Assembly: GCA_016926555.1 (NCBI GenBank)
Contig: JAFGOI010000008.1
Location: forward strand, 91,316-155,315
Length of the DNA stretch: 64,000 nt
Source of the DNA: Patescibacteria group bacterium
Lineage (GTDB): Bacteria; Patescibacteriota; WWE3; UBA101185; UBA10185
Direction of reading: 5' to 3'
Shown: piece by piece, positions 1 through 64,000 of the stretch
How positions within the stretch are numbered: position 1 is the stretch's first letter
Layout of the letters: each line of letters opens with the position of its first letter
Program-made: the position numbers and the translations under genes
The notes under the pieces: model-generated
The model's database searches: none
What the model was told of the DNA's origin: nothing
The model's input: only the letters and a program-made list of their open reading frames with translations

Positions 1-16
1 TAAATATGCGTGATAA

Positions 17-814
17 CTAGTGCCCAAATACCTGGCATCTGCCGCTTGAACACCCATTTGTGCAATTTATACGTATAATTTCGGGTCCGGAAACGCCACA
101 TTGTGCTTCACGCAACTGACTACCACCACAGCGGTCATTTATCCTGCCGGAACCATCAGACCAACTCGCATAAGATCTTATATACTGCTGCCAAACAGTG
201 CCTCCGTCCCCATCCACACAAGTTGGAGGTGGAGTAGGCGTTGGAGTGGGCGTTGGGGTAGGCGTTGGAGTTGGAGTTGGAGTAGGCGTGGAAGTGGATA
301 TGGGTGTCCCAGAAGGGAGCTCTGTAATCATCGAAGTCTGTCTTGGTGTACAATTATCGGGATTCGTAGGATCAGTTGGATCAGTACAATCATACATCTC
401 TCCGGTACCTGAATAAAAAGTTATGGCTATATTTGAATCTAAAGAGGACTGAGTATAAACAACGTATTCATCCGTCCCCCCAACTGAAGGAGCATATATA
501 TAATCCAGAATCCACGAGTCAAGATAAAAACTGAGATTTTGCGCGGAAGGCGAGCCACTACTAGCAGCGGGAAGTTCCCCCTCAGATACTATATAAGCAT
601 CTATTCCTTGACTTAGCTTTTCCAGGTTCGTTACTTTAACACCGTCCTCAGCAACAGAACGGTGCCTGTTTACATTAATAGAACGAACTAAGTATGCCGT
701 CAGTATAGAAATTATGCTTATAACAATCAACAACTCTATAAGTGTAAACCCCTTCTTTCTATATTTTGCAAATAAAACATGCATATTATATTTATTTAAT
801 CTATAGACGTACAA
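17..814 (-). CDS. Type IV pilin-like protein (prepilin N-terminus) with Thr-Pro linker and Cys-rich C-terminal module
   Basis: Prepilin motif KKGFTLIELLIVISIISILTAY with Glu at +5. Linker (TP)x10 followed by a C-terminal module CVDGDGG...C...C...C. Real start probably an internal Met upstream of KKGFTL. Confidence 0.7.
   Translation of the reverse strand: MYVYRLNKYNMHVLFAKYRKKGFTLIELLIVISIISILTAYLVRSINVNRHRSVAEDGVKVTNLEKLSQGIDAYIVSEGELPAASSGSPSAQNLSFYLDSWILDYIYAPSVGGTDEYVVYTQSSLDSNIAITFYSGTGEMYDCTDPTDPTNPDNCTPRQTSMITELPSGTPISTSTPTPTPTPTPTPTPTPTPTPPPTCVDGDGGTVWQQYIRSYASWSDGSGRINDRCGGSQLREAQCGVSGPEIIRINCTNGCSSGRCQVFGH
227..289 (-). repeat. Imperfect 6-bp coding repeat (GGNGTN on the plus strand) encoding the (Thr-Pro)n linker of the pilin
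   Basis: ggagtaggcgttggagtgggcgttggggtaggcgttggagttggagttgg read directly. The TPTPTP run lies at aa ~176-196 of ORF 17..814. Confidence 0.8.
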
Positions 815-1245
815 GTACCCATACTAGTAGGGTCGGTACAATACATAATTTCCCCCGTTCGAGAAAAATAGGTAATTGAACTACTTGCATCTACAGAGGA
901 CTGTATATAAACAACAAATTCATTTGCGCTTCCAACTGAAGGATCGTAAACATATCCATCCAGCCACGTCTGCAAATAAAAATTCAAACTAGAACCCACT
1001 GGAACACCCGCATTAACACCAGGCATTTCCCTTTCAGCTGAAATATATGCTTCTACACCCTGTCCCAACTTTTCCAGATTTACTATCTTTACACCATCTT
1101 CGGCGACAAGCCGATGCCTGTTTATGTTCATAGATCGCACTAAATAAGCTGTTAGAATAGCCACAACACTAACAACTATTAAGAGTTCTATTAATGTAAA
1201 GCCGCATTTACATCTAGTCATAAACATATATCTTAAAATTAACAA
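796..1245 (-). CDS. Type IV pilin-like protein, short paralog of 17..814
   Basis: CGFTLIELLIVVSVVAILTAYLVRSMNINRHRLVAEDGVK aligns almost residue for residue with the N-terminal half of the 17..814 product. Confidence 0.75.
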   Translation of the reverse strand: MLILRYMFMTRCKCGFTLIELLIVVSVVAILTAYLVRSMNINRHRLVAEDGVKIVNLEKLGQGVEAYISAEREMPGVNAGVPVGSSLNFYLQTWLDGYVYDPSVGSANEFVVYIQSSVDASSSITYFSRTGEIMYCTDPTSMGTCTSID

Positions 1246-1256
1246 CCATCAATCAA

Positions 1257-1922
1257 CTAGTACGGAACAGGGCCGCCTATTTCACATGCATTATGAACAC
1301 AACTCCCACTACAATGTATCCTTCTGGTAGCAGGTTCATTACTATTACAATAACTTTCACGAAGGCGGTTAGAGTTTACACATCTATCCGTGTGAATATG
1401 AACATCCGGATTATCCCCGTAATAAACGTACCCAGAAACGTACTGCTCCGTTGAGTAATCTCCGCCATCTGTATCCACACATAGAGGGGGTACGGGTGTT
1501 ATAACACCTTCGGAACAGTCAGGAGAGCTGCATCTGACAACTTTACCTGCTGTAGAAGAATAAACATAATATTCCGAACTCTCAGTTTCTGATCCAACAG
1601 ATATCATGAACTCAGTACCACTAACAAAATATGCAAAACCGTTTGGCCAATCATTTAAATAAATATCAAGATTGTCCGCTGAAGGCTCCCCGGATACTTC
1701 CTGCGGCAGCAAACCCTCAGCAATCCGATAAGCTTGAATTCCCTGAGCTAAATCAATCATAGTTTTTTTATTTACTCCATCCTGAGATATATCTTTCTGC
1801 CTTTGTACATTTACTGTTTTCATAACAACACCGGCCAATATCCCAACTATCGTGATCACTACTAATAGCTCAACTAGCGTAAATCCTTTATAATCTTGAA
1901 TAACCTTTTTTGTCTGTAACAT
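1257..1922 (-). CDS. Type IV pilin-like protein with Cys-rich C-terminal module
   Basis: YKGFTLVELLVVITIVGILAG prepilin motif. C-terminus CVDTDGGDY...C...C...C...C resembles the C-termini of the 17..814 and 4678..5682 products. Confidence 0.75.
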   Translation of the reverse strand: MLQTKKVIQDYKGFTLVELLVVITIVGILAGVVMKTVNVQRQKDISQDGVNKKTMIDLAQGIQAYRIAEGLLPQEVSGEPSADNLDIYLNDWPNGFAYFVSGTEFMISVGSETESSEYYVYSSTAGKVVRCSSPDCSEGVITPVPPLCVDTDGGDYSTEQYVSGYVYYGDNPDVHIHTDRCVNSNRLRESYCNSNEPATRRIHCSGSCVHNACEIGGPVPY

Positions 1923-1926
1923 AAGC

Positions 1927-2493
1927 TTAATTTAGAACAGCGGTACATACAGATAAATTTGGACTTGATAAAGCGTTCGCAATCTGGGCAGTACATTCAA
2001 CCGCACCAACGCCTGTTAAAAATCCAAGAGTAGCACTCGCCTGACCAAATGATTTTCCTAGCAGAATATAATCTGTAGCGGTTCTACCACCGACATTTTC
2101 CAACCTGTAATAATAAAAGTAGCACTGTGAACTTCCTGAACCCTGAAAACTATTAGTACCACAAAGATTGGACGGTAAATCGAACCCAGTTACTGAAAAA
2201 ATACAAAATGAATCTTCAGCACCTCCTTCTGAATCGCAGCCATCTCTACTAGAAGCACCTTGTATCAATGCTAAAATATCATCCCCATAGGGTGCCTCTC
2301 CATAAGCAGATATATGCGCTTCAATGGACAAAGCCATCTTGTCAACTGCGGTAAAAATATTGGAATCTCGTGCTCGATTTCTTACTCCCTGAACATCAAT
2401 AACTCTATAAGTAATGGCCGCTAATATAGCCAAAACACTTATAGCAATAAGAAGTTCAATCAGAGTAAAGGATTTGGCAGTTTTATTAGGCAT
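1927..2493 (-). CDS. Pilin-like protein with atypical -1 residue (Ser instead of Gly)
   Basis: TAKSFTLIELLIAISVLAILAA has a hydrophobic helix with Glu at +5, but the residue before Phe is Ser rather than Gly. Confidence 0.55.
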   Translation of the reverse strand: MPNKTAKSFTLIELLIAISVLAILAAITYRVIDVQGVRNRARDSNIFTAVDKMALSIEAHISAYGEAPYGDDILALIQGASSRDGCDSEGGAEDSFCIFSVTGFDLPSNLCGTNSFQGSGSSQCYFYYYRLENVGGRTATDYILLGKSFGQASATLGFLTGVGAVECTAQIANALSSPNLSVCTAVLN

Positions 2494-2534
2494 ATATCTA
2501 TATAAATCTTAATTTAGTACAGTTTTGGTGTCAA

Positions 2535-4568
2535 TTATCTCACTATGATATCTTTATTAACTTTTATAATAGTTGTCTTTTCATTCTGAAAAAATACATT
2601 TCCCATAGCGAGAAGTTTGTCCATTTGCATAGAACCATCCGAATAAATGTCTTCTTCTATCTCTCCGACAATAATAAAATCTACATTATACTTACGTAAT
2701 ATCATCTTCGTTTTATTTACATCGTCATCCAAATATACAGATCGTACATCTCTTCTTCTAACATCAACTTCACCATAAGATCCCCGCCACGTCCATTCAT
2801 GAACAGGCCAGCCGACTACCGACGGCCAACCCAATAAAGCACTAAATAGATTATTATCTTCATAACTGTCACCATCCGCTTCAACTATTATTTTCATTTT
2901 CTCTCCACGGTTTTGCATGTCCCTATACTTTTTTAAAAAAGCGTAAGCCTCATAATCATATGGATATTTGCTTTCAAACCAATGCAATCCCTCGTTAATC
3001 CCCTTAAACTCCAAAGACCAACCCTTTGTAACCTTGAAAACAACATAGGGATAATACAACTGAATGGCAAACATGCATATAAATACAGACCCAATTAATA
3101 ATCTATTCACACTTCCTTTCAGCTTTGTTAATACTGCAGCCATAAACGTTCCCGAACAGATACTGAGCCATAACCATACTTGAAATGTGAACTTAAAAAC
3201 GGTATTTGCTCTATAATATTCCCCATCAATTAGGATATCTTTAACAAAAAATAGAATAGAGCAGAATACAAACGACCCCCAGTGCAAAAGCCACTGATTT
3301 AGAGACGTGGGCGTTTTAACGACTCCCAAACCGGCCACTGCACTTTTGTAATAATAACTCCAAATCCTGGAAACCATGACCGCCCCAATTGGTATATAGG
3401 TAAGCACAATAAAAGGTCTCCATATTTTATACACGTTTATGATCCCATCCTGAAACCTAACACGGGTGAAAACAGCTTTCTTTATTTCATACCCATATTT
3501 ATACATAAATAGTATGGAAAATAGTATTCCAAGGGACACCGTATCCCAAGAGTTAGTCATAAAGACTACACCGAATAAGAAACTCAGAAGATACATTTTC
3601 TCGCTTTTGAACGACAAACCAGACTTATTATCAATAAAAATCACATAAAGCAACGCGAAAACTACAACGCTCACAAAAGCCCCCCAAACATGCGCATGTA
3701 AGTCAGACACAAAAAAACCATATACGGGCATCTCCATGATAGTCCCACTCACATACCTTGTAGCCTCCGGATACCAAAAAGAAGGTTTAATTGAAATAAA
3801 GCCCAGGATATACATCAACTTTCCAACCAAATATGTCAATACGTAAATATTTCCTGAGAGAGAATAAAATAGAAACGATGACAAACCCGCTACTGCTACA
3901 ATTCCTCTTCCTTTTTTTAACTGATAATTTAAGTAGATCTCCTTCCCAAGTTGAAATACACTGACACTTAACATACTAAACAGCCAACATACTAAGACAA
4001 AAAACCCCTGTAATAGAGGCACATTAGAGAATTTCAAAATGACATGCCCAATAAAATGGCCAAAATAATAATAATTCCATGATTCTCCTGAAAACCATAC
4101 ATCAGGAAGGGGTAGAGAAGTAGCATTTTCCAGAGTTTGTAGAACACCATAATCGAAAATTCGTTCAATACTGTGTACTTCAGCATTAAACCCGCGTACC
4201 ACGTACCAAAAAAGCATTAACAAAACAATAAAACTTTGGGTCCAGAATATTATCTTTAAACTAAAATTGGTTCTTAAGAACTCGGTCTTTAGTTCAATGG
4301 CCAAATTCACAAGAATCCAGACAATAACACAAAGAAAAAACCACACATCGCCCAATCCAATAAACGTACCAATAATAAAATAAAAATAAGACAAACATAT
4401 CCAACCAAGTATGTGGGCAATTACATATCCTTTGTCATTTAATCTTTTAAAAAAGAGGGATGTAAAAGGCCAACTGACTAAACCTATAAACGTATTGGCC
4501 AGAATCAAAGGCAAAAAATATCTTATCACTTCATCCACTGCAATATCCAGCATGGCAGAATTATACAA
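2535..4568 (-). CDS. Large polytopic membrane protein (~13 predicted TM segments plus ~190-aa C-terminal soluble domain); GT-C-like architecture; function unknown
   Basis: 677 aa. Repeated hydrophobic segments run through aa ~1-480, then a hydrophilic C-terminal domain. It is embedded between pilin genes. No signature motif recognised with confidence. Confidence 0.45.
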   Translation of the reverse strand: MYNSAMLDIAVDEVIRYFLPLILANTFIGLVSWPFTSLFFKRLNDKGYVIAHILGWICLSYFYFIIGTFIGLGDVWFFLCVIVWILVNLAIELKTEFLRTNFSLKIIFWTQSFIVLLMLFWYVVRGFNAEVHSIERIFDYGVLQTLENATSLPLPDVWFSGESWNYYYFGHFIGHVILKFSNVPLLQGFFVLVCWLFSMLSVSVFQLGKEIYLNYQLKKGRGIVAVAGLSSFLFYSLSGNIYVLTYLVGKLMYILGFISIKPSFWYPEATRYVSGTIMEMPVYGFFVSDLHAHVWGAFVSVVVFALLYVIFIDNKSGLSFKSEKMYLLSFLFGVVFMTNSWDTVSLGILFSILFMYKYGYEIKKAVFTRVRFQDGIINVYKIWRPFIVLTYIPIGAVMVSRIWSYYYKSAVAGLGVVKTPTSLNQWLLHWGSFVFCSILFFVKDILIDGEYYRANTVFKFTFQVWLWLSICSGTFMAAVLTKLKGSVNRLLIGSVFICMFAIQLYYPYVVFKVTKGWSLEFKGINEGLHWFESKYPYDYEAYAFLKKYRDMQNRGEKMKIIVEADGDSYEDNNLFSALLGWPSVVGWPVHEWTWRGSYGEVDVRRRDVRSVYLDDDVNKTKMILRKYNVDFIIVGEIEEDIYSDGSMQMDKLLAMGNVFFQNEKTTIIKVNKDIIVR

Positions 4569-4677
4569 TGAAACTCCAACAGCTTACGCAGGTGGTTTCA
4601 AGTTAGGAACTTATGAAAATTGAAGGAGATAGACCTGGGGATCAGACACAAAAGCCGTATAAATCACCCTATTCTCA

Positions 4678-5682
4678 CTACTGCGGAGGCCCAAGGTACC
4701 TATAATGAAAGCAAGCGTATCCATTACGATCTGATTTACAAACATACGGCCATTCACACTCCACTTCACTGGAACCTTTCAAGCCATTATTTTGGCAGTA
4801 GTACTCTACCAAAACATTATTATCACAGTAATCACAAGACTCGCCGGCCGTATCTGTAACACATCCAGGTGTATAGATATCATAACCAGCATCTGTATCC
4901 GTACAAGCTTCAGGCGGGAGAGTTGGGGTTGGTGATGTAAGTAACTCTCTAACGCCACACCTATTATCTAAACATACTACCTCCCTCGGTGGACAGCACC
5001 TATCCATACACCCTGCGGGTACCGAACATTCTACCTTGTCATACCACGCATCTACATACCTAACATTAACAACATCCTCATAATCAAATCCGCCGCACCC
5101 GCTGCACTTGCATGCACATCCTACCGGTTCACATTCTTCAGAACTTTCGCAATATCTCCACCTTTCCTCCTCATCATCGGGGGTTGGAGTAGGTGTTGGC
5201 GAGGGATGTATAACATCTTCTCCTTCCTCATTTTCACAGTCAAACGTAGTAACATCACACGTATCTAAAACACACTGATACGTATCCTGCCACGCAGAGG
5301 TATGTTTGTAACATCCATCCGTAGAATCTTCTAAACTCACCACAAGCCCATAATCGGCGCCATCAGAATTATAAGTATATACTGCACCCTCAGGTTCCCC
5401 ATCGGGCCAATCAGTGATAAAATAAGTTCTAAATTCAGAGGATATATCCGCGATATCACTCGTTGGCGGATATTCTCCTTTGGTTGAATAATAGGATTCC
5501 AAAGCACTTGCTATTTGATTTACATTATTCTCTCTAACTGCGTTTTCGGCTTTTTCTTGAGTGCCACCTATATTTAACAGCCCCATCAAAATGATTCCCA
5601 GAATAGTGATGATTACAATAACCACTAACAGCTCTATTAACGTAAATCCTTTATTTATTTTCCCAAAAACTATCTTTTTCAT
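4678..5682 (-). CDS. Type IV pilin-like protein with PTPTPTP linkers and long Cys-rich C-terminal region
   Basis: NKGFTLIELLVVIVIITILGIIL. Then SPTPTPTPDDEEE, followed by many Cys including a CTDTDAGYD...C...C...C module similar to the 1257..1922 C-terminus. Confidence 0.7.
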   Translation of the reverse strand: MKKIVFGKINKGFTLIELLVVIVIITILGIILMGLLNIGGTQEKAENAVRENNVNQIASALESYYSTKGEYPPTSDIADISSEFRTYFITDWPDGEPEGAVYTYNSDGADYGLVVSLEDSTDGCYKHTSAWQDTYQCVLDTCDVTTFDCENEEGEDVIHPSPTPTPTPDDEEERWRYCESSEECEPVGCACKCSGCGGFDYEDVVNVRYVDAWYDKVECSVPAGCMDRCCPPREVVCLDNRCGVRELLTSPTPTLPPEACTDTDAGYDIYTPGCVTDTAGESCDYCDNNVLVEYYCQNNGLKGSSEVECEWPYVCKSDRNGYACFHYRYLGPPQ

Positions 5683-5687
5683 TCGTA

Positions 5688-6116
5688 CTATTCAATTATA
5701 CAATTTGTGCCGACTTGCGCAAGATCCATTACAGTGGCATCACTAAAATTATATACACATTGAAATTCGCACAGAGCACTACCATCAAGAGTAGGGATTG
5801 CCCCGCTGATAGTTATAGTTGCATCCGCAGTGGCTGCGGATTCAGTAAGCGTAAAGATACTACCCTCCGGAGGATTAGGTGGGTAGGTCACGTTAATATC
5901 ATCCCAAGAGTTACATCTTCTCGCGTCCACCTCACTCGCGCCACACGCTTTCAATGCGTAACACATCGTTTCAGTCATGGATCGCACAACTGCTTCATTG
6001 GCGCGTTGACTCTGCCTATTTGGATCTATAAGCGATACCAAAATACTAGCTAATATACCTATCACAGTAATAACTACTAAAATCTCCACAAGTGTAAAAC
6101 CGTTTTTTCTAATCAT
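5688..6116 (-). CDS. Type IV pilin-like protein
   Basis: RKNGFTLVEILVVITVIGILASIL prepilin motif. 142 aa. Confidence 0.7.
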   Translation of the reverse strand: MIRKNGFTLVEILVVITVIGILASILVSLIDPNRQSQRANEAVVRSMTETMCYALKACGASEVDARRCNSWDDINVTYPPNPPEGSIFTLTESAATADATITISGAIPTLDGSALCEFQCVYNFSDATVMDLAQVGTNCIIE

Positions 6117-6147
6117 AAAACATTTTCAAATTGATATATTTAAAGAT

Positions 6148-6172
6148 AAGGCGGGGCCTGCGGCCCCGCCTT
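6148..6172 (-). terminator. GC-rich hairpin (9-bp stem GGCGGGGCC/GGCCCCGCC, 3-nt loop) downstream of pilin gene 6182..6859
   Basis: aaGGCGGGGCCtgcGGCCCCGCCtt read directly. AT-rich on the 3' side in minus-strand sense. Confidence 0.45.
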
Positions 6173-6181
6173 GATCAATCG

Positions 6182-6859
6182 CTAATTAATATCCACTCTG
6201 GAACAGTTTGCATCGCCTGCGTAAGGATCCGTATCTACTGTCATATCTGTCGGATCAATTCCCGTCGCACCATTGCATTCGTACATACCAAATTCCGAAT
6301 GAATTACATACCACGTATTATTATCTACAACCGCGTCCGGATTTAATTCCCAGGCTTTCCCAATAATCGCAAAACGACCACCTCTCAATGGACCGGATAC
6401 AACCTTGAAGTGACATTGAGCTGTCCCATCTGCGGCCATACTATAGACATGATTAGTTTCGTTTCCAACATACGCCACACATGTGTCAGGCAACAATACA
6501 CTCGGAAAATTAAAATCCACGTCAATCCCTATAGTAGTATCGATTGGGTTATCTGTTGACAGTGGGCTATTTGTGTTTGAGTTCCCAACAACCTCCAGGT
6601 TATTAACCTCCAATAACAATTCATCTTCACATACCATTCTTCCGGTCGCAGAGCGAGCAGAATTTAGTCCATAACCCACTTTTTGCAAGGCAGATCTAAT
6701 TGCAGCATTTCTTGATCTATTCTGTTGTCTTATAGGATCAATTACTGCGATTAGAATACCGGCCAATATACCAATAATTATGATAACAATGAGTAACTCT
6801 ATAAGTGTGAAACCGCTGTCAAGATCTAATCTTGAAGTCTTTCTTTTAACTTCTTTCAT
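6182..6859 (-). CDS. Type IV pilin-like protein
   Basis: DSGFTLIELLIVIIIIGILAGILIAVIDPIRQQNRSRNAAIRSA. Paralog of the 7007..7681 product. Confidence 0.75.
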   Translation of the reverse strand: MKEVKRKTSRLDLDSGFTLIELLIVIIIIGILAGILIAVIDPIRQQNRSRNAAIRSALQKVGYGLNSARSATGRMVCEDELLLEVNNLEVVGNSNTNSPLSTDNPIDTTIGIDVDFNFPSVLLPDTCVAYVGNETNHVYSMAADGTAQCHFKVVSGPLRGGRFAIIGKAWELNPDAVVDNNTWYVIHSEFGMYECNGATGIDPTDMTVDTDPYAGDANCSRVDIN

Positions 6860-6948
6860 TCACTGCTCACCCCCTTCCAAAGCATGTTTTGTAAAAGTTT
6901 CATAAGCAACATAAAAATGGGCAGACAACTATTTGTTGCCTATATACA

Positions 6949-6981
6949 AGTATGAAGTCCAACACGCAGTATGTCAAGGAA
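6949..6981 (-). promoter_or_regulatory. Conserved promoter-like element, copy 1 (gene sense: TTGACA-N17-TTCATACT)
   Basis: Plus strand reads agtatgaa-N16-gtcaagg. One of five copies with an identical 24-nt offset between the two blocks. Lies upstream of pilin 6182..6859. Confidence 0.5.
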
Positions 6982-7006
6982 ATAGAAGTAAAACGAGGTA
7001 TTAACA

Positions 7007-7681
7007 TCAAAGGTCATCGAATCTGTCACAATTGTACCCATTCATTTCTATAGCATAAGAAAAATCCTCAATACTCATATCCGAGGGATCAAGGCCAGAA
7101 GGGGCAGAAGAGCATTCCCACAACCCATCGGAAGAATCAAACACATAATATAAACCATTAGTTAGATCCATATCTGGTGTCAACTCCCATGACTTGGCGA
7201 TAATTCTAAATTTGCCATCTCTTATAGGGCCGGAATTATATTGAAACACACACTGAGTAGTTCCTTCCATCGCGTCATCCCAATTAGTTTCGTTACAGGA
7301 CGATGGAAGTGCTACACCGGGAAAGTCAAATAACACCTCAGTCTCAACCGTTGTATTACCCAAACCGCCGTTTTCCGGATTTGAGCGATAAAGGTCAATT
7401 GTATCGGGGTTTATCACAACATTCTCAGTCTCTGTTTCTATATCGTTTTCATACGGAAGCCGGCCAGTTGAAGAACGCGCAGTATTTATACTGTATGCAA
7501 CTTTTTGAATCGCAGATCTGATAGCCGCATTTCTAGCTCGGTTCTGTTGTCTAATAGGATCTATAACTGCAATTAGAACTGCAGCCAGAATACCTATGAT
7601 TATAATCACTATAAGAAGTTCAATAAGCGTAAATCCACGATCAATAGAATATTTATCTTTCAACCAGTATTTAGACAACAT
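7007..7681 (-). CDS. Type IV pilin-like protein (start moved to internal Met before DRGFTLIELL)
   Basis: MLSKYWLKDKYSIDRGFTLIELLIVIIIIGILAAVLIAVIDPIRQQNRARNAAIRSA. The ORF track extends to 7762, but that region overlaps the upstream gene end and the promoter-like motif. Confidence 0.7.
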   Translation of the reverse strand: MLSKYWLKDKYSIDRGFTLIELLIVIIIIGILAAVLIAVIDPIRQQNRARNAAIRSAIQKVAYSINTARSSTGRLPYENDIETETENVVINPDTIDLYRSNPENGGLGNTTVETEVLFDFPGVALPSSCNETNWDDAMEGTTQCVFQYNSGPIRDGKFRIIAKSWELTPDMDLTNGLYYVFDSSDGLWECSSAPSGLDPSDMSIEDFSYAIEMNGYNCDRFDDL

Positions 7682-7714
7682 AGTTAGGGCAGGCGACCTT
7701 AATTGCCTATATTG

Positions 7715-7747
7715 AGTATGAATTGCACTAGTTATAAAGTCAAGAAA
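7715..7747 (-). promoter_or_regulatory. Conserved promoter-like element, copy 2 (TTGACT variant)
   Basis: agtatgaa-N16-gtcaagaaa with the same 24-nt offset, immediately upstream of the pilin start at 7681. Confidence 0.5.
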
Positions 7748-7761
7748 TAACACCAAGCGCA

Positions 7762-8667
7762 TTAGTCCGCTATGAAAAAGCTATAATCCATAACATCTGG
7801 CATATACGGACGGGATTTGTATACCGACATAATCTTAACCACTCTTTGTTCTGACTCCTCTACTAAATTACCTACCGCAGTTATTTTATAACCCTGCTCT
7901 GGAAGATCACCCACAGAAGGATACACACCAAAATTGGCGCTATTATACATAGACCTTATCCTCAAACCGAATTTTCTGGACGGATTAATCTCCGAGAGAT
8001 CAATTTCGGCACACCAATTAAAACCATCTTTCGCTTCCGCGTTAGCTTGTACAAATCCCCGCATCGACTCAAGTGGGTCATAAAACGCAATAGGGTAGTA
8101 ACCGCCTTTACTTACCATCCCAGCGTCATCATACGCTATATAATATAATGCTGTCTTATCATTATCCCAGCATACATTTATTTTATCGTCTGTATATACA
8201 CCGTTTGAGTCATATAGGGATATTTCCTTTAGCTGACCTGATGTAAGCGCAAATCTGTAATGATCCCCTGAACTTTTACTACTGGAGTTGTATTGAAACT
8301 TCTCTACGGTTACAACAGCTTCAGCTGAAATCTTATCGTAGCCAAGTGGCGGATAATCTACTATACATCCTTGAATCCCTTCTTCATATCTCAAGTTAAT
8401 CAACTCACAGTTTGTTTTATATCTATCGGGATCGGTCACGTCAGAAAGAGCCTCTAGTCTGCAATCACCAGCATTCAAATATCTTTCTATACCTCCTTCT
8501 ACAACAGCTGACAATCTCGCAGCCGTATCAGTGCGAGTCACTCTAGCTGATACAGCCAAACTTCGCGTCGCTATAGATAATCCAATAGTTAGAGCTATAA
8601 CAACAACTACAACTACTCCTAAAAGTACTTGCCCAGATTTATTACGCTTTTTATTTGCAATGTTCAC
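7762..8667 (-). CDS. PilX-like minor pilin/pilus assembly protein (cassette copy 1)
   Basis: N-terminus KSGQVLLGVVVVVVIALTIGLSIATRSLAVSARVTRTDTAARLSAVVEGGIERYL fits the PilX_N-type pattern (QxG, hydrophobic helix, AE-G). Paralog of the 11749..12657 product. Confidence 0.5.
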   Translation of the reverse strand: MNIANKKRNKSGQVLLGVVVVVVIALTIGLSIATRSLAVSARVTRTDTAARLSAVVEGGIERYLNAGDCRLEALSDVTDPDRYKTNCELINLRYEEGIQGCIVDYPPLGYDKISAEAVVTVEKFQYNSSSKSSGDHYRFALTSGQLKEISLYDSNGVYTDDKINVCWDNDKTALYYIAYDDAGMVSKGGYYPIAFYDPLESMRGFVQANAEAKDGFNWCAEIDLSEINPSRKFGLRIRSMYNSANFGVYPSVGDLPEQGYKITAVGNLVEESEQRVVKIMSVYKSRPYMPDVMDYSFFIAD

Positions 8668-11094
8668 TTAAAACGCCCCCTCCGTATCAAATTGAAGATC
8701 AAAAACCCGCAACCCCGTTAAGTGAACATTACAATAATCTGAATCTCTTTCCATCTTAGTAAAGTTTGGTATAAATGACGGATTGTATTTAACTGATTCT
8801 GCAGGATACATGTCATTTTCAACTCCTAAATCCCTAGTAAATAATATTTTCTTTGCAACTAACGGTCCTGTTAATAAGACTGGATAATCCGGCGGGGTAG
8901 GGTAGTTCTCTATCCTTATTTCCCCACTTGTGAGAAACCCTGCTTCCACATTTGAATCAGCTTGCAAATAATACCCATCTTGTGATCCATAAGACGTATA
9001 GCCTACATTAGGGTATACATGTACATTTGTGTCAGTAACAATAAACAAACATCCCGAATTCGTGCTGGGAATACGCATAATGTCGTCACGCACCTCTAAA
9101 TCCGATCCGTTGCCCTCAACATATATAACAGCATCTCCATTGACCAAATTATACTTTACAGGCCCTAAGTTAAAATCATCATTAAAATCCTGACTATTCA
9201 TTTTATGTACACCGCCAGCAATTACCTCACTAATATCAGATATCGCTCTTACATAGGCATGAGAAGGAGCAGAGAATGAAAACCTCGAATTATACCAATT
9301 CGAAATCATACCTGTATTTTCCGCGTAACCGCAATTATCAGCATTAGAAGGACACGCGCTGGTATCCGTATAATTTTCGGCATATGAATGAGCAAACGCA
9401 TCGCTAATACCATTGCCAGGATCCGAAAATTGCATTAATGAGCCATAAAATCCACCTCCCAACTCCTGCCCAGAAGAAACAACCTGTATATCGATCTCTT
9501 TAGAATACACATCACCATCTATAGAGGTATACCAAGGAGATACCTGTTCTTTAAATAGATCAACTAAAACTGGCACTCTCCCACACGAAATCGGAGTTAC
9601 ATTAATCTGCGTGGAAACACCTCCGCCAATAAACTCGTCTTCAACGCAATTAATTCGAAATAATGAGGTGCCCGGCGAATAAAATGTACTTACATTAAAT
9701 GTGTTAGAAGATGAGATTATATTATCAAATCCAACATGCCCGTTTTCAACACCATCCGAATCATCAGATGACCCATCAACTATAGTTCTAGAAGCACCCC
9801 CATCCGCATCCTGAACAGTAATAGAAACACCTCTGGCCTCTCCATTATCACTTGCACAATCCCCATAGTCGGATTCATTAACATAAAACTCTAGCATATA
9901 GTCGTAAATAACATTTATAAGACGTTCGTGCACACAAACTGTCGTATCATATCCATCTGATATATCCACTCTCACGTCACATAATTCACTATTATCTGGT
10001 TGAGAATGCACGGGGGGTAACCATACTACTGAAGGATCCGATCCTAAAACTACATTGCCATTCGGAAAACTTCCGTTGCATCCCAATGATGGATCACTAC
10101 AAGATTCACAGCTAACACTCCATGTATAAGTCATATTCCCAACACTACTCACATTCATACCATCGGCGTTGTTAATAGATAATACTATATTGCCGTCACA
10201 CATATTTACATCAATCTTATATCGGGAATCCCCCGGTTCCCACCAAGCGGTTTCATCACCGACTACAAAATCACCACAACTAGGCGGACAATTGATTATC
10301 ACAGGAACAGATAAACATAAATCAGTGGTAGTTACACCACTATCCTCTAAATATACCGCAGTTCCGATTTCACACACTTTCCCACAAGCACTCCCTTCCG
10401 GAGCAGTCCAAAAAAACGGATTAGAATTTCCACTTATACTCCCACACGAGGCTGTATGCTCATATTTAAAGGAGGGTGGGGGAGTAGGACCTTCTATATT
10501 TGAATATAACTCATATGTCCGCCCTGCAGCAGCTCTAAAAGTTCCTGAAGAATCCGCATTGGGAAATACAATATTTGAGCAATCGTAGACATCTATCTCA
10601 AACAAATCGGCGGTATCCTTTTTACCATCTGATGAGGAAAATGAAATCTGTCGGGTTCCGAAACCAATCGAATTATAAATCGCGCCGGTACAGTCAGCAC
10701 CAGAAAATCCTCCCTTATCAGAATCATCACCCCAATAGCATGATAAAGTGTCGCCATCTGGGTCCGAAGAAGAAGAATTTAAACGAACTGAAGAGTTTGA
10801 CATTATCTTTGCGGGACCGGAGTCTATTGAGCTCGCCGGAGCTTTATTTGGCTTAGTACAACTACCCTCGCAACTACAGACTTTTAAATCCCAGGTACTT
10901 TTAACGCAACTCCAATCTTTATTTCCGCCACTTCCATCACAATCATCATTATGACACACCCAACAACTTCCATCGTCAAAACAACCCCACTGATTGTACT
11001 CAAAACATTCACACTCAACCGCATAAGACAACCCAGAAACCACTAATAGAAGTGAAATAATCACTATCAATGTGGGCAGCTTTTTAAATTTCAC
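8668..11094 (-). CDS. Large secreted Cys-rich protein, candidate pilus-associated adhesin (PilY1-like position; cassette copy 1)
   Basis: 808 aa. Signal peptide MKFKKLPTLIVIISLLLVVSGLSYA, Cys-rich N-terminus, DPDGD/DSDG acidic motifs and conserved blocks (PPVHSQPDNSELCDV; TIVDGSSDDSDGVENG; FSD...DAFAH) shared with the 12660..15221 product. Flanked by PilX-like and small membrane protein genes. Confidence 0.5.
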   Translation of the reverse strand: MKFKKLPTLIVIISLLLVVSGLSYAVECECFEYNQWGCFDDGSCWVCHNDDCDGSGGNKDWSCVKSTWDLKVCSCEGSCTKPNKAPASSIDSGPAKIMSNSSVRLNSSSSDPDGDTLSCYWGDDSDKGGFSGADCTGAIYNSIGFGTRQISFSSSDGKKDTADLFEIDVYDCSNIVFPNADSSGTFRAAAGRTYELYSNIEGPTPPPSFKYEHTASCGSISGNSNPFFWTAPEGSACGKVCEIGTAVYLEDSGVTTTDLCLSVPVIINCPPSCGDFVVGDETAWWEPGDSRYKIDVNMCDGNIVLSINNADGMNVSSVGNMTYTWSVSCESCSDPSLGCNGSFPNGNVVLGSDPSVVWLPPVHSQPDNSELCDVRVDISDGYDTTVCVHERLINVIYDYMLEFYVNESDYGDCASDNGEARGVSITVQDADGGASRTIVDGSSDDSDGVENGHVGFDNIISSSNTFNVSTFYSPGTSLFRINCVEDEFIGGGVSTQINVTPISCGRVPVLVDLFKEQVSPWYTSIDGDVYSKEIDIQVVSSGQELGGGFYGSLMQFSDPGNGISDAFAHSYAENYTDTSACPSNADNCGYAENTGMISNWYNSRFSFSAPSHAYVRAISDISEVIAGGVHKMNSQDFNDDFNLGPVKYNLVNGDAVIYVEGNGSDLEVRDDIMRIPSTNSGCLFIVTDTNVHVYPNVGYTSYGSQDGYYLQADSNVEAGFLTSGEIRIENYPTPPDYPVLLTGPLVAKKILFTRDLGVENDMYPAESVKYNPSFIPNFTKMERDSDYCNVHLTGLRVFDLQFDTEGAF

Positions 11095-11682
11095 TTACAA
11101 AGGTTCTCCATAACAAGTTAGCTTTACTAATCCATTATCAGTCTTATCAACCGATATTTCAATATAATCCCCCGGATCAAGTATTTCTAGTATTTGGGGC
11201 GCACTAAAAAATTCCAGAAGATTAAAGGAATTTAAAGCAGTACCATTTTCCTTTTGTAATCGTCTCACCTCTAAAAACTCAAAATCAAACGATCTTATAA
11301 AAACATACGAGCCATCTTTTAAAATTACCTTCCCGCTACTTACATCTATCTCTTGTATATATCCATCATAAATTTTTTTATCGGAACTGCGCAACTTCCC
11401 GGGGCCAGTAAAAGGTTTGTATTCAGACAAGCACTCATCCAAATAGTATTTTGAGGGTCTAACTAACCATCCATCCTTCTTTTCTTCGGGCTCAAATTCA
11501 AATGAGTCCTCGTCTAAAGCAGAGACACTTTCGTGCACAGAATCGGGATAAATGCCTTCCACTAGTTCCAGCTCCTCTTCATCTTCTTTTAACAAATCCG
11601 GAAGGTATATATAGACCAAAGTGCCTAGAACAAAAAAACAAGAAATAACCATAAAAAAACCGGGCAGTGATTTTGTGTCCAT
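11095..11682 (-). CDS. Small N-terminally membrane-anchored protein (cassette copy 1), function unknown
   Basis: 195 aa. Single N-terminal hydrophobic segment FFMVISCFFVLGTLVYIYL. Positional and weak sequence paralog of the 15311..15907 product. Confidence 0.5.
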   Translation of the reverse strand: MDTKSLPGFFMVISCFFVLGTLVYIYLPDLLKEDEEELELVEGIYPDSVHESVSALDEDSFEFEPEEKKDGWLVRPSKYYLDECLSEYKPFTGPGKLRSSDKKIYDGYIQEIDVSSGKVILKDGSYVFIRSFDFEFLEVRRLQKENGTALNSFNLLEFFSAPQILEILDPGDYIEISVDKTDNGLVKLTCYGEPL

Positions 11683-11693
11683 ATATTGTACTC

Positions 11694-11726
11694 AGTATGA
11701 ATTCCTAAAAAATCGCTGTCAAGAAA
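11694..11726 (-). promoter_or_regulatory. Conserved promoter-like element, copy 3
   Basis: agtatgaa-N16-gtcaagaaaaa. Gene-sense TTTTTCTTGACA-N17-TTCATACT, 11 nt upstream of the ATG at 11682. Confidence 0.55.
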
Positions 11727-11748
11727 AATTTCCGCACGACAAGGATAG

Positions 11749-12657
11749 CTAGAAGGAACCATTCGTGAATATCGCGTAATCAAAAACATCGGGTAAATAT
11801 GGGTACGATCTATATACTGTAACCACTTTAACTGTTTTTTCCTCTGATTCCTCACTAAGCTCCCCCACAGACACTATTCTGTAACCCTGGGAAGTAAGGG
11901 ATCGCGAAGGACTTGGATACAACCCAAAAGTCGCATGATCATATAATGCCCTTAGTCTTAAACCGTAATACTGATTATTTTGTAGTTCCGCCAACGGGAT
12001 TGTCGCACACCATGTATATCCATCCCTGGAAACACTGCTTGCCTGTTCAAAACCCCGCATGGAGTCTAGCGGGTCAACAAACGCCCGCGGGTAGAATCCA
12101 CCCCTTGTTATATTACCTCTAGTGTCATAAGCAACATAATAAATAGCTGTGTTATCGTTATCCCAGCAAACATCAATCTCATTATTCCCATATGTATGTG
12201 TGCCATCGGTCAAAGGCAGTTCTTTCATCTGACCCGCATTCAACACAAACCTATAATGATTTTCATCATCAACGGCGGAATTATAGTCAAATTCCTCAAC
12301 AGTTACTATAGCTCTTGTTGCTATCTTATCATCTCCCTGAGGAGGAAAGTTCACAACACAACCTTCAATTCCCTCTACATATTCCATATTAGCATCATCG
12401 CAATATTGTTCATAACGATCCGCATCTGTAGTATCGGCAAAAGACCTTAGGCGACAGTCGTTTATAACCAGAAATCTTTCGGCGCCGCCTTCAACTGCCG
12501 CTATAAGTCTGGAAGCAGTGTCCGTACGAGATACCCTCGAAGACATGGATAATGTCCTTGTGGATATAGAAACTCCAACCGCCAATGCCACAGTAACCGC
12601 CACAACTACAGAAAGCAGTACTTGGCCTTTTTGTTTTTTAATAAACCTAATCATCAC
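11749..12657 (-). CDS. PilX-like protein (cassette copy 2)
   Basis: QKGQVLLSVVVAVTVALAVGVSISTRTLSMSSRVSRTDTASRLIAAVEGGAERF. Also shares RGFEQAS...DGYTWCATIPLAEL with the 7762..8667 product. Confidence 0.5.
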   Translation of the reverse strand: MMIRFIKKQKGQVLLSVVVAVTVALAVGVSISTRTLSMSSRVSRTDTASRLIAAVEGGAERFLVINDCRLRSFADTTDADRYEQYCDDANMEYVEGIEGCVVNFPPQGDDKIATRAIVTVEEFDYNSAVDDENHYRFVLNAGQMKELPLTDGTHTYGNNEIDVCWDNDNTAIYYVAYDTRGNITRGGFYPRAFVDPLDSMRGFEQASSVSRDGYTWCATIPLAELQNNQYYGLRLRALYDHATFGLYPSPSRSLTSQGYRIVSVGELSEESEEKTVKVVTVYRSYPYLPDVFDYAIFTNGSF

Positions 12658-12659
12658 AT

Positions 12660-15221
12660 TTAGTCTCCGTATGTAAATTGAACATCAAACATCCCAAGAC
12701 CAGTAAAATCTATATCACAGTAAGTTGGGTCTCTCTCTTCTCTTGTTAGATAGTAGAGAAAATCAGTACTATACTTTGTCGCCACCGCAGGATACATATC
12801 ATTGTCTAACACAAGATTACGATTGAAAGTAATGTTCTCAGCGACTAGCGGTCCTTGGAGAAGAAGAGGTATATCCGGCGGAGTCGCGGCACCTTCTATG
12901 TTAATAGTTCCGCTTGTAATTATACCTGCCTCAATATTAGGTCTCGCTTGAAGATTATACCCGCCAACACCGTAGGTAGCGTACCCAACCGATGCGTCAA
13001 TATTGACATCCGCGTCAGTTATAATCAACAAGTCATCGCTGTAAGTACTACTGTTCATATATCTGTGAATTGGCAAAGAAATATCAAGAGTAGAACCGCC
13101 ACTAGGTACGTACAAAATGCCAGCTTCTCTACGTCTGACTATAGTCGGCACATATCCAAGAGAACCCCATCTTGTAAACTCGGAGTTGAATCTTGAGGCA
13201 GTCATCGTGTTCACAACACTCCTATCATCAGACCAATCCCAGTTAACCTCATACAAATAACTCACAGTATTTACTTCAGAATGTGTCGGGGGCTGAAATG
13301 TATATACATTATCAAACCATTCGGATCTCATTGAAGTGTTTTTCGCAAAACCGCAGTGGTCAGCCTCGGGAGAGCACATCGCGGTATCTACAGCATTCTC
13401 ACTAAGAGTATGTGCGAACGCATCGTCAACGTGACTTGAAACATCTGAGAACTGCAATAACGAACCTACAAAACCATCTCCCAACTCCTCACCCGCACAC
13501 ACTACATCAGTATCCAAAGAATTTGCGTACACATCCCCATCAATGGCTATCTCCCATGAATTGAGCTCTTCCTCAAACAACTCAATATCCAAAGGTATAA
13601 CACCACAACCGCTTGGAGTTACACTTATCTGGGCAGACACACCGCCCCCTACAACTTCTCCCGGCACACAATTAAGATGCCATCGCGCACATTCAGGAGA
13701 GTAAAACACATCAACATTAAATGTATGAGATGATGACCGGATAGCGTCAAAAAGAATCTTACCATTTTCTGTTCCATCGGAATCACTCCCAGAACCATCA
13801 ACAATTGTATAAACCCTAGAATTACTAACATCCCTATACGTTATAGAAACACCATCCGCAGTACCTTGGTGATCATCACAATCCTCATATGGTGTCTCAA
13901 ACACATTGAACTCAAGCTGATATGTATATGTAATATTAACAAAATCGGTATAAACTTCTGAGTTGCTTTCAAACCCATCAAAAACCGTAACAACTACATC
14001 GCATTTTTCGGAATTATCAGACTGAGAATGAACAGGAGCCCTCCATAATATCTCTGCATTAGGCATGGTACTGACATTGCCGCTGGGAAAAGTCCCATTA
14101 TCACCCGAGTCACAATATACATTCCACGTATAGACCAGATGCTCGGTATCTCCCGGGTCAGGATCATCAGCTCCATACCCTGGACGGGTCATACTTTGCA
14201 TCGTAAATACCTCGTCGCCATCACAAGCATTAACATCATGTGTAAATATACTAAATGGAAAATAGTTTTGGCCATTAACATACGGCCATCCAAGAACAGG
14301 GAGCCTATTTATTAAAACATCCGCTCGTTGACACCAATTTGTCGTATTATTAACATGCGCCCTTGATCTCACCCTGCATGTTTCACCTCTATGAGTCTCA
14401 TCCGGAGAAGTCCAAACAAACGGACTGACATCCCGGCCACCTATTATCCCGCATGTTGAATCATCCGGCGCTAGGGCATCATTTGTATAAGTAAATGTAG
14501 GCGGATTCGGGGGACCCTCTATTGTTGTGTTGACAATATAGTTGTGCGTTCCAGTTTCGGGGGATTGAGGAACCGCTCTTGGTTTTCCAAGCCAGTCAAA
14601 AGCTTTATAACCTGAAACATCTGAGGTTGGCCAATCAACACTTTCACAATCATAAACATCTATTGTATAGGGACACTCAGCTGTTTTTCCCCCTCGGCTT
14701 TCAGCATGATTTATAATACTCACATTCCCATGATTCTGCGTAGTATGGTTATAAACCGCGGAGTTGCAATCCGCGCCCGTACTAAAATCCCCATTATCCG
14801 GATCATCTCTCCATGTACATGTTACAGTATCACCATCTGAATCTGAGGCAGAAGATGTATACGTAATACCAGATGAATTCGCCATTATATCCTGGACACC
14901 CACCGGAGTAGTACAGGTTGGAGGATGGTTCGTGGGCGGACTTCCTTTACTACAAGGGCAATGGCAATGGCAGGGAGGGTTGGGCGCTGCACATGTTGTT
15001 GGCTCATTAACAAGAATTCCTGTTGAACTACAACACCAACATTCGTCACCAGGGCAATCAGCACCGCAGTCGCAACTATAACATGTCTGACCTTCCCCGG
15101 GGCACGAATCACTTTTACTCATACAACTCGCGGCATATACATCTTCATTTAGACCAATATATAAAGTAGCAAAGAGGGACAAAAACAAAATTTTAAATAC
15201 AAAAGGCAGATTCTTTTTCAT
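12660..15221 (-). CDS. Large secreted Cys-rich protein, candidate adhesin (cassette copy 2)
   Basis: 853 aa. Signal peptide, then Cys/His-rich N-terminus (CHCHCPCS) and blocks shared with the 8668..11094 product across its full length. Confidence 0.5.
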   Translation of the reverse strand: MKKNLPFVFKILFLSLFATLYIGLNEDVYAASCMSKSDSCPGEGQTCYSCDCGADCPGDECWCCSSTGILVNEPTTCAAPNPPCHCHCPCSKGSPPTNHPPTCTTPVGVQDIMANSSGITYTSSASDSDGDTVTCTWRDDPDNGDFSTGADCNSAVYNHTTQNHGNVSIINHAESRGGKTAECPYTIDVYDCESVDWPTSDVSGYKAFDWLGKPRAVPQSPETGTHNYIVNTTIEGPPNPPTFTYTNDALAPDDSTCGIIGGRDVSPFVWTSPDETHRGETCRVRSRAHVNNTTNWCQRADVLINRLPVLGWPYVNGQNYFPFSIFTHDVNACDGDEVFTMQSMTRPGYGADDPDPGDTEHLVYTWNVYCDSGDNGTFPSGNVSTMPNAEILWRAPVHSQSDNSEKCDVVVTVFDGFESNSEVYTDFVNITYTYQLEFNVFETPYEDCDDHQGTADGVSITYRDVSNSRVYTIVDGSGSDSDGTENGKILFDAIRSSSHTFNVDVFYSPECARWHLNCVPGEVVGGGVSAQISVTPSGCGVIPLDIELFEEELNSWEIAIDGDVYANSLDTDVVCAGEELGDGFVGSLLQFSDVSSHVDDAFAHTLSENAVDTAMCSPEADHCGFAKNTSMRSEWFDNVYTFQPPTHSEVNTVSYLYEVNWDWSDDRSVVNTMTASRFNSEFTRWGSLGYVPTIVRRREAGILYVPSGGSTLDISLPIHRYMNSSTYSDDLLIITDADVNIDASVGYATYGVGGYNLQARPNIEAGIITSGTINIEGAATPPDIPLLLQGPLVAENITFNRNLVLDNDMYPAVATKYSTDFLYYLTREERDPTYCDIDFTGLGMFDVQFTYGD

Positions 15222-15243
15222 CTTACTAACACCTTAGCACTTA

Positions 15244-15276
15244 GTATGAATGGCCAACTCTTTACTGTCAAGAAAA
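15244..15276 (-). promoter_or_regulatory. Conserved promoter-like element, copy 4
   Basis: Gene-sense TTTTTTCTTGACAGTAAAGAGTTGGCCATTCATACT, followed by AAGGTG (SD-like) and the ATG at 15221. Confidence 0.55.
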
Positions 15277-15310
15277 AATATTAGGAAAAATTGCACAGCA
15301 CGATTCAAAT

Positions 15311-15907
15311 TTATCTCTCGTCACAATAAACATCCATCCTGACATATCCATCAGAATCGAGCACAAATGTAGCAAAATCGCCGGAATTTATATAGTTTAG
15401 AAAAGCAGGGGATTCCTCCTCCAATTTTAGAGTATACACATTTGTTTCGAGACTTTCAGTTGTTTGAACAAGATAAACCAACAAATCAGCGACAAAGACC
15501 TCCTCACCATTCTTTAGCACAAGTGACCCATTATCTACATTTACCGACTCTATAAAAGAATGCAAACGATCTCCCACCCGTGCATAACCCACTTCCGGCA
15601 TTTCACCCGGTTTATAGTCCGACACACATTTATCTATATCTTCTCCGCTCAACTGATTACCGGACCCATCCCGAGCTGTATAGGAAATATAATCAGAGAA
15701 CGCGGACTTACTCGGATCCGACGACAAATCTCCACTTTGATCTTTATCAATCAGGTCAGATTTTGTGTCTGCAGGAATGTCAGAGGACCCGCTGTCTTTC
15801 AAAACAGGTCTTCTAACATTAACACCTTTTGTGACAAAATAAACTGCAAGTAGAATCACACACAAAACCGAGGCTATAATAACAAAAGGTAGAAACTTTT
15901 TATTCAT
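15311..15907 (-). CDS. Small N-terminally membrane-anchored protein (cassette copy 2); start moved to Met of MNKKFLPFVII
   Basis: The promoter-like copy 5 overlaps the upstream part of the track ORF, so the true start is most likely 15907. Hydrophobic segment FVIIASVLCVILLAVYFV. Confidence 0.5.
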   Translation of the reverse strand: MNKKFLPFVIIASVLCVILLAVYFVTKGVNVRRPVLKDSGSSDIPADTKSDLIDKDQSGDLSSDPSKSAFSDYISYTARDGSGNQLSGEDIDKCVSDYKPGEMPEVGYARVGDRLHSFIESVNVDNGSLVLKNGEEVFVADLLVYLVQTTESLETNVYTLKLEEESPAFLNYINSGDFATFVLDSDGYVRMDVYCDER

Positions 15908-15926
15908 ACACTTATATCTAGCTTTT

Positions 15927-15959
15927 AGTATGAACGGAGTAGTATTTGTTGTCAAGATA
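15927..15959 (-). promoter_or_regulatory. Conserved promoter-like element, copy 5
   Basis: Gene-sense TTATCTTGACAACAAATACTACTCCGTTCATACT, 19 nt upstream of the ATG at 15907. Confidence 0.55.
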
Positions 15960-15978
15960 AAACCAAAAAGTATAGTAA

Positions 15979-16407
15979 TTAACCGACAAATGATTTTATT
16001 TCGTCCAGAATTTTATCAGGAGTGATCTCGGATTTAATAAGATAACCAGACGCACCCAATTTGAAAGCTTCATCAATAATATGTTCGCTGTTAAGATTGG
16101 TGAGAACAATAACTGGCCCTTTCTTAATATCCTTCGTATCTTTAATCTCTTTTAGAATTCTAATTCCGTCTTTAACAGGCAGGATCACATCAAGTAGCAG
16201 GAGATCCCATACCTCATTTTGAATCATTTCAAGACCAATGTTGCCATCCGAAGCCTGTAGTACTTCGTAACCTGCATCCATCAATATCTCAGCATAAAGT
16301 AAGCGTATATCGTGCTCATCCTCAACTATAAGAATAGTCTTCTTCGGCGGATTAAGTGTCACCATACTAGTTATAATAGTAACACATTTAGTAGGGGAGT
16401 TTGTCAA
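15979..16407 (-). CDS. Single-domain response regulator (CheY-like receiver only)
   Basis: ILIVEDEHDIRLLYAEIL...LLLLDVILP...LTNL...GYLIKS. 142 aa, no output domain. Confidence 0.85.
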   Translation of the reverse strand: MTNSPTKCVTIITSMVTLNPPKKTILIVEDEHDIRLLYAEILMDAGYEVLQASDGNIGLEMIQNEVWDLLLLDVILPVKDGIRILKEIKDTKDIKKGPVIVLTNLNSEHIIDEAFKLGASGYLIKSEITPDKILDEIKSFVG

Positions 16408-16421
16408 TAGTATCTTTTGTA

Positions 16422-16811
16422 CTACTTTAAAACCCGTTTCACTTCGTTTAAGATCTTATCCGGAGTAATATCCGATTTTACGATGTATCCGGTTGCACCT
16501 AGCTTATACGCCTCATCTGGCACGTGATCACTCTTGAGATTGGTGAGCAGAATTATGGGACCTTTTTGTAAGCATTCCGAATCCCTAAGATCCTTCAGTA
16601 TCGCCATCCCATCTTTCTCGGGTAATATTACATCCAATAACAGAACGTCCCAGTTTTCGTTTTGGATTTTCTCTTTTCCCTCATTTCCATTTACTGCCTG
16701 GATTACGATGTAACCTGCATCAGTTAGGATTTCTGCGTAGAGTAGGCGAATGTCTTTTTCGTCTTCTACAAGAAGTATTGCACGCTTTTTATTATCCTTG
16801 GATCCGATCAT
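16422..16811 (-). CDS. Single-domain response regulator (CheY-like), tandem paralog
   Basis: ILLVEDEKDIRLLYAEILTDAGY...LLLDVILPEKDG...LTNL...GYIVKS. 129 aa. Confidence 0.85.
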   Translation of the reverse strand: MIGSKDNKKRAILLVEDEKDIRLLYAEILTDAGYIVIQAVNGNEGKEKIQNENWDVLLLDVILPEKDGMAILKDLRDSECLQKGPIILLTNLKSDHVPDEAYKLGATGYIVKSDITPDKILNEVKRVLK

Positions 16812-16878
16812 ATATGTTCAATTTTACAAATTCAAATAAATATAGCATCTTCAGTAAGTATACTCATCATATATTGGC

Positions 16879-19341
16879 CTATATCCGACGTACAATACTT
16901 CTTTTCAAATCTAACTCTATAACTTCGTTATCTTTAAAAACCTTTGTTGCGATTTTCGTCCCTATGACACAAGGTATATTAAGCTCTCTTGATATAATCG
17001 CTGCGTGACAGGTCATACCTCCCTCATCTGTTACAATTGCTGCGGCTCTTCTCATTGCAGGAGAATATTGCGGTGTAGTCATAGTTGCTACTAAAACATC
17101 TCCCTCCTGAACTTTACTCATTTCTTTATGCGATCTTAATACTTTGGCTGTCCCTTTTAATCTATCAACATTACCAGAAGACACGGTCAATCCTTGTACA
17201 CTATGTACTGAACCCAAATCCGGTCTTAGCTCTTCGGTTAGAGCAATCACATCCTCAGGATCTTCGATAATCTCATATGTACCATTTACATAGTATAGAA
17301 TGTACGGATTGTCTATCCTTCTACTATAGATCTCCAACATCCTATGAGAATCGTCTATATTCTGTTTCAGCTCTTCAAACGAAAGATACTTAAATACATC
17401 TTCCGAAACATTCGTTTTTTCAGCTAAAACACTAAAAACCCTGTGCATAGCAATATGAGACTTATTGGTTGCCTCCTTTCTCTCATCCGACATCCGAGAA
17501 AGCGTGTGCACATATCCAATCTTTCTTAAATAATGCCCATCAAGGTTATACTTTGTTTTAATATCCGAGTGCAACTGTTTCGTATCATCTTCAAACCTAG
17601 ATAACTCTTCATATCTTTCCGTTAGTTCTTTCTTACTTTTTTCTAAATATTTACATATCTCCGCAATATAGTACTCCCTATCATACAGGTTGGGTCCATC
17701 ATACCCAAACGGTACCCAATAATACTTTTCAACCAATTGATCTATGGCATCTTGGATCCATCCTGGTAATTTTATAAAGTCAACATTCCTTTTCTTAAAT
17801 ACACTTTTTTGCCTCCCACTTACAATATCTAGACATAATTTAACTACCTGGTATTCTTCATCTAAACTAAACGACTTTTCCGGATTCATACTCATCACCC
17901 TATATTCTTCGGGTTCCATATCGAAACGCATAGACTCCTCCAGCAAATGCTTCCCTAAGGAATCTCCACCAACAAGCCAAGGAATAGAATTAAAACTGTT
18001 GTACTTCTCCCAATTATCCTTGATCTTCCTATATCTATTAATTAATTTGTTAATTGTATATTCACCTAGAGGCTCCTCCATAATCTTTTCCGATATAGAC
18101 ATCAATTTCCGCCCCTGTTCAAGTTGAGTATTATAGATTTTTGGTAGATACAATGGATCCTCAATATAAAGTTTCTTAAAGTGCTCTTCCATTAGTTTCC
18201 ACTCATTCTCAACTACAAAAGACGTTAAATCACCGTTGGGTTCAAATAATGTCCAAGCCTGTGGTAATCGAGTACCATGAAGTTCTTCAGTTACAGGGTG
18301 TGTTCTACTTGTATAATTCCACATACATGATACTAATTTAAGCTTTCTTGCCCTTAACATCCTGTATTTGTTGTCAGAATATTCAAAAACGTCTTTCTTG
18401 AGTGTTGTAATTGGCCGATTCTGCAAAATATATAACTTGTCATTTGCATAACACCATTCAACATCACAGGGAAACCTTGATATGCTTTCGATTTTCATAA
18501 CCTTATCTGCCAAGCATAATATTCTCTTATCATCAAGTTTTTGTTCTATTCCCTCTTCAAGGCTAATATCTTTAGCAATACATCCGCTTTCATCACAAAA
18601 CGTTGCCTCACTTTGATTATTAATCTGTTTAGAAAGTATTAGTTTTGTTTCCTTATCTACCACATAGCTATCTGGATGAATTTGCCCAGAAACAAGTTTC
18701 TCGCCCAAGCCATAACATGCTTCGATAAGAATATGATTTGTATTTTCCGTAATCGGATGTACACTAAAACACACTCCGGAAACCTCACTACTAACCATAC
18801 GTTGAACAACTACAGCAACCCCTATATCGGCCGAGTGAAACCCGTTTTCTACACGATAATACAAAGCTTTCGGTGAGTACAAAGACATCCAGCACGATTT
18901 GATACTCTCCACTAGATTATCCTTTGGTACACCTAGATACGTTTCTAGTTGACCTGCCCAAGCATAGTTCTTTCCATCTTCAACAGTTGCACTTGATCTA
19001 ACAGCAACATACCTACAATCAAGTTTATCGAAAGATTCCTCAATGCTCTCAATTATATATTCTGGAATCGTAACATCCTTAATTCTATTTGATATATTCT
19101 CCGACGCTCTCTCAAGATTACTTATATCTTGGGTATCAAGCGTACTTATTTGCGTATCTATTTCTAACATTAATTCTGGATTTAACACAATCTCCCTAAA
19201 AATACCCGTACTCACTATAAAACCCGGCGGAACCGGCACACCCTGTTTAATGAGATCTCCTAGGAAAGCGCCTTTTCCACCAACTAAATGAACATCTTTC
19301 CTAGAGACATTTTTCAAATTTATTATTGACTTATTAGACAT
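16879..19341 (-). CDS. PEP-utilising enzyme family phosphotransferase: PPDK_N-type ATP-grasp N-terminus plus C-terminal mobile phosphohistidine domain (rifampicin-phosphotransferase-like domain order; not a canonical PpsA)
   Basis: N-terminus VHLVGGKGAFLGDLIKQGVPVPPGFIVST. The C-terminal ~70 aa GGMTCHAAIISRELNIPCVIG is a swivel His domain. No PEP/pyruvate-binding TIM-barrel domain follows it. Confidence 0.7.
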   Translation of the reverse strand: MSNKSIINLKNVSRKDVHLVGGKGAFLGDLIKQGVPVPPGFIVSTGIFREIVLNPELMLEIDTQISTLDTQDISNLERASENISNRIKDVTIPEYIIESIEESFDKLDCRYVAVRSSATVEDGKNYAWAGQLETYLGVPKDNLVESIKSCWMSLYSPKALYYRVENGFHSADIGVAVVVQRMVSSEVSGVCFSVHPITENTNHILIEACYGLGEKLVSGQIHPDSYVVDKETKLILSKQINNQSEATFCDESGCIAKDISLEEGIEQKLDDKRILCLADKVMKIESISRFPCDVEWCYANDKLYILQNRPITTLKKDVFEYSDNKYRMLRARKLKLVSCMWNYTSRTHPVTEELHGTRLPQAWTLFEPNGDLTSFVVENEWKLMEEHFKKLYIEDPLYLPKIYNTQLEQGRKLMSISEKIMEEPLGEYTINKLINRYRKIKDNWEKYNSFNSIPWLVGGDSLGKHLLEESMRFDMEPEEYRVMSMNPEKSFSLDEEYQVVKLCLDIVSGRQKSVFKKRNVDFIKLPGWIQDAIDQLVEKYYWVPFGYDGPNLYDREYYIAEICKYLEKSKKELTERYEELSRFEDDTKQLHSDIKTKYNLDGHYLRKIGYVHTLSRMSDERKEATNKSHIAMHRVFSVLAEKTNVSEDVFKYLSFEELKQNIDDSHRMLEIYSRRIDNPYILYYVNGTYEIIEDPEDVIALTEELRPDLGSVHSVQGLTVSSGNVDRLKGTAKVLRSHKEMSKVQEGDVLVATMTTPQYSPAMRRAAAIVTDEGGMTCHAAIISRELNIPCVIGTKIATKVFKDNEVIELDLKRSIVRRI

Positions 19342-19496
19342 ACTCTAGCATTATAGAATTCTGGCAGAATTATAACACGCGGCGACAATATTTATAACTT
19401 GTAGTAATAAAATTAATGTTTTAAAAAGTTGTTTCATCGGTTTTGTCACTGGTTAAATTGACACCATAACAATAAATTCGTATCATACAAATCACC

Positions 19497-20714
19497 ATGG
19501 AAACTTTAGAGGAACTAGGTTTAATATATAACTGGGATAAAAAAAGGGTTATTAATAACAAAAAAATTCTGGATACTTCCCTTAGAGACGGCCTACAAGA
19601 TCCCTCTATAAGACAACCTAGTCTTGAAGAAAAAATAAAATTAATAGACTTAATGGATTCAGTTGGAGTGGATGCTGCAGATATCGGATTTCCAGTAAAT
19701 TCGAAGTCACACAAAAATGAAGTTATCGAAACCGCAAAACATATAAAGGAAAAAAATCTTGGGATTGAAGTATGCGTATTAGCACGCACGCAAAAAAAAG
19801 ATATTGAAGCCGCAATAGAGGTGTCACAGAAAGCTCAGATACCGGTCGAAGTAATAACTATAGTGGGAAGTAGTAAAGTAAGACACTTCGTAGAGAACTG
19901 GAATCTTGACCAAGTCAAAAAATGGATAAAAGAATGTATTACTCTGGCACTTAAAAACAATCTTGAAGTAAATTTTCTAACTGAAGATGGTACACGAACG
20001 GAACCAGGAATGCTTACAGATCTGTATAAATACGCAATTGACTTAGGCGCTTCCAAAGTTACGATTGCCGACACGGTCGGTTTTGCTACTCCTTATGCAA
20101 CAAAAAAGATAATCGAACTATTTAAAAAGGACATACTTAAGAAAAACAAAGATATCACATTAGATTGGCATGGACATAACGACAGAGATTTCGGCACCAT
20201 CAATGCTTTAGAAGCTTTTGAATCAGGTGCAGACAGGGCACACGTATGTATCTTAGGAATAGGAGAGAGAGCGGGTAACACGGCCATGGAACCGCTGCTA
20301 GTTAATATGAAAATGATGGGAATGGCTAACGGTAAAAACCTAAGGGAACTCCCACAACTCTCAATGTACGCCTCTAATATCTTTAATATCAATATACCCC
20401 AAAATATGCCCATCGTTGGGGAATACGTACACACAACGTCCGTTGGAATACATGCTTCCGCAATATTAAAAGCTAGAAATATGTACAGGGAGGACCTCGC
20501 TAATACAGTCTACTCTGGAGTCAATCCGCAGTACGTGGGACTAAAAACTGAGATATTTGTAGGGCCTTTGAGTGGAAGGGCTAATGTTATATATGTACTA
20601 AGAAAACACGGAATTGAGCCAACAGAAGAAAAAATAGAAAAAGTATTGAAACACGCTTCATCTAAAAATGTGGTTCTAAAAGACGATGAGGTCCTTCTTA
20701 TAACCAAGGACTAG
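19497..20714 (+). CDS. HMGL-like/DRE-TIM metallolyase family protein (2-isopropylmalate/homocitrate/citramalate synthase-like, no LeuA regulatory domain)
   Basis: LDTSLRDGLQD near the N-terminus and DWHGHNDRDFGTINALEAFESGA (HxH metal motif). 405 aa. Confidence 0.65.
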   Translation: METLEELGLIYNWDKKRVINNKKILDTSLRDGLQDPSIRQPSLEEKIKLIDLMDSVGVDAADIGFPVNSKSHKNEVIETAKHIKEKNLGIEVCVLARTQKKDIEAAIEVSQKAQIPVEVITIVGSSKVRHFVENWNLDQVKKWIKECITLALKNNLEVNFLTEDGTRTEPGMLTDLYKYAIDLGASKVTIADTVGFATPYATKKIIELFKKDILKKNKDITLDWHGHNDRDFGTINALEAFESGADRAHVCILGIGERAGNTAMEPLLVNMKMMGMANGKNLRELPQLSMYASNIFNINIPQNMPIVGEYVHTTSVGIHASAILKARNMYREDLANTVYSGVNPQYVGLKTEIFVGPLSGRANVIYVLRKHGIEPTEEKIEKVLKHASSKNVVLKDDEVLLITKD

Positions 20715-20724
20715 TGTCATAATG

Positions 20725-22635
20725 TTATAAATACCTTCTAGGATCCGTTATTTTACCTTCTATTACTGAAGCCGCGACTGTCAACGGAGAAGCAAGGAAA
20801 ATCTTACCTTCTTTCGAGCCCATTCGTCCCATAAAATTTCTATTTGATGAAGATATCATCACCCCGCTACTACTCAATAAACCTTTGTGTTTGCCATAAC
20901 AAGGACCACAAGTAGAAGATTCAATATTTGCACCTGCATCATAGAACACCTTTAAAATGCCTTCACTTAGTAATCTCTGATATATCTTCCTTGAAGCGGG
21001 GATTACAACAAAATCCACGCTGTCATGTATTTTTCTACCCTTTATGATTTTCGCCGCCTCGACAAAGTCCTCATACTTCCCATTTGTACAGGCACCCAAA
21101 AACCCGTTTGTTAACTTAAGATCATACACCGGAGGAAAGTTTGGATCATCCTGTTTTTGGCTTTCCAGCATATAATCCTCTATTTTGGAAATAAACGTAA
21201 CATTATCTGGTTTATGCGGAAAAGCGACACACGGTTCTAATGAGGACAGATCAACGTGTATAACACTGCTATAAACGCATTTCTCATCGAGGTTAGCCTC
21301 CTTATATGGATACTGAGCCCTATCTACTATAAAACTATCCGTCACAGAGTCATATTCGAAAATCGCCCCCCGCGCACTCGTTTCAACTACCATATTAGCA
21401 ATAGTGGTTCTCGCATCAATTGATAATGTCTTTAAAGCAGAGCCTCCAAACTCCATGATCTTCTTCGACGCGCCATGTACACCTACAATACTCAAGATAT
21501 ACAGAATTATATCTTTAGCATATACACCCTTCTGAAGCTTATTAGAAAAATCGACTCTTATGGTTTCGGGTACGACAAAATCATGTAAATGCCCTGTCGC
21601 CATAACATATGCAGCTTCAGTTGTACCAATACCAAATGATAATGAGTTTAACGCACCGCCCGTACAAGTATGAGAATCTGTACCTACAACAAAAGATCCC
21701 GGTACGATATAACCATCTTCCGCCAAAACCACATGTTCTATTCCATCCCCCGGTTTGTAGAACTTTAAATTCTGTTTTCTTGAAAAATCTCGCATAATTT
21801 CAACACCATCTGAACTTGTTACACTTGACGGGGGAGAATCGTGATCTACGATAAAAAATACTTTTGACTTATCATAAACAACAGGAGCGGTTTTATGAGC
21901 CCGATAAACATCAGTAAAATTATCTTCATATTCCTTAATGACGGCAGGACCAAAGGCATCATTAACAAACAATACATCCACTGGAATATTGTCTAATCTC
22001 TCTCCTGCATATACATCCCGATGTATATGCGAAGATATTATTCTTTCAACGAGTGTCTGGCTTTTATTGTTCTTTGCTTTGTACTTTGAATAATGATCTA
22101 ATCTTTTCCTTCTCTTTGATACACTATCCACTAAAAAATCTTTTACAAGATTTGCTTTCCCTCCCATAGAAAAAATCTTTTTATCTGTAGTATCTATATT
22201 AAAGTCGTGAATTATATCATTATGAATAAGTTGGCTATCCTCTAAATTAAGCACAACTTCATCATTCATGTTGAAAATTCTGGTATTATCAAATCGAATG
22301 AGTATCAATCCGTTATTTAGCGCATTTCTATAAAATATTTCCGAAAAAGACTGCGCTATTACGACCCTCACATTGTTATGCTGCAATGCGTAGATTGCTT
22401 GCTCTCTTGACGAACCAGCTCCAAAGTTTTTGCCGGCAATTATTAAATTATGCTCGATCATACCACAACGAGTTATAAAATCGGGATCGTATACAGAAAA
22501 AGCATACTTTCCAAAAAATGATCTATCTGTTGACTCCTGCAAAGTCCATCCAGGAATAATATCGTCAGTATTAATATGATCGAAAAATATAGAGGACACA
22601 GTTAACCTGAAGGTATTTCGCATATACAAACCCAT
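20725..22635 (-). CDS. Fused 3-isopropylmalate dehydratase-like protein with permuted order: LeuD-like swivel domain N-terminal, LeuC-like aconitase catalytic domains C-terminal
   Basis: N-terminal HINTDDIIPG...GKNFGAGSSREQAIYAL...VIAQSFSEIFYRNALNNGL (LeuD signature). Then VGTDSHTCTGG, GACTNGKYED, STCGPCYG and SSSNRNFMGRMG (aconitase-family Fe-S ligand and signature motifs). Confidence 0.75.
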   Translation of the reverse strand: MGLYMRNTFRLTVSSIFFDHINTDDIIPGWTLQESTDRSFFGKYAFSVYDPDFITRCGMIEHNLIIAGKNFGAGSSREQAIYALQHNNVRVVIAQSFSEIFYRNALNNGLILIRFDNTRIFNMNDEVVLNLEDSQLIHNDIIHDFNIDTTDKKIFSMGGKANLVKDFLVDSVSKRRKRLDHYSKYKAKNNKSQTLVERIISSHIHRDVYAGERLDNIPVDVLFVNDAFGPAVIKEYEDNFTDVYRAHKTAPVVYDKSKVFFIVDHDSPPSSVTSSDGVEIMRDFSRKQNLKFYKPGDGIEHVVLAEDGYIVPGSFVVGTDSHTCTGGALNSLSFGIGTTEAAYVMATGHLHDFVVPETIRVDFSNKLQKGVYAKDIILYILSIVGVHGASKKIMEFGGSALKTLSIDARTTIANMVVETSARGAIFEYDSVTDSFIVDRAQYPYKEANLDEKCVYSSVIHVDLSSLEPCVAFPHKPDNVTFISKIEDYMLESQKQDDPNFPPVYDLKLTNGFLGACTNGKYEDFVEAAKIIKGRKIHDSVDFVVIPASRKIYQRLLSEGILKVFYDAGANIESSTCGPCYGKHKGLLSSSGVMISSSNRNFMGRMGSKEGKIFLASPLTVAASVIEGKITDPRRYL

Positions 22636-22684
22636 AGCAATGGATGGGAAATATTATACTACAAAATTACCCATAAAAGTAATA

Positions 22685-23110
22685 TTATGCTACTGATTTA
22701 ACTTCCGTCTTGCCGAAAGCCTTAAGTGCTTCCTCAGCGCACTTGACATCGTCATTTACATCAAGTGATCCGCCAACACCCACACCACCAACTACCTTAT
22801 CACCATCTTTTATAGGAAGTCCACCGGCTAAGGTAATTAACTCATTGCTAAAGGCCGCATTTAAACCAAAATACGGCTTTCCTTCTTCAGTATATGGAGC
22901 AATATCACCGGACGGGAGCCCTAACAGGGCAGAAGTATACGCTTTCATACTAGCAAATTTAGGACTTATATAGAAAGCGCCATCCATTCTGGACATAGCG
23001 ACAAGTGTACCGTGCTCATCAACAACTACCGTGGTAACTTTAATTCCTAATTCTTTTGCTTTCTTTTCTGAGAGTTCTAAAGCTTCTTTTGATTTTGAAA
23101 GATTCAGCAT
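22685..23110 (-). CDS. GlcG/HbpS-like DUF336 family protein
   Basis: TTVVVDEHGTLVAMSRMDGA...KAYTSALLGL...GGLPIKDGDKVVGGVGVGGS. 141 aa, no signal peptide. Confidence 0.7.
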   Translation of the reverse strand: MLNLSKSKEALELSEKKAKELGIKVTTVVVDEHGTLVAMSRMDGAFYISPKFASMKAYTSALLGLPSGDIAPYTEEGKPYFGLNAAFSNELITLAGGLPIKDGDKVVGGVGVGGSLDVNDDVKCAEEALKAFGKTEVKSVA

Positions 23111-23181
23111 ATTTGGATTCCCCCATAAAATAAACTATACTGGCACTAGTATAGTTTACTCAAAAATTTGTTTCAAGATAT

Positions 23182-24612
23182 ATGGCACAACCTGCCCAAA
23201 AAAACACTAAAGCTCAAAACAAGCAAACTGAGAACCTAATTGAGAAAAACAGGGCTTTAGAAGCAACATATAAATTGTTTGAAATAGTATTGGAGTCCCT
23301 TGAATTCCAAGAGATGAGCCAAAAAATCGCAGATATTATTCCACAAACGTTAGGCTACGAAACGGGAGTTCTCGCTCTAGTTGATGAGGACAAAGAAAAA
23401 CTAATAAGAGTAGCCATATCACAAACACCTGGAGGTGAAACTGCACTTGGAAACCTAGAACGTCCGTTTAAAGAAATTGTTATACCTCTTAACCACTTAG
23501 AAAACTATTGTATTAAGTCCATGCGTGACAAAAAACAATATATTACACGTAACTTATACGATGTAGTAAGACCGGCAATCTCAAAAGAAAACGCGGAGTT
23601 TGTTCAAAAACTCATGGGAACTTCTATCTCCATAGTTAATCCTCTCATAGCACACGGGAAATCAATCGGAATAATAATAGCGAGTATGTCAAAAAATCCA
23701 GAAGAATTATCTCCCTTTGAGAAAGAAATGATTACAAGATTTTCACAAAGTGTTGGAATAGTACTTGAGCACTCAAAATTATATACAGAGTTAAAAAGAG
23801 CAAAGGAAGCCCTTAACAAGGCGTACGATAAACTTAGAGAACTTGACAAAGCAAAAGACGATTTCCTGTCAGTTGCCTCACACGAATTACGAACTCCTAT
23901 GACTATTATTAAAAGCTACATATGGATGCTGCAGTCCGGCAAGTATGGTGAACTAAATAATAACCAGAAAAAATACGCGGACACCGCAATGAAAAGTACT
24001 GATCGTTTAATTAATCTTGTAAATGATATGTTAAATATCTCAAGGATAGAACAAGGAAGAATGGAATTTAAAATTGAGGCACTCGATTTCTGTGAAAATA
24101 TAAGGGAATTAATAGAAGGTTTTAGGATTCAAGCAGAGGAAAAGCATATTTACATAAAAATAGAAAAAGATTGTGATGAAACCGATGTTTCTGCGGATCC
24201 AACTAAATTAAAAGAAATAATAACTAATCTGCTTGGAAACGCCTTAAAATTCACGAATAAAGGTGGCATCATAATAAAACTCACAGACATCGGTAATTAT
24301 ATTCAGACATCAATCATTGACACAGGGGTTGGAATAGGTGCACAGGATATCCCTGTACTTTTTAAAAAGTTTGGTCGTCTAGACAATTCATACACAAAAG
24401 TTGCTGAATCGGGAGGAACAGGATTGGGACTTCACATAGTAAAATTATACACTGAACTTATGGGAGGCAACGTGGGAGTTTACTCGGAAGGAAAAGGGAA
24501 GGGCAGCACATTCTGGTTTACACTCCCAAAGTACAAGGGTAAATATAAAAGGACAAAAAAGGAAGAAGAAAGTAAATCCCACGTTCAGGATAAAATATCA
24601 ACTATAATTTAG
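23182..24612 (+). CDS. Cytoplasmic sensor histidine kinase (GAF-like N-terminal domain, HisKA, HATPase_c)
   Basis: H-box SVASHELRTPMTIIKSY and G-box GGTGLGLHIVKLYTELMGGNV. No TM segment. Confidence 0.8.
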   Translation: MAQPAQKNTKAQNKQTENLIEKNRALEATYKLFEIVLESLEFQEMSQKIADIIPQTLGYETGVLALVDEDKEKLIRVAISQTPGGETALGNLERPFKEIVIPLNHLENYCIKSMRDKKQYITRNLYDVVRPAISKENAEFVQKLMGTSISIVNPLIAHGKSIGIIIASMSKNPEELSPFEKEMITRFSQSVGIVLEHSKLYTELKRAKEALNKAYDKLRELDKAKDDFLSVASHELRTPMTIIKSYIWMLQSGKYGELNNNQKKYADTAMKSTDRLINLVNDMLNISRIEQGRMEFKIEALDFCENIRELIEGFRIQAEEKHIYIKIEKDCDETDVSADPTKLKEIITNLLGNALKFTNKGGIIIKLTDIGNYIQTSIIDTGVGIGAQDIPVLFKKFGRLDNSYTKVAESGGTGLGLHIVKLYTELMGGNVGVYSEGKGKGSTFWFTLPKYKGKYKRTKKEEESKSHVQDKISTII

Positions 24613-24630
24613 ATAATCGGTATTTTAATA

Positions 24631-25590
24631 TCAGCCAAAATTCAAGGACAAATAAGCCCTAATCAACACCTTACCCCACAACAACGCAACAACACTTCCA
24701 ATAATAAGAAACGGACCAAACGCGATAGTATCTTTCATCTTCTTTTTACCCAAAAGCATCAGGACAGCACTAAATCCTGCCCCAAACAAAAATCCCAGAA
24801 AAACCGCCAGAATATTCTGCAGAATATCCTCAAAATCAAAAAACATGAAAGATCTAGTCCTAAAGAAAGCGGAATCAATAGGAAACCCGTTAAAAAGTCC
24901 TATCAATAAAGCCAATTTCACATCGCCGCCACCCATACCTTTACCTCTAGTAATATATACCAAAAACTGAAAAAATCCCGTTATCAAAACCGAACTCACA
25001 AGTAGTATTGTAATATTTTTAAAAACATGTCTTAAAGGTATTTGCATATATCCCCCTTGAATCAAAAACTGACCTATTTCATCTGCAACCAATTTATTGT
25101 GTACTCCCATTAGAGAATATACTTGGCTGATTAGAATAAACGAAGCTATAAACACAATCGCGGAATATACTATTACGTTTGGAATCAACTGAAACTTAAG
25201 ATCCGTTAAAAACAGAACTATAAAGAAACAAAATACTATAAAAAAGTAAAAGAACAATATTGTGTTCTCAGGTCGTATATACGCATAAAAAAACTGCGCT
25301 CTATAGGCAGAATATGCTAAAGCTAACCCCGTTATAGCTTCAGAAAACGGGTATAAATATGATAGCTTAGTTTTACAGTTTGTACATTTTCCTTTCTGGA
25401 ATATAAAAGAAAATAGGGGAACTAAGTGCCTTGGTTTGAGTAGCATTCCACAGCTCTCGCATTTTGAGCGAGACAGGAAAATCTTCTCATTCCTGACTAT
25501 TCTATCCGACACTAAATTTAAAAAAGAACCTATAAAGGTACCGACATAAAAAAGTAACAAATAATATAATGCCATTAGAAAATGATACAA
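24631..25590 (-). CDS. pilD: Prepilin peptidase (PilD, peptidase A24)
   Basis: N-terminal zinc-binding domain GSFLNLVSDR...CESCG...CTNCKTKL and aspartyl protease motif GGGDVKLALLIG. Polytopic. Confidence 0.85.
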   Translation of the reverse strand: MYHFLMALYYLLLFYVGTFIGSFLNLVSDRIVRNEKIFLSRSKCESCGMLLKPRHLVPLFSFIFQKGKCTNCKTKLSYLYPFSEAITGLALAYSAYRAQFFYAYIRPENTILFFYFFIVFCFFIVLFLTDLKFQLIPNVIVYSAIVFIASFILISQVYSLMGVHNKLVADEIGQFLIQGGYMQIPLRHVFKNITILLVSSVLITGFFQFLVYITRGKGMGGGDVKLALLIGLFNGFPIDSAFFRTRSFMFFDFEDILQNILAVFLGFLFGAGFSAVLMLLGKKKMKDTIAFGPFLIIGSVVALLWGKVLIRAYLSLNFG

Positions 25591-25816
25591 GGTTCAAAAA
25601 GATTTGCATAGGGAACTCGGGACCGTTATATATAGATTTGTAAGCTAAATAGATCGAACTCGAGAAGGGACTCCAAATAGAATATCTGTATTGATTCATC
25701 TGATAAATCATTCATATAAACATAAATGCCCGAGTCATCCCGGGCATTTAGTAATCACTTTCGATTAGCTGCCACAATTGCACCCTTTAGATGTATCACA
25801 TTAAAGAAACTTAAAA

Positions 25817-25843
25817 GCCCCCAAACAGAGTAGGGGGCTTTTT
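25817..25843. terminator. Bidirectional intrinsic terminator downstream of pilA (GCCCCC-N10-GGGGGC with flanking T/A runs)
   Basis: aaaaGCCCCCaaacagagtaGGGGGCttttt. U-run on both strands. A second hairpin TGCCCGagtcatcCGGGCA lies at 25726..25747. Confidence 0.6.
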
Positions 25844-25896
25844 AGTAATTTGCAATTCAGACAGACAACTGCAAATCTGAGCATCGAAGATACAGA

Positions 25897-26394
25897 TTAT
25901 GTTGTTCCAACACCAAGCAAATAAAGGTCGGTTCCAACCTCATAAACACCTGCTTCATTTCCGCCATCAGTACCCATTGACGTCTGGTTATCCGGATGCT
26001 CCAGAACACAGTCAAACTCAAAGTTTTGGCCATCGGACGCAAATGCATATTCAAGCGGAGCAACATTTGTAGGATCAATTGGAAGTGCAGGAACATATTG
26101 AGCTAAAGAACCTGTTCCTAAGGCAACCCATCCGGATCCGTCAACTGCCTGTGTGCCCGTTGTGCTGGTACAAGTAGCACAACCAGTTGTATCAGCCAAT
26201 GTAAGTTGTCCTTCTGTAATAGCGATATTAATTGCGTCTCTTAAATTTGTCATATCTCTCATTCTTGTTGAATCTCTGCTTTTCTGCATTATTGACTGCG
26301 GATTAATTGCTATCATCAAACCCCCGGCTAAAATAGCTATGATTGCTATAACTACTAGTAGTTCAACTAGCGTAAAACCTTCTTTTCTTCCCAT
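25897..26394 (-). CDS. pilA: Type IV pilin, candidate major pilin (PilA)
   Basis: RKEGFTLVELLVVIAIIAILAGGL. Adjacent to pilC/pilT/pilB. Strong SD (GAGAGGGGGTGA) and a dedicated terminator. Confidence 0.75.
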   Translation of the reverse strand: MGRKEGFTLVELLVVIAIIAILAGGLMIAINPQSIMQKSRDSTRMRDMTNLRDAINIAITEGQLTLADTTGCATCTSTTGTQAVDGSGWVALGTGSLAQYVPALPIDPTNVAPLEYAFASDGQNFEFDCVLEHPDNQTSMGTDGGNEAGVYEVGTDLYLLGVGTT

Positions 26395-26494
26395 TCCCTG
26401 TCACCCCCTCTCGAAAATTTTTATCTTTTATGACTTGAATCCCTGGCCAGCGAGTGACTCAAATCCGATAAAAAATAAATTTCATACATTAATA

Positions 26495-27697
26495 CTACAA
26501 TGCATTTGTGATCTTGTATATCGGTGTAATTATAGAAATAATCAGAAATCCTACCATTCCCCCTAACAGCACTAGTATTATCGGCTCAAGTGCTGAAGAT
26601 AATCCCTTGACTAAATGGTCTACTTCCCCAGCATAATAGGACCCCACACGAGACAGAACCTGATCCATCTGCCCAGTTTCTTCTCCAACACTTGCCATTT
26701 GCCCAATCAGAGGGGGAAACCTTTCATTCTGCTTAAAATACCCGGAAAGAGAATTGCCTTTTTCAACCTGCTTAACCGCTTCCAATGTGGCTTCTCTTAA
26801 ACCCCTATGACGAACAACATCGGCTACAATCTCAAGCGCCTCAACAATAGGTATAGCGGCAGATATCAGTAAGGAGAGAGTTCTCGCGAAAGATACCATA
26901 TCTTTTTGTTTATTTATTTTCCCAAAAACAGGGGCACGAAACACTATCTCAGTTACCATATCCCTTCCTGTCGGGGTTTTTAAAAATAGTCTCAACCCGA
27001 TAATCCCACCAACAACCAGTATGAACATAATCAAAATGTTATTCACCATAAAATCCGACAGATTTATCATCAGTGTAGTAATCATGGGCAGGGGAACGTT
27101 AAGACTGCGATACATATCGGCAAGTTTAGGGACCACAAATACCATCAATATGATAAACACACCTACCATAGCGATCATTACGATAGCGGGGTAGATCAGA
27201 GCTCCTTTGAATTTAGACGATAACTCTCTTTCTTCCTCTAATGTTTCAGCTAATCTGTTTAGGATTTCGTCAAGTTTACCCGATGTTTCTCCTGCCCCTA
27301 CAAGGGAAACATATGTTGGAGAGAAAACATTGGGATATCGTGCCAGGGCTGACGACAACGAGGCTCCTCCCTCAACATATCGCAGGACATCCTGAATGAT
27401 CCTCTGAAAAGCTTTATTTGAACTCTGAGAACCCAAAACTTCCAGAGCACGCGCCACAGGCAACCCTGCTGAGATCATCGTGGAAAATTGGCGAGTAAAC
27501 GCAACAACATCACTAGTAGGGACTCCTCTCAAATGAATTACCTGATCTATAATACCCTCTCTTTTCTCTGAAATGCTAACAACGAATAAACCCTGGTTTC
27601 TAAGAAGACTTGTGGCTATTTCCATGGAACGGGCATCAACTGTCCCTGTTCTAGAATCACCTGTTCTGTCTTTGGCTGTGTAAGAAAATATGCTCAT
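26495..27697 (-). CDS. pilC: Type IV pilus platform protein PilC (GspF family)
   Basis: Two T2SSF-like repeats (FTRQFSTMISAGLPVARALEVL...; FARTLSLLISAAIPIVEALEIV) and three TM regions. 400 aa. Confidence 0.85.
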   Translation of the reverse strand: MSIFSYTAKDRTGDSRTGTVDARSMEIATSLLRNQGLFVVSISEKREGIIDQVIHLRGVPTSDVVAFTRQFSTMISAGLPVARALEVLGSQSSNKAFQRIIQDVLRYVEGGASLSSALARYPNVFSPTYVSLVGAGETSGKLDEILNRLAETLEEERELSSKFKGALIYPAIVMIAMVGVFIILMVFVVPKLADMYRSLNVPLPMITTLMINLSDFMVNNILIMFILVVGGIIGLRLFLKTPTGRDMVTEIVFRAPVFGKINKQKDMVSFARTLSLLISAAIPIVEALEIVADVVRHRGLREATLEAVKQVEKGNSLSGYFKQNERFPPLIGQMASVGEETGQMDQVLSRVGSYYAGEVDHLVKGLSSALEPIILVLLGGMVGFLIISIITPIYKITNAL

Positions 27698-28761
27698 TTA
27701 ACACCTTTTAATAATCTTTTTAAGTCCTCAGGATAGGGAGAACAGTTAAACGCATCAACTTCGGTTATTAATTTTGACACAACAAGATTCGCTAAGCTTC
27801 TCTCCAAACTGAACATACCTACATTACTACTAGTATTTAATATATTTCTCAGCATATGGGCTTTGCCTTCTCTTATGGTATTTCTTACAGCATCCGTACC
27901 CAACAGTAGTTCTACTGCCGGTACCATTCCAAGTTTTTCAGATGGTAAAAGCCTTTGAGCAATTACCACTTCTATAACCTGAGCAAGCTGTAGTCTGATC
28001 TCGGATCTTTTCGCTTCAGGAAATGCGGATATGATTCTGTCAATGGTCTGTGTGGCAGAATTAGTATGCAAAGTAGCAAATACTAAATGCCCGGTCTCCG
28101 CGATTTGCAACGCAGCTGACATAGTCTCAATATCTCTCATTTCTCCAACTAACACAACATTAGGATCCTGCCTCAAAACCGACTTAAGAGCACTATCCCA
28201 ACTATGAGTATCTAAATACATTTCTCTTTGCTCAATCATAGACTTCTTATTGAAAAACATATATTCAATAGGATCTTCAATAGTTAATATGTGCACTGAT
28301 CTTTGATCATTAATTCGGTCAATCATTGCGGCTATGGTGGTAGATTTTCCTTGCCCTGTAGGACCAACAACCAGCACTAAACCTTGACTTAAATTGCACA
28401 GATGCATAATAGGATCGGGAAGATTAAGCTCCTCTAGAGTGGGTATAACCAAAGGTATTGTCCTTAAACTCAATGAAGGGTAACCTTTTTGATAAAACGC
28501 ATTAACCCTAAAACGAGCTTTTTGGCCTAAAGACACGGAAAAATCGAGTTCTTTGTTAACCTCAAAAATTTCTCGCTGTTGGTCATCCATAACCTGAGAA
28601 AGCACACCTTCAATATCAGTCTCGCTTATCATATCGTATTCAATTATTGGCTGTAGGACAGTATTCACACGAATGTAGATATTTGACCCCACAGTAATAT
28701 GCAAGTCGGACGCTTCTTTTTCTAATATTTCTTCTAAAAGCTTTGGAAGATTTACCTTCAT
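27694..28761 (-). CDS. pilT: Twitching motility/retraction ATPase PilT
   Basis: Walker A GLVLVVGPTGQGKSTT, IEDPIEY, and Asp/His boxes typical of PilT. 355 aa. Confidence 0.85.
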   Translation of the reverse strand: MKVNLPKLLEEILEKEASDLHITVGSNIYIRVNTVLQPIIEYDMISETDIEGVLSQVMDDQQREIFEVNKELDFSVSLGQKARFRVNAFYQKGYPSLSLRTIPLVIPTLEELNLPDPIMHLCNLSQGLVLVVGPTGQGKSTTIAAMIDRINDQRSVHILTIEDPIEYMFFNKKSMIEQREMYLDTHSWDSALKSVLRQDPNVVLVGEMRDIETMSAALQIAETGHLVFATLHTNSATQTIDRIISAFPEAKRSEIRLQLAQVIEVVIAQRLLPSEKLGMVPAVELLLGTDAVRNTIREGKAHMLRNILNTSSNVGMFSLERSLANLVVSKLITEVDAFNCSPYPEDLKRLLKGVK

Positions 28762-30521
28762 TTCGCCACCCTCATTACTTCTTCAAGAGTTGTAATGCCC
28801 TCAACAACTCTAAGGTAACCATCTTGTAATAGCGTGATCATACCTTCTTTAACTGCTTGAGATTGGAGTTTACTTGCTACCGAATCTTCTAATGTTATAT
28901 GTGATACCTCATCACTCATGACCAATAATTCAAATATACCGATCCTTCCTTTGTACCCAGTGTTGCCGCACTTTGGACAGCCTTTTGCTCTTGAAAGTTT
29001 AATACCTCCTGCAGATCTAAACTCTTTCACACACTTTGCTACCTCCGGGTCGCGTTTCATTAGAACATCATTAGATTCAATTTCACTTATAACATCTGAA
29101 ATATTCTCCAGAACTTCCTTAGGAGGATCATATCTTTCACGGCAATCTTTACACACTCTTCTTACTAATCTCTGAGCTAAAACTGCGTTTAATGTTGATG
29201 CCAAAAGGAAACTCTCGACTCCCATATCAAGTAGTCGGGGAATAGCTCCCGCAGCAGAATTAGTATGCAGTGTAGATAGTACTAGGTGGCCTGTTAAAGC
29301 AGCATGAACAGCTAGTTCTGCGGTTTCGCCATCTCTAACCTCTCCGACCATGATTATGTTCGGATCTTGTCTCAAAAAAGACCTCAACCCATTCGCAAAA
29401 GTCAGTCCTGCTTGAGGGTTAACCTGCACATGATTAACACCAGGAACACGAATTTCGACAGGATCTTCAATAGTTGTTACATTCACTCTAATAGTATTCA
29501 GCTTGCTTAATGCCGAGGCTAAAGTAACAGTCTTACCGGAACCCGTAGGACCCGTGACAAGTATCATTCCATTTGGCTTGAGCGAAGTCTCCTCAAATCT
29601 TTTAAGTGTTAAACCTCTCATACCGAGGTCTTTATATGTAAACACTTGGCCTTCTTCTTTCAACAGCCTCATAACTACTTTTTCGCCATTTATGGTCGGC
29701 AGAGTAGAAACCCTCAAATCTGTCTGTGTATTACCAACTTCGACCTTAAATCTTCCATCCTGCGGAATACGTTTTTCGTCTATCTTCATCTTTGCCAAAA
29801 TCTTTATTCTAGCCACAATAGAATCATGCATTTCCTTAGGTAATTTCCTTTTTTCCTCCAATATTCCATCTATTCTGTATCTTAATCGGGACTCTTCCTC
29901 CCCCGGTTCAATGTGAATGTCTGAAGCACCTGTCTTAACGGCAGTTTCCAGCATCATTCCTACAATTCTCGCAATAGGGGCATCCCGTATTACTGCTTGA
30001 CCAATTTCTTCGTTACTTTCCTCAATCTTGAGTGTTGTCTGTGCGATTTCCTCCATAGCTGCCGTTATTTCCTCACCCAGTTCCGTACCTTTCTGCTCTT
30101 CAAGTACTTTCTCGATATTCTTCTTTGTGGTTACAAAGGGAAGTACTTTATAACCCGTTTTTCGCTCAATAAAATCAATAGTCTGGAGATCAAGAGGGTC
30201 TATCATCGCAAGGGACAGATTATTTCCTTCTAAAGCAAAAGGAACAACATCATATTTTCGGGCTACAGCCAACGGCACTATATCCAACAAGGAATTATCC
30301 ACCTGAAGAGGATTAATGGTAACATACTCAATTCCATATACTTCTCCAAATGCTTCCGCGAGGGCTTCGTCACTTACGTATCCTCTTTCTTTAATTATTT
30401 TTTGGAGGGATTTACCTGTGTTAACATTCTCAAATTTAACAGCAGAAAGCTGATCTGAATCTAACAGCTTCTTTTCATATAATACGTCTGCAACTGTCTG
30501 TGAAGAACTTGTTTTGGCCAT
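28758..30521 (-). CDS. pilB: Type IV pilus assembly ATPase PilB (GspE family)
   Basis: N-terminal GSPII_E_N-like domain, Walker A LVTGPTGSGKTVTL, and tetracysteine CKDC...CPKCG. Confidence 0.85.
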   Translation of the reverse strand: MAKTSSSQTVADVLYEKKLLDSDQLSAVKFENVNTGKSLQKIIKERGYVSDEALAEAFGEVYGIEYVTINPLQVDNSLLDIVPLAVARKYDVVPFALEGNNLSLAMIDPLDLQTIDFIERKTGYKVLPFVTTKKNIEKVLEEQKGTELGEEITAAMEEIAQTTLKIEESNEEIGQAVIRDAPIARIVGMMLETAVKTGASDIHIEPGEEESRLRYRIDGILEEKRKLPKEMHDSIVARIKILAKMKIDEKRIPQDGRFKVEVGNTQTDLRVSTLPTINGEKVVMRLLKEEGQVFTYKDLGMRGLTLKRFEETSLKPNGMILVTGPTGSGKTVTLASALSKLNTIRVNVTTIEDPVEIRVPGVNHVQVNPQAGLTFANGLRSFLRQDPNIIMVGEVRDGETAELAVHAALTGHLVLSTLHTNSAAGAIPRLLDMGVESFLLASTLNAVLAQRLVRRVCKDCRERYDPPKEVLENISDVISEIESNDVLMKRDPEVAKCVKEFRSAGGIKLSRAKGCPKCGNTGYKGRIGIFELLVMSDEVSHITLEDSVASKLQSQAVKEGMITLLQDGYLRVVEGITTLEEVMRVAK

Positions 30522-30599
30522 AGGGCAGTACTACTTTATGATAACAACTAGAGTTACATATAGCAATCAGTAAATTAGCACACGTAGTATAATAAAAAT

Positions 30600-31271
30600 G
30601 TGAGTAATTCAATAATAATACTAGGTCAAAACGAATCAGCTCGAAAAAATAAAATAGAATCGATTGCAGGAATCAGCATACATAAAGGCCATCCTGATTT
30701 ATTGGTAATTAAACAGGAATCAGATAAAAAATCAATTGGTATAGGGCAAATCAGAAACGGTATAGCCTTTCTTAACGAAAAACCTTATTCGCGCAAAAAC
30801 AAGGTCTTGCTTATTCAAGACGCTAACAACATGACAACCCAGGCGCAAAACGCCCTTTTAAAAACACTCGAAGAACCTCCCGTACACGCAGACATTATCC
30901 TGGAAGCGAAAACAGAAAAGGGACTTTTGGAAACTGTGAAATCCAGATGCAGAAAAATACGCGCGGAAACCACGCTAGATGAATTAAATATAGGTAAAGT
31001 AGATGAGATTCCCGACGTTGATAGTACACTTCTGCCGTCAGACAGGGGTATGGCGTTGTATAGAACAAGTATATTATCCAAAGAGGACACAGAAACTATA
31101 ATAAAAGTACTTGAATTTTGGATCAGACAGTATAGAGAAAAACTCAGACAAAAAGGCAACCTGAAATATGTTACTAATATCGAATTGATAACATCGGCAA
31201 TAGAGGATCTAGAAGACACTAATATAAATAAGCAAATACTACTTGATCTATTAGCTCTGGAATTAAAATGA
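30600..31271 (+). CDS. holB: DNA polymerase III delta-prime subunit-like (HolB), short form
   Basis: MTTQAQNALLKTLEEPP motif. 223 aa. Confidence 0.65.
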   Translation: MSNSIIILGQNESARKNKIESIAGISIHKGHPDLLVIKQESDKKSIGIGQIRNGIAFLNEKPYSRKNKVLLIQDANNMTTQAQNALLKTLEEPPVHADIILEAKTEKGLLETVKSRCRKIRAETTLDELNIGKVDEIPDVDSTLLPSDRGMALYRTSILSKEDTETIIKVLEFWIRQYREKLRQKGNLKYVTNIELITSAIEDLEDTNINKQILLDLLALELK

Positions 31272-31302
31272 GAAATAAACTAAAATCAATAGGCACTTTG
31301 GA

Positions 31303-33291
31303 ATGAATATTATGACAGATTTTAACTATACAGAAGAACATATTCAGGTTCTGGAAGGGCTTGAACCAGTAAGAAAGCGTCCTGGAATGTACATTGGTTC
31401 TACCGGCCAGGAGGGCTTACACCACCTTGTTACTGAAATAGTAAATAACGCGATGGATGAAGCCATTGGTGGATATGCCACACATATAAAACTTGAATTT
31501 AATAAAGACGGATCAGCCACTATATACGACAATGGGAGGGGAATACCCTTTGGAATTAAGAAAGAATACAACGTCAGCGCTCTAGAATTAGCTTTTGCAA
31601 AACTGCACGCGGGAGGCAAATTCGGTGGGGGAGGGTATAAAGTCTCAAGCGGGCTCCACGGTGTCGGAGCTTCCGTTGTAAACGCTTTATCTAAATGGTG
31701 CCGCGTAATAGTCAAAAGAAACAGCGACTTGGTGATACAAGAATATGAAAACGGCGGAAATGTAATCAGAAATGTGGAGCCGGTAGAAGGAAAAAATCCT
31801 TCAAAAATTAAAGATGCCCAGTGGAATATAGATCTAAACTTCTTCAGTGACGAAAAAGAAGAATATAGCCATGGTTCTATTGTGCAATTCCTACCAGATA
31901 GCAGTATTTTTGAGACCACGGACTTCCAGTTGAAACACTTTCTGATGCAAATGCGGGAATACGCATTTCTCACGGCAGGAATAAAATTCGAGGTATTGGA
32001 TAATAGGAATAATCATAATTACACCTTCTATTACGAGGGCGGCCTAAAAGCGTATTTATATGCCCTGAATAGGAACAAGAAACTACTTAACGCAACTCCA
32101 TTTTATATTGGAAAAGAATACGAAGGTATCCACGTAGAGGTTACCATGCAATATAACCAATCATTTGGAGAAAACGTGATATGTTTTGCAAATCACCTGA
32201 AAAACATCGAGGGTGGCACGCACTTAAGCGGTTTTAGAACAGCTTTGACAAGATCAATTAATGACTACGCCCGAAAAAATTCTTTACTCAAAGAAAAGGA
32301 TCCCAATTTAGGAGGAGATGACCTGAAGGAGGGTCTTACTGCAATCATTTCAATAAATATGGACTCTGCGGACTTGCAGTTTGAGGGTCAGACAAAATCA
32401 AAACTAGGCAACACAAATGTTAGAACAGCAGTAGAAACTGTTGTAAAAGATGGATTAACGATATTTTTCGATGAAAACCCAAAAGACGCAAAAAATATAA
32501 TCGAAAAGAACATATTAGCATTTAAAGCTCGTATGGCGGCAAAGGCGGCTAGAGATTCGGTTATCAGAAAAACAGCTCTAGAGGGTGGGGGAGTACTTCC
32601 GGGAAAACTAGCAGACTGCTCATCTAAAGATCCCGAAAAAACCGAAATATTTATTGTCGAAGGAGACTCGGCAGGAGGATCGGCAAAGCAAGGCAGAGAT
32701 AGAGAAACCCAAGCAATCTTGCCGGTTTTCGGGAAAATTCTAAACACCGAAAGAGCCCGTTTAGATAAAGTAGTTGATTCAGAAAAACTTAAGCAGCTTA
32801 TTATCGCGATTGGAGCGGGAATTGGGGAACAATTTAACCCCGAAAAACTTAGGTATAACAAAATTATTATAATGGCCGATGCCGATGTGGATGGAGCTCA
32901 TATAGAATCTTTATACCTCACATTATTCTATAGACATATGCCCGAATTGATAGAACAAGGACATGTATACGTAGCTTACCCGCCCTTATACAAAGCAACT
33001 TGGGGAAAAGAGAAAAAATATTTGTTCGACGATACCGAAAGAGAAGCATTCATTAAAACTCCTCAAGGGCCGAAAGCCATTATACAAAGGTTCAAGGGGT
33101 TGGGAGAAATGAATGCAGAGGAACTATGGGAAACAACCATGAATCCAAATACACGAAGACTAAAAAAGATGATAGTTGACGATTCTTTGATCACAGATGA
33201 GACCTTTGATATGTTGATGGGAGAGGAGGTAGCTCCGAGAAAAAAGTTTATTCAAACCAATGCCAAAAGGGCGAATTTAGATATTACATAA
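31303..33291 (+). CDS. gyrB: DNA gyrase subunit B
   Basis: LEGLEPVRKRPGMYIGS, HHLVTEIVNNAMDEA, TOPRIM motif, EGDSAGGSAKQGRDR. Confidence 0.9.
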   Translation: MNIMTDFNYTEEHIQVLEGLEPVRKRPGMYIGSTGQEGLHHLVTEIVNNAMDEAIGGYATHIKLEFNKDGSATIYDNGRGIPFGIKKEYNVSALELAFAKLHAGGKFGGGGYKVSSGLHGVGASVVNALSKWCRVIVKRNSDLVIQEYENGGNVIRNVEPVEGKNPSKIKDAQWNIDLNFFSDEKEEYSHGSIVQFLPDSSIFETTDFQLKHFLMQMREYAFLTAGIKFEVLDNRNNHNYTFYYEGGLKAYLYALNRNKKLLNATPFYIGKEYEGIHVEVTMQYNQSFGENVICFANHLKNIEGGTHLSGFRTALTRSINDYARKNSLLKEKDPNLGGDDLKEGLTAIISINMDSADLQFEGQTKSKLGNTNVRTAVETVVKDGLTIFFDENPKDAKNIIEKNILAFKARMAAKAARDSVIRKTALEGGGVLPGKLADCSSKDPEKTEIFIVEGDSAGGSAKQGRDRETQAILPVFGKILNTERARLDKVVDSEKLKQLIIAIGAGIGEQFNPEKLRYNKIIIMADADVDGAHIESLYLTLFYRHMPELIEQGHVYVAYPPLYKATWGKEKKYLFDDTEREAFIKTPQGPKAIIQRFKGLGEMNAEELWETTMNPNTRRLKKMIVDDSLITDETFDMLMGEEVAPRKKFIQTNAKRANLDIT

Positions 33292-33339
33292 TACAATATA
33301 ATAAACGTACTTATTTGTTGTGTTATAGAAAGTTGCACT

Positions 33340-34284
33340 ATGACTATATTTTTAACAGGACATATAAAACCGGACTTAGATTCTATAACGGCAACTATTA
33401 CCTATGCCGAATTCCTCAAAAAAATAAAAAGATACGAAAACATGGTTTTGGTATCAGTATGCTCCGGTAAACCTAATAAGGAAACCATTCACATATTAGA
33501 AAAATTTGATATCAAAATCCCACCCCTTCTCGACGACACGGAAATTGAGGCTACCGATGCATTTATACTGGTTGATCACAACGAAGAATCCCAAAGGCAT
33601 CCAAAAGTTACCCGGGAGCAGGTTATAGAAATAATTGACCATCACAAGATAAATGTAAACTTTACATCCCCGGTAAGGTTGGACGTAAAACCATTTGGCG
33701 CAACTAATTCAATAATATACGAATTATTTGATATGTATGGGATAAAACCTTCTGATAAAACGAAAAAGCTGATGCTCGCGGCCATTTTATCCGACACGGT
33801 TGGTCTTAAATCTTCTACAACAACGGGTTTCGATTCTGAGGCTGCCAACAAACTAGCTAAAGAAACTGATTTAGATATAGATAAATTCACATTTGAGATC
33901 TTTAAAGCTAAATCAGACATAACTGGTCTATCCCCAGATGAAATAGTGAGGAAAGATTTCAAAATATTTGATTTCTCGGGCAAAAAAGTTTTTATAAACC
34001 AGCTTGAAACCGTTGAACCTGCGAAAGTACTATCTCAAAAAGAAAAACTTCTGGAGACATTAGAAGAAATAAAATCGCAGGAAAATGTGGGACATGCCTA
34101 TTTAGTAATTACAGATATTCTTAAAATAAATTCAAAGATCATGTACACCACAGATGAAGAAAAAGAAATAGTAGAAAAAGCTTTTGTTACGGAAGACAAG
34201 GATGGTATTGCTGATATAGGACCCCGAATGAGTAGGAAAAAGGATATAGCCCCAAAGATCGAAGAAGCCATGCTCAAGAATTAG
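33340..34284 (+). CDS. ppaC: DHH-family phosphoesterase, likely Mn-dependent family II inorganic pyrophosphatase
   Basis: TGHIKPDLDSITATITYAEFL and ILVDHNEESQ (DHH motif). ~310 aa, typical of PpaC. Confidence 0.6.
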   Translation: MTIFLTGHIKPDLDSITATITYAEFLKKIKRYENMVLVSVCSGKPNKETIHILEKFDIKIPPLLDDTEIEATDAFILVDHNEESQRHPKVTREQVIEIIDHHKINVNFTSPVRLDVKPFGATNSIIYELFDMYGIKPSDKTKKLMLAAILSDTVGLKSSTTTGFDSEAANKLAKETDLDIDKFTFEIFKAKSDITGLSPDEIVRKDFKIFDFSGKKVFINQLETVEPAKVLSQKEKLLETLEEIKSQENVGHAYLVITDILKINSKIMYTTDEEKEIVEKAFVTEDKDGIADIGPRMSRKKDIAPKIEEAMLKN

Positions 34285-34341
34285 GATAGACACCTAATTT
34301 TGATTGATCTAACGGTCAATAATTGATATTATTATAAAGAT

Positions 34342-36978
34342 ATGAACGACGAAGTAACTCAAATCGCAAATAGTAATTTTGACCCATCAGACGAGGGAAA
34401 TATGCCTTCAAATGTTATAAAAAGAGATATCTCAGAAGAAATGAAACACTCATACCTAGACTACGCGATGAGCGTTATTGTATCAAGAGCGCTCCCAGAT
34501 GTTCGTGATGGCCTAAAACCCGTTCAAAGAAGAATTATTTACGCGATGCAGGATCAAAACATGAATGCTGGAGGAAAATTCAATAAATGCGCAGCAGTTA
34601 ATGGTGAAGTAATGAAAAAATATCACCCACACGGAGATTCCTCCATATACGAAGCCTTAGTAAGAATGGGGCAGGACTTCACACTGAGATACCCGCTAAT
34701 ATGGCCGCAAGGAAACTTTGGCAGCATTGACGGAGATCCCGCAGCCGCACCTAGGTATACAGAATGTAAACTTCAGCACATATCGGAAGAACTATATAAG
34801 GATATAGATAAAGACACTGTAGATTATGTTCTGAACGATCTGCAAAACTACGAGCCGGCATATCTTCCGTCTCTCTTACCAAATTTACTACTGAATGGCG
34901 TAAGCGGAATTGCTGTAGGCATGGCAACAAATATACCCCCGCACAACTCATCCGAAGTCATTGCCGGTATGGTTGACATGATTGAAAACGCAGATAGGAT
35001 AGGTGAATCTCCATCAGATAGTGACATTGGAAGGGAAATATCTATATTCGACGGAAAAATGAGTTCATTCTACGTTAAAGTGGCGAAACCGGAATTTTCC
35101 TCATCATCTACAATAGAAAACCTTATTAAATTTATAAAAGGTCCTGATTTTCCTACGGGAGGCACAATTTACAATCAGAAGGAAATAATGCAGATGTACG
35201 CAACCGGGAGAGGAAAAGTTATAACAAGAGCTAAAATGGATGTTGAGGAAATAAAGGGCGGAAAAACAAGATTAGTAGTAACCGAAATTCCTTACCAAGT
35301 TAACAAAGCAACTTTGGTTTCAAAAATTGCCGATTTACACAGAAGAAAGAAAATCGAAGGTATAGCCGACCTTAGAGACGAATCAAATAAAAAGGGCATG
35401 AGAATAGTCATAGAACTGAAACGGGATGCAATAGTTAAAAAAGTGCAAAATAGATTATACAAATACACCCCGCTACAAAGTACATTCAACGGCAACTTCG
35501 TAGCTTTAATAGATAACGAGCCAAAATTAATGACCCTAAAAACTATATTGGAAGAGTTTATTAAACACAGACAACAAGTTGTTATAAGGAGAACATTGTT
35601 CCTCTTAAAAAGAGCTAAAGAAAGAGAACACATATTACAGGGTTTGAAAATCGCGCTTGATAATATCGATGAAGTAATCAAGTTGATCCGCAGCAGCAAA
35701 GATGTCGAAACAGCGAAAGCCGGTCTAATAAACAAATTTGGTCTTACGGAAATACAGGCTCAGGCGATACTGGATATGCAACTTCGAAGACTGGCCGCTT
35801 TGGAAAGACAAAAAATAGAAGATGAATTAAAAGATATCATAGAAACCATATCGGGGTATGAGAAATTACTGGCATCCCCAATAGAGATACTATCGGATGT
35901 AAAAGCTGAATTCCTAGAGCTTAAAGATAAATACGGAGACGAGAGAAAAACGGCAGTTGTGAAAGGCAAAGTAGGTGAACTAACCGATGAAGATCTAATT
36001 ACAGATGAAAACTGCATTATTACAATCTCAAAAACAGGCTACATTAAGAGACTAAAAGAAAACACATACAGAAAACAGGGCAGGGGAGGAAAAGGAGTCA
36101 AGGGCACCGAACTAAAAGAAGAAGATGTAGTAGAAGATATTAAAACATGTTCAACGCACGATTGGGCTTTATTCTTCACAAACACAGGAAAGGTATATAA
36201 ACTGCGAGTCTGGGAAATTCCCGAATCCGGAAGAAACTCAAAAGGAACGCCATTAGTCAATTTCCTCCAAATTAAACAGGATGAACAAATACAAGACTTT
36301 TTGTCAATTGATCCAGATACCTTAGATAACGGAAACGGCTACGTGTTTCTAGCTACAGAGAGGGGTAAAGTTAAAAAGACTTCATTACAGGATTTTTCAA
36401 ACATAAGATCTTCTGGAATTATCGCTATCAAGCTTTCTGAGAATGACAACCTGGTATTTTCGGGATTTACATCCGGGGGTGACGAAATCCTTATTACAAC
36501 GACAAATGGCCAGTCTATTCGCTTCTCGGAAGACGATGTCAGACCAATGGGAAGAACTGCCTCCGGAGTAACTGGGATCAACCTGAAAAAAGAAAACGAT
36601 AAGGTAGTAAGTGTGGTAATCATAGATAACACCAATGAAAAAAATAATTTAATGACCGTATCAAAAAACGGATACGGAAAGAAAACAGCAATATCTGAAT
36701 ACAAAGTGCAAAGAAGGGGAGGATCCGGCGTTAAAACCTACAAAGTAAACGAAAAAACGGGCAACATTGTATCCGCCAGAGTTGTTAACGGAAACGTTGT
36801 TGAAGACATACTAATTGCCACTGAAAGCGGAAAGATAATACGATTAGAAGCAAAACAGGTACCGCAGCTAGGAAGAGACACATTAGGTGTAAGGCTTATT
36901 AAGCTGGAGGATAAAGACAGCGTATCATCCCTTGCTCTTCTTTTTGAAGACGAAGAAGAAACAAACGGTAACAGCTAG
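34342..36978 (+). CDS. gyrA: DNA gyrase subunit A
   Basis: YAMSVIVSRALPDVRDGLKPVQRRIIYAM, QRDR HPHGDSSIYEALVRM, GyrA-box YRKQGRGGKG. Confidence 0.9.
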   Translation: MNDEVTQIANSNFDPSDEGNMPSNVIKRDISEEMKHSYLDYAMSVIVSRALPDVRDGLKPVQRRIIYAMQDQNMNAGGKFNKCAAVNGEVMKKYHPHGDSSIYEALVRMGQDFTLRYPLIWPQGNFGSIDGDPAAAPRYTECKLQHISEELYKDIDKDTVDYVLNDLQNYEPAYLPSLLPNLLLNGVSGIAVGMATNIPPHNSSEVIAGMVDMIENADRIGESPSDSDIGREISIFDGKMSSFYVKVAKPEFSSSSTIENLIKFIKGPDFPTGGTIYNQKEIMQMYATGRGKVITRAKMDVEEIKGGKTRLVVTEIPYQVNKATLVSKIADLHRRKKIEGIADLRDESNKKGMRIVIELKRDAIVKKVQNRLYKYTPLQSTFNGNFVALIDNEPKLMTLKTILEEFIKHRQQVVIRRTLFLLKRAKEREHILQGLKIALDNIDEVIKLIRSSKDVETAKAGLINKFGLTEIQAQAILDMQLRRLAALERQKIEDELKDIIETISGYEKLLASPIEILSDVKAEFLELKDKYGDERKTAVVKGKVGELTDEDLITDENCIITISKTGYIKRLKENTYRKQGRGGKGVKGTELKEEDVVEDIKTCSTHDWALFFTNTGKVYKLRVWEIPESGRNSKGTPLVNFLQIKQDEQIQDFLSIDPDTLDNGNGYVFLATERGKVKKTSLQDFSNIRSSGIIAIKLSENDNLVFSGFTSGGDEILITTTNGQSIRFSEDDVRPMGRTASGVTGINLKKENDKVVSVVIIDNTNEKNNLMTVSKNGYGKKTAISEYKVQRRGGSGVKTYKVNEKTGNIVSARVVNGNVVEDILIATESGKIIRLEAKQVPQLGRDTLGVRLIKLEDKDSVSSLALLFEDEEETNGNS

Positions 36979-36990
36979 TCAGCGAACATT

Positions 36991-37617
36991 CTAAGTTCGT
37001 TTTCTCATATCATTTTTCATATGAAACAAGGAGAAAGTACTCATAATGGAAAATAGGCCAACTGCCAACATCACAAATTCGTACCCATAAGTTGCCGCGA
37101 TGAACCCTCCAATTGCACCAGCAACAGCTGTACCAAGATCCGTCGCGGAATAATAGATGCTCCATTCCAAACCCTCCTCGTGTTCATCAATATGACGAGT
37201 AAAAATAGCCGGCCACGGAGGAAAAGACAGCGCCGCCCCTAAACCATGCAATATCTGTACTGCATAAACGTGCCAAGGTTCAGAAACAAATAAATATATA
37301 AACGGAACGGAAGTGGAAATTATCGAGCCCGTTATTAGTATCCAAAAATCATCCAGCTCACCCTTTTCAAGATCAATATATCTGGCCACTGGAATTTGAA
37401 CCAGGCTTTTTACTAGAAAATACATACCCATAGCTATACCCACCATAGTTACATCACCGCCGGAAACTTTATCCGTGAAAAATATCGCTAGTATCGGATT
37501 AATAAATCCCCATCCTGTAAACAAAATTAAGTCGGAATACACTAAAGTTTTTATAACCTTATTTATTGTTACTCCCTTGAACAATGTTGAAATATGCTTT
37601 CTTTTCTTCACCATCAA
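36991..37617 (-). CDS. Six-TM membrane protein resembling half of an MFS-type transporter
   Basis: 208 aa of alternating hydrophobic helices. No second half nearby, since rnhB is divergent upstream. Confidence 0.35.
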   Translation of the reverse strand: MMVKKRKHISTLFKGVTINKVIKTLVYSDLILFTGWGFINPILAIFFTDKVSGGDVTMVGIAMGMYFLVKSLVQIPVARYIDLEKGELDDFWILITGSIISTSVPFIYLFVSEPWHVYAVQILHGLGAALSFPPWPAIFTRHIDEHEEGLEWSIYYSATDLGTAVAGAIGGFIAATYGYEFVMLAVGLFSIMSTFSLFHMKNDMRKRT

Positions 37618-37720
37618 TATAGTAACCTAATAACACTGATCATGTCCAATGAACATATGTATAATGTGAAATATGACTAGATTTTCCGAAATGCTTATTT
37701 GGGAGAGAAAGCTTTGGAAT

Positions 37721-38398
37721 ATGGGTGTCAGATTAATCGCTGGTATCGACGAAGTGGGTAAAGGACCCTTAGCAGGACCTGTAGTAGCTTCTGCTGTTAT
37801 ATTGGACTTAAGAAAAGTATTTGAATTTGAAGAGCAATACAATAATAGTACTTTGGACGAAACCAACTCAACCGAAACGAAAGAGCCTAATACACATGAT
37901 AAACTAAAAGATACATTATATATAGAAATAAACGACTCAAAAAAGATATCTGATAAAAAACGACGTTTAATTAGCGATTTCCTGCAAAGTAGAGTACTGG
38001 ATTATGCCATAGCGGAAATATCACATGAATTTATTGACAAGCATGGAATCTCAACCGCAGTTCAATTAGCTTTCTACCAATCTATAAAGGGTCTGGATAT
38101 AAAACCGGAACACGTCCTAACAGATTTTGTTCACATTAGAAAAATCACCGAGCAGCATCAAACTAACATAATACAAGGAGATAGTTTAAGCTTAACTATA
38201 GCAGCGGCCTCGATTATTGCCAAAGTCCACAGGGACAATATCATGATAGACATGCACAACATTTATCCACAGTATCAGTTTCATCAACATAAAGGCTACG
38301 GCACGAAAAAACACATACAGGCGTTAAGAGAATACGGACCCTGTAAGATTCATAGAAGAAGTTTTGAGCCGGTGAAAACGTATTCTAGATATTTTTAG
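37721..38398 (+). CDS. rnhB: Ribonuclease HII (with ~40-aa insertion after the first catalytic motif)
   Basis: MGVRLIAGIDEVGKGPLAGPVVASAVIL...DSKKIS. The track ORF begins at 37673, but the Met at 37721 has a GGGAGAG SD-like upstream. Confidence 0.8.
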   Translation: MGVRLIAGIDEVGKGPLAGPVVASAVILDLRKVFEFEEQYNNSTLDETNSTETKEPNTHDKLKDTLYIEINDSKKISDKKRRLISDFLQSRVLDYAIAEISHEFIDKHGISTAVQLAFYQSIKGLDIKPEHVLTDFVHIRKITEQHQTNIIQGDSLSLTIAAASIIAKVHRDNIMIDMHNIYPQYQFHQHKGYGTKKHIQALREYGPCKIHRRSFEPVKTYSRYF

Positions 38399-38484
38399 TA
38401 TCTTTAGTACCGCGAAGATCCCGGGCAATTGCAACATTAAATCTGCAGAGTAGGGGAGAAAAAATAACGACATATACACTTGTC

Positions 38485-39507
38485 CTAATACAAAGGCTCA
38501 TTTTCACCTAATTCACTAATAGCTTCCTTTTTCGTTTCTTTAATTTCAGCTTTTTTATGAAATCTCTTATGCACATCTTTTAACTGCATATTAGTTACAT
38601 GCGTATAAATCTGTGTCGTTGCCACATTTGAGTGGCCTAATAATTCCTGCACTGACCTCAAATCCGCCCCTTCTCTAAGCAAACCTGTGGCAAAAGTATG
38701 CCTAAGGGTATGCGGCGTAGCATCAACCGAAACGCCAGCTCTTTTAGTATATTTTTTAACTAATCTTTGAACACTTCTTTGCGTCAAACGTAGAGATTCC
38801 CCATCAAAATCACCTGGTTCCATATGTTTTCCTGAATATCGAAGAAACAAAGGCACATAAGGATCATCTCGTGTGCCCAAATATCTCTTAAGCCAAGTAA
38901 CCGCGGAATCTGATAAATACACCGTGCGCACTTTTCTTCCTTTACCTAAAACCGTAAACTCTTTGGAATTTAAATTTATATCTCCAACATTTAGATTAAC
39001 AAGTTCACTGACACGAAGACCTGTACTAAACAAAACCTCAAGTATAGCGTGGTCTCTAATGCCCGAGATTTTATTTAAATCCTGCACTTCAAACATTCGG
39101 GATAGTTGATCTTCATTTAATACTTTAGGTACGCTTTCAGAACCTTTTCCAAGAATAATCTTTTCGGGCGCTAATAAATCAAGCTCATTAACCACAACTA
39201 AAAACTTGAGAAACGCTCTTATAGCGATTAAAAATGTTTTCTGAGTTGATTTTTTGAACTCTAAATTAGATTTTGAACTTATCCTGCGATTAAGATCGAT
39301 CCTGTACTTCTTCACAAGTTCATCGTCAATCTCTTCCAAACTTATGGTATCCCTTTTCTTGTAAGACTTAGCCCAGCCGATAAAATCTCTTAAATAGAAG
39401 TCATACATTTTTATTGTGTTCTGTGAGAGATCTCTTTCAATTTCACAATACTCAAGATAAGACAAGAGTGCGTCTTCGATATTAGATTTGAGAGTTAGTT
39501 TACTCAT
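38485..39507 (-). CDS. Tyrosine site-specific recombinase (XerC/XerD-like, phage integrase family)
   Basis: C-terminal HTLRHTFATGLLREGADLRSVQELLGHSNVATTQIYTHV (R..H..Y catalytic set). Confidence 0.85.
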   Translation of the reverse strand: MSKLTLKSNIEDALLSYLEYCEIERDLSQNTIKMYDFYLRDFIGWAKSYKKRDTISLEEIDDELVKKYRIDLNRRISSKSNLEFKKSTQKTFLIAIRAFLKFLVVVNELDLLAPEKIILGKGSESVPKVLNEDQLSRMFEVQDLNKISGIRDHAILEVLFSTGLRVSELVNLNVGDINLNSKEFTVLGKGRKVRTVYLSDSAVTWLKRYLGTRDDPYVPLFLRYSGKHMEPGDFDGESLRLTQRSVQRLVKKYTKRAGVSVDATPHTLRHTFATGLLREGADLRSVQELLGHSNVATTQIYTHVTNMQLKDVHKRFHKKAEIKETKKEAISELGENEPLY

Positions 39508-39762
39508 ACTTTTTAGCGTGGTTTAAGTTTACTTTACCATAAGATACTACATATACATGATACAATTATCAACTTTTTTTCAAAGTCTTCTTAGAATTGA
39601 TCCTAGAGGCCGAGTTTACTTTGTAGTTGCAACAACAAGGAAAAGGCGCTTGTGGGGTTTTGTAAAGTATAAATCAAGCAGGTTTAATGTTAAAATCTAC
39701 GCAATTTGGAAACCGACTCAGCTTATCTCACATAACCCGTGGGAGAAGAAAGGTGAAACTAA

Positions 39763-40074
39763 ATGATTGTAAAAAGATTTACAAGAAAAAAAGAAGACTT
39801 TATTTGCAATAACTGTGGTTACAAAGTTACTGGAACCGGCTATACTAACCACTGTCCGAAATGCCTTTGGAGCCTTCATGTAGACATAAACCCGGGTGAC
39901 CGCCGAGAAAAGTGCAAAGGCATGATGGAACCTGTTTCGGTTGTTAATACACCAAATGGAATGAAGATTATACATAAGTGTACAAAATGCGGTTATATCA
40001 GCAAAAACACAATCTCCGCCGAAGATACTAGAGAACTTGTGGCCGTCTTATCAACAAATCCAGCTATAATTTAA
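39763..40074 (+). CDS. RNHCP-domain protein (Cys-rich zinc-ribbon-like)
   Basis: FICNNCGY...YTNHCPKCLWSLHVD...KCTKCGY. The (R/T)NHCP motif is present. Confidence 0.55.
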   Translation: MIVKRFTRKKEDFICNNCGYKVTGTGYTNHCPKCLWSLHVDINPGDRREKCKGMMEPVSVVNTPNGMKIIHKCTKCGYISKNTISAEDTRELVAVLSTNPAII

Positions 40075-40514
40075 CTTATTTCCTCATATATCATAACCAA
40101 AACGTACATACTAGCCGTAGGGGCGGGAAATAAGCGGCATTAAAAGACGATAGAAAAGCGATATGTAACTCAGTATAGAGTAGGGATTTATTTATTTTAA
40201 TTAAATTAAATTTCTGACTATACCCACTTTCCATATTTTTTTTATTAGGGAATTACAAAAGAGTAGTCTAAAACTCCTAGACACCACACGTCGTATAATG
40301 TATGTTTAACGACGTATAATATAGAAATTTCACAGCAACGGAACAATTCACTAAAATAGACACATCTAATTAGTAGGGAGTAAGCTGGGCTCTATCCTTT
40401 ACACTTTTATTCAGTTCTGTATATTAAATGCTTTTTTTTATGAATTAATACAAAATTATTTATTTATTAATCTGCTTCTAACAAGTCTGTTTGTGCTTAA
40501 TTTCCAATGATTTT

Positions 40515-40523
40515 TTATCCACA
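40515..40523 (+). promoter_or_regulatory. Perfect consensus DnaA box TTATCCACA
   Basis: ttttTTATCCACAacc read directly, inside a 660-bp AT-rich non-coding region. Confidence 0.5.
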
Positions 40524-40537
40524 ACCTAAATCCAGAA

Positions 40538-40624
40538 GTATGACAACTCTACTCTAGAGGATGTATGACAATTTTACAAAATATATATGACAATTCTACA
40601 GATCTGATGTATGACATTTCTACA
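40538..40624 (+). repeat. Four tandem iteron-like direct repeats (core (G/A)TATGACA(A/T)(C/T)T(C/T)TAC(A), 23-25 bp period)
   Basis: Cores read directly at 40538 (GTATGACAACTCTAC), 40563 (GTATGACAATTTTAC), 40586 (ATATGACAATTCTACA) and 40609 (GTATGACATTTCTACA). Confidence 0.75.
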
Positions 40625-40733
40625 TGAAGATTGAACCCTAATTTTACCCTAACACCGGCACCCTATAGTATTATGTGCTAAACATAACAACCTACTACTC
40701 TACTTTTGGCTGTATCTAAGGGAAATAAAAAGA

Positions 40734-41534
40734 TCAGCTGTGAAATAATAGCGCTAATATAACAAATAAAAAAACTGTGGAAATGTTCTGAAAAATATAT
40801 TTTTTTGTAATATTATTTTTTAGGTGCGCGTTTACATAGCTTAGACCATACATAAGAACTGAAGACACAACCAACGCCCTTAGAAAGGCTTCAGAAGGAA
40901 AAAACGATAAGCCTATGGATACAGAAGAAACCATGAAAAACACCAACGCGGATAATAATATCTCTTCCCCCACCCTTATCCTTTTTGCTTCTACATCAAG
41001 CTTTAATGACCATATTTGATACATACACATAAAATAGCCAATAAATCCTACCAACAAAGCATGGTAAACAGAATTGATCGGTATTTTAAATAACCCTACG
41101 TACAATGGAATTGATACCAATGACGAAAGAATCTGACTCCACGTTATCGCTACCCTATACAAAGGGATCAATTCGTCCTTATCTGATACTACCAGAAATA
41201 TATTATCCGAAAGCAGAATTAAATAATAAAGAACTCCACAGCCTAGAATAGATATCAACTGAAAAATATACGTAAAATTAGGGAAACTTCTTAGAAAAAT
41301 AACACTCCCCAACAACAAGCTTGCCGGCAGTAAGGAGGCCATATGCACATTCCTGACCCCAATATTTGGATAGTGAGCTAAAACTACATTTATTAAAGTA
41401 AATACAATCACAGCTACCAATAATCTAAATGTAGACAACATAAAAGTGCTAAACACAAGATAGATAAACATACACGCTATTGCCGTATGAAAAAGGAATC
41501 TTTGTCTTTTATCTATCTGTAGTAATTTAATCAT
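40734..41534 (-). CDS. Polytopic integral membrane protein, function unknown
   Basis: 266 aa with ~7 hydrophobic segments. No recognisable motif. Confidence 0.5.
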
Positions 41535-42070
41535 CTCGGAGAAAAATTGGAGTATATTTCCTGAACATCGTCATTATCTTCCAATCTTTCATTCAACTTT
41601 TCCAGTTTACCATGAGTTTCCTTGTCCACTTCAATTACAAATGAGGGTTTACTTGGATCTTGCGCAAAAATATAAGAAGTACTTCCACTTGCACCTAAGG
41701 ATCCACCGGAACTAGTTAGAATATTCCGTATTTCCGACACTACCCTATTTCTATTATCAGTAATAACTTTAATATAATATGCTACCCCACCCGGTCCGAA
41801 GCCTTCATATATTATTTCCTCTAAATTCTCACTGTCACTGCCTTTACCTGTACCTTTTTTTATCGCTCTTTCAATGTTATCTTTCGGCATTCGCGCATGT
41901 TTTGCCTTATCAATAGCTAACCTAAGTGAAGGATTGGCATCCGGGTCTCCCCCACCCTTCTTCGCAGCTATAGTTATTAACCGCGCGATCTTAGTAAACT
42001 CCTGACTTCTTTTTGCATCATTTATAGCTTTATCACGCTTAATTGTTGACCATTTTGAATGTCCTGACAT
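41531..42070 (-). CDS. YebC/PmpR-family protein (probable transcriptional/translational regulator), C-terminally short
   Basis: [57 protein letters not shown] and [21 protein letters not shown]. Confidence 0.8.
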
Positions 42071-42132
42071 ACCGAAATATTACCACTTTGGACACCATTG
42101 ACAAAACAGTTTTTTACGATATTCTGATACAC

Positions 42133-42798
42133 ATGCAAAAAATTGCCAAGAGAGCAATTGACGCTGCTCTTAAAGCAAATTGGGACGAAGCAATAGAATT
42201 AAATTTACGGATTCTGGATCTAGACCCGAAGAATATTAACGCTAAAAACAGGCTCGCAAGAGCTTATATCCAAAGTAATCAAGTATCAAAAGCTAGAGAA
42301 ATCCTCCAAAGCGTCTTAAAACAGGACCCTATTAATACAGTTGCAAAGAAAAACCTAAAGCTGCTCAATTCAAAGAGTAGAAACCATATTAAAGCATTAG
42401 ATAAAGACTCATTAGTGAAAGAGCCTGGTACAACCATAGAACTTAAAATTGAAATTTCAAACTCCAACTTATCGTCTGACGACTTTATACCTGGTGAGAA
42501 ATTAGAGATCTCAAAGAAGAAAACCGCAATTAGTCTGCTAAAAGAAGGAACTAGAACTGTTATATCAGAGATTTCCGACCCATCTATAATTAACAAAATC
42601 TCACAGACAATTAAACAAAAAGAGAAAATATATATCCGATATGTAAAAGGTAGAGGGAAAAACGCAACGATCATGATCAAATCATCTTTACCTCTTTTTA
42701 AATCTCAGAGACAGGATATAAGACCATACGTTAAAAAAGGCACTATAGAAGAGCCGGAAATAGAAATACCTGAGAATGAAATGATCGAAACTAGTTAA
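42133..42798 (+). CDS. TPR-repeat protein
   Basis: MQKIAKRAIDAALKANWDEAIELNLRILDLDPKNINAKNRLARAYIQSNQVSKAREILQSVLKQDP. The start was moved from 42043 to avoid overlap with yebC. Confidence 0.5.
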   Translation: MQKIAKRAIDAALKANWDEAIELNLRILDLDPKNINAKNRLARAYIQSNQVSKAREILQSVLKQDPINTVAKKNLKLLNSKSRNHIKALDKDSLVKEPGTTIELKIEISNSNLSSDDFIPGEKLEISKKKTAISLLKEGTRTVISEISDPSIINKISQTIKQKEKIYIRYVKGRGKNATIMIKSSLPLFKSQRQDIRPYVKKGTIEEPEIEIPENEMIETS

Positions 42799-42809
42799 AT
42801 CAATCCAGT

Positions 42810-43649
42810 TTATCTTAAATCATCGTCTTCAAACACAACTTCCTTTTTTGGTGTATTTTCTTCAGTCTCTCCACTACTTTTTTCGTCCTTCTGTTCTCTT
42901 ACATTGGGCGACTTGTTCTTTCTTTTATTTTTCTTGGGTTTAGCTGATAAACCTTGTTTCTCCGACGGGTTTCCTTGTTGCTTTGTTGCATCCTGCCCGT
43001 TTGGAGAGACACCCGCTTTTTTCACATCTTCTTTTGGCTTCGCATCATTTTGCGGAGGTACCACCTTAGCTTCATCAGATCGTACTAATGTCATCTCACC
43101 TTCTGTATTAGTGTCAATAGACTTGACCCCTCCTATTGTATTAACTCGCTCATCTGTTCCAACTTCCTTATCTTCTTTTTGTGTAATCAACCTATCGAAC
43201 GTTGCATAAGGAGCGAAAGGCTTCTTTTCCGGTAATAAAACGAAAACCTTATCGTTGAGCTTTATCTTATTGTAATCTACAACCTCATCCACAATTCTAT
43301 GACTGCCGTGCTCCGTCAGAACATACCAATTGCCCTCTTTTTTTGAAACTATTCCCTCCACTTTCTTTCTATTTACTTTTTTTATGTGCTTGAAACTTTT
43401 CTGATCACCTTTTTGGACCATTTTTAGAGTATCGCCGTATACCAACTTAGTCTTGGCAGCGTAATTATTAGGAACATCAAACGCTTCCCCCTCATCCGTT
43501 ACCATCTCAACACCGTTGAATGTACCTACAATACCCGGTTCCTCACTTTTGACCACAGCTTTTTTCCCAGAACCTTTCAATAACCCCTTAAACTCCGCAA
43601 ATTCCCCTTCCAGCTTTTCTATCCTTTTTAATAAATCTGTATTTTCCAT
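42810..43649 (-). CDS. Hypothetical protein with Lys/Glu-rich disordered C-terminus
   Basis: 279 aa ORF in a tightly packed region. No motif recognised. Confidence 0.4.
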   Translation of the reverse strand: MENTDLLKRIEKLEGEFAEFKGLLKGSGKKAVVKSEEPGIVGTFNGVEMVTDEGEAFDVPNNYAAKTKLVYGDTLKMVQKGDQKSFKHIKKVNRKKVEGIVSKKEGNWYVLTEHGSHRIVDEVVDYNKIKLNDKVFVLLPEKKPFAPYATFDRLITQKEDKEVGTDERVNTIGGVKSIDTNTEGEMTLVRSDEAKVVPPQNDAKPKEDVKKAGVSPNGQDATKQQGNPSEKQGLSAKPKKNKRKNKSPNVREQKDEKSSGETEENTPKKEVVFEDDDLR

Positions 43650-43652
43650 ATA

Positions 43653-46187
43653 TTACTCACTCAAATCGGCCTCTTCTACGCCCTTTTTCGAACGATGTTC
43701 CTGCGCAATGGCCGCACCTTTATCAAAACTAGTCTCTATCCACTTTGATATTTTCTGCTCAACATATTCCCTATTAGTACCATGCTTCTCTCTGCTCAAA
43801 GCGAGAACCCTTTCCCTATTTTCTGTCTTTTTCACTACAAAATCACCCTCCCAAGGTACCAAAATCCTCGCTGAAAAAGGCAACGACGTCATTCCGTCTA
43901 TCATTAGTTTAATATATATCTGAAACCTTTCAAGCGATATTATATCTTCAGCACTAAAATACGGTGAGAATTCGTATTCCATTGCTCTAGCATCAGGAGC
44001 ACCAAGTGAAAACGCAGCTATAGTACCAACGTTTCCAAACACAGCCTTAAGAATTTCCTCAGGCAGCTGTGCTGTAAACTGATGAGTTAAATATAACCCC
44101 AGCTTATATTTTCTTGATTCTGACAGTATTTCCTCAAAACTGCCTGTTGCAAAATTTTGGAATTCGTCCACATACAGATAAAATGGCCTTCTTTTCTCAT
44201 ATGGTATCTTTGCCCGCTGAAGCGCGTAAAACTGAAGCCTGGATACTAAAAGGGCTCCCAATAAATTAGCGTTGTCAGATCCAATTTTACCTTTAGATAG
44301 ATTCATCAATAATATCTTCCCGTCATTCATGGCCTCCCATATATTTATAGTCGAGTTCCTTTGGCCCAATATATTCCTAATAGTCGGAGAGGCCAAGAAT
44401 CTGTTTACCTTATTTTGTATAGGAGCTATAGCCTCTGTTACAAATCGTTGATTACCTGAAAGGTTTTTATACTCAGTTTCCCAAAAACGTTTTACTACTG
44501 AATCCTCAACATAATGGAGAATGTAATTTCTATAATTCTTATCCTCTAATAACCGGGTTATAGCTAACATAGTTGTTCCAGGAACCTCCAACAAGGTCAG
44601 AATAGCATAATTCAGCAGATACTCTAATCTAGGACCCCATGAATAATCAAAATGCTGTTTTATGGCCGCCACGAGACCAGAAGCCATCAAATTCTTCTGA
44701 GACGAATCTTCCAATTCAAGTAAGTTCAAACCAATCGGCCTATCTGTATCGGAAGGATCTAAATAAATAACATCATCCAGACGATGGTCCGGAATACGAT
44801 CAAGTATTTTTTCAATAGTCTCCCCATGCGGATCAAGAATTCCCACACCTTCTCCATTCACAATATCCTGAGTAATCATAGTCTCAAGTAGTGTACTTTT
44901 GCCTGTACCAGACTTCCCAATCAAATACATATGCCTTAACCTGTCATCTCCATTTTTCAGACCAAACCTCACTTTCTTACTTCTATACAGCGTGTCGCCT
45001 AAATATACACAATCCGCTGTCGGTAGATTAGAGGGGGGTTCTGACTTTCTGGAATAACTCCACGCTATAAAGGGCGTTGTAACAGAGGAAGAAGGAAGAT
45101 GATATATAGTAGCTAATTCTTGGGTATTCAATATCATCGACGAATCACTATCAAAGTATCTAGACTCATAATTCTTGAGCTCCTCTGACTTATTTGGGGA
45201 TAATATAGGTGTCAAACTGTTTGCACTTGCTATTGAAAACTGCTGTAGCGACGCTAGAAAATGCCTCATGTTTATATTTACCCTCTGTTCCGATTCCCCC
45301 GCGGACAATACTCTTACAACTACACCAAATCCCATTCGCCCTAACTTTGACTCTATCGCTTCCAGTTCGGCTTCCTGTGTAACACTTAATCGAACCGGCT
45401 CCTCCTTCACATTAACTGGTGTTCTGCTTCTGTCATCTTCCGCGGGACGCTGGAATATCGCAACTGGAATATCGGCGATAATATCAACAAATTCCCTGAA
45501 AATGTCTCCAAAGGCATCTTTAAATACATCAATAAAACTTCTTCCCCTTTTCTTTACATCCTCCCCCGCTTTCACCGCGGCAATATAATCAGCCCCTTCC
45601 TGCTGCCAAACATCGGCTAGTGGTCTTATTACATACTGAATCCACACACGCTCATCTTCTTGTATTTCAGAAACAGCCGATGTTAAAGCCGACAGAGTAT
45701 CCACTTCAAAGTCTTTATAAGTCTTTATGGGGAAGAAATCAGGTTTGGTCAGACTTACTAATGAAACGTCGTAAACTAAACCGCTGCCATCTAGTTCCCG
45801 GCTGTAGTCTTCCACCATCTTTATCTGCGCCGTTGGATGATGAGCATAAACCTGCCCCTCAACAAATTTCATTACACTCGCGGGAGCCACAACAAAAAAC
45901 CGTATACCACCCGCTCCAGAGGATATAAATTCAAAAGAAACATGCTCCTGCAAACTGGCATCTTCCTTCAACAACCCGTGCAAAGAAGCGAACATATGCT
46001 CCGCCGCAACTGATTTCGAGTCTGGCGCATCACCAATATCAGTTCTACTCACCTGTATCTCAAGAACCTGCAGATCCTGCATACCCGCATCTTCGTTACC
46101 TTTATTCAACTGTCTTATTTTGTAATAAATAACAGAAGATATAGCTAAAAAGCCTATAAAAATGATCGCTAAATAGGATATTTCCAT
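43653..46187 (-). CDS. FtsK/HerA-superfamily P-loop ATPase, VirB4/VirD4 (type IV secretion)-like, single N-terminal TM
   Basis: Walker A LIGKSGTGKSTLLETM at aa ~425, ILDPHGE, Walker B YLYVDEFQNF, and RKYKLGLYLTHQFTAQL. N-terminal TM LAIIFIGFLAISSVIYY. 844 aa. Confidence 0.5.
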   Translation of the reverse strand: MEISYLAIIFIGFLAISSVIYYKIRQLNKGNEDAGMQDLQVLEIQVSRTDIGDAPDSKSVAAEHMFASLHGLLKEDASLQEHVSFEFISSGAGGIRFFVVAPASVMKFVEGQVYAHHPTAQIKMVEDYSRELDGSGLVYDVSLVSLTKPDFFPIKTYKDFEVDTLSALTSAVSEIQEDERVWIQYVIRPLADVWQQEGADYIAAVKAGEDVKKRGRSFIDVFKDAFGDIFREFVDIIADIPVAIFQRPAEDDRSRTPVNVKEEPVRLSVTQEAELEAIESKLGRMGFGVVVRVLSAGESEQRVNINMRHFLASLQQFSIASANSLTPILSPNKSEELKNYESRYFDSDSSMILNTQELATIYHLPSSSVTTPFIAWSYSRKSEPPSNLPTADCVYLGDTLYRSKKVRFGLKNGDDRLRHMYLIGKSGTGKSTLLETMITQDIVNGEGVGILDPHGETIEKILDRIPDHRLDDVIYLDPSDTDRPIGLNLLELEDSSQKNLMASGLVAAIKQHFDYSWGPRLEYLLNYAILTLLEVPGTTMLAITRLLEDKNYRNYILHYVEDSVVKRFWETEYKNLSGNQRFVTEAIAPIQNKVNRFLASPTIRNILGQRNSTINIWEAMNDGKILLMNLSKGKIGSDNANLLGALLVSRLQFYALQRAKIPYEKRRPFYLYVDEFQNFATGSFEEILSESRKYKLGLYLTHQFTAQLPEEILKAVFGNVGTIAAFSLGAPDARAMEYEFSPYFSAEDIISLERFQIYIKLMIDGMTSLPFSARILVPWEGDFVVKKTENRERVLALSREKHGTNREYVEQKISKWIETSFDKGAAIAQEHRSKKGVEEADLSE

Positions 46188-46191
46188 GGTT

Positions 46192-46217
46192 AACCCCGCC
46201 CTAATTTGGGGCGGGGT
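46192..46217 (-). promoter_or_regulatory. 10-bp GC-rich hairpin ending 4 nt upstream of the ATPase start codon
   Basis: AACCCCGCCCtaatttGGGCGGGGTT. No U-tract, so not a canonical terminator. It would sequester a G-rich SD-like run. Confidence 0.4.
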
Positions 46218-46240
46218 TGAAAGGAGAGAGCATCACAATG

Positions 46241-47371
46241 TTAATATAGCCTTGTTGCAGTGTCAAGACCCAGTATGATGACCAAATCAGCCCGATCTAA
46301 TTCATTATCAGAGAAATCAAAAGCCTCTTCTTTTGACATTATATTAGAAATACCAAAAATGTCCGCCATATATCCTGCTGTATAACAGCTTGGATCTCCA
46401 GAAATAACATAGCTGTTTTCATACAATACATCGGAATTATTTACAGCTACTACCCTACCACCCACATTATCAACTACCCTGGAACCAAACACGGCAAGGC
46501 CTTCGTACTCCGTTCCATTTAAAACCGCAATAGAATACCTCTCCTGGGAAACTATCGACTCAAAACTCGTATCCTTGATCTCATCGTCAATAATACTCAT
46601 ATTATTCAAATACCCCTGAGTAATCTCCCGGCTGAATACCCTATCGGAAGGTATACCTTTTATAAAGTTGCCCAGCTCATAAAATTTCTTAACGGAAATA
46701 TTAGTTTTCATAACTTGCCTCATCTCCAGTATATTGTTCAATGATACAAATTCACCGTATTTTCCCTCGTTTAAGTATTCATCAAATGCTGTGGAAAGAG
46801 TTTCATTAGTCACTATATAGTAATCAACTCCAAATCCAAATGTCCTGAAAAGAACGTTACTCACAATTTGGATACCTGCATCTAAAGGGTTATCGTTATT
46901 TAAAGAGGCGACTAGAAATATCTTTGATAACGTAGCTTCACCAAAATCACCTGGAACATCTACTATTGTCTTTACCGGGAGTACATATTTTAATACCTTC
47001 TTATTGTTTTTATCGTATATAATATACTCCAGCCTGGAAATCTCAGGTGTATCTCCTTCAAAACTATCAACAACTATGTACGCAACCGAAGGAGTCAGCC
47101 TCTCATCAGCATAAAAAGTGTTTCCGGAATAGGCCGCGGCAAAATTCATGTTCAAATACTTATAAACAAGATAGCCGCCTAAAAATATAGTGGAGATTAA
47201 AAAAACTGCTGACAACTGCATTGCATAAGCTATCTTTCTATATCTAGCTTTTAACTTCTTTGTCTTTCTTTTACGATTTTTTGGTGATAATCGGGCAGAT
47301 TTTCTAGGCATTGGACTAAGTGTAACAAAATCACATGCTAAAGTCATCAGGTATTTTTGACTTATACTCAA
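46241..47371 (-). CDS. LytR-CpsA-Psr (LCP) family-like protein, N-terminal TM anchor
   Basis: Basic N-terminus, TM segment LSAVFLISTIFLGGYLV, then YIVVDSFEGDTP...FGFGVDYYIVTN resembling an LCP domain. The true start is probably an internal Met, because the track ORF overlaps rluA. Confidence 0.4.
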   Translation of the reverse strand: MSISQKYLMTLACDFVTLSPMPRKSARLSPKNRKRKTKKLKARYRKIAYAMQLSAVFLISTIFLGGYLVYKYLNMNFAAAYSGNTFYADERLTPSVAYIVVDSFEGDTPEISRLEYIIYDKNNKKVLKYVLPVKTIVDVPGDFGEATLSKIFLVASLNNDNPLDAGIQIVSNVLFRTFGFGVDYYIVTNETLSTAFDEYLNEGKYGEFVSLNNILEMRQVMKTNISVKKFYELGNFIKGIPSDRVFSREITQGYLNNMSIIDDEIKDTSFESIVSQERYSIAVLNGTEYEGLAVFGSRVVDNVGGRVVAVNNSDVLYENSYVISGDPSCYTAGYMADIFGISNIMSKEEAFDFSDNELDRADLVIILGLDTATRLY

Positions 47372-48041
47372 CTCTTGTACCCGTTTTGGGATGTTTGAAT
47401 GTTATTTTACTGGCATGTAACATCATTCTGTCAGACACCTCTGTGCCCTGTTCGAGTAACTTATTTGTACAATACATTTTATCATTAACTATGTAATTTC
47501 CCAACGCTGACAAATGAACTCTAATCTGATGAGTGCGTCCGGTTTTTGGAGAAACTTTTAACATCGTATAAATATGAGAGTTTATAGATACTTCCTTTAT
47601 CTTTTCTATAACTGTAACCGATTCCCTTCCACCCGCCACAACGGCAAACTTTAAAGGACTTTTGGGACTTCTTTTTATAGGCGCATTTATTTCGATCTTA
47701 TCTTCAGAAATGGATCCATGCACTACGGCAATATATTCCTTTTCTACTTCCCGATTCTTAAACTGCTTTAATAAATTATCGAAGGCTTCCCTATTCTTAG
47801 ATATCACAACAATACCGGAAGTGTCCTTGTCAATCCTATGAACTATACCGGACCTGTTAATAAAATCATCACCACCAAAGACGGCTTCACTAAAATCAAA
47901 CTTAGCTTCAACAAAATCCTGCAGTGTATCCCCTTTATATGTGTTTGATCTGTTTATTACTAATCCGGCGGGTTTATCAACTACCAAAATATCATCATCT
48001 TCATATACTATTTTTATTTTCTGAATTAGATTGTCTGACAT
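47331..48041 (-). CDS. RluA-family pseudouridine synthase
   Basis: ILVVDKPAGLV and catalytic GIVHRIDKDTSGIVVISKN. Confidence 0.8.
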   Translation of the reverse strand: MSDNLIQKIKIVYEDDDILVVDKPAGLVINRSNTYKGDTLQDFVEAKFDFSEAVFGGDDFINRSGIVHRIDKDTSGIVVISKNREAFDNLLKQFKNREVEKEYIAVVHGSISEDKIEINAPIKRSPKSPLKFAVVAGGRESVTVIEKIKEVSINSHIYTMLKVSPKTGRTHQIRVHLSALGNYIVNDKMYCTNKLLEQGTEVSDRMMLHASKITFKHPKTGTRVEYKSKIPDDFSM

Positions 48042-48366
48042 AACTTATTATGACTAATATAATACCTAAATCTATCAACAAGTCATAGAAGTTAAACAAA
48101 AACAGCCCAAAAAAATTCAGATAGTCATGTACACAACCTCCGTTACGCATTCGTTCCAAAAGGTTTAAGACACTACCGACAAAAACAAAGAGAATACCTA
48201 ACACTCCAGTTTTACTTTTATGTACTCTAACAAACTTCCAACCAAAAAACAGAAGAAATAAACTCACTAGAAGAACAACTAAACCCAAATAGGATCTATA
48301 TGAAAGGTAATCGGCTAGAAAATAACTGCAGTTATAACTACTCCTGTTCATCAAGCTTTTTTGCAC
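48001..48366 (-). CDS. lspA: Lipoprotein signal peptidase (LspA)-like, apparently N-terminally truncated
   Basis: GSVLNLLERMRNGGCVHDYLNFFGLFLFNFYDLLIDLGIIL matches the C-terminal LspA motifs (NL.DR, VvDf, FN.AD). Confidence 0.5.
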   Translation of the reverse strand: MQKSLMNRSSYNCSYFLADYLSYRSYLGLVVLLVSLFLLFFGWKFVRVHKSKTGVLGILFVFVGSVLNLLERMRNGGCVHDYLNFFGLFLFNFYDLLIDLGIILVIISYVRQSNSENKNSI

Positions 48367-49357
48367 AATCTAAACAATAAGTAGTTTCAGGATACGCTTT
48401 CAACCTGGCACTATCTATGTCACGGCCACATACTTCACATTTACCGTATGTTCCTATCTTTAACGCCCTTAAAGCTTTTCGCACTTGCGTTTTCACCCTT
48501 TTTATAAGATTAATTCTATCATCTAACTGTTCTTTCGCCACATCCTCAAGTATGGCATCATCAAGGGCATCCGAATTATCCGTAGATCTTCCTTCCTGGA
48601 GATATGGATCCTCCGAGTGTAATAAAAGCTCTTCCTGATGCAGTTTTTTCTCTTTTCTATTAAGTAAAGTTTTTATCTTATCTAAAAATTCCTGCGTTAA
48701 TGGTTTTCTGTCCATAATTATCCTCCTTCTCATGAAAAAGTTAACTATTCCAATTGTAAATAATACGCATGAAAAGAGCAAATATCCCGGATTTCTAAAA
48801 AACAACACCATACATATTGCGACAAAAGTGATATAAACCGAAAAAATATAACCTGAGGTAAATTTATACCCTCTAAAACGTAAAATAGCTACATAAATAA
48901 GTATTAACAACAACGAAAAAAACAGATAGTTCTCAGCTTTATAAATAGCATAAACACCAATAGAGATACTAAACAGAAAGAAGTTTAGACCCATCGTTAG
49001 GATATCTAAAACCCTGTACACAGACCATTTGTTTCTAGAACAAAAGATTAGAGCTACTACGACTGGAAGGAAAACAGAAATAAAGACACATAGAAGCTGC
49101 AAATCTATGGACAGAATCCAATTTATGGGATTATATAGTTTATTCCACTCAAAGTACCTCCACAGTGCAAAACACAATAATCCACAAAAAAGAGTTGTTG
49201 ATAAAGTCATATCAAACACTTTATTGGCGTTGAAACCGTCCTTAACACTTTCCCTCCAGACAATAAAGACGTAAGCTATAACCCCAGAAACGATAAACAG
49301 AAAATAAAGAGGAATACTTATTTCAAAGATTTTTACTAACTCCGATATATTAATCAT
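48338..49357 (-). CDS. Fusion protein: polytopic membrane domain plus C-terminal DksA/TraR-type C4 zinc finger
   Basis: ~7 TM segments in aa 1-230, then a charged coiled region and GKCEVCGRDIDSARLKAYPETTYCLDCAKK. Confidence 0.55.
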   Translation of the reverse strand: MINISELVKIFEISIPLYFLFIVSGVIAYVFIVWRESVKDGFNANKVFDMTLSTTLFCGLLCFALWRYFEWNKLYNPINWILSIDLQLLCVFISVFLPVVVALIFCSRNKWSVYRVLDILTMGLNFFLFSISIGVYAIYKAENYLFFSLLLILIYVAILRFRGYKFTSGYIFSVYITFVAICMVLFFRNPGYLLFSCVLFTIGIVNFFMRRRIIMDRKPLTQEFLDKIKTLLNRKEKKLHQEELLLHSEDPYLQEGRSTDNSDALDDAILEDVAKEQLDDRINLIKRVKTQVRKALRALKIGTYGKCEVCGRDIDSARLKAYPETTYCLDCAKKLDEQE

Positions 49358-49905
49358 GCTTTTGAAACATATGTGCCAGTCCTTGTGTCTATTTTTACTT
49401 TGTCGCCTATCTTTATAAACATAGGAACTTTCACATTCGTCCCATTAGATAAAGTAGCATCTTTAAACGTGCTTGTAACGGTATTTCCTTTAAATCCGGG
49501 CTCGGTGTACTTTATTTCAAATACTATCGTGTTTGGAAGTTCTATAGAAACGGGTTTATCTTCAAAATACATAATCATTACATTTTCGCCCTCACTCATA
49601 AATTTCTCTGAATCCCCTATTATATCCAGCGGGATCGATACCTGCGAAAACGAGTTAGGATCCATAAATATAAAATCGTTGTCTTTATATAAATACTGCA
49701 TCTTTTTTCTGGATATATCCGCATCTTCTACTCTTGCTGTATGCGAGTAACCTTTAGTAAGTACCTGGCCCGTAATGAGATTTCTTACTTTAACTTTGAC
49801 TGTCGCGCCCCCGCGAGCCGTTTTTGTGTGTTCATATTTTACTACTACAACTGGGTCATTCCCCTCTTTATATACTGTTCCGGTTTTTAGGTCTGTTACG
49901 TTCAT
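49354..49905 (-). CDS. efp: Elongation factor P (Arg at the modified loop tip)
   Basis: 183 aa. KTARGGATVKVKVRNLITG aligns to the E. coli KPGKGQAFARVKLRRLLTG loop. C-terminal KVPMFIKIGDKVKIDTRTGTYVS. Confidence 0.85.
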   Translation of the reverse strand: MNVTDLKTGTVYKEGNDPVVVVKYEHTKTARGGATVKVKVRNLITGQVLTKGYSHTARVEDADISRKKMQYLYKDNDFIFMDPNSFSQVSIPLDIIGDSEKFMSEGENVMIMYFEDKPVSIELPNTIVFEIKYTEPGFKGNTVTSTFKDATLSNGTNVKVPMFIKIGDKVKIDTRTGTYVSKA

Positions 49906-49943
49906 ATTTGATAATTAATTTTAATAAGGAATTTTACTACATC

Positions 49944-50031
49944 TGGTGCCGTGGGTGAGACTTGAACTCACACGTCCTTATCGGACAAAGGTTTTTGAGA
50001 CCTTCGCGTCTACCAATTCCGCCACCACGGC
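49944..50031 (-). tRNA. tRNA-Leu (anticodon CAA), type II with long variable arm, CCA encoded
   Basis: Minus-strand read GCCGTGGTGGCGGAATTGGTAGACGCGAAGGTCTCAAAAACCTTTGTCCGATAAGGACGTGTGAGTTCAAGTCTCACCCACGGCACCA. Acceptor 7 bp, anticodon stem AAGGT/ACCTT, loop CTCAAAA. Confidence 0.85.
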
Positions 50032-50073
50032 ATATTTATTACATTTACTACTTTGGTATTTTATCATAGGGGC

Positions 50074-51414
50074 TTATACTTCGATATCTTCTCTACTCTC
50101 AACCTCAAAAAATTTGGTTATTTCTGGTTTAAAGAACAAATCTACATCACCTGTTGGTCCATTTCTATGCTTAGACACAAGCAATTTACAGTTGGTTTTA
50201 TCATCGTCTTCAGGGCGCCATAAAAACATCACCACATCCGCATCCTGTTCTATAGACCCCGAGTCTCTTAAATCAGATAATTGAGGTTTTTTATCCCCAC
50301 CGCGCTGTTCTACAGCTCTTGACAACTGCGAACATGCTAAAACGGGTACTCGCAATTCTCGGGCAAGATTTTTTAATCCCTGTGAAATATCTGAAACTTC
50401 CTGTACCCTGCTTTCCTGTCTTCTACCTTTTACTAATTGCAGATAGTCCACTATTATAAGATCAATATCATTTTCAAGCATTAACCTACGCGCTTTTGTT
50501 CTCATCTCAAGTACACTAATTCCCGGAGTATCATCTATGAATATGGGAGCTTCCGCTAACTCCCCCACGGCAACCCCGTATTTTTCAAAATCTTCCTCGT
50601 CCAAATTCCCCGTTGTAATTCTCCAATTATCTATACCTACTTGTGCCGCTATCATCCTGTCAACAATCATCTCCCTACTCATCTCAAGCGAAAACAACGC
50701 CACGGCCCTTTTATGCACAGTACCAACATGCTGGGCTATGTTAAAGGCCAAAGACGACTTCCCTATTGACGGCCTTGCCGCTAAAACGATCAAGTTCCCA
50801 TCCTGCATACCTGACAACATTCTATCTAAAGACTTCAACCCAGTAGGAACTCCTCGTAACTGACCTTTATTCTTGCTTAACTCATCTAATCTCTCAAATG
50901 TAATCTGCAAAGTGTCTTTAATTGGCACAAAATCCTGCTTTAAATGATCTTGAGAGATAGAGTACAATAGTTGTTCCGAACGATCTAACAGGTCCGCCAC
51001 ATCCGGTTCATCAAAGACCATGCTTCCTATCTCACTGGAGGCTGTCAATACAAACCTTTTTGTCGCTTCGTCCTTAATCAAATGAGCATACGCCTCAACA
51101 TTTGTCGCTGTGGGTACCGAATTAACAAGTTCAGTTAAATAAGCTACTCCCCCGCATTTTGTCAAACACCTCATTTTTCTGAGCTCGTTTGGCACAGTAA
51201 CTAAATCTGTCGGTTCTCTCTTTTCGTACAGTCTAAGAACGGCCTCAAATATCTTTTCATGACTTTCAGTATAAAAATGTTTTGGACGTAAAAACTCAAC
51301 AATTTTAACTATCGCATCTTCATCTATTAATAACGCCCCTAAAACAGACTTTTCAGCCTCTAAATCATGGGGAGGAATTCGGATTTTTGATAAATCTCCA
51401 CTTTTTACTGCCAT
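50074..51414 (-). CDS. dnaB: Replicative DNA helicase DnaB
   Basis: N-terminal PHDLEAEKSVLGALL, Walker A LIVLAARPSIGKSSLAFNIA, IIVDYLQLV. Confidence 0.9.
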   Translation of the reverse strand: MAVKSGDLSKIRIPPHDLEAEKSVLGALLIDEDAIVKIVEFLRPKHFYTESHEKIFEAVLRLYEKREPTDLVTVPNELRKMRCLTKCGGVAYLTELVNSVPTATNVEAYAHLIKDEATKRFVLTASSEIGSMVFDEPDVADLLDRSEQLLYSISQDHLKQDFVPIKDTLQITFERLDELSKNKGQLRGVPTGLKSLDRMLSGMQDGNLIVLAARPSIGKSSLAFNIAQHVGTVHKRAVALFSLEMSREMIVDRMIAAQVGIDNWRITTGNLDEEDFEKYGVAVGELAEAPIFIDDTPGISVLEMRTKARRLMLENDIDLIIVDYLQLVKGRRQESRVQEVSDISQGLKNLARELRVPVLACSQLSRAVEQRGGDKKPQLSDLRDSGSIEQDADVVMFLWRPEDDDKTNCKLLVSKHRNGPTGDVDLFFKPEITKFFEVESREDIEV

Positions 51415-51428
51415 TTGTATTATTTATA

Positions 51429-52082
51429 TTAATGCTGGGGCAATAATTCTACAACTTCTGTTTCTTCAGGAATATCGCTTTTACTGCTAAGTTTCAAGCT
51501 AGGTAGTTTCTTTGCTCCTGTTTCAATACCCATTTCATCTAGGAACTTCTCTACTCCGTCTAACCCCTCTACACCGGAAAGATCTTTCGTCGCGTAATGC
51601 ATCGGTACTACAAATCCCGGTTCAACAGATGACACTACTTTAGCAGCTACCTCAGCGTCAATTGTGTATTTACCTCCAACCGGAATGAGTAAAACATCCA
51701 CTAACGGAATCCTGCTCAAGGATTCCTTCGAAAGCTCATGGCCCAAATCTCCCAGATGAAGGATATTAAATCCATCTATTTCAACAAGATAAATCGTATT
51801 TTCACCTCTTTCTGCACCCTCTTCACTATCGTGGTATGTCGGGATCCCATAGACAAAAACACCTTTCATCTCATACTCTCCCGGTCCGTTTATGTGCAAT
51901 TTATAATCGGAAACTCCCTCAATGTAATGATGGTCAAAATGATCATGAGTTGTCAGCAGCAGATCGCATTTCTGTTTGGGGAAATTGTAACCTATTTTGG
52001 GATCGTAAGGATCAATAATAAGTGTCAAATCTTTTCCTCTTATTTTAAAGGACGCATGGCCTATATATACTATCTCAACCAT
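51429..52082 (-). CDS. Metallo-beta-lactamase-fold hydrolase
   Basis: LLTTHDHFDHHY (HxHxDH motif). 217 aa. Confidence 0.7.
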   Translation of the reverse strand: MVEIVYIGHASFKIRGKDLTLIIDPYDPKIGYNFPKQKCDLLLTTHDHFDHHYIEGVSDYKLHINGPGEYEMKGVFVYGIPTYHDSEEGAERGENTIYLVEIDGFNILHLGDLGHELSKESLSRIPLVDVLLIPVGGKYTIDAEVAAKVVSSVEPGFVVPMHYATKDLSGVEGLDGVEKFLDEMGIETGAKKLPSLKLSSKSDIPEETEVVELLPQH

Positions 52083-52160
52083 AGATTTATATTAACAGCT
52101 AGATACCATTTTTAAAAGATGGGAAATACGATAGAATAAAGACAGAGCGGATTTTGACCT

Positions 52161-53468
52161 ATGAACAAAAAAAACTTGTCAACACAACCATATAGAGGAT
52201 CACGTGATTTCTACCCGGAGGATATGCGATACCGAAACTACATGTTTGATATTTGGAGAAAAGTCTGCAAAAGCTACGGTTTTGAAGAATACGACGGACC
52301 CTTCATCGAAAGTTTTGATATCTACGCGGCTAAAAGCGGCGAAGAAATTGTAAACGAGCAATTGTATTCATTCGAAGATAGAGGTGGTAGAAAGGTGGCC
52401 ATAAGACCCGAAATGACTCCAACAGTAGCACGAATGGTAGCTCAAAAACACAAGGAACTTACGTGGCCAGTTAAATGGTTTTCTATTCCAAACTTGTGGA
52501 GATATGAAAAACCCCAGCGCGGGAGGCTTCGGGAACACTTTCAGCTTAACGTGGACATATTTGGGGACGAAAATGTCACTTCTGACTTTGAGGTCATCAA
52601 TATAGCTGTAGATATCATGAAAGCCTTTGGAGCTACCTCTAAAACTTGCGAGATTAGGATTTCAAACCGAAGACTTATTGATGATATCTACGATTTATTT
52701 GAAATCCCTGATAACAAAAAATCCGTAGTCAGTAAATGCATTGATAAAATCAGGAAAGTCACACCTGATGAATTCCAAGACTTACTTTCAAATAGCTCAC
52801 AATTGACTTCGGCTCAAATAGACTATATTACCAAGTTTCTTCAAGATCCGAAACCCTTTATGGACAGATTATCAAAGGATTCCCGTGGTACAAAAGAAAT
52901 CGAACAACTGATAGGTCTTTTTGAAAAATCCGAAAACAGATTATACGTTAAATTTGATCCATCTATAATGAGAGGGTTTGATTACTATACCGGCAGTGTT
53001 TTTGAACAGTTTGACCTAAATCCAAATAACACAAGATCTATGTATGGTGGCGGAAGGTATGACGACCTTGTTGACGAATTTATAGACACCAAAATTCCCG
53101 GAGTTGGCTGGGGTATGGGTGATGTAACTATGAAACTATTCCTGGAAAACTGGAAATTACTACCCGATATAACATCATCAATCGAATATTTTGTTACTCT
53201 ATGGCCAGAAGACAAAGAAAATAAGTTTTTTTCCGCTTCGAATAAGATTTCTAATGAGCTTAGAAAACTCGGCAAATCTGTCGATAGTTATCTAACTCCA
53301 AACACTAAACTGGATAAACAGCTGAAGTATGCTGATAAAAAAGATATCAGAAACGTCATAATTATCGGGGATAAAGAAATAGAAAGCGAAAGTATAACTG
53401 TAAAAGACATGTCTACAGGAAAACAGGAAACAAAACGTTTCGATGATTTCTTAAATGGTTTAAAATAA
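52161..53468 (+). CDS. hisS: Histidyl-tRNA synthetase
   Basis: Motif 2 FQLNVDIFG, motif 3 GGGRYDDLV, and a C-terminal anticodon-binding domain (IIIGDKEIESESITVKDM). Confidence 0.85.
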   Translation: MNKKNLSTQPYRGSRDFYPEDMRYRNYMFDIWRKVCKSYGFEEYDGPFIESFDIYAAKSGEEIVNEQLYSFEDRGGRKVAIRPEMTPTVARMVAQKHKELTWPVKWFSIPNLWRYEKPQRGRLREHFQLNVDIFGDENVTSDFEVINIAVDIMKAFGATSKTCEIRISNRRLIDDIYDLFEIPDNKKSVVSKCIDKIRKVTPDEFQDLLSNSSQLTSAQIDYITKFLQDPKPFMDRLSKDSRGTKEIEQLIGLFEKSENRLYVKFDPSIMRGFDYYTGSVFEQFDLNPNNTRSMYGGGRYDDLVDEFIDTKIPGVGWGMGDVTMKLFLENWKLLPDITSSIEYFVTLWPEDKENKFFSASNKISNELRKLGKSVDSYLTPNTKLDKQLKYADKKDIRNVIIIGDKEIESESITVKDMSTGKQETKRFDDFLNGLK

Positions 53469-53472
53469 ACGG

Positions 53473-54483
53473 ATGCCGTTTTTAAAATCAAATAAAAAAC
53501 ACAAAAAAACACCTGCAATCACTGCCCGAGCACATCGGGCATTCTTGGGAGCTACACTTATATGGGCAGCAGCGGGCCCGGTAATCAAATTAACATTAAC
53601 CCACATTCCCCCCACCTCATTCCTCTTTTACAGGTTTCTAATCGTGTGTATTGTAGTGCTTCCATACGCAATAATTGAACTAAGCAAAACAAAAATACAC
53701 AAAAAAGATCTATTTAACTTATTTATTCTGGGTATCTTTTCTCAAACGGCTATCTGGATAGCATTTTGGGCTCTAAAATACACCTCGGCGCTTGATTATA
53801 CAATAATCAGCTTGTCAGGCGTAATTTTGTCAATCTACGGAGGCCACTACTTTTTCAAAGATAAGCTAAATAATAAGGTCGTAACAGGGTTAATATTAGC
53901 CACTTTAGGTACACTACTTGTAGTCGTAGAGCCAATATTGAATCCCCATGGAGAATCTCTCCCTATAACATATAGATTATTCGGAAATGTAATAGCGGTT
54001 GTATTCAACCTTACTTGGGTCGCCTATATATTAATATCAAAACTAGCTATGGGCGAAGAATCCCGTATTTTAAAAAAGTATCTGCAAAACATCAACTGGA
54101 AACCCATGAGAAGAGAATATTCTCCAACTTTAATCGTTACTTTATCCTTTTACGTAGGGTTAATTACACTTATACCTCTGTTCTTATTAGAACAGTGCGG
54201 TCTTTTTGGAAATGTATCCTTTGATATATTTGCAATAGACACCGTATCTCTATTTGGCCTTTTATACATGGCTCTATTATCGTCTATTGTTGCGTACATG
54301 CTTTACCAATGGGGCTTAGATAACGCACATGTTTCCGAATCGGCAATCTACGGCTATTTAAGCCCTGTTTTTACACTTCCTTTTGCATATATTTTATTGG
54401 GCGAAGTCCCTAATCTTTATATGATAGCCGGTACAATTCTGATAGCTACAGGAGTTGTAATTGCGGAAAAAGAATCCGCTTGA
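53473..54483 (+). CDS. EamA/DMT-family transporter (10 TM)
   Basis: Two-fold repeated 5-TM pattern, 336 aa. Confidence 0.6.
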   Translation: MPFLKSNKKHKKTPAITARAHRAFLGATLIWAAAGPVIKLTLTHIPPTSFLFYRFLIVCIVVLPYAIIELSKTKIHKKDLFNLFILGIFSQTAIWIAFWALKYTSALDYTIISLSGVILSIYGGHYFFKDKLNNKVVTGLILATLGTLLVVVEPILNPHGESLPITYRLFGNVIAVVFNLTWVAYILISKLAMGEESRILKKYLQNINWKPMRREYSPTLIVTLSFYVGLITLIPLFLLEQCGLFGNVSFDIFAIDTVSLFGLLYMALLSSIVAYMLYQWGLDNAHVSESAIYGYLSPVFTLPFAYILLGEVPNLYMIAGTILIATGVVIAEKESA

Positions 54484-54498
54484 TATACTACCCCAGTT

Positions 54499-54840
54499 AT
54501 GAAAAAAGACATTCACCCAAAAGTTAATACACACGCTGTTGTCAAATGTGCCTGCGGGAACACATTTACGACTATTTCAACGCTTGACGAGATCAAAGTC
54601 GAGATATGTAGTTTATGCCATCCATTTTTTACTGGCACTCAAAAATTTGTTGATATAGAAGGAAGAATAGACAAATTCGAGAAAAAAAGGCAAAAAGCTG
54701 AGGCAATAAAAGAAAAGGCTAAATTCGTTAAAGCAGCCAAGAAAAAAAAGAAATCTACATCAGAGACGCCGGCAAAGTCTGTTAAAGACATCCTTAAATC
54801 TTACACAAACGAAAAAGAAGACCCCAAAGAGAACAAATAG
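54499..54840 (+). CDS. rpmE: 50S ribosomal protein L31 (zinc-binding type) with Lys-rich C-terminal extension
   Basis: MKKDIHPKV...CACGN...[10 protein letters not shown]. Confidence 0.85.
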
Positions 54841-54891
54841 ATCCAGCCATTCTGTATAATCTTCTTAGAATCAAATAGACAAAATAGAAAT

Positions 54892-55848
54892 ATGACTAAT
54901 TTAAACGAAGATATACAAAAAATTAAGGGCCAAATACAGGAAAACAAAAGCCTCTTGGAAACAGATGTATCCACTGATATGAAATCATTAGTTGAAGAGG
55001 AAATCACAAGTCTTGAAAAACAGCTCACAGACCTGGAAAACGCACAAAAAGTTATGGAAGGAAATTATATTATTGATGAAGATAATCCGGACTTTGAAGG
55101 AGATATTAATCCTAATGAAGTAATCCTAGAAATTAGAGCAGGGACCGGTGGAGACGAAGCCGGTCTGTTTGCGGCCGACCTGTATAGAATGTATAAAAGA
55201 TTCGGCGAAATACACAATTGGAAATTTGAAGACATATTCTTGTCAGAAAATACTTCCGGAGGATTTAAAACAGTATCAACCGAAATAAAAGGAAAAAACG
55301 TTTACAATCTCCTTCAGAATGAATCCGGCGTTCACAGAGTGCAAAGAATCCCCGCCACAGAGTCTTCTGGGAGAATACACACCTCTACAGCAACAGTGGC
55401 TGTGTTACCAAGATTAAAAAACCTAAATATCGAAATAAAACCGGAAGACCTAAAATGGGAATTCTTCAGATCCGGGGGCCACGGCGGTCAAAACGTAAAT
55501 AAAGTCTCAACCGCGGTCAGATTAATTCACTTACCTACTCAAACCGTTGTTGAGTGTCAGGAGGAAAGAAAACAGGGACGAAACAGACAAAAAGCGCTAG
55601 AGATACTCAATTCGATTCTGTACAAGCAGATGCAGGAACAAAGAGTAAGCAATATATCGGATTTAAGAGCATCCCAAATTGGAACCGCCGAAAGAAATGA
55701 AAAAATAAGAACTTACAACTATCCGCAAAACAGAGTTACCGACCATCGAATAAAGAAGAGTTGGCATAATTTGTCAGATATTGTGGGGGGTAACTTGGAT
55801 TCTGTTCTTGAAGAATTTAAAGATTTAAACCCGGATAATATTAGCTAA
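54892..55848 (+). CDS. prfA: Peptide chain release factor 1
   Basis: EIRAGTGGDEAGLFAADLYRMY, PAT tripeptide (RIPATES), and GGQ (SGGHGGQNVNK). Confidence 0.85.
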   Translation: MTNLNEDIQKIKGQIQENKSLLETDVSTDMKSLVEEEITSLEKQLTDLENAQKVMEGNYIIDEDNPDFEGDINPNEVILEIRAGTGGDEAGLFAADLYRMYKRFGEIHNWKFEDIFLSENTSGGFKTVSTEIKGKNVYNLLQNESGVHRVQRIPATESSGRIHTSTATVAVLPRLKNLNIEIKPEDLKWEFFRSGGHGGQNVNKVSTAVRLIHLPTQTVVECQEERKQGRNRQKALEILNSILYKQMQEQRVSNISDLRASQIGTAERNEKIRTYNYPQNRVTDHRIKKSWHNLSDIVGGNLDSVLEEFKDLNPDNIS

Positions 55849-55861
55849 ATATCCTAGTCAT

Positions 55862-56998
55862 TTAGTAATTTTCCGGCATCTCTTCAATAGTTGTATATAT
55901 TACAAGTTCCTCCCTGTCTCTATCAACTGTAAGTTTTATCTTGTCTCCAACACTTTTCTTGCCAACTATTGATAACAGGGATTTCTCCGATCCAAGTTCT
56001 TCGTCATCAATTTTTGTAATAATATCTCCTCTCTCAAGACCAGATTTAGATGCGGGAGAATCCGGGATAACTCTGTTAATAAATGCCCCTTCGGGGATTT
56101 TTCTTAGAGATGCTACCCCTCTTGTAATCATTGTATAGGTAACCCCAAGATATGGCTTTATTATTCTTCCCTCCGTAATAAATGTCTCTAGAATAGGCTT
56201 TAGCACATTTACCGGTATCGCAAAACTTATATTGTCGGCCCCAAATGACGTAGCAACATTAATTCCGATTACCTGCCCTGAAGAGTTAAGAAGCGGACCA
56301 CCAGAATTACCCGGATTTAGTGCCGCATCGGTTTGAATTACATTTTCGTACAATTTGGATTCACCAAAAACAGATGATGCTTTAAGCTGTCTCGCAATAC
56401 CTGAAATAACTCCAACGGTAACCGTATTTTGAAATCTCCCAAGCGCGTTCCCTATAGCAATAGCTGTCTGACCTACTTTGAGAGAATCCGAATCTCCTAA
56501 TTCTATCTCGGGTAATCCTCGTGCAGTAATTTCTAGAATAGCTAAATCACTTGAGGGATCTCTATGTATTTTTTCCACTTCATACGTAGTCCCATCTTTT
56601 GTTATAACAGAATACTCACCCGTCATATCGTCAACTACATGTGAATTGGTTACTATTAATCCATTCTTATCAACAATAAAACCAGTACCTATTCCTTCCT
56701 CTGACAATGAGGGCCCAGAAAAGAAATCAAAGCTCACTGTCTTAACAACTACCGAAACAACTGAAGGAGAAACTCTCTCTACTACATCTACAATCTTTGA
56801 CTCTTCAAATACTACTTCCGTCTTCTTAAGAGTATCCGGACCATCGTACTTTGTTTCTCTTGTAATTTCGTACTTTATTCTATTAATAACATCCGGAATC
56901 TTCTTCACAGTCAAAACAATCAACCATGGCGTCACCACAAACAAAATAGCCACAAATATGAGTAACAGTGTAATTTTGATTCTTCTACTTCTATCCAT
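55862..56998 (-). CDS. HtrA/DegP-family trypsin-like serine protease with PDZ domain, N-terminal TM anchor
   Basis: GTGFIVDKNGLIVTNSHVV (His), GNSGGPLLNSSGQVIGIN (Ser), C-terminal PDZ. Confidence 0.85.
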   Translation of the reverse strand: MDRSRRIKITLLLIFVAILFVVTPWLIVLTVKKIPDVINRIKYEITRETKYDGPDTLKKTEVVFEESKIVDVVERVSPSVVSVVVKTVSFDFFSGPSLSEEGIGTGFIVDKNGLIVTNSHVVDDMTGEYSVITKDGTTYEVEKIHRDPSSDLAILEITARGLPEIELGDSDSLKVGQTAIAIGNALGRFQNTVTVGVISGIARQLKASSVFGESKLYENVIQTDAALNPGNSGGPLLNSSGQVIGINVATSFGADNISFAIPVNVLKPILETFITEGRIIKPYLGVTYTMITRGVASLRKIPEGAFINRVIPDSPASKSGLERGDIITKIDDEELGSEKSLLSIVGKKSVGDKIKLTVDRDREELVIYTTIEEMPENY

Positions 56999-57024
56999 AC
57001 TTAAATTAATTTAACATAAATACG

Positions 57025-58242
57025 CTAAATTTCATTTGCAAGCTCAACAGCTTTATCAAGCTGGGCATCAATACCCGCCTGTACATCCTCCTTCGTCCTC
57101 TCTACAACAACATCAGGTGTAATCCCCGTCTCATGAATCCACTCTTTACCCGGTGTAAGCCACTTAGCTACTGTAATATGCAAACCTGAACCATCGCTGA
57201 AATCTCTTGGTTCCTGAATTGTTCCCTTGCCAAAGCTAGTTTCACCGATTAAAATCGCATTGTTATGGTACTTCAACGCCGCAGCTAATATTTCGGAAGC
57301 CGAAGCGCTACCTTTATCAATAAGGACAAACACAGCTGGAACTTCCACAAACAGGCCTATTCGGTCGTTGTCAAAGACAATTTGTTCGCCAGTAGCAGAT
57401 TCCTGGTATACCACCGGCTTATCCCTAAAAAACTCACCCGAAATATGAATTGCGGACTGCAAATAACCGCCGGGATTCCCTCTTAAATCTATTATTAACG
57501 CATCTAATTCTTCAACCTGTACATTTATATTCTGTATCGTCTCAGTCCAATCTTTGTTCGTCTGCTCTCCAAAACGGCTCACTCTAATATACACTGTCCC
57601 TTCACCTTTATTTTCCCAAGCTACACTTGGAACCTTTATTTTTCCTCTAACAATTGGTACTTCCCTTGGTTCATCGCTATTTGTTTGCACAGTCAAATTC
57701 ACAACCGTCCCGGAATCACCCCTTATTTTCGATACAGCGTCTGTTATAGACATTCCAAAAGTAATCTCACCCTCAATCTTTACTATTTTATCTCCCGAAA
57801 GTAGACCTGCCTCCTTTGAAGGTGACCCATCAAACGGCGACACTATTATCAGAACGCCCTCTTTCAGCCCTAATTCGGCCCCTATACCTTCATATGCGCC
57901 ATTTATACTGTTTACGACGGTTTCGTGTACTTTGGGAGGCATAAAGGATGTATAAGGATCCCCCAGTGAAGACACCATGCCGGAAATTGCTCCATATACC
58001 ATTTTTTCAGGATCGACAGGTCGAAGGAGGTAATTTTCACTAACTAAATCCCAAACTTCCCAAAATCTCTCAAACTCAATTGTCTGATCTTTTGGATACC
58101 TGTTTTTTACTGTTATTTCTGGGGGGTTCTTTCGTACTTCAAAAATATAACCTTGCTGACCGTAGTAATAACCGCCATAAAAAAATCCGACTGCTATGAG
58201 AAATGTCACAAATAATCTCTGAAATTTGGCAAATTTACTCAT
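57025..58242 (-). CDS. S41-family carboxy-terminal processing peptidase
   Basis: PDZ region, DLRGNPGGYL, catalytic GSASASEILAAALK. Confidence 0.8.
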   Translation of the reverse strand: MSKFAKFQRLFVTFLIAVGFFYGGYYYGQQGYIFEVRKNPPEITVKNRYPKDQTIEFERFWEVWDLVSENYLLRPVDPEKMVYGAISGMVSSLGDPYTSFMPPKVHETVVNSINGAYEGIGAELGLKEGVLIIVSPFDGSPSKEAGLLSGDKIVKIEGEITFGMSITDAVSKIRGDSGTVVNLTVQTNSDEPREVPIVRGKIKVPSVAWENKGEGTVYIRVSRFGEQTNKDWTETIQNINVQVEELDALIIDLRGNPGGYLQSAIHISGEFFRDKPVVYQESATGEQIVFDNDRIGLFVEVPAVFVLIDKGSASASEILAAALKYHNNAILIGETSFGKGTIQEPRDFSDGSGLHITVAKWLTPGKEWIHETGITPDVVVERTKEDVQAGIDAQLDKAVELANEI

Positions 58243-58283
58243 ATATTTTTCCTATATTCTATAAATCTAATTTATAAAGAATT

Positions 58284-59285
58284 TTACTCCAAGATGAAAA
58301 AGTTTGGGACAAAAATCTCAACGGGTTCATTAACACCTTGGAACCTAACCAATATACTAGATTCTTTAATCATGTCAACCTTGCCTATATAGCCAAAGTA
58401 TGCACCTTGGAATGTAAGAACCTGCATTTCCGTTCTCACTTTCTTTAGCACTTTGGCTGTTTTCCTATTCTTCTTCGATCTTCTTTCCTCAATCGGAATC
58501 GGAATCCTCAATAGGCCTTTATCTCCATGGAAGAAAACTAATCTTCCTATTGTCTTATTGAGCTGCGTATATATATCATCCAAAGTCGCCACTTCCCCAA
58601 AACCGGATATCAGACCTAGTTGCACGTTGTTTTGCTTTGAGTAAGTAAGAACCTCTCTCTTCCCACTACCCGCTAAAACTGCTCCCACACCTACTTCAGC
58701 AGCACGTTTTATCATATCAAGATCAATATAATCCCCTATGTATATAATCTTGCCCCCCGGTCTTGCCGAAATTGCCGAGACAAAATATTTCTCAAAGAAC
58801 TCTTTCTGATTTGGGAAAACTACAAGTTCTCCCACAAAACTATTACTAGTTGAGGCAACCATTTGAATATCTATAGTTGTTGTTCTTATTAAAACAGACG
58901 CTTCGGGAATTACTTTCTCCACTTTACCCCACACACCTGAGAGAAGAGTGTGTTTGTGGGGTTCCTCTTCAAATCTATACTCCTTTTTCCCAACTTCAGC
59001 TAAATATCCATTGTACGGTGCAGTAACTTTGCTGTCTCCTGCCTTGCCTAATACTGTCCCAAAGTAAGCAAAGGCTTTTTTAGCATTTGCTTTACCCTTT
59101 AGAACAGCCGGTTTGAAGTCCTCCGGAAGAAGTAAATATCTGTGCGAAGCAGTACAATAACCCAAATGGTCGAAGGGCCTTAATTCCTCCCCTACTGATA
59201 CTTCCAAAGTACCTTTTTCAGGCAAACTTCTCTCCATCAGCACTGAATCCTTTTCTACCACTTTATGTATGACAGGTATATACAT
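58284..59285 (-). CDS. Hypothetical protein
   Basis: 333-aa ORF, contiguous with neighbours. No motif recognised. Confidence 0.4.
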   Translation of the reverse strand: MYIPVIHKVVEKDSVLMERSLPEKGTLEVSVGEELRPFDHLGYCTASHRYLLLPEDFKPAVLKGKANAKKAFAYFGTVLGKAGDSKVTAPYNGYLAEVGKKEYRFEEEPHKHTLLSGVWGKVEKVIPEASVLIRTTTIDIQMVASTSNSFVGELVVFPNQKEFFEKYFVSAISARPGGKIIYIGDYIDLDMIKRAAEVGVGAVLAGSGKREVLTYSKQNNVQLGLISGFGEVATLDDIYTQLNKTIGRLVFFHGDKGLLRIPIPIEERRSKKNRKTAKVLKKVRTEMQVLTFQGAYFGYIGKVDMIKESSILVRFQGVNEPVEIFVPNFFILE

Positions 59286-60317
59286 TTATAAGCCCCTCAA
59301 AGCTGACTCAAATATCTTAATACTCTTATTAAACATGTTAATATCTCTGGCTAGGCTGCCCTTACTTTCCCTTGTGTCCAATATTAAACCTATATCCCCT
59401 CCAGTAATTTCCCTTTCAATGGAATCTGTTTCATGACTTTTCGCGATCAGTTTAGCCTTGACTTCTATACCTAGCGGAAGGACGTACAAACTATTTTTCT
59501 CAACCTCAAACAACTGCTTTGTGCCTACTTCTTTTTCTACCATACACTCGGTATACCCAGTTGTGCTGAGAAGCGTTCCCACGTGAGTAAACAAGTCTGA
59601 ATAATTAAGCGCGATATCTCGAGAGTATGTCTTCAAGAGTTGAGACAATATAAGCGCGTTGTTATAATCCACCCGAATATCATATATTCCCGATTTTTGC
59701 ACCATACTAAGCATGAAAATATAATTTAGCTCCTTATGTGTAAGAAACTGGGAAAATCTATCCCCGGTGAATACTAAAGGAAAATCAGGATATAATAAAC
59801 TCTCATCCTTAAAATAAACCTCGCACAGTTCCTGATCTAAATGTGCTCTTATTGATATCTCGATCGGACTTATTTGGGGATATATAGATATAGTCGAAAA
59901 AAAATCCAACACACCTGAAAAAGCCGCTAGCGCATCTTGATTGAAAGACTCGAAATCCAGTATGCGAGATAGTGTTTTATCTCTCAAGGAAACTGCCCAT
60001 AAATTAACAAACAAAGGGTTGAGTTTTTCCACCGAATTAATTAATACCGGAACAGTAGTAGACAGCTGGGGTTTGACAGATAACTTCGGCTTAGACAAAT
60101 ATCCTGCAACAATAACATCAAAATCGGTGAGTTCTTCATCCTTGTCCGCCAACACTGTGTCAAGAACCTGTTTGTTGTATACCTCTTCATCTACAAATAT
60201 TCTGTTTAACTCTAAATTGTAAGGATAGGGAAATTTCACGAATTCAAAATCATCCACATCACGATAAATTAGAATATCAACTACAGATAACCCAAAATAG
60301 GCAGCTAATATAGGCAT
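59286..60317 (-). CDS. Hypothetical protein
   Basis: 343-aa ORF immediately adjacent to the previous one. No confident motif. Confidence 0.4.
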   Translation of the reverse strand: MPILAAYFGLSVVDILIYRDVDDFEFVKFPYPYNLELNRIFVDEEVYNKQVLDTVLADKDEELTDFDVIVAGYLSKPKLSVKPQLSTTVPVLINSVEKLNPLFVNLWAVSLRDKTLSRILDFESFNQDALAAFSGVLDFFSTISIYPQISPIEISIRAHLDQELCEVYFKDESLLYPDFPLVFTGDRFSQFLTHKELNYIFMLSMVQKSGIYDIRVDYNNALILSQLLKTYSRDIALNYSDLFTHVGTLLSTTGYTECMVEKEVGTKQLFEVEKNSLYVLPLGIEVKAKLIAKSHETDSIEREITGGDIGLILDTRESKGSLARDINMFNKSIKIFESALRGL

Positions 60318-60329
60318 ATGTATATGATA

Positions 60330-60572
60330 TCAGATAGCGTGTCTGTCTGTATATGGTAGAAGACCCATATAACGAGCTTTCTTTACTTCACGTGATAACA
60401 TCCTTTGGTATCGAGCCGAAAGACCTGTTTGTTTTTGAGGAAGTATTTTCCCTCTTTCCGAGATAAAACGTCTCAGTGTAAGTACTTCCTTATAATCCGG
60501 TTCAGTTCCGGTTTTCGTAAAGTAACAAAAACTAGGTTTATTTATTTTTCTTTTAGGTCTTTTCTTCATCAT
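60330..60572 (-). CDS. rpsR: 30S ribosomal protein S18
   Basis: [49 protein letters not shown]. Confidence 0.9.
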
Positions 60573-60599
60573 ACAGACAAAACACTATTTTACTTGATC

Positions 60600-61097
60600 T
60601 TATTTATCCTCTGCCGGTTCCTCCACATCTGTAGAAATAGCGTCGAAATCAACATCGTCAAGATCTAAACCCTCCAGATCCATACCTTCCTCTGCACTAC
60701 CGTGGGATACTTCATCATCATCACGATTAAGACCATCCATATCAACATCGTCTTCAGCATCGCCTTTTGGTGTTAACACTATCATATCGTCTATAACAAT
60801 TTCTGTTTTGTACCTCTTCTTCCCATCATCCCCCACCCAGTCTCTCGTCTGGAGCCTCCCCTCTACATAAACCTTGATCCCCTTAGTTAGCAACTGACTG
60901 CAAATCTCAGCCAACTTATTCCATGCAACAACATTGTGAAAATCTGCAGACTGTTTTCGCTCACCCTGCGATACCCATTCTCTATTTGTTGCGACAACAA
61001 AACTTGCTACTGCATTCCCCTGGGGCGTATATCTCAGCTCAGGATCCCTGGTCAAATTACCTATGAGCATTACCTTATTGAGATTCCTCGATGCCAT
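60600..61097 (-). CDS. ssb: Single-stranded DNA-binding protein
   Basis: NKVMLIGNLTRDPELRYTPQGNAVASF...FHNVVAWNKLAEI, acidic C-terminal tail. Lies between rpsF and rpsR. Confidence 0.85.
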   Translation of the reverse strand: MASRNLNKVMLIGNLTRDPELRYTPQGNAVASFVVATNREWVSQGERKQSADFHNVVAWNKLAEICSQLLTKGIKVYVEGRLQTRDWVGDDGKKRYKTEIVIDDMIVLTPKGDAEDDVDMDGLNRDDDEVSHGSAEEGMDLEGLDLDDVDFDAISTDVEEPAEDK

Positions 61098-61110
61098 AGT
61101 GTCTCCTTAA

Positions 61111-61395
61111 TCAGCTTTTCGCTGTAATTAAATACCTTACTAATCCGTCAGTTAAATTCAACTTGGATTTTAATTTTGAATTATGCTTTGCTTCAAGTTC
61201 AAACTGAATTACATCATAAAAACCTTCCCCTTTGTGATTTATTTCATAAGCAAATCTTCGTTTTCCCCAAAAATCAACTTCAACCACACTTCCACCTAAA
61301 GATATAATAAGTTCTTGGATGGTTTTTGATAAAGCTTTTGCTTTCTCTTCACCCATATCTATTTGATATATTGCCATCATTTCGTATTTGTTCAT
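61111..61395 (-). CDS. rpsF: 30S ribosomal protein S6
   Basis: MNKYEMMAIYQIDMGEE...FWGKRRFAYEINHKGEGFY. Confidence 0.85.
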   Translation of the reverse strand: MNKYEMMAIYQIDMGEEKAKALSKTIQELIISLGGSVVEVDFWGKRRFAYEINHKGEGFYDVIQFELEAKHNSKLKSKLNLTDGLVRYLITAKS

Positions 61396-61548
61396 ACAAA
61401 TCTTTTCGTAACGGGCCTGTTGTAACGGGCCTGGATCTATAAAATTATATAGTCGAGAATCCGTTATGTCTACCCTACAAATTCTATTTTCCCAAGAATT
61501 ATGTAAGGCGGAGGAATGTTACAAAATAAAAGGATTTTTTGCAAGAGC

Positions 61549-62664
61549 CTATACACTAAAGTGAAATTCAACTACATCTCCTTCTTTCATGACGTAGTCC
61601 TTACCCTCTTTCCTGATTAACCCCTTTTCTTTCGCTTGTTTGTAGCTACCTGCTTCTCTCAATTTGTCAAAATTTATAATTTCCGCCGAAATAAAACCTC
61701 TCTCAAAGTCAGAATGGATTTTTCCCGCGGCCTGTGGGGCTTTGGAGCCTTTTTTTATAGTCCAGGCTCGTACTTCTTTTGGACCCGCCGTTAAGAAAGT
61801 CTGCAAGTTTAATAAGTCATAACTATTCCTGACTATTACGTTTATGCCGCTCTCTGACATATTGTACCCTCTAAGAAAGCCTTCTTTTTCATCTTCTGGC
61901 AGCATGCTTAAATCTTCCTCAAATTTAGCACAGACGGAGATGCCCGTCTCAAGATCGTTATCGGCATTATGAACCACATCACTACTCATAATATCCTCGC
62001 TTATATTATAAACATATAGCATTGGTTTTAATGTAAGCAAATTCAAATCTTTCAGATACTTGTATTCCTCATTCGTGAATCCAATATCGGATCCTAAGAT
62101 TGTTTTATTCAGTCCATCGAGCAAAACTTGATATAAACGCTGTTTTTCCTTATTTTCTTTCGAGGGATCCCGCTTTAACTCCCTCTCAAATAACTGTAAT
62201 CTCTTTTCTAACGTAGAAATATCTGCAAGTATTAACTCAGTATTTATAGTCTTTCTATCATCTTCAGGGCTTACTGAACCTGCTCTGGCTATGTTTTCAT
62301 CGTCAAACACCCTTACAACATGTAAAATCGCGTCCACGTCCCTAATATGGCTTAAAAACGCATTTCCAAGCCCTTCTCCCTTATGAGCCCCTTCTACCAG
62401 TCCCGCAATATCATAGAACTTTACTACTGCAGGAATAATCTTCCCCGGAATTTGCCTATCCCCCACCCTTTCACCAAAATCTTTCTTGACTATGTCCGCA
62501 AGCACCTGAAGTCTATTATCGGGCACATCAACTATTCCTACGTTTGGTTCTATGGTGGCAAATGGGTAATTAGCCGCTAACGCAGCTTGACGCTTAAGTA
62601 GCGCGTTGAATAGTGTTGATTTTCCTACGTTGGGTAGTCCTACGATCCCCACAGAAATACTCAT
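61549..62664 (-). CDS. ychF: Ribosome-binding ATPase YchF (Obg-family GTPase with TGS domain)
   Basis: GIVGLPNVGKSTLFNAL. C-terminal IHSDFERGFISAEII. Confidence 0.85.
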   Translation of the reverse strand: MSISVGIVGLPNVGKSTLFNALLKRQAALAANYPFATIEPNVGIVDVPDNRLQVLADIVKKDFGERVGDRQIPGKIIPAVVKFYDIAGLVEGAHKGEGLGNAFLSHIRDVDAILHVVRVFDDENIARAGSVSPEDDRKTINTELILADISTLEKRLQLFERELKRDPSKENKEKQRLYQVLLDGLNKTILGSDIGFTNEEYKYLKDLNLLTLKPMLYVYNISEDIMSSDVVHNADNDLETGISVCAKFEEDLSMLPEDEKEGFLRGYNMSESGINVIVRNSYDLLNLQTFLTAGPKEVRAWTIKKGSKAPQAAGKIHSDFERGFISAEIINFDKLREAGSYKQAKEKGLIRKEGKDYVMKEGDVVEFHFSV

Positions 62665-62665
62665 C

Positions 62666-63694
62666 TTATTTAAGGGTGTAATAGGTTGCTCTACCCTTTC
62701 CTTCTCTTTTTATCAATCCTAATTTAATAAGCTTATCAAAATCTAAAGCTCTAGTGGCTTTAGCTCTGTTCGTTAACTTTGAATAATCCGCATCGGTTAT
62801 AAAACCGTGTTCCTCTATGTACTTCAGTATCTTTTGGTGGTGATCTTTCAGCGTAGTCTTTGGATCCACACCTACTTTCTTAAGTTCTTCTGAAACTCTC
62901 AACAACTCATCAATTGTCCCATCAGTAAAGTATTCAAGCCACTTAGTAAAATCTATATCATCTTTGATTTCATAATAGTTGCCAAATACACCAACACTCT
63001 GAAAGTATTTAGTAACATTTTTGTTGTAATAGTTTTCAAAACTGAATAGATTAAAGGTATCTAGACCCATGTTTGCCAATAATAACTTAGTAAGAAGTCT
63101 CACCGTTCTACCATTTCCATCTGCAAAGGGATGAATTATGACAAATTGCTTATGAAATAATCCTGCAAGTATTACGGAATCAATACCTTCTTCATTTTTA
63201 TTTACAAACTCAAAAAGGTCTGACATCAACGGTGCAACATCTTTAGCATCGGGGGGTAAATATACAGTTTCGCCTGTTCTAGGATCATTAACAACTACAG
63301 GAACACTCCTATAACTACCTAATTTTTCGCCAGGTAACAGATCGGCTACAACTCTCTTGTGAATATCTAACACAAGTTTGTTATCGATAGTCGTTTTCTT
63401 ACCCAATAGTTTCTGCAAATGAACTAAAGCGTCATTATAATTAAGAACTTCTCTTTCGCTGTCCCTTATATGATCTGGTTTGTTTTTAAGAATTTTTTTA
63501 ACTTCTGTTAAGGGTAAGGGGTTGCCTTCAATACTTGTTGATGAGTGAACTGATAAACTTATAGCACTTTTCTCTAGCCTCATCTTAACTGTATCCGGGA
63601 AACGTTTGTTATTCAGTTCAGTTTTTATCTTTGTAATCTGTTTTATGTTATCAAGTAATTTAGAGGTTATTGTGTATCTTGGATTAAATTCCAT
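62666..63694 (-). CDS. Fic-family protein (probable AMPylase) with N-terminal SxxxEG(N) inhibitory motif
   Basis: HPFADGNGRTVRLL Fic motif. N-terminal SSTSIEGN. C-terminal winged-helix-like tail. Confidence 0.8.
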   Translation of the reverse strand: MEFNPRYTITSKLLDNIKQITKIKTELNNKRFPDTVKMRLEKSAISLSVHSSTSIEGNPLPLTEVKKILKNKPDHIRDSEREVLNYNDALVHLQKLLGKKTTIDNKLVLDIHKRVVADLLPGEKLGSYRSVPVVVNDPRTGETVYLPPDAKDVAPLMSDLFEFVNKNEEGIDSVILAGLFHKQFVIIHPFADGNGRTVRLLTKLLLANMGLDTFNLFSFENYYNKNVTKYFQSVGVFGNYYEIKDDIDFTKWLEYFTDGTIDELLRVSEELKKVGVDPKTTLKDHHQKILKYIEEHGFITDADYSKLTNRAKATRALDFDKLIKLGLIKREGKGRATYYTLK

Positions 63695-64000
63695 AGACTA
63701 ATCTTAGGCGATAATTAGACGATTGTCAATTGCTAGTCTTTTCTATCCGGGACTTTGCTGTGGACTATTCTGCCTTTGTCATCCCTCTCAACAACCACCC
63801 TTTCCTTCAAAGGCTTTGGAAGTTTAACAGTAAAATGAAACGGAACTTTTTTAACATTATCCCCCACCTCACAACAAAATGTAAGAACATTTTGCTGAGT
63901 CATATAGGTTTCATGGAACCTATATGCCACAAAATATCCTGCGAACAAGGCTCAATTGGTATCCGCATATATTAGCGTGTTATATCCTAATTCTGCACCC

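Follow-up and report, generated by a model that had tools for sequence, protein, structure and literature searches.

The window, i.e. the whole 64-kb stretch of Patescibacteria DNA analysed here, carries on its minus strand, among other pilin genes, the four designated here A (17..784, 255 aa), A' (796..1221, 141 aa, MBN1162675.1), B (1257..1922, 221 aa, MBN1162676.1) and C (4678..5682, 334 aa, MBN1162679.1). The probable true start of A is the ATG that gives 17..784, rather than the TTG at 814, and the gene predicted on Logan contig L001 begins at this ATG as well; for A', the ATG that gives 796..1221 is the probable true start, in agreement with the NCBI annotation. All four begin as prepilins, as originally predicted for A, B and C: they match the N_methyl family PF07963 at E values of 1e-8 to 4e-7, score above the cut-off of TIGR02532 and possess Gly-1, Phe+1 and Glu+5 within the prepilin motif G↓FTL(I/V)E (the arrow marks the cleavage site), with a basic leader ahead of the site and a hydrophobic alpha-1N segment of ~20 residues behind it. 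In A, B and C, the leaders MHVLFAKYRKKG, MLQTKKVIQDYKG and MKKIVFGKINKG precede FTLIELL, FTLVELL and FTLIELL, respectively, so that the immediate cleavage-site contexts read KKG↓FTLIELL, YKG↓FTLVELL and NKG↓FTLIELL. A and A' are 56% identical across the pilin domain, and A' terminates directly after the C-terminal Cys-Cys loop of this domain, having neither linker nor module, exactly as expected of the short paralog that had been noticed beside the first pilin. The pilin domains of A, B and C are likewise complete, including the closing Cys-Cys loop, before the linker begins, and the three reading frames run unbroken through the module that follows. The A and B proteins are identical in the NCBI metagenome-assembled genome (MAG) contig and in an independent Logan assembly, which makes an assembly chimera unlikely.

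The region that joins the pilin domain to the C-terminal module differs among the three proteins. In A it is a Ser/Thr/Pro linker (221..313, minus strand, aa 158-188) with the sequence SGTPISTS(TP)11PPT, which at the DNA level forms an imperfect 6/12/24-nt repeat. C has PT linkers at 5164..5208 and 4906..4938 (PSPTPTPTP and TSPTPTLPP), and B possesses only the short ITPVPPL; the linkers agree with the earlier description. Between the two linkers of C lies a Cys-rich insert with 12 Cys (4951..5163, minus strand, aa 174-244). Additional Cys-rich material had been foreseen in this protein and is indeed present, but its sequence is unrelated to the module: it differs from it and does not match the module HMM, which rules out a second module copy. 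Nor did the insert return any meaningful match in Pfam, among the proteins and loci fetched for this analysis or in the rest of the window, and a comparison with the PDB yielded only spurious matches to TALE repeats (best E 0.0013).

The feature that A, B and C have in common is a homologous Cys-rich module of ~62 residues at their very C-termini, encoded on the minus strand at 35..220 (A, aa 189-250), 1284..1481 (B, aa 148-213) and 4711..4905 (C, aa 260-324). That three prepilins share such a module, the observation from which this work started, is hereby confirmed. The order and spacing of C1, D3, D5, G7, Y, D, D-x-C, L-x-E-x-x-C, C and C are kept across the three C-termini, and thirteen positions, Cys as well as non-Cys, are conserved in register, although the modules of A and B are only 37% identical and that of C is less similar still. 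With a family HMM derived from 113 units in other proteins and none in the window, the modules of B, A and C score 47.3, 42.7 and 39.9 bits, respectively, as opposed to 19.7, 21.0 and 12.2 bits for the best of 300 Cys-fixed shuffles of each. Modules at 40-47 bits and shuffles at no more than 21 bits indicate homology and not merely Cys composition, and the alternative raised at the outset, Cys richness with no conserved spacing, is contradicted by the spacing itself and by this advantage of at least 20 bits. When the window is translated in all six frames, just three copies of the motif C-x-[DN]-x-[DN]-x-[GA] appear, and all of them lie close to the C-terminal ends of these three prepilins, one in each.

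All six Cys of the wider family are found in each of the three modules, together with four acidic residues (D3, D5, D27 and E37) and G7; of the other conserved glycines, G14 has become Ser in A and G59 has become Asn in B. The Cys count is six in A and B and eight in C, not four to six as first stated. A and B have the common tail, in which the last three Cys are arranged as C-x3-C-x4-C, whereas C represents an 8-Cys subtype, in which the first hairpin contains one more Cys pair and the tail, of the ‘GY-C’ type, is longer. The module of C is nearer to foreign units (score 116) than to those of A or B (38), and these pairwise scores point to two separate grafts, one of the A/B type and one of the C type. 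The GC content of the modules (0.42-0.50, versus 0.38-0.40 for the pilin parts) was considered as a sign of recent transfer and set aside, being explainable by amino-acid composition.

Where else does this module occur? An exhaustive profile search recovered 1358 protein clusters (at 50% identity) with E<=1e-3; word-indexed protein searches, whether with the module alignment or with B minus its helix, gave essentially no matches, because the family is too divergent to share 5-mers. The best 150 of these 1358 profile matches and 79 genome loci, ~230 other module proteins altogether and a sample biased towards multi-repeat proteins, were inspected. The genome matches come mostly from DPANN archaea, plus CPR bacteria, and the family is also present in MAGs of Methanosarcinales, Cloacimonadota and Phycisphaerae, organisms not known as episymbionts. 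The matches listed are proteins destined for secretion that bear as many as 21 copies of the module in tandem, and a hydrophobic, signal-like N-terminus is found in 133 of the 146 listed members. Across 989 units, the six Cys (profile positions 1, 29, 40, 52, 56 and 61) are conserved at 95-100%, D3 at 92%, D5 at 98%, D27 at 99% and E37 at 98%; taken as a set, D3, D5, G7, G14, D27, E37 and G59 are 92-99% conserved. The extra Cys pair seen in C recurs in 50 of 980 family units, for example in one unit of protein P0005. An attempt to deduce the disulfide connectivity from the joint loss of Cys was uninformative, as most losses are alignment-edge effects.

In other proteins the module neighbours CARDB, Kre9/KNH Ig-like, ConA-like lectin (Laminin_G_3), CBM96, beta-helix and dockerin domains and TSP3 repeats, and this company of extracellular adhesion or carbohydrate-related domains is suggestive of a role such as adhesion. 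No model in Pfam or NCBIfam covers the module in A, B, C or 10 typical family proteins, and searches of the PDB by sequence with the family profiles A2 and A3 retrieved nothing meaningful; with no relative in these three resources, no ligand can be inferred. A regular-expression and HMM screen of the ~230 other module proteins, including neighbouring ORFs, a set biased towards multi-repeat proteins, detected no bacterial prepilin N-terminus. A possible archaeal analogue of the pilin fusion, at locus L073, is recognisable only at the level of the motif. Metagenome scans produced no relatives of A/B-like modules (pattern CVD[TG]DGG[DT][YV]) and none of the A/A' pilin domain (patterns VAEDGVK[VI] and [DN]E[YF]VVY[TI]Q), neither protein searches nor these scans revealed orthologs of A, B or C elsewhere, IMG/VR held no viral occurrences of the module, and a literature search on the motif or the family brought up nothing relevant. 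A ubiquitous presence on non-pilin proteins had been named as grounds for abandoning the original prediction, and ubiquitous the module is, with its 1358 clusters and with multi-repeat secreted proteins prevailing among the matches inspected. Its wide non-pilin distribution implies that it is a generic extracellular repeat grafted onto pilins and not a pilin-specific element; this changes the interpretation but does not remove the observation that three pilins share it. The earlier interpretation as a whole is partly supported.

Structure prediction, one of the checks proposed initially, is in keeping with an autonomous domain. AF2 modelling of the B module with an alignment of 116 sequences returned a confident small beta domain (pLDDT 89.3, pTM 0.73). 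In the model of full-length B, a helix (residues 16-69) and a four-strand sheet (96-131) are followed by the module as a separate high-confidence unit; the pilin part, modelled as helix plus sheet at a pLDDT of only 45-72, is of moderate confidence. In the ‘lollipop’ fold of pilins, an extended helix at the N-terminus packs against an antiparallel sheet of four strands. Foldseek searches of the PDB gave a best match of E 1.4 for the module model and no significant match for full-length B, the sole pilin match being 4bhr_B (TMt 0.59, E 2).

The genomic surroundings supply what such subunits would need for assembly. Further prepilin genes, none with the module, lie at 1927..2493 (minus strand) and at 5688..6116, 6182..6859 and 7007..7762, and the module is carried by only three of the ~16 pilin-like genes in the cluster. 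The type IV pilus machinery occupies 24631..30521 on the minus strand and comprises a PilD prepilin peptidase (24631..25590, A24_N_bact plus Peptidase_A24), a 165-aa pilin beside pilC (25897..26394), PilC (26495..27697, T2SSF), a PilT-like ATPase (27694..28761) and PilB (28758..30521), the last two with T2SSE/MshEN assignments given for them jointly. PilM/N/O and more pilins are found just past the window start, on the Logan contig. Situated among the pilin genes is one for a polytopic membrane protein with ~10 or more hydrophobic segments (2535..4568, minus strand) that belongs to DUF2298/Chlor_Arch_YYY (PF10060, 8.7e-56; TIGR03662, 2e-83), a family on whose function a literature search found nothing relevant and for which an assignment as a glycosyltransferase could not be confirmed. 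O-glycosylated pilins are known, e.g. from the PilE/PglL system of Neisseria and the TfpO/TfpW systems of P. aeruginosa, and the location of the DUF2298 protein inside the pilin cluster is the sole hint that the TP linkers may be modified in this way.

What, then, could three pilins gain from such an appendage? The explanation that we favour, and consider reasonably probable, is that A and B are bimodular type IV pilins and C is a trimodular one, probably all minor, that carry an adhesive module and belong to a complete PilBTCD/MNO pilus of this Patescibacteria bacterium. The N-terminal part of each would be a complete pilin whose class III signal peptide would be processed by the window's own PilD, whose hydrophobic alpha-1 helix would pack in the filament core and whose small beta-sheet domain would be closed by the Cys-Cys loop. 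A Pro/Thr-rich linker would then lead to one all-beta module, presumably recruited from the tandem-repeat family that DPANN archaea and CPR bacteria carry on proteins secreted or exposed at the surface. Upon assembly of the subunit by PilB/PilC/PilMNO, the module would project on its linker from the filament surface or tip, and, being the terminal domain, it would most likely be the binding head with which the pilus attaches to a substrate or host cell, after which PilT-driven retraction could pull the cell in. The major subunit is more likely to be the 165-aa pilin beside pilC, and A, B and C are probably of low abundance. The six conserved Cys may form disulfides that brace the module, keeping in mind that extracellular disulfides are not assured in anoxic habitats, and D3, D5, D27 and E37 could possibly bind Ca2+.

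A different role for the same architecture, to which we assign a minor but real chance, is that of a passive structural element, i.e. a rigid, disulfide-braced decoration that thickens or stabilises the pilus or shields it from proteases, phage or shear. The long arrays, up to 21 copies, in nearly all other family members are typical of a stalk or spacer, and the module displays no recognisable ligand-binding signature; tandem repetition in most of the family fits a stalk no less than it fits a binding head and, in this respect, counts against the latter. On the pilins, however, the module is present as a single terminal copy behind a flexible linker with nothing distal to it, which would make it a spacer without an object; moreover, four acidic residues that hardly ever vary speak for a conserved site over mere scaffolding, and only three of the ~16 pilin-like genes in the cluster carry the module.

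It is rather improbable, though still worth weighing, that A, B and C are pseudopilin-like subunits of a type IV filament that does something else, for example takes up DNA or takes part in secretion, and that the module contributes to this, for instance by substrate capture. NCBI names two of the three ‘type II secretion system protein’, the N-termini of GspG, GspH and ComGC give the highest of the NCBIfam similarities below threshold, and CPR type IV pili have often been proposed to act in DNA uptake. Nevertheless, the GspG, GspH and ComG scores all fall far short of the curated cut-offs and extend over nothing but the common N-terminal helix, the presence of PilM/N/O and of a PilT-like ATPase for retraction speaks for a T4aP-like pilus, the acidic, Cys-rich module does not resemble a DNA-binding domain and Patescibacteria are generally regarded as having no outer membrane for a type II secretion system to cross. 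Finally, the notion that the shared C-termini reflect Cys-rich composition or convergence, or that the fusions are assembly or annotation artefacts, draws on the short, Cys-rich and mutually divergent module sequences, was rejected by the Cys-fixed shuffles, the in-register positions, the same ORFs in two assemblies and the intact reading frames, and retains next to no probability.

If the modules of these pilins are indeed adhesive, why would this matter? Patescibacteria rely on attaching to other cells, and in the few that have been cultivated the best-supported attachment organelle is the type IV pilus. The globular parts of their pilins lack database signatures, which largely hides what these pilins bind with. 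A concrete foldable module, displayed by three pilins of one cluster, has now been identified, and it belongs to a large family with no curated domain model and, in the genomes sampled, a concentration in DPANN and CPR lineages. A domain model for this family would annotate thousands of ‘hypothetical’ surface proteins and allow a systematic search for pilin fusions. One may go further and imagine, speculatively and against the odds, that the module is a cross-domain, Ca2+-dependent host-binding ‘attachment cassette’ of ultrasmall episymbionts, exchanged between DPANN and CPR and mounted on retractile pili in at least two independent grafts (A/B and C). Were this true, it would provide a sequence-defined handle on host recognition by ultrasmall episymbionts. 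Part of the family resides in organisms with no known episymbiotic habit, and this counts against the favoured adhesive reading.

Among known structures and repeats, the nearest relatives of the module itself are found in an unnamed DPANN/CPR 6-Cys repeat with the consensus C-x-D-S-D-G-G ... D-x-C ... L-x-E-Y-Y-C ... C-P-x-G-C-x-x-G-A-C, exemplified by MFH0862488.1 of Ca. Altiarchaeota and VVC04524.1 of Ca. Bilamarchaeum and annotated as ‘hypothetical/uncharacterised’. Its six Cys, their spacing and the near-invariant residues, in particular the acidic ones, are all preserved in the A, B and C modules, apart from the G14 and G59 exceptions; the modules differ in copy number and setting, as elsewhere, among the proteins inspected, the repeat occurs in 2 to 21 copies behind Sec or lipoprotein-like signals. 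There is also some resemblance to Ca2+-binding DxDxDG loops and TSP3 repeats, namely the acidic D-x-D-G-G start, the further invariant Asp and Glu and the nature of an extracellular, Cys-containing repeat, and TSP3_bac repeats co-occur with the module in some family proteins. In contrast to these, the loop motif of the module has only two Asp, the full DxDxDGxxDxxD is absent, and neither TSP3_bac nor EF-hand nor any other Pfam model matched the module in A, B, C and the 10 typical family proteins.

As for the pilins, the idea of a domain appended for display on the fibre, put forward in the original prediction, agrees with the concept of modular pilins (PMC8179133) and with PilX1/PilX2 (PMC11623550). 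PilX1 and PilX2, minor pilins of Saccharibacteria (TM7x), have large lectin-like or beta-propeller C-terminal domains, are needed for host binding and are predicted to be O-glycosylated (PMC11623550). They and A, B and C are all type IV pilins of Patescibacteria with accessory C-terminal domains; the domains differ in type and size, and A, B and C come from an unrelated, poorly sampled lineage, with no homologs detected. In Streptococcus sanguinis, the modular pilins PilB and PilC bear adhesive modules, a vWA domain in the former and a ConA-like lectin in the latter (Raynaud 2021, PMC8179133), and the same study counted >1,200 modular pilins in 264 architectures, some of them from CPR phyla, and predicted many more whose modules have no database signature. 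Like these, A, B and C consist of a complete N-terminal pilin, a short linker and, at the C-terminus, an independent domain that has no exclusive tie to type IV pili and is found on non-pilins as well. Unlike them, they carry a module that is only ~62 aa long, Cys-rich and without an InterPro, Pfam or NCBIfam signature; three paralogous pilins of one cluster share it, and one of the three has a second, unrelated Cys-rich module. A, B and C thereby add, in short, to the modular pilins described before, and as the grafting of modules onto pilins is established, they extend the present understanding and do not overturn it.

The first 8 kb of the window form a minus-strand array of prepilin genes, among them A (17..814 as listed, with a likely ATG start at 784; 255 aa), its short paralog A' (796..1245, likely 796..1221; 141 aa), B (1257..1922; 221 aa) and C (4678..5682; 334 aa). 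Each of the four exceeds the curated cut-offs for the N-terminal methylation motif (PF07963, TIGR02532), and their leaders (A, KKG/FTLIELL; A', CG/FTLIELL; B, YKG/FTLVELL; C, NKG/FTLIELL) present Gly-1, Phe+1 and Glu+5 ahead of a hydrophobic helix. The NCBI records of A' (MBN1162675.1), B (MBN1162676.1) and C (MBN1162679.1), all on a 170 kb contig, are labelled only 'type II secretion system protein' or 'prepilin-type ... domain-containing protein', and at 90% identity each forms a cluster of its own among ~15 billion proteins. Proteins identical to A and B are also encoded in an independent Logan assembly (L001), where the array runs on past the window start through five or more further prepilin-like genes and a third PilX-like gene to PilM, PilN and PilO (L001:4109-10491).

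Do A, B and C truly share a Cys-rich C-terminal module, as the original prediction had claimed, or merely a richness in Cys? When the whole window is translated in six frames, there are three instances of the motif C-x-[DN]-x-[DN]-x-[GA], one near the C-terminus of each of these proteins. Their tails align in register, and C1, D3, D5 and G7 are invariant, as are one Tyr, two Asp, D-x-C, L-x-E-x-x-C and further Cys. To weigh homology against Cys richness, a family HMM was built from 113 module copies (units) of unrelated proteins, with the window sequences left out, and compared with 300 shuffles per module in which the Cys positions were fixed. Modules B, A and C scored 47.3, 42.7 and 39.9 bits, against 19.7, 21.0 and 12.2 bits, respectively, for the best shuffle. 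The shared module is therefore real and homologous, and the observation stands with minor corrections; A and B have six Cys in the module and C has eight.

Word-indexed protein searches with the module alignment or with B returned no useful relatives, and none of the Pfam-A or NCBIfam models matched the module in the pilins or in ten typical members. An exhaustive profile search of 1.84 billion cluster representatives, by contrast, retrieved 1358 proteins at E<=1e-3 (as clusters defined at 50% identity) and 327 at E<=1e-10. Nearly all of the best 150 of these 1358 matches are multi-copy, with up to 21 tandem units; hydrophobic signal-like N-termini were seen in 133 of the 146 examined among the matches listed, and a Kazal-like motif (PVCG.DG.TY.N.C) also occurs in 18 of the 150 proteins listed. 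In a set of 989 units taken from the family (median length 63 aa, exactly six Cys in 77%), the six Cys are kept in 95-100%, alongside D3 (92%), D5 (98%), G7 (95%), G14 (95%), D27 (99%), E37 (98%) and G59 (92%), giving the consensus C-t-D-S-D-G-G-x-x-Y-x-x-x-G ... D-x-C ... L-x-E-Y-Y-C ... C-P-x-G-C-x-x-G-A-C. The six invariant Cys suggest three disulfides, and the four acidic residues that are likewise invariant may point to a metal site, perhaps for Ca2+. From an alignment of 116 sequences, AlphaFold2 predicts that the B module folds into a compact all-beta domain (pLDDT 89.3, pTM 0.73), for which Foldseek found nothing in the PDB below E 1.4; the family profile likewise found no solved relative there.

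In a scan of one genome per GTDB species, restricted to the most canonical form of the motif, 309 stretches were confirmed. The best 79 loci comprise ~62 archaeal ones, mainly from DPANN groups (Woese-, Pace-, Aenigm-, Nano-, Nanohalo-, Micr- and Iainarchaeota) and Altiarchaeota, with some from Methanosarcinales MAGs, and ~17 bacterial ones, at least 10 of which are CPR (Saccharibacteria, Buchananbacteria, Paceibacterota). In the proteins of these loci the module neighbours CARDB, Kre9/KNH Ig-like, ConA-like lectin, CBM96, beta-helix, dockerin, TSP3 and DUF5684 domains. The named members retrieved belong to Ca. Altiarchaeota and Ca. Bilamarchaeum, where they are annotated as 'hypothetical' or 'uncharacterised', and no description of the repeat was found in the literature searched. 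The module is not an invention of the pilins but belongs to a large DPANN/CPR family of extracellular repeats that is still uncurated, and the definition of this family may prove more valuable than the pilin finding itself.

How rare is the fusion to a pilin? Among the 150 best of the 1358 matches none but B and C from the window begins with a prepilin leader, and in the 79 genome loci no module-bearing ORF has a bacterial prepilin N-terminus or a prepilin-like ORF within 4 kb; both samples favour multi-repeat or consensus-like members, such that single-module pilins elsewhere would rank below the best 150. Metagenome scans found no close relatives of the A/B module or the A/A' pilin domain, hence the source lineage is poorly sampled. 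One ORF in a Candidatus Woesearchaeota archaeon MAG (L073:972-2264, plus strand) begins with RKGQSAFEFL and a hydrophobic stretch, resembling an archaeal class III signal by this motif alone, and has a single near-C-terminal module ~320 residues past the N-terminus, followed by an extra Cys-rich tail; it has no Pfam match and may be an archaeal counterpart of the fusion.

Pilin-domain identity is 56% for A-A', 37% for A-B and ~21% for A-C. The A and B modules (37% identity) share D-R-C, L-R-E and R-I-x-C, each with the C-x3-C-x4-C tail that is usual in the family, and their mutual score of 101 about equals their scores against their best foreign units (104-109); the C module scores 38 against A or B versus 110-116 against foreign units, and belongs to a recurring 8-Cys, long-tail subtype, exemplified by one unit of another family member (P0005). 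Judged from these pairwise scores rather than from a tree, the simplest history would be two separate grafts, one in C and one in the common ancestor of A, A' and B, the latter followed by loss in A' (or a gain in A). The paralog without the module is confirmed, as A' stops just past the pilin-terminal Cys-Cys loop, exactly where the linker of A starts.

The pilin domains of A, B and C are complete ahead of S/T/P-rich linkers, which read SGTPISTS(TP)11PPT in A (encoded by an imperfect hexanucleotide repeat), only ITPVPPL in B, and PSPTPTPTP and TSPTPTLPP in C. Between its two linkers C holds a second Cys-rich segment (4951..5163, minus strand; 71 residues, 12 Cys; RWRYCESSEECEPVGCACKCSGCGG...), which was rejected as a module copy, being unrelated to it; it matched nothing in Pfam, among members of the module family, in the loci retrieved or elsewhere in the window, and nothing meaningful in the PDB. 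O-glycosylation of the TP linkers is a hypothesis that makes them candidate sites. The only contextual hint is a polytopic membrane protein of 677 aa in the middle of the array (2535..4568, minus strand; DUF2298 PF10060, Chlor_Arch_YYY TIGR03662, NYYYFGH motif), a candidate pilin-modifying enzyme, e.g. a glycosyltransferase.

The window also holds the rest of the type IV pilus machine, namely PilD (24631..25590), PilC (26495..27697), a PilT-like ATPase (27694..28761) and PilB (28758..30521). Because a plain 165-aa pilin adjoining pilC (25897..26394) is a better fit for the major subunit, and only three of the ~16 pilin-like proteins of the whole locus (window plus L001) bear the module, A, B and C are likely minor pilins. 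Two single-domain response regulators (15979..16811, minus strand) directly adjoin the cluster of pilins and large proteins, and a GAF-domain histidine kinase (23182..24612, plus strand) adjoins pilD; they might regulate the pilus genes. A gene triplet that is apparently duplicated spans 7762..15955 (minus strand). Its first members (7762..8667 and 11749..12657) are PilX-like and start with 'KKxKGQVLL + hydrophobic'; the second (8668..11094, 808 aa; 12660..15221, 853 aa and 33 Cys) are large secreted proteins, very rich in Cys towards the N-terminus and similar to each other at the C-terminal end; the third measure 195 and 214 aa (11095..11682 and 15311..15955). Neither Pfam nor NCBIfam matched any of them; they may be tip-associated or PilY1-like factors.

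What, then, might the module do? The full-length model of B places a 54-residue N-terminal helix before a four-strand sheet of moderate confidence, after which the module forms a separate, high-confidence unit. By analogy with established modular pilins (PMC8179133) and with PilX1/PilX2 of TM7x (PMC11623550), the pilin part would be built into the filament, with the module projecting from it. It could serve there as a spacer, but a binding role seems more plausible since the module is terminal and present in single copy. As far as architecture goes, there is good support for reading A, B and C as modular pilins. Modular pilins as such are already known; the pilins described here carry a module from an uncurated DPANN/CPR repeat family.

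Follow-up and report, generated by a model that had tools for sequence, protein, structure and literature searches.

A candidate pilus promoter class with a CATACT -10 box in WWE3-like Patescibacteria

Type IV pili are central to host attachment, movement and DNA uptake in the Patescibacteria (CPR). A search for literature on control of their expression in this group returned nothing, and neither the motifs considered here nor Patescibacteria promoters or sigma factors were found described. The canonical sigma-70 promoter is TTGACA-N17-TATAAT; substitutions in region 2.4 of sigma-70 change the preference at -12 from T to C, and E. coli sigma-S favours TATACT followed by TAA. The sporulation sigmas of Firmicutes read -10 elements of the CATA type, sigma-G about CATnnTA or CATACTA, sigma-E CATACAnT and sigma-K CATAnnnTA, with GnATR, ATA and AC as their respective -35 boxes, and Patescibacteria are not known to sporulate.

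How does the present locus compare? Within the window, the whole 64-kb stretch of DNA that was analysed, the minus strand carries (T)TTCTTGAC[A/T]-N15-TTCATACT five times. An earlier note on this DNA had recognised all five copies, though it started the fourth at 15244 rather than 15243, and it had placed 17 nt between TTGACA and the downstream block; the actual arrangement, TTGACA-N15-TTCATACT, equals TTGACA-N17-CATACT, i.e., the 17-bp spacer that is optimal for sigma-70. The copies, their neighbouring genes and one terminator are as follows.

6949-6982, minus strand: candidate promoter copy 1 (-35 TTGACA at 6972-6977, 17-bp spacer, -10 CATACT at 6949-6954), 89 nt from the start codon of the pilin gene 6182-6859, minus strand
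7715-7748, minus strand: candidate promoter copy 2 (TTGACT-N17-CATACT), ahead of the paralogous pilin gene 7007-7684 by 30 nt
11694-11727, minus strand: candidate promoter copy 3, with the ATG of the small cassette protein gene 11095-11682 following after 11 nt
15243-15276, minus strand: candidate promoter copy 4, ahead of the 853-aa gene 12660-15221 by 21 nt
15927-15960, minus strand: candidate promoter copy 5, ahead of the small cassette protein gene 15311-15907 (ATG at 15907) by 19 nt
7762-15907, minus strand: two tandem cassettes, each of a small (195/198 aa), a large (808/853 aa) and a PilX-like (301/302 aa) protein gene
6150-6170, minus strand: strong intrinsic terminator, GGCGGGGCcgcaGGCCCCGCC then a T-rich tract, directly after the pilin gene 6182-6859

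The measured distances to the starts bear out the 11-90 nt given previously. A search of the window with AGTATGAA-N16-GTCAAGRAAA, allowing up to two mismatches, yields exactly five sites, on one strand only, where dinucleotide shuffles give a chance expectation of 0.03 and five sites were reached in none of 100 shuffles. The shorter core TTGAC-N18-CATACT has the identical five exact matches and, across the 64 kb, only two unrelated matches with one mismatch; an independent repeat finder also retrieves the element, as its family D3. The spacer is 17 bp in all five. The -35, earlier taken to be consensus, is so in four copies (TTGACA), with TTGACT in the copy at 7715. Scored against TTGACA/TATAAT the element reaches 10/12 (9/12 for copy 7715), CATACT keeping four of the six -10 bases, A-11, T-10, A-9 and T-7, and the T-12 expected for sigma-70 is C in 5/5. 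A T-rich tract ending in C sits just upstream of the -35. Identity among the copies is 100% in the blocks, 29% (random level) in the spacers, 33% in the 10 nt downstream and 36% in the 8 nt upstream. As the blocks are invariant and the spacers nearly random, in a setting where the duplicated proteins are merely 27-53% identical, the two promoter blocks are, judged from these identities, kept by selection.

The cassette paralogues are 27% (small), 41% (large) and 53% (PilX-like) identical, and the two pilins that come after the cassettes are 51% identical to each other. Sequence searches of Pfam, NCBIfam and PDB gave no match for the 808/853-aa, small or PilX-like cassette proteins, and the name adhesin, given earlier to the 853-aa protein, draws no support from them. 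The five elements head the genes for the 853-aa protein, for both small cassette proteins and for both of the paralogous pilins. Behind copy 3 the genes 11095-11682, 8668-11094 (808 aa) and 7762-8667 (PilX-like) abut without gaps; behind copy 4 come the 853-aa gene and then the PilX-like gene 11749-12657, and copy 4 is without a counterpart before the paralogous 808-aa gene. Because of its own strong terminator the pilin gene 6182-6859 makes a monocistronic unit with promoter 1, and with orthologues widely conserved the pilins behind copies 1 and 2 look like major-type rather than the minor ones they had been called. The position of copy 3, so close to the ATG, predicts a leaderless or near-leaderless mRNA. 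Copy 5 has two stand-alone response-regulator genes (15979-16407 and 16422-16811) immediately before it. Elsewhere in the window, 22 kb off, is a tyrosine recombinase gene (38485-39507). The statement that nothing similar precedes pilA or the other pilins holds: nothing resembling the element lies before the pilA-like gene 25897-26394 or the remaining pilins of the window, and pilin 1927-2493 carries TTGACA-N17-TAAGAT in place of the CATACT type.

Is the element peculiar to this genome? Forty-two loci were fetched from relatives, and 362 kb of non-redundant sequence, biased toward pilus loci, was scanned (64 kb from the genome itself and about 300 kb from relatives). Exact TTGAC-N18-CATACT is present in 25 of the 42 loci, which reduce to some 13 different promoters of some 12 WWE3-like lineages, in each case oriented with the gene and lying shortly before a pilin gene; the chance estimate from base composition is about 0.3 matches in 362 kb. 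Those loci retrieved by pilin protein homology alone, and with upstream sequence available, had the promoter in 5/5, and single-cassette genomes keep one copy, before the pilin. Among 21 aligned pilus promoters, 20 have TTGAC and 20 the 17-bp spacer (18 in L028), while the base at -12 is C in 18, T in two, G in one and never A; C-12 and C-8 persist almost without exception over deep divergence. Of 22 promoters, 12 have an ATG 6-11 nt past the -10 (binomial P about 4e-6), near the predicted +1, and in five of the 12 this ATG is the start codon of the pilin or cassette gene. Non-pilus promoters of the same genomes, anchored on TTGAC[AT]-N17, have TATCAT, TAAGAT, TAACAT, TACAAT and TAGTAT, i.e., TAnnAT, which is also the -10 of their housekeeping promoters, often as a -10 alone. 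TTGACA-N17-CATACT precedes no non-pilus gene within the 362 kb of this pilus-biased sample. That the same promoter stands before orthologous pilins in many genomes and before no non-pilus gene in the sequence scanned supports a dedicated pilus promoter class. The dedicated regulon that had been proposed is in that light a reasonable reading, the class being pilus-restricted in relatives, though specificity across the whole genome is not proven by a pilus-biased sample.

The explanation preferred, at a probability of about 0.72, is that all five elements function as promoters of the sigma-70 family, with a TTGACA -35, a 17-bp spacer and a CATACT -10. Geometry, position and orientation all fit the promoter reading of the earlier note. 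The units served in this type IV pilus accessory cluster would be small protein 2; the 853-aa and PilX-like proteins; small protein 1 with the 808-aa and PilX-like proteins; pilin B; and pilin A, whose transcript would terminate at its own terminator. WWE3-like Patescibacteria would share the element across the clade as their pilin promoter, and here it would have spread to the duplicated cassette genes, with co-expression of pilins and cassette proteins as the outcome. It would be read by RNA polymerase through the primary sigma, or else through a paralogue very near to that sigma and of identical -35 specificity, the perfect -35 presumably making up for the non-consensus -10. C-12 and C-8 mark the promoter class and probably carry class-specific information. 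The transcription start sites are predictions from sequence, and so are initiation at them, the sigma proposed and co-regulation.

Against the primary sigma is the occurrence of C-12 where sigma-70 region 2.4 normally reads T; its strictness is unlike drift under generic primary-sigma selection and may point to another sigma or to a regulator bound there. Could there be a dedicated alternative or paralogous sigma, sharing the TTGACA -35 and preferring (T)CATACT as its -10, that defines a pilus regulon? Near-invariance of C-12 and C-8 over such divergence does suggest base-specific reading and not weakening, and the housekeeping promoters found in this DNA carry TAnnAT. However, neither the -35 nor the spacer sets the element apart from promoters of housekeeping type in these genomes, the known CATA-reading sigmas have quite different -35 boxes, and a signature-motif scan of the window and all fetched loci disclosed no sigma-factor gene for inspection, all of which leaves such a sigma unlikely.

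The earlier note had considered the -10 poor, and from that had suggested activator dependence or a recognition element other than that of sigma-70. An activator acting on a weak -10, for instance downstream of the GAF histidine kinase or the response regulators, would make contact at the conserved TTCATACT or TTTC-TTGAC blocks, and the neighbourhood gives it some appeal, with a stand-alone receiver gene directly before the promoter-bearing gene in the window, L007, L032, L041, L001, L004 and L039, and, in the window, L001, L032 and L041, a GAF-HisKA kinase not far off. It is nevertheless rather improbable, as CATACT at ideal 17-bp spacing, with A-11 and T-7 kept and 10/12 overall, is not obviously poor and on sequence grounds requires no activator, the adjoining response regulators are without a DNA-binding domain, and the promoter alignment shows no extra conserved upstream site beyond the T-rich tract. 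Recognition by something other than sigma-70 is not supported by these data. That the copies are no transcription signals, being instead passive relics of tandem duplication or shufflon-like sites of recombination or inversion, might be entertained in a tandemly duplicated region of a window with a tyrosine recombinase gene, but the perfect blocks amid spacers and flanks of random identity, the unmatched copy 4, and the single copy retained at the pilin of single-cassette genomes make it very improbable indeed; all copies are direct, with 0 inverted, and the sole recombinase is distant.

If the elements are sigma-70-family promoters, as preferred here, what would their transcripts begin with? 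The leaders of the two pilin genes have the following features.

6923-6941, minus strand: leader hairpin AGGCAAC-aaata-GTTGTCT, starting 7 nt after the -10 of copy 1, where the transcript is predicted to begin, with GCCC next
7691-7708, minus strand: the equivalent hairpin AGGC...GCCT of copy 2
6856-6912, minus strand: 18-codon upstream ORF (MLLMKLLQNMLWKGVSSE, then stop), spanning the pilin Shine-Dalgarno (GGGGGTG), with an ATGA overlap with the pilin start

Similar short ORFs are in L008, L010, L014, L015 and L030. MAFFT plus RNAalifold on 11 leaders gave no consensus structure, the alignment being unusable. When the hairpin is tied to the CT of CTGCC, significance is reached only in w6949, w7715, L010 and L024 (Fisher combined P 0.08), and such a hairpin is statistically supported only for a subset of leaders, with no claim of a universal leader structure. 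In Rfam the only gathering-level match of the window is a tRNA, and nothing meaningful appears at E<=10 in 6100-16100.

A further signal is CTGCCC, in this pilus-biased sample the most enriched hexamer near gene starts, strand-specific and at the 5' ends of pilus cistrons.

6919-6924, minus strand: CTGCCC in the pilin leader
7687-7692, minus strand: CTGCCC 5 nt before the pilin ATG
11662-11667, minus strand: CTGCCC at +15 of the small protein gene
11074-11079, minus strand: CTGCCC at +15 of the 808-aa gene
15204-15209, minus strand: variant CTGCCT at +12 of the 853-aa gene
30523-30528, minus strand: CTGCCC directly before the pilB ATG, which is without a Shine-Dalgarno
23192-23197, plus strand: CTGCCC at +10 of the GAF histidine kinase gene

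It occurs within about 15 nt of the starts of pilB, pilM, pilN, pilC, major and minor pilins, cassette proteins and the histidine kinase, mostly genes without a Shine-Dalgarno or with a leaderless AUG. Its use of all three reading frames disposes of a conserved peptide, and a DNA-uptake sequence was rejected with merely 27 copies, on both strands, in the window; a variable distance of 12 to 48 nt from the -10 makes a DNA operator of fixed register unlikely. No Rfam family or paper describing CTGCCC or the promoter was found. A tentative suggestion is that the promoter is one half of a clade-wide pilus control code of which CUGCCC, as a new translation-initiation or operator element, is the other. 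Either the ribosome itself would read it, or a small RNA or RNA-binding protein would do so, and if the suggestion is true the type IV pilus genes of Patescibacteria form a regulon that CUGCCC defines at the post-transcriptional level.

What would this mean for the group? The control signal for its pilus genes looks like a real and previously undescribed one. The promoter class would be a cis-element with which to predict the pilus regulon across thousands of uncultured genomes, a handle on the sigma factor or regulator that reads the CATACT element, and a source of native promoters, putatively strong, that could serve the genetic systems now emerging for the group. C-12 and C-8 present a testable case of a promoter subclass kept distinct despite a standard -35 and spacing. 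CTGCCC, if confirmed, would add an unrecognised layer of translational control where translation signals are poorly understood.

Several classes of described signal were sought in the window. Sigma-54 promoters (TGGCAC-N5-TTGCW), the type usual for proteobacterial pilA, gave 20 loose matches versus 19.7 expected, none of them upstream of pilus genes; GG-N10-GC sites are not above chance, with none upstream of the cluster genes; the ComX/SigX cin-box TACGAATA, known from the competence pili of Gram-positive bacteria, has 0 matches; and site-specific inversion or shufflon repeats were set aside on the orientation of the copies and the remoteness of the recombinase.

The ompA 5' hairpin is a stabilising 5'-terminal stem-loop, and leader-peptide attenuators are regulatory leaders with upstream ORFs. 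Several of the lineages here likewise have a hairpin at the predicted 5' end and an ORF running through the pilin Shine-Dalgarno, but the invariant CTGCCC beside the hairpin is without a known counterpart. In a CATAC(T)-type -10 that would define a developmental or structural regulon the element is reminiscent of Firmicute sigma-G, sigma-E and sigma-K promoters; their -35 boxes are unlike TTGACA, the window and fetched loci showed no gene for such a sigma, and the likeness is one of resemblance only. To the canonical sigma-70 promoter the likeness is closer in form, with a perfect or near-perfect -35, a 17-bp spacer, A-11 and T-7, an intergenic site in sense orientation, and a start codon or leader hairpin at the predicted +1; the difference is a CATACT with C-12 and C-8, conserved over deep divergence and, in the sample, limited to pilus genes. 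In having what appears to be a promoter class dedicated to type IV pilins, the WWE3-like Patescibacteria resemble the Proteobacteria with their sigma-54/PilR pilin promoters and the bacteria that use the ComX cin-box.

Five same-strand copies of a promoter-like element had been claimed by an earlier note, and this is borne out, as AGTATGAA-N16-GTCAAGRAAA, with up to two mismatches, matches the 64-kb window five times on a single strand, at 6949, 7715, 11694, 15243 (previously given as 15244) and 15927, where dinucleotide-preserving shuffles lead to an expectation of 0.03 matches and 0 of 100 reach five. A repeat finder recovers the family independently, as D3, and the core TTGAC-N18-CATACT is exact at the same five sites, one mismatch adding only two unrelated ones. 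On the minus strand, which is the direction of the genes, their sequence is (T)TTCTTGAC[A/T]-N15-TTCATACT; the spacing previously written as TTGACA-N17-TTCATACT was a miscount, there being 15 nt to TTCATACT and 17 bp to CATACT. They parse as a TTGACA -35, a 17-bp spacer and a CATACT -10, with a promoter scan score of 10/12 (9/12 for copy 7715).

6949, minus: promoter copy, 89 nt upstream of pilin 6182-6859
7715, minus: promoter copy, 30 nt upstream of pilin 7007-7684
11694, minus: promoter copy, 11 nt upstream of small protein 1 (11095-11682)
15243, minus: promoter copy, 21 nt upstream of the 853-aa protein (12660-15221)
15927, minus: promoter copy, 19 nt upstream of small protein 2 (15311-15907)

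The genes concerned are part of a type IV pilus system whose nearest database proteins are from "Patescibacteria group bacterium" (locus tags JXA34_) and then candidate division WWE3. Numerous pilin genes occupy 0-7.7 kb, the stretch 24.6-30.5 kb encodes PilB, PilT, PilC, a pilA-like pilin and PilD, 23182-24612 encodes a GAF-HisKA kinase, and 7.7-16 kb is a tandemly duplicated three-gene cassette, encoding small (195/198 aa), large (808/853 aa) and PilX-like (301/302 aa) proteins, with two stand-alone response-regulator genes before it and two paralogous pilins (51% identical) after it. The 808-aa paralogue abuts small protein 1 and is without an element of its own. Could the copies be mere debris of duplication? 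Their two blocks are 100% identical, whereas identity is 29% in the 15-nt spacers, 33% in the 10 nt that follow the element and 36% in the 8 nt that precede it, as would be expected of random sequence with this base composition. Since the neighbouring coding sequences have diverged (cassette paralogues to 27%, 41% and 53% amino-acid identity for small, large and PilX-like, respectively), neutral DNA would be unrecognisable, and the blocks are therefore, on this comparison, maintained by selection. A reading as inversion sites is excluded because all copies are direct, and scans exclude sigma-54 and cin-box promoters.

Related loci (L001-L042) were fetched from other genomes by two motif-independent routes, via the PilX-like protein and via homologues of pilin 6182-6859 with their contigs. 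Loci from the first route show a conserved gene order: response regulator, small protein, large protein, PilX-like, pilins, PilM/N/O. Exact TTGAC-N18-CATACT is present in 25 of the 42, representing about 13 distinct promoters in about 12 lineages, always on the gene strand just upstream of a pilin gene. By the pilin-homology route it is in all five independent loci having upstream sequence (L030, where it precedes two pilins, L032, L035, L041 and L042); L039 and L040 have no promoter there, their pilin directly adjoining the PilX-like gene. Near-variants are GATACT (L013), TTGATT-N17-TATACT (L014), CATAAT (L024) and N18-TATACT (L028). In 362 kb of non-redundant sequence the motif occurs 18 times, with about 0.3 expected from base composition, though promoters of orthologous genes do not count as fully separate observations and the sampled loci are biased toward pilus genes. 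One contig, L007 (CAZLZR010000144.1), is labelled 'uncultured Acetivibrio sp.', has the Patescibacteria-type PilX-like, response regulator and pilin order with the exact promoter, and is probably mis-binned.

By what polymerase would such a promoter be read? The consensus of 21 is tTtcTTGACA-N17-(t)CATACTt(a/t)a, and cassette genes in relatives also have C-initial -10s (CATAAT in L014, CAAAAT in L009). Since promoter-like sites anchored on TTGAC[AT]-N17 before non-pilus genes have TAnnAT -10s (TATCAT, TAAGAT twice, TAACAT, TACAAT, TAGTAT), and in many housekeeping genes nothing but a TATAAT-like box near the ATG is seen, CATACT is, within this sample of part of one genome and pilus-biased loci, a putative pilus-specific -10 variant. 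These sequences are best read as one -35-dependent class of sigma-70-family promoters, which would drive pilin co-expression and, in this genome, that of the duplicated cassette genes with the pilins. In -35 and spacer they agree with the housekeeping-type promoters found in these genomes, a point in favour of the primary sigma or a close paralogue as the reader. The -12 base of the aligned pilus promoters is C in 18, G in 1, T in 2 and never A, and C at -8 is also near-invariant across deep divergence, which is unlike generic primary-sigma selection and suggests base-specific reading. Possible leads are the CATA-type -10 boxes of Firmicute sigma-G, sigma-E and sigma-K, the preference of E. 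coli sigma-S for TATACT then TAA, and the substitutions in sigma-70 region 2.4 that change -12 preference to C; no sigma gene was found in the window or any fetched locus. The sequence does not call for the activator that was suggested earlier on account of a 'poor' -10, and the adjacent response regulators are without a DNA-binding domain.

In 12 of 22 promoters (window plus loci, ORF starts being assigned mechanically here and in the hexamer counts below) the first ATG is 6-11 nt after the -10, the distance at which transcription from a sigma-70-type promoter is expected to begin (chance rate 0.13 per promoter, binomial P about 4e-6). Five of these ATGs (copy 11694, L001, L009, L013 and L028) open the pilin or cassette ORF itself, which implies leaderless mRNAs, and the others open short ORFs running to or over the pilin start. 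Pilin leaders in the window (6856-6941, 7679-7708) and in L008, L010, L014, L015, L024 and L030 have a hairpin at the predicted transcript 5' end, and short ORFs, 17-61 codons long, that extend across the pilin Shine-Dalgarno (SD) sequence to finish at or beyond the pilin start codon, several with an ATGA overlap; behind copy 7715 the pilin itself starts at the corresponding ATG. In several lineages a hairpin ends just before GCCC with quite different arms: AGGCAAC/GTTGTCT (copy 6949), AGGC/GCCT (copy 7715), AGATGAAT/GTTCATCT (L010), AGATGAATA/TATTCATCT (L024) and a long stem (L015). A universal leader structure is not claimed, the anchored-hairpin test being significant in a subset only (combined P 0.08). 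With a strong terminator at 6150-6170, copy 6949 and pilin 6182-6859 form a predicted complete monocistronic unit, as expected of a highly expressed pilin. Many window housekeeping genes (holB 30600, aconitase 22635, PPDK-like 19341) have a TATAAT-like box about 10-25 nt from the ATG and no SD.

About 19 of the 22 promoters have a conserved CTGCC(C/T) downstream, at 12-48 nt from the -10. No hexamer is more enriched than CTGCCC at -30 to +36 of 386 ORF starts (23 observed versus 3.4 expected, 6.7-fold), SD and ATG-containing words ranking behind it, and its reverse complement is not enriched (1 versus 2.9), making it strand-specific. It is usually 4-15 nt after the start codon or 1-12 nt before, in all three reading frames, often where an SD is absent, as directly before the pilB start in the window, L001 and L014. 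It marks pilM, pilN, pilC, a minor-pilin family, the GAF kinase and the cassette proteins, both large and small, and of 30 start-proximal cases about 28 are pilus genes in a sample biased toward pilus loci; within the window, 6 of about 23 pilus-related ORFs have it close to their start versus 0 of about 37 others (estimated hypergeometric P about 0.002), and genome-wide over-representation was not found.

6919-6924, minus: CTGCCC
7687-7692, minus: CTGCCC
11074-11079, minus: CTGCCC
11662-11667, minus: CTGCCC
30523-30528, minus: CTGCCC
23192-23197, plus: CTGCCC

The box also occurs at ORF starts in many related loci. Its start-proximal enrichment, on one strand, in three frames and at pilus genes, therefore identifies it as a putative mark of the 5' ends of pilus cistrons, set at the nucleotide level and specific to one strand, and its location within the ribosome footprint points to a possible translational operator or enhancer.

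Other features of the neighbourhood deserve mention. A stand-alone receiver-domain protein is kept directly upstream of promoter-bearing pilus genes (window 15979-16811, two copies; L001, L004, L007, L032, L039, L041); the receiver is without an output domain, and a GAF-HisKA kinase is encoded nearby. Small RNHCP-domain zinc-ribbon proteins (PF12647), possible candidate regulators, recur beside PilD, GAF-kinase, response-regulator or pilin genes in several relatives (L004 4475-4765; L032 64-516, 3058-3366; L041 1-339, 2928-3236), with one in the window at 39763-40074. Between the pilus core and accessory cluster, 16879-22635 is a metabolic block (PEP/pyruvate dikinase-like, homocitrate/isopropylmalate synthase-like, aconitase-family, HbpS-like), unusual for a reduced Patescibacteria genome. 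The pilA-like gene is followed by a 306-nt non-coding gap (25591-25896) with a GCCCCC...GGGGGC terminator and a second hairpin, also GC-rich, GCCCGGG...CTCGGGC. An integrated mobile element may occupy 38485-46187, where a tyrosine recombinase, a YebC-family gene, an 844-aa TrwB/T4SS-coupling-protein-like ATPase and 659 nt free of ORFs (40075-40733) are found. ORF 48338-49357 is an odd fusion of a weakly Lgt-like N-terminal region and a C-terminal DksA/TraR C4 zinc finger, and overlaps its neighbours by 29-41 nt; gene boundaries may be mis-set.

How does all this relate to what is known? Rfam has no matching family for the promoter or leader signals, and full-text literature searches turned up no account of pilin promoters in Patescibacteria, CATACT-type promoters in a pilus context or CTGCCC in connection with pilins. 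The CTGCCC box is possibly new, and the element, as judged from its sequence, is of a known kind, a sigma-70-family promoter, but a distinct, conserved and function-specific variant of it.

What the first reader, a model, noticed from the sequence alone, without database searches (positions are those of the whole stretch)
7762..15955. Tandemly duplicated three-gene pilus-adhesin cassette (membrane-anchored protein, ~800-aa secreted Cys-rich protein, PilX-like protein)
Two adjacent cassettes have the same gene order and paralogous members (195/214 aa, 808/853 aa, 301/302 aa). The large proteins carry signal peptides, Cys-rich N-termini (for example CHCHCPCS), acidic DxDGD motifs and conserved blocks along their full length, but differ at most positions. 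The 301/302-aa proteins have a PilX_N-like N-terminus. In Pseudomonas/Neisseria the minor-pilin operon encodes PilX next to the large tip adhesin PilY1/PilC. Here an analogous arrangement lies directly beside eight pilin genes. Divergent duplicated tip adhesins would be a plausible basis for host or surface specificity in a T4P-dependent, possibly episymbiotic, small-genome bacterium. The large proteins show no similarity I can recognise by eye to PilY1, so this may be an undescribed adhesin family.
Basis: partly seen in the sequence, partly recalled or inferred. Interest (0 to 1): 0.8.

Follow-up and report, generated by a model that had tools for sequence, protein, structure and literature searches.

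The report
Duplicated pilus-tip adhesin gene cassette
An uncultivated ultrasmall (Patescibacteria/WWE3-like) bacterium carries two diverged copies of a three-gene module at the head of its type IV pilin operon. The module encodes a membrane-anchored helper, a large secreted protein with a variable binding end, and a cap-type pilin-like protein, and it most likely puts exchangeable adhesins on the pilus tip.

Summary
Two tandem cassettes (small TM protein, 853/808-aa secreted protein, 302/301-aa protein) lie at 7762-15955 on the minus strand, directly upstream of eight prepilin genes. Paralog identities are 27, 41 and 54%.

- **No curated family:** none of the six proteins matches Pfam, NCBIfam or PHROGs.
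- **302/301-aa proteins:** these form a Patescibacteria family with an invariant Gly-Gln, a hydrophobic 54-residue helix without Glu5, and a jelly-roll head. That is a PilX/GspK-type cap pilin by architecture, although Pfam PilX_N is not met.
- **Large proteins:** these belong to a rare family (81 representatives) defined only by a module at the extreme C-terminus. It is modelled as an ice-binding-protein-like beta-solenoid, and Thermus ComZ is among the best fold matches. The N-terminal parts are Cys-rich and variable, carrying PKD, TSP1, Ig-like or CBM domains.
- **Synteny:** in at least 22 independent loci the large gene sits directly upstream of the PilX-like gene and a pilin array.
- **Copy number:** it varies from 0 to 2, and the duplications arose independently.

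Best reading: a pilus-tip priming and adhesin module in which the solenoid "plug" is a separate secreted protein. This is a new variant of the ComZ / PilX-solenoid / PilY1 theme. It rests on computation only, and the physical association is untested.

The parts
15311..15907 (-). Cassette B small gene. It encodes a bitopic membrane protein with an N-terminal TM helix, an acidic/Ser-rich linker and a C-terminal domain of about 110 aa. The ORF extends to a TTG at 15955, but the likely start is the ATG at 15907 (198 aa).
   Evidence: A TM-anchored protein of 180-280 aa occupies the same position upstream of the large gene in most related loci, but its sequence is barely conserved.
12660..15221 (-). 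Cassette B large secreted protein (853 aa). Parts: Sec signal peptide (about 15129-15221); Cys-rich region (about 14910-15128); divergent PKD-like domain (about 14637-14909); a poorly modelled variable region; and two Ig-like/transthyretin-like beta-sandwiches (about 13566-14144).
12663..13565 (-). Conserved C-terminal module of large protein B (about aa 553-853). It is a beta-solenoid ending in the family motif ...GPLVA..I.F.R.L...N..YPA...KY......LT..ER....TGL..FDVQF.Y. This is the defining domain of the family.
11749..12657 (-). Cassette B PilX/GspK-type pilin-like protein (302 aa). It has a short basic leader, an invariant Gly11-Gln12, a hydrophobic segment without Glu5 that continues as a 54-residue helix, a jelly-roll/CBM-like beta-sandwich head, and a conserved C-terminal tail (PYLPxxFDYAIF) that is not confidently modelled.
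11095..11682 (-). Cassette A small bitopic membrane protein (195 aa). Its stop codon abuts the start of large gene A.
8668..11094 (-). Cassette A large secreted protein (808 aa). It has the same architecture as large protein B. The C-terminal solenoid module lies at about 8671-9543.
   Evidence: A3c HMM, E 9e-101.
7762..8667 (-). Cassette A PilX/GspK-type pilin-like protein (301 aa). Its start abuts the stop of large gene A. It is the faster-diverging copy.
15927..15955 (-). Promoter-like motif TTGACA-N17-CATACT upstream of small gene B. It is one of five copies in the window. The others are at 15243-15271 (before large gene B), 11694-11722 (before small gene A), 7715-7743 and 6949-6977 (before the first two pilin genes).
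   Evidence: 5 matches against 0.03 expected, and none elsewhere in the 64 kb. Searches show 44-nt extended similarity. Function was not tested.
17..7762 (-). Downstream array of eight prepilin genes, all with G|FTLIELL-type class III signals. It is interrupted by a DUF2298 membrane protein gene (2535-4568). The operon runs off the start of the window.
15979..16811 (-). Two receiver-only response regulator genes immediately upstream of the cassette. The same neighbours occur in related loci.
24631..30521 (-). Type IV pilus machinery of the same locus: PilD peptidase (24631-25590), a pilin (25897-26394), PilC/T2SSF (26495-27697), a PilT-like ATPase (27694-28761) and PilB (28758-30521).

Best explanation
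Each cassette encodes a pilus-tip (priming) module for the single type IV pilus machinery of this Patescibacteria (WWE3-like) cell.

- **Cap subunit:** the 30x-aa protein is a PilX/GspK-type pilin-like subunit. It lacks Glu5, so nothing can be added above it. It is therefore assembled first and ends up at the tip.
- **Large protein:** it is exported by Sec and is never a pilin itself. It docks on that cap through its conserved C-terminal beta-solenoid module. The solenoid plays the 'tip plug' role that is built into the pilin in Thermus ComZ and cyanobacterial PilX, and that the PilY1/PilC propeller provides in Proteobacteria.
- **Binding end:** the disulfide-rich, variable N-terminal part (Cys knot, PKD-like and Ig-like domains) is displayed outward as the binding end.
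- **Small protein:** the bitopic membrane protein probably holds or chaperones the large protein at the membrane until it is loaded.
- **Two cassettes:** two diverged cassettes, each preceded by copies of the same promoter-like motif, would give two alternative tips with different binding specificities.

Shown: paralogy, family membership, predicted folds, conserved gene order, copy-number variation. Inferred: physical docking, tip location, adhesin function, and the role of the small protein.
For: 1. **Gene order.** The large gene (C-module HMM) lies immediately upstream of, and often abuts or overlaps, the PilX-like gene. This holds in 12 of 12 genome loci, in L001, in a JGI contig and in 8 of 8 evaluable metagenome loci. 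Wherever enough downstream sequence is held, prepilin genes follow, with pilMNO after them on the longest contigs. In the window the junctions are 0-5 nt.
2. **Cap-pilin features of the PilX-like family.** It has an invariant G-Q before the hydrophobic helix and no Glu at +5 in any of 22 members. AF2 gives a continuous helix 10-63 plus a beta-sandwich. All eight neighbouring true pilins hit N_methyl while these proteins do not. JGI and UniRef name relatives PilX. The published rule is that PilX/GspK lack Glu5 and cap the filament (bioRxiv 10.64898/2026.02.12.705559).
3. **The C-module.** It is the only part conserved across 81 representative proteins and it always lies at the extreme C-terminus. 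A minimal member of 325 aa is essentially module only.
5. **Variable regions.** Those of family members carry PKD, TSP1, CarboxypepD_reg, Big, SdrD_B, CBM60, fn3 and SpaA domains. 31 of 45 have at least 6 Cys in residues 21-120.
6. **Copy number.** It ranges from 0 to 2 and the duplications are independent (window; L009; two large genes in L008).
7. **Promoter-like motif.** A motif specific to this region precedes both cassettes and the first two pilin genes.
8. **Precedent.** In cultivated Saccharibacteria, large PilX proteins without a PilD signal are candidate tip proteins, and PilX2 is needed for host binding (PMC11623550).
Against: - There is no direct evidence of interaction or tip location, and no complex prediction could be run.
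- The N-terminal 330 residues of the large protein are poorly modelled, so the binding end is inferred from composition, profile hits and relatives.
- One lineage (L003/L004) has the PilX-like gene without any large gene, so the large protein is not obligatory for piliation.
- The small proteins are not demonstrably homologous across genera.
Confidence: 0.55

Rival explanations
1. The large proteins are cell-envelope adhesins or surface-layer components that do not depend on the pilus. The conserved C-terminal solenoid would anchor them to the wall or membrane, possibly through the small TM protein. The genes would be merely co-located and co-regulated with the pilus genes.
For: - Sec signal peptide and no pilin N-terminus in any of the 81 family members.
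- A membrane-anchored partner gene sits upstream.
- A conserved anchor at the C-terminus with a variable N-terminus is the usual layout of wall-anchored adhesins.
- The Ig-like domains resemble Gram-positive surface proteins.
Against: - Tight and often overlapping adjacency to the PilX-like gene in at least 22 loci.
- No known wall-anchoring motif (LPXTG, SLH, LysM).
- The best T4P-related fold match is the tip pilin ComZ.
- The promoter-like motif is shared with pilin genes.
Confidence: 0.2
2. The module is a ComZ-like DNA receptor. The solenoid protein together with the PilX-like pilin would form the tip of a competence pilus that captures extracellular DNA for nucleotide-auxotrophic Patescibacteria.
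For: - ComZ is among the top fold matches.
- ComZ binds DNA and a neighbouring minor pilin (PMC6561018).
- Patescibacteria couple T4P with competence systems (PMC6744442).
Against: - The variable N-terminal regions with PKD, TSP1, CBM and Ig-like domains, and the recurrent duplication and divergence, fit recognition of a diverse ligand (surface or host) better than DNA binding.
- There is no sequence similarity to ComZ.
- The ComZ DNA-binding lysines lie between its pilin and solenoid domains. That arrangement does not exist here, because the two parts are separate proteins.
Confidence: 0.1
3. The solenoid module is an enzyme, such as a polysaccharide lyase or hydrolase or a wall-degrading activity. 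The large proteins would then be secreted or pilus-delivered host-cell-wall-attacking enzymes rather than adhesins.
For: - Beta-solenoids are common in lyases and tailspikes, as the ComZ paper notes.
- CBM60 and other glycan-binding domains occur in relatives.
Against: - There is no Pfam, NCBIfam or PHROG enzyme match.
- The nearly invariant residues are mostly hydrophobic, Gly or Pro, which points to a structural role.
Confidence: 0.08

Closest known systems
ComZ of Thermus thermophilus (PDB 6QVI), with its partner minor pilin PilA2
   Different: In ComZ the solenoid is inserted into the pilin domain of a single polypeptide. Here the solenoid is the C-terminal module of a separate Sec-secreted protein that is never fused to a pilin and that carries long variable Cys-rich/PKD/Ig-like extensions. 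There is no sequence similarity. ComZ binds DNA, and no such evidence exists here.
Cyanobacterial PilX homologs with a beta-solenoid 'tip plug' (bioRxiv 10.64898/2026.02.12.705559)
   Same: The logic is the same: lineages without PilY1/PilC use a solenoid attached to the Glu5-less cap pilin, and different priming complexes specialise the filament.
   Different: There the solenoid is part of PilX itself. Here it is on a neighbouring, separately secreted protein, and the PilX-like head is a jelly-roll instead.
PilX-PilY1 (Pseudomonas, Myxococcus) and PilC (Neisseria) tip complexes
   Same: In both, a non-pilin protein with a Sec signal, a conserved C-terminal docking domain and a variable N-terminal adhesive or sensing part is encoded next to the cap minor pilin. 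Multiple diverged paralogous sets occur in one genome, as in Myxococcus (established knowledge).
PilX1 and PilX2 of Nanosynbacter lyticus TM7x (Saccharibacteria)
   Same: These are Patescibacteria pilin-like proteins without a PilD signal, with a lollipop helix and an added beta-jelly-roll (PilX1, lectin/CBM-like) or propeller (PilX2). They are candidate tip proteins, and PilX2 contributes to host binding (PMC11623550). The window 301/302-aa proteins have the PilX1-type architecture.
   Different: Sequence homology to TM7x PilX1 was not tested. No separate large solenoid protein partner is described for TM7x.
GspK, the type II secretion pseudopilus cap
   Different: The GspK insert is alpha-helical, whereas the head here is a beta-jelly-roll. 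There is no sequence match.

Membership tests
Pfam PilX_N (PF14341), for the 301/302-aa proteins | Significant match to the PilX N-terminal HMM | tested here: not met
   No hit at E<=1 for either window protein. Only 2 of 22 family members match, at E about 0.3. Precomputed Pfam is '-' for all 54 relatives.
Cap-type minor (pseudo)pilin of the PilX/GspK class | Gly at -1, followed by a hydrophobic alpha1-N that lacks Glu5 | tested here: met
   Gly11-Gln12 is invariant in 22 sequences. Position +5 is S/G/A/F/L/I and never E.
Cap-type minor (pseudo)pilin of the PilX/GspK class | Lollipop fold: an alpha1 helix of about 50 residues packed on a beta-sheet head | tested here: inconclusive
Cap-type minor (pseudo)pilin of the PilX/GspK class | Incorporated at the filament tip, with processing by PilD | not testable with these tools
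   This needs pilus proteomics and N-terminal sequencing. A PilD gene is present at 24631-25590.
Type IV prepilin (Pfam N_methyl, PF07963) | Class III signal G|(F/M)TLxE | tested here: not met
   The motif is absent from the 301/302-aa proteins and from the large and small proteins. It is present above cutoff in all eight downstream pilins and in 25897-26394.
PilY1/PilC tip adhesins, for the 808/853-aa proteins | C-terminal seven-bladed beta-propeller (PilY1/PilC domain) | tested here: not met
PilY1/PilC tip adhesins, for the 808/853-aa proteins | Non-pilin secreted protein encoded next to the cap minor pilin, with a conserved C-terminus and a variable N-terminus | tested here: met
   This is a functional analogy only.
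ComZ-type solenoid tip pilin | Ice-binding-protein-like triangular beta-solenoid | tested here: met
ComZ-type solenoid tip pilin | Solenoid inserted into a pilin domain of the same polypeptide | tested here: not met
   None of the 81 C-module proteins has a pilin-type N-terminus or a PilX-like (A4) domain.
Ice-binding / DUF3494 family | Sequence match to the family | tested here: not met
   No Pfam hit at E<=1. Profile searches of PDB sequences find no ice-binding protein.
PKD domain, for the N-terminal region of the large proteins | Match to PKD-type Ig-like domain profiles | tested here: inconclusive
   There is no direct Pfam hit. However, profile positions 95-205 of the two paralogs retrieve multi-PKD repeat proteins (E down to 6e-23). 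Pfam confirms these as PKD/K319L-PKD/Big_9. The family profile also hits PKD domains in the PDB weakly (E 7e-4 to 0.01). AF2 confidence in this region is low.

The most novel reading that the evidence does not exclude
The cassette is a 'split ComZ': a plug-and-play tip system in which a universal docking module (the C-terminal solenoid) clips onto a dedicated Glu5-less cap pilin. The conserved but unmodelled C-terminal tail of the PilX-like protein may take part in that docking. Any N-terminal binding domain could then be mounted on the pilus tip. Cassette duplication with separate promoters would let an episymbiotic cell switch or combine host specificities. If so, these genes would be the host-range determinants of WWE3-type Patescibacteria.
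Probability: 0.3. Interest if true: 0.8.

Novelty: new variant of a known kind. Interest (0 to 1): 0.62.

Why it matters
How ultrasmall episymbiotic Patescibacteria recognise and bind their hosts is largely unknown. The only experimental handle so far is PilX2 of one cultivated Saccharibacterium (PMC11623550).

This finding defines three linked items with no Pfam or NCBIfam model: a solenoid C-module, a PilX-like cap pilin family and a positional TM partner. Together they form a conserved module at the head of the pilin operon in WWE3-like genomes. The module carries exactly the features expected of a specificity determinant: modular, disulfide-rich, fast-diverging binding ends, and recurrent duplication.

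It also extends the emerging rule that lineages without PilY1 use a solenoid as tip plug. Here the plug is a separate secreted protein. That makes the idea of exchangeable pilus tips testable by complex prediction, pull-downs and metaproteomics.

Tried and rejected
- **Family libraries:** Pfam, NCBIfam and PHROGs scans of all six proteins found nothing significant.
- **Word-indexed homolog search:** with the 853-aa protein it found only the protein itself. The exhaustive profile search was needed to find relatives.
- **PDB sequence profiles:** the searches with A2 and A5 found nothing significant; A3 found only weak PKD-domain matches and nothing for the C-terminal module.
- **Foldseek against the PDB:** the 302-aa model gave only matches with TM below 0.25.
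- **afdb50:** the library was not available.
- **The search for related loci:** the large-protein alignments A3 and A5 failed because no stretch was conserved enough. The PilX-like alignment A2 was used instead for both the genome and metagenome scans.
- **dN/dS between cassettes:** synonymous sites are saturated, so the test says nothing.
- **Small TM proteins:** an iterative profile search to unify them across loci used a database of 10 sequences that is too small and is probably driven by the TM helix, so I do not claim homology.
- **Rosetta-stone test:** a search for a fused pilin-plus-solenoid protein found none among 81 proteins.
- **Disordered docking strand idea:** I considered that the extreme C-terminal motif of the large protein is a disordered docking strand. 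Its pLDDT is 74-84, so this is not supported. Only the tail of the PilX-like protein is both conserved and unmodelled.
- **Phage origin:** rejected, with no PHROG hits.


Full report
**Observation**

The six ORFs are present on the minus strand exactly as described. In the direction of transcription, cassette B is:
- 15311-15955: small protein.
- 12660-15221: 853 aa.
- 11749-12657: 302 aa.

Cassette A is:
- 11095-11682: 195 aa.
- 8668-11094: 808 aa.
- 7762-8667: 301 aa.

The paralogy is unambiguous:

| Pair | Identity | E-value |
|---|---|---|
| Large (853/808 aa) | 41% | 3e-172 |
| 302/301 aa | 54% | 2e-114 |
| Small (214/195 aa) | 27% | 8e-10 |

Synonymous sites are saturated (pS about 0.74). 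The duplication is therefore old and dN/dS cannot be used.

Both large proteins begin with Sec-type signal peptides followed by a Cys-rich stretch, and they contain SDxDGD motifs. NCBI annotated the 853-aa gene from Met113 (741 aa), which hides the signal peptide and the Cys-rich part. Three things support the long form: the alignment with the paralog, an AAGGTG box 9 nt upstream of the ATG, and a promoter-like motif.

**Genomic setting**

Directly downstream lie eight genes that all carry the prepilin N_methyl motif above Pfam's cutoff. A DUF2298 membrane protein gene interrupts this array. Upstream are two receiver-only response regulators. Further on are a GAF histidine kinase, PilD, a ninth pilin, PilC, a PilT-like ATPase and PilB. 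The cassette is therefore embedded in the organism's type IV pilus locus. The proteins are recorded in NCBI as 'Patescibacteria group bacterium' (JXA34 locus tags), and their nearest relatives are from candidate division WWE3 MAGs.

**The 301/302-aa proteins**

No curated family matches. Homolog searches define a Patescibacteria family of at least 54 clusters, none with a precomputed Pfam domain. JGI calls one member 'Tfp pilus assembly protein PilX', and a UniRef name begins 'Type 4 fimbrial bio...'.

The alignment shows a short basic leader, an invariant Gly-Gln, a hydrophobic segment of about 20 residues with no Glu at +5 in any member, and a conserved TDT...AAAEGGAER stretch. AF2 (pLDDT 78.8) gives one continuous helix over residues 10-63 and a beta-sandwich head. 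The conserved C-terminal tail (PYLPxxFDYAIF) is not confidently placed.

By architecture, then, this is a Glu5-less cap-type pilin-like protein. It has the class of PilX/GspK and the layout described for TM7x PilX1, a lollipop plus a jelly-roll with no PilD signal (PMC11623550). It is not a demonstrable member of PF14341.

A second, older paralog class of about 270 aa sits at the distal end of the pilin array, just before pilM, in related genomes. In the window that position lies beyond coordinate 1.

**The large proteins**

The exhaustive profile search found 143 proteins in two classes.
- 81 proteins, from 78-aa fragments to 1308 aa, match only the C-terminal part of the profile. The match always ends within 14 residues of their C-terminus.
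- Multi-repeat PKD proteins match profile positions 95-205. This identifies a divergent PKD-like domain near the N-terminus of the window proteins.

Only one other full-length relative exists: P0014 (852 aa), probably the 852-aa protein encoded next to P0004 on a JGI contig.

Across the family the regions N-terminal of the module are unrelated. They are built from adhesin-type domains: PKD, TSP1, CarboxypepD_reg, Big, SdrD_B, CBM60, fn3 and SpaA. They usually start with a Cys-rich stretch (31 of 45). Minimal members are little more than a signal peptide plus the module (for example 325 aa in L028).

- No PilY1/PilC propeller appears.

ComZ is a GspK-like pilin with an inserted ice-binding-protein-like solenoid. 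It has been argued to sit at the pilus tip and to bind the neighbouring minor pilin PilA2 (PMC6561018). A 2026 preprint reports the same solenoid in cyanobacterial PilX and proposes that it replaces PilY1 as the tip plug. Sequence profiles detect no relation to ComZ or ice-binding proteins, so the link is at fold level only.

**Conserved synteny and copy number**

I used HMMs of the C-module and of the PilX-like family on every locus fetched. The large gene lies immediately upstream of the PilX-like gene in:
- 12 of 12 GTDB genome loci.
- L001 and a JGI contig.
- 8 of 8 evaluable metagenome loci.

Where the held sequence continues downstream, arrays of prepilin genes follow, and on the longest contigs pilMNO comes after them.

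Exceptions:
- L003/L004: the PilX-like gene follows the response regulator directly, with no large gene.
- L027: no C-module was detected in the 330 nt available upstream.

Copy number varies:
- None in L003/L004.
- One in most loci.
- Two large genes with one PilX-like gene in L008.
- Two full cassettes in L009 and in the window.

In a neighbour-joining tree the window's two PilX-like copies pair with each other, as do the two from L009. The duplications therefore arose independently. A partial relative, P0003, is 74% identical to the 302-aa copy but only 54% to the 301-aa copy. The window duplication thus predates that split, and copy A is the faster-evolving one.

A TM-anchored protein of 180-280 aa precedes the large gene in most loci. 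Its sequence is barely conserved, so only its position and architecture can be claimed. None of the 81 C-module proteins is fused to a pilin or to a PilX-like domain.

**Regulatory signal**

The motif TTGAC(A/T)-N17-CATACT occurs five times on the minus strand, and only there in the 64 kb (0.03 expected). The copies lie before small gene B, large gene B, small gene A and the first two pilin genes. They show extended similarity over 44 nt. This suggests the transcription units [small B], [large B-pilX B], [small A-large A-pilX A] and [pilins], all under common control. Function was not tested.

**Mechanism proposed**

The steps, with their status:
- The Glu5-less PilX-like protein primes and caps the pilus (inferred from class rules).
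- The Sec-exported large protein docks on it through the C-terminal solenoid and acts as the tip plug. This is inferred from strict gene pairing, the exclusive conservation and terminal position of the module, and the ComZ-type fold.
- The variable disulfide-rich N-terminal part is the exposed ligand-binding end. This is inferred from domain content and variability.
- The small membrane protein is a loading factor or chaperone (weak inference).
- Two diverged cassettes give two alternative tips.

Rivals:
- A pilus-independent envelope adhesin (0.2).
- A ComZ-like DNA receptor (0.1).
- A solenoid enzyme (0.08).

**Comparison and novelty**

The system works like PilX-PilY1 and like ComZ or cyanobacterial PilX, but it is a member of none of them. 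The propeller is absent. The solenoid is not part of a pilin. Pfam PilX_N and the ice-binding family are not met by sequence.

I rate it a new variant of a known kind: a tip module in which the solenoid plug is a separate secreted, modular adhesin paired with a dedicated cap pilin. No paper in the searched library describes this pair in Patescibacteria.

All functional statements rest on computation. The decisive test is complex prediction or pull-down of the C-module with the PilX-like protein, together with localisation on sheared pili.

Noticed in passing
window 6949-6977, 7715-7743, 11694-11722, 15243-15271, 15927-15955 (minus strand): A promoter-like motif TTGAC(A/T)-N17-CATACT, with 44-nt extended similarity, occurs five times in the 64-kb window against 0.03 expected. 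All copies lie upstream of cassette genes and the first two pilin genes. This suggests a dedicated regulon. Some starts would be nearly leaderless.
   Followed up: partly
window 2535-4568 (minus strand): A 677-aa polytopic DUF2298 membrane protein gene sits inside the prepilin array. It may be a pilin-modifying (glycosylating) enzyme.
   Followed up: no
window 17-814, 1257-1922, 4678-5682 (minus strand): Three of the prepilins are modular. Each has a pilin domain, a Pro/Thr-rich linker (PTPTPT...) and a Cys-rich C-terminal module with a shared C.D.DGG motif. Pfam recognises only the N_methyl signal.
   Followed up: partly
window 12660-15221 (minus strand): The public NCBI annotation (JXA34_03005, 741 aa) starts at Met113 and so omits the signal peptide and the Cys-rich N-terminus. 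That would hide the secreted nature of the protein.
   Followed up: yes
window 15979-16811 (minus strand) and 23182-24612 (plus strand); also L001, L003 and the JGI contig: One or two receiver-only response regulators, and in the window and L003 also a GAF-HisKA histidine kinase, are conserved neighbours of the cassette and pilin operon. This may be a PilG/PilH-like control of the pilus.
   Followed up: partly
L001 14837-15664; L008 15609-16421; L009 9706-10521; L013 14796-15617; L014 13419-14240; L018 4736-5572: A second, anciently diverged paralog class of the PilX-like family (about 270 aa, AVAEA instead of AAAEGG) sits at the distal end of the pilin array, in L001 and L018 directly before pilM. 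These operons therefore encode two Glu5-less cap-type proteins. The corresponding position lies outside the window.
   Followed up: partly
L028 1857-2834; P0033 (303 aa): Minimal members of the large-protein family consist of little more than a signal peptide, a short Cys-rich stretch and the C-terminal module. This argues that the module is the core function and the long N-terminal parts are add-ons.
   Followed up: partly
L006 (contig CAZLZR010000144.1, labelled uncultured Acetivibrio sp.): A 6-kb contig carrying the Patescibacteria-type gene pair (large gene followed by PilX-like gene) is binned in a Firmicutes MAG. This is probably a mis-binned contig rather than horizontal transfer.
   Followed up: no
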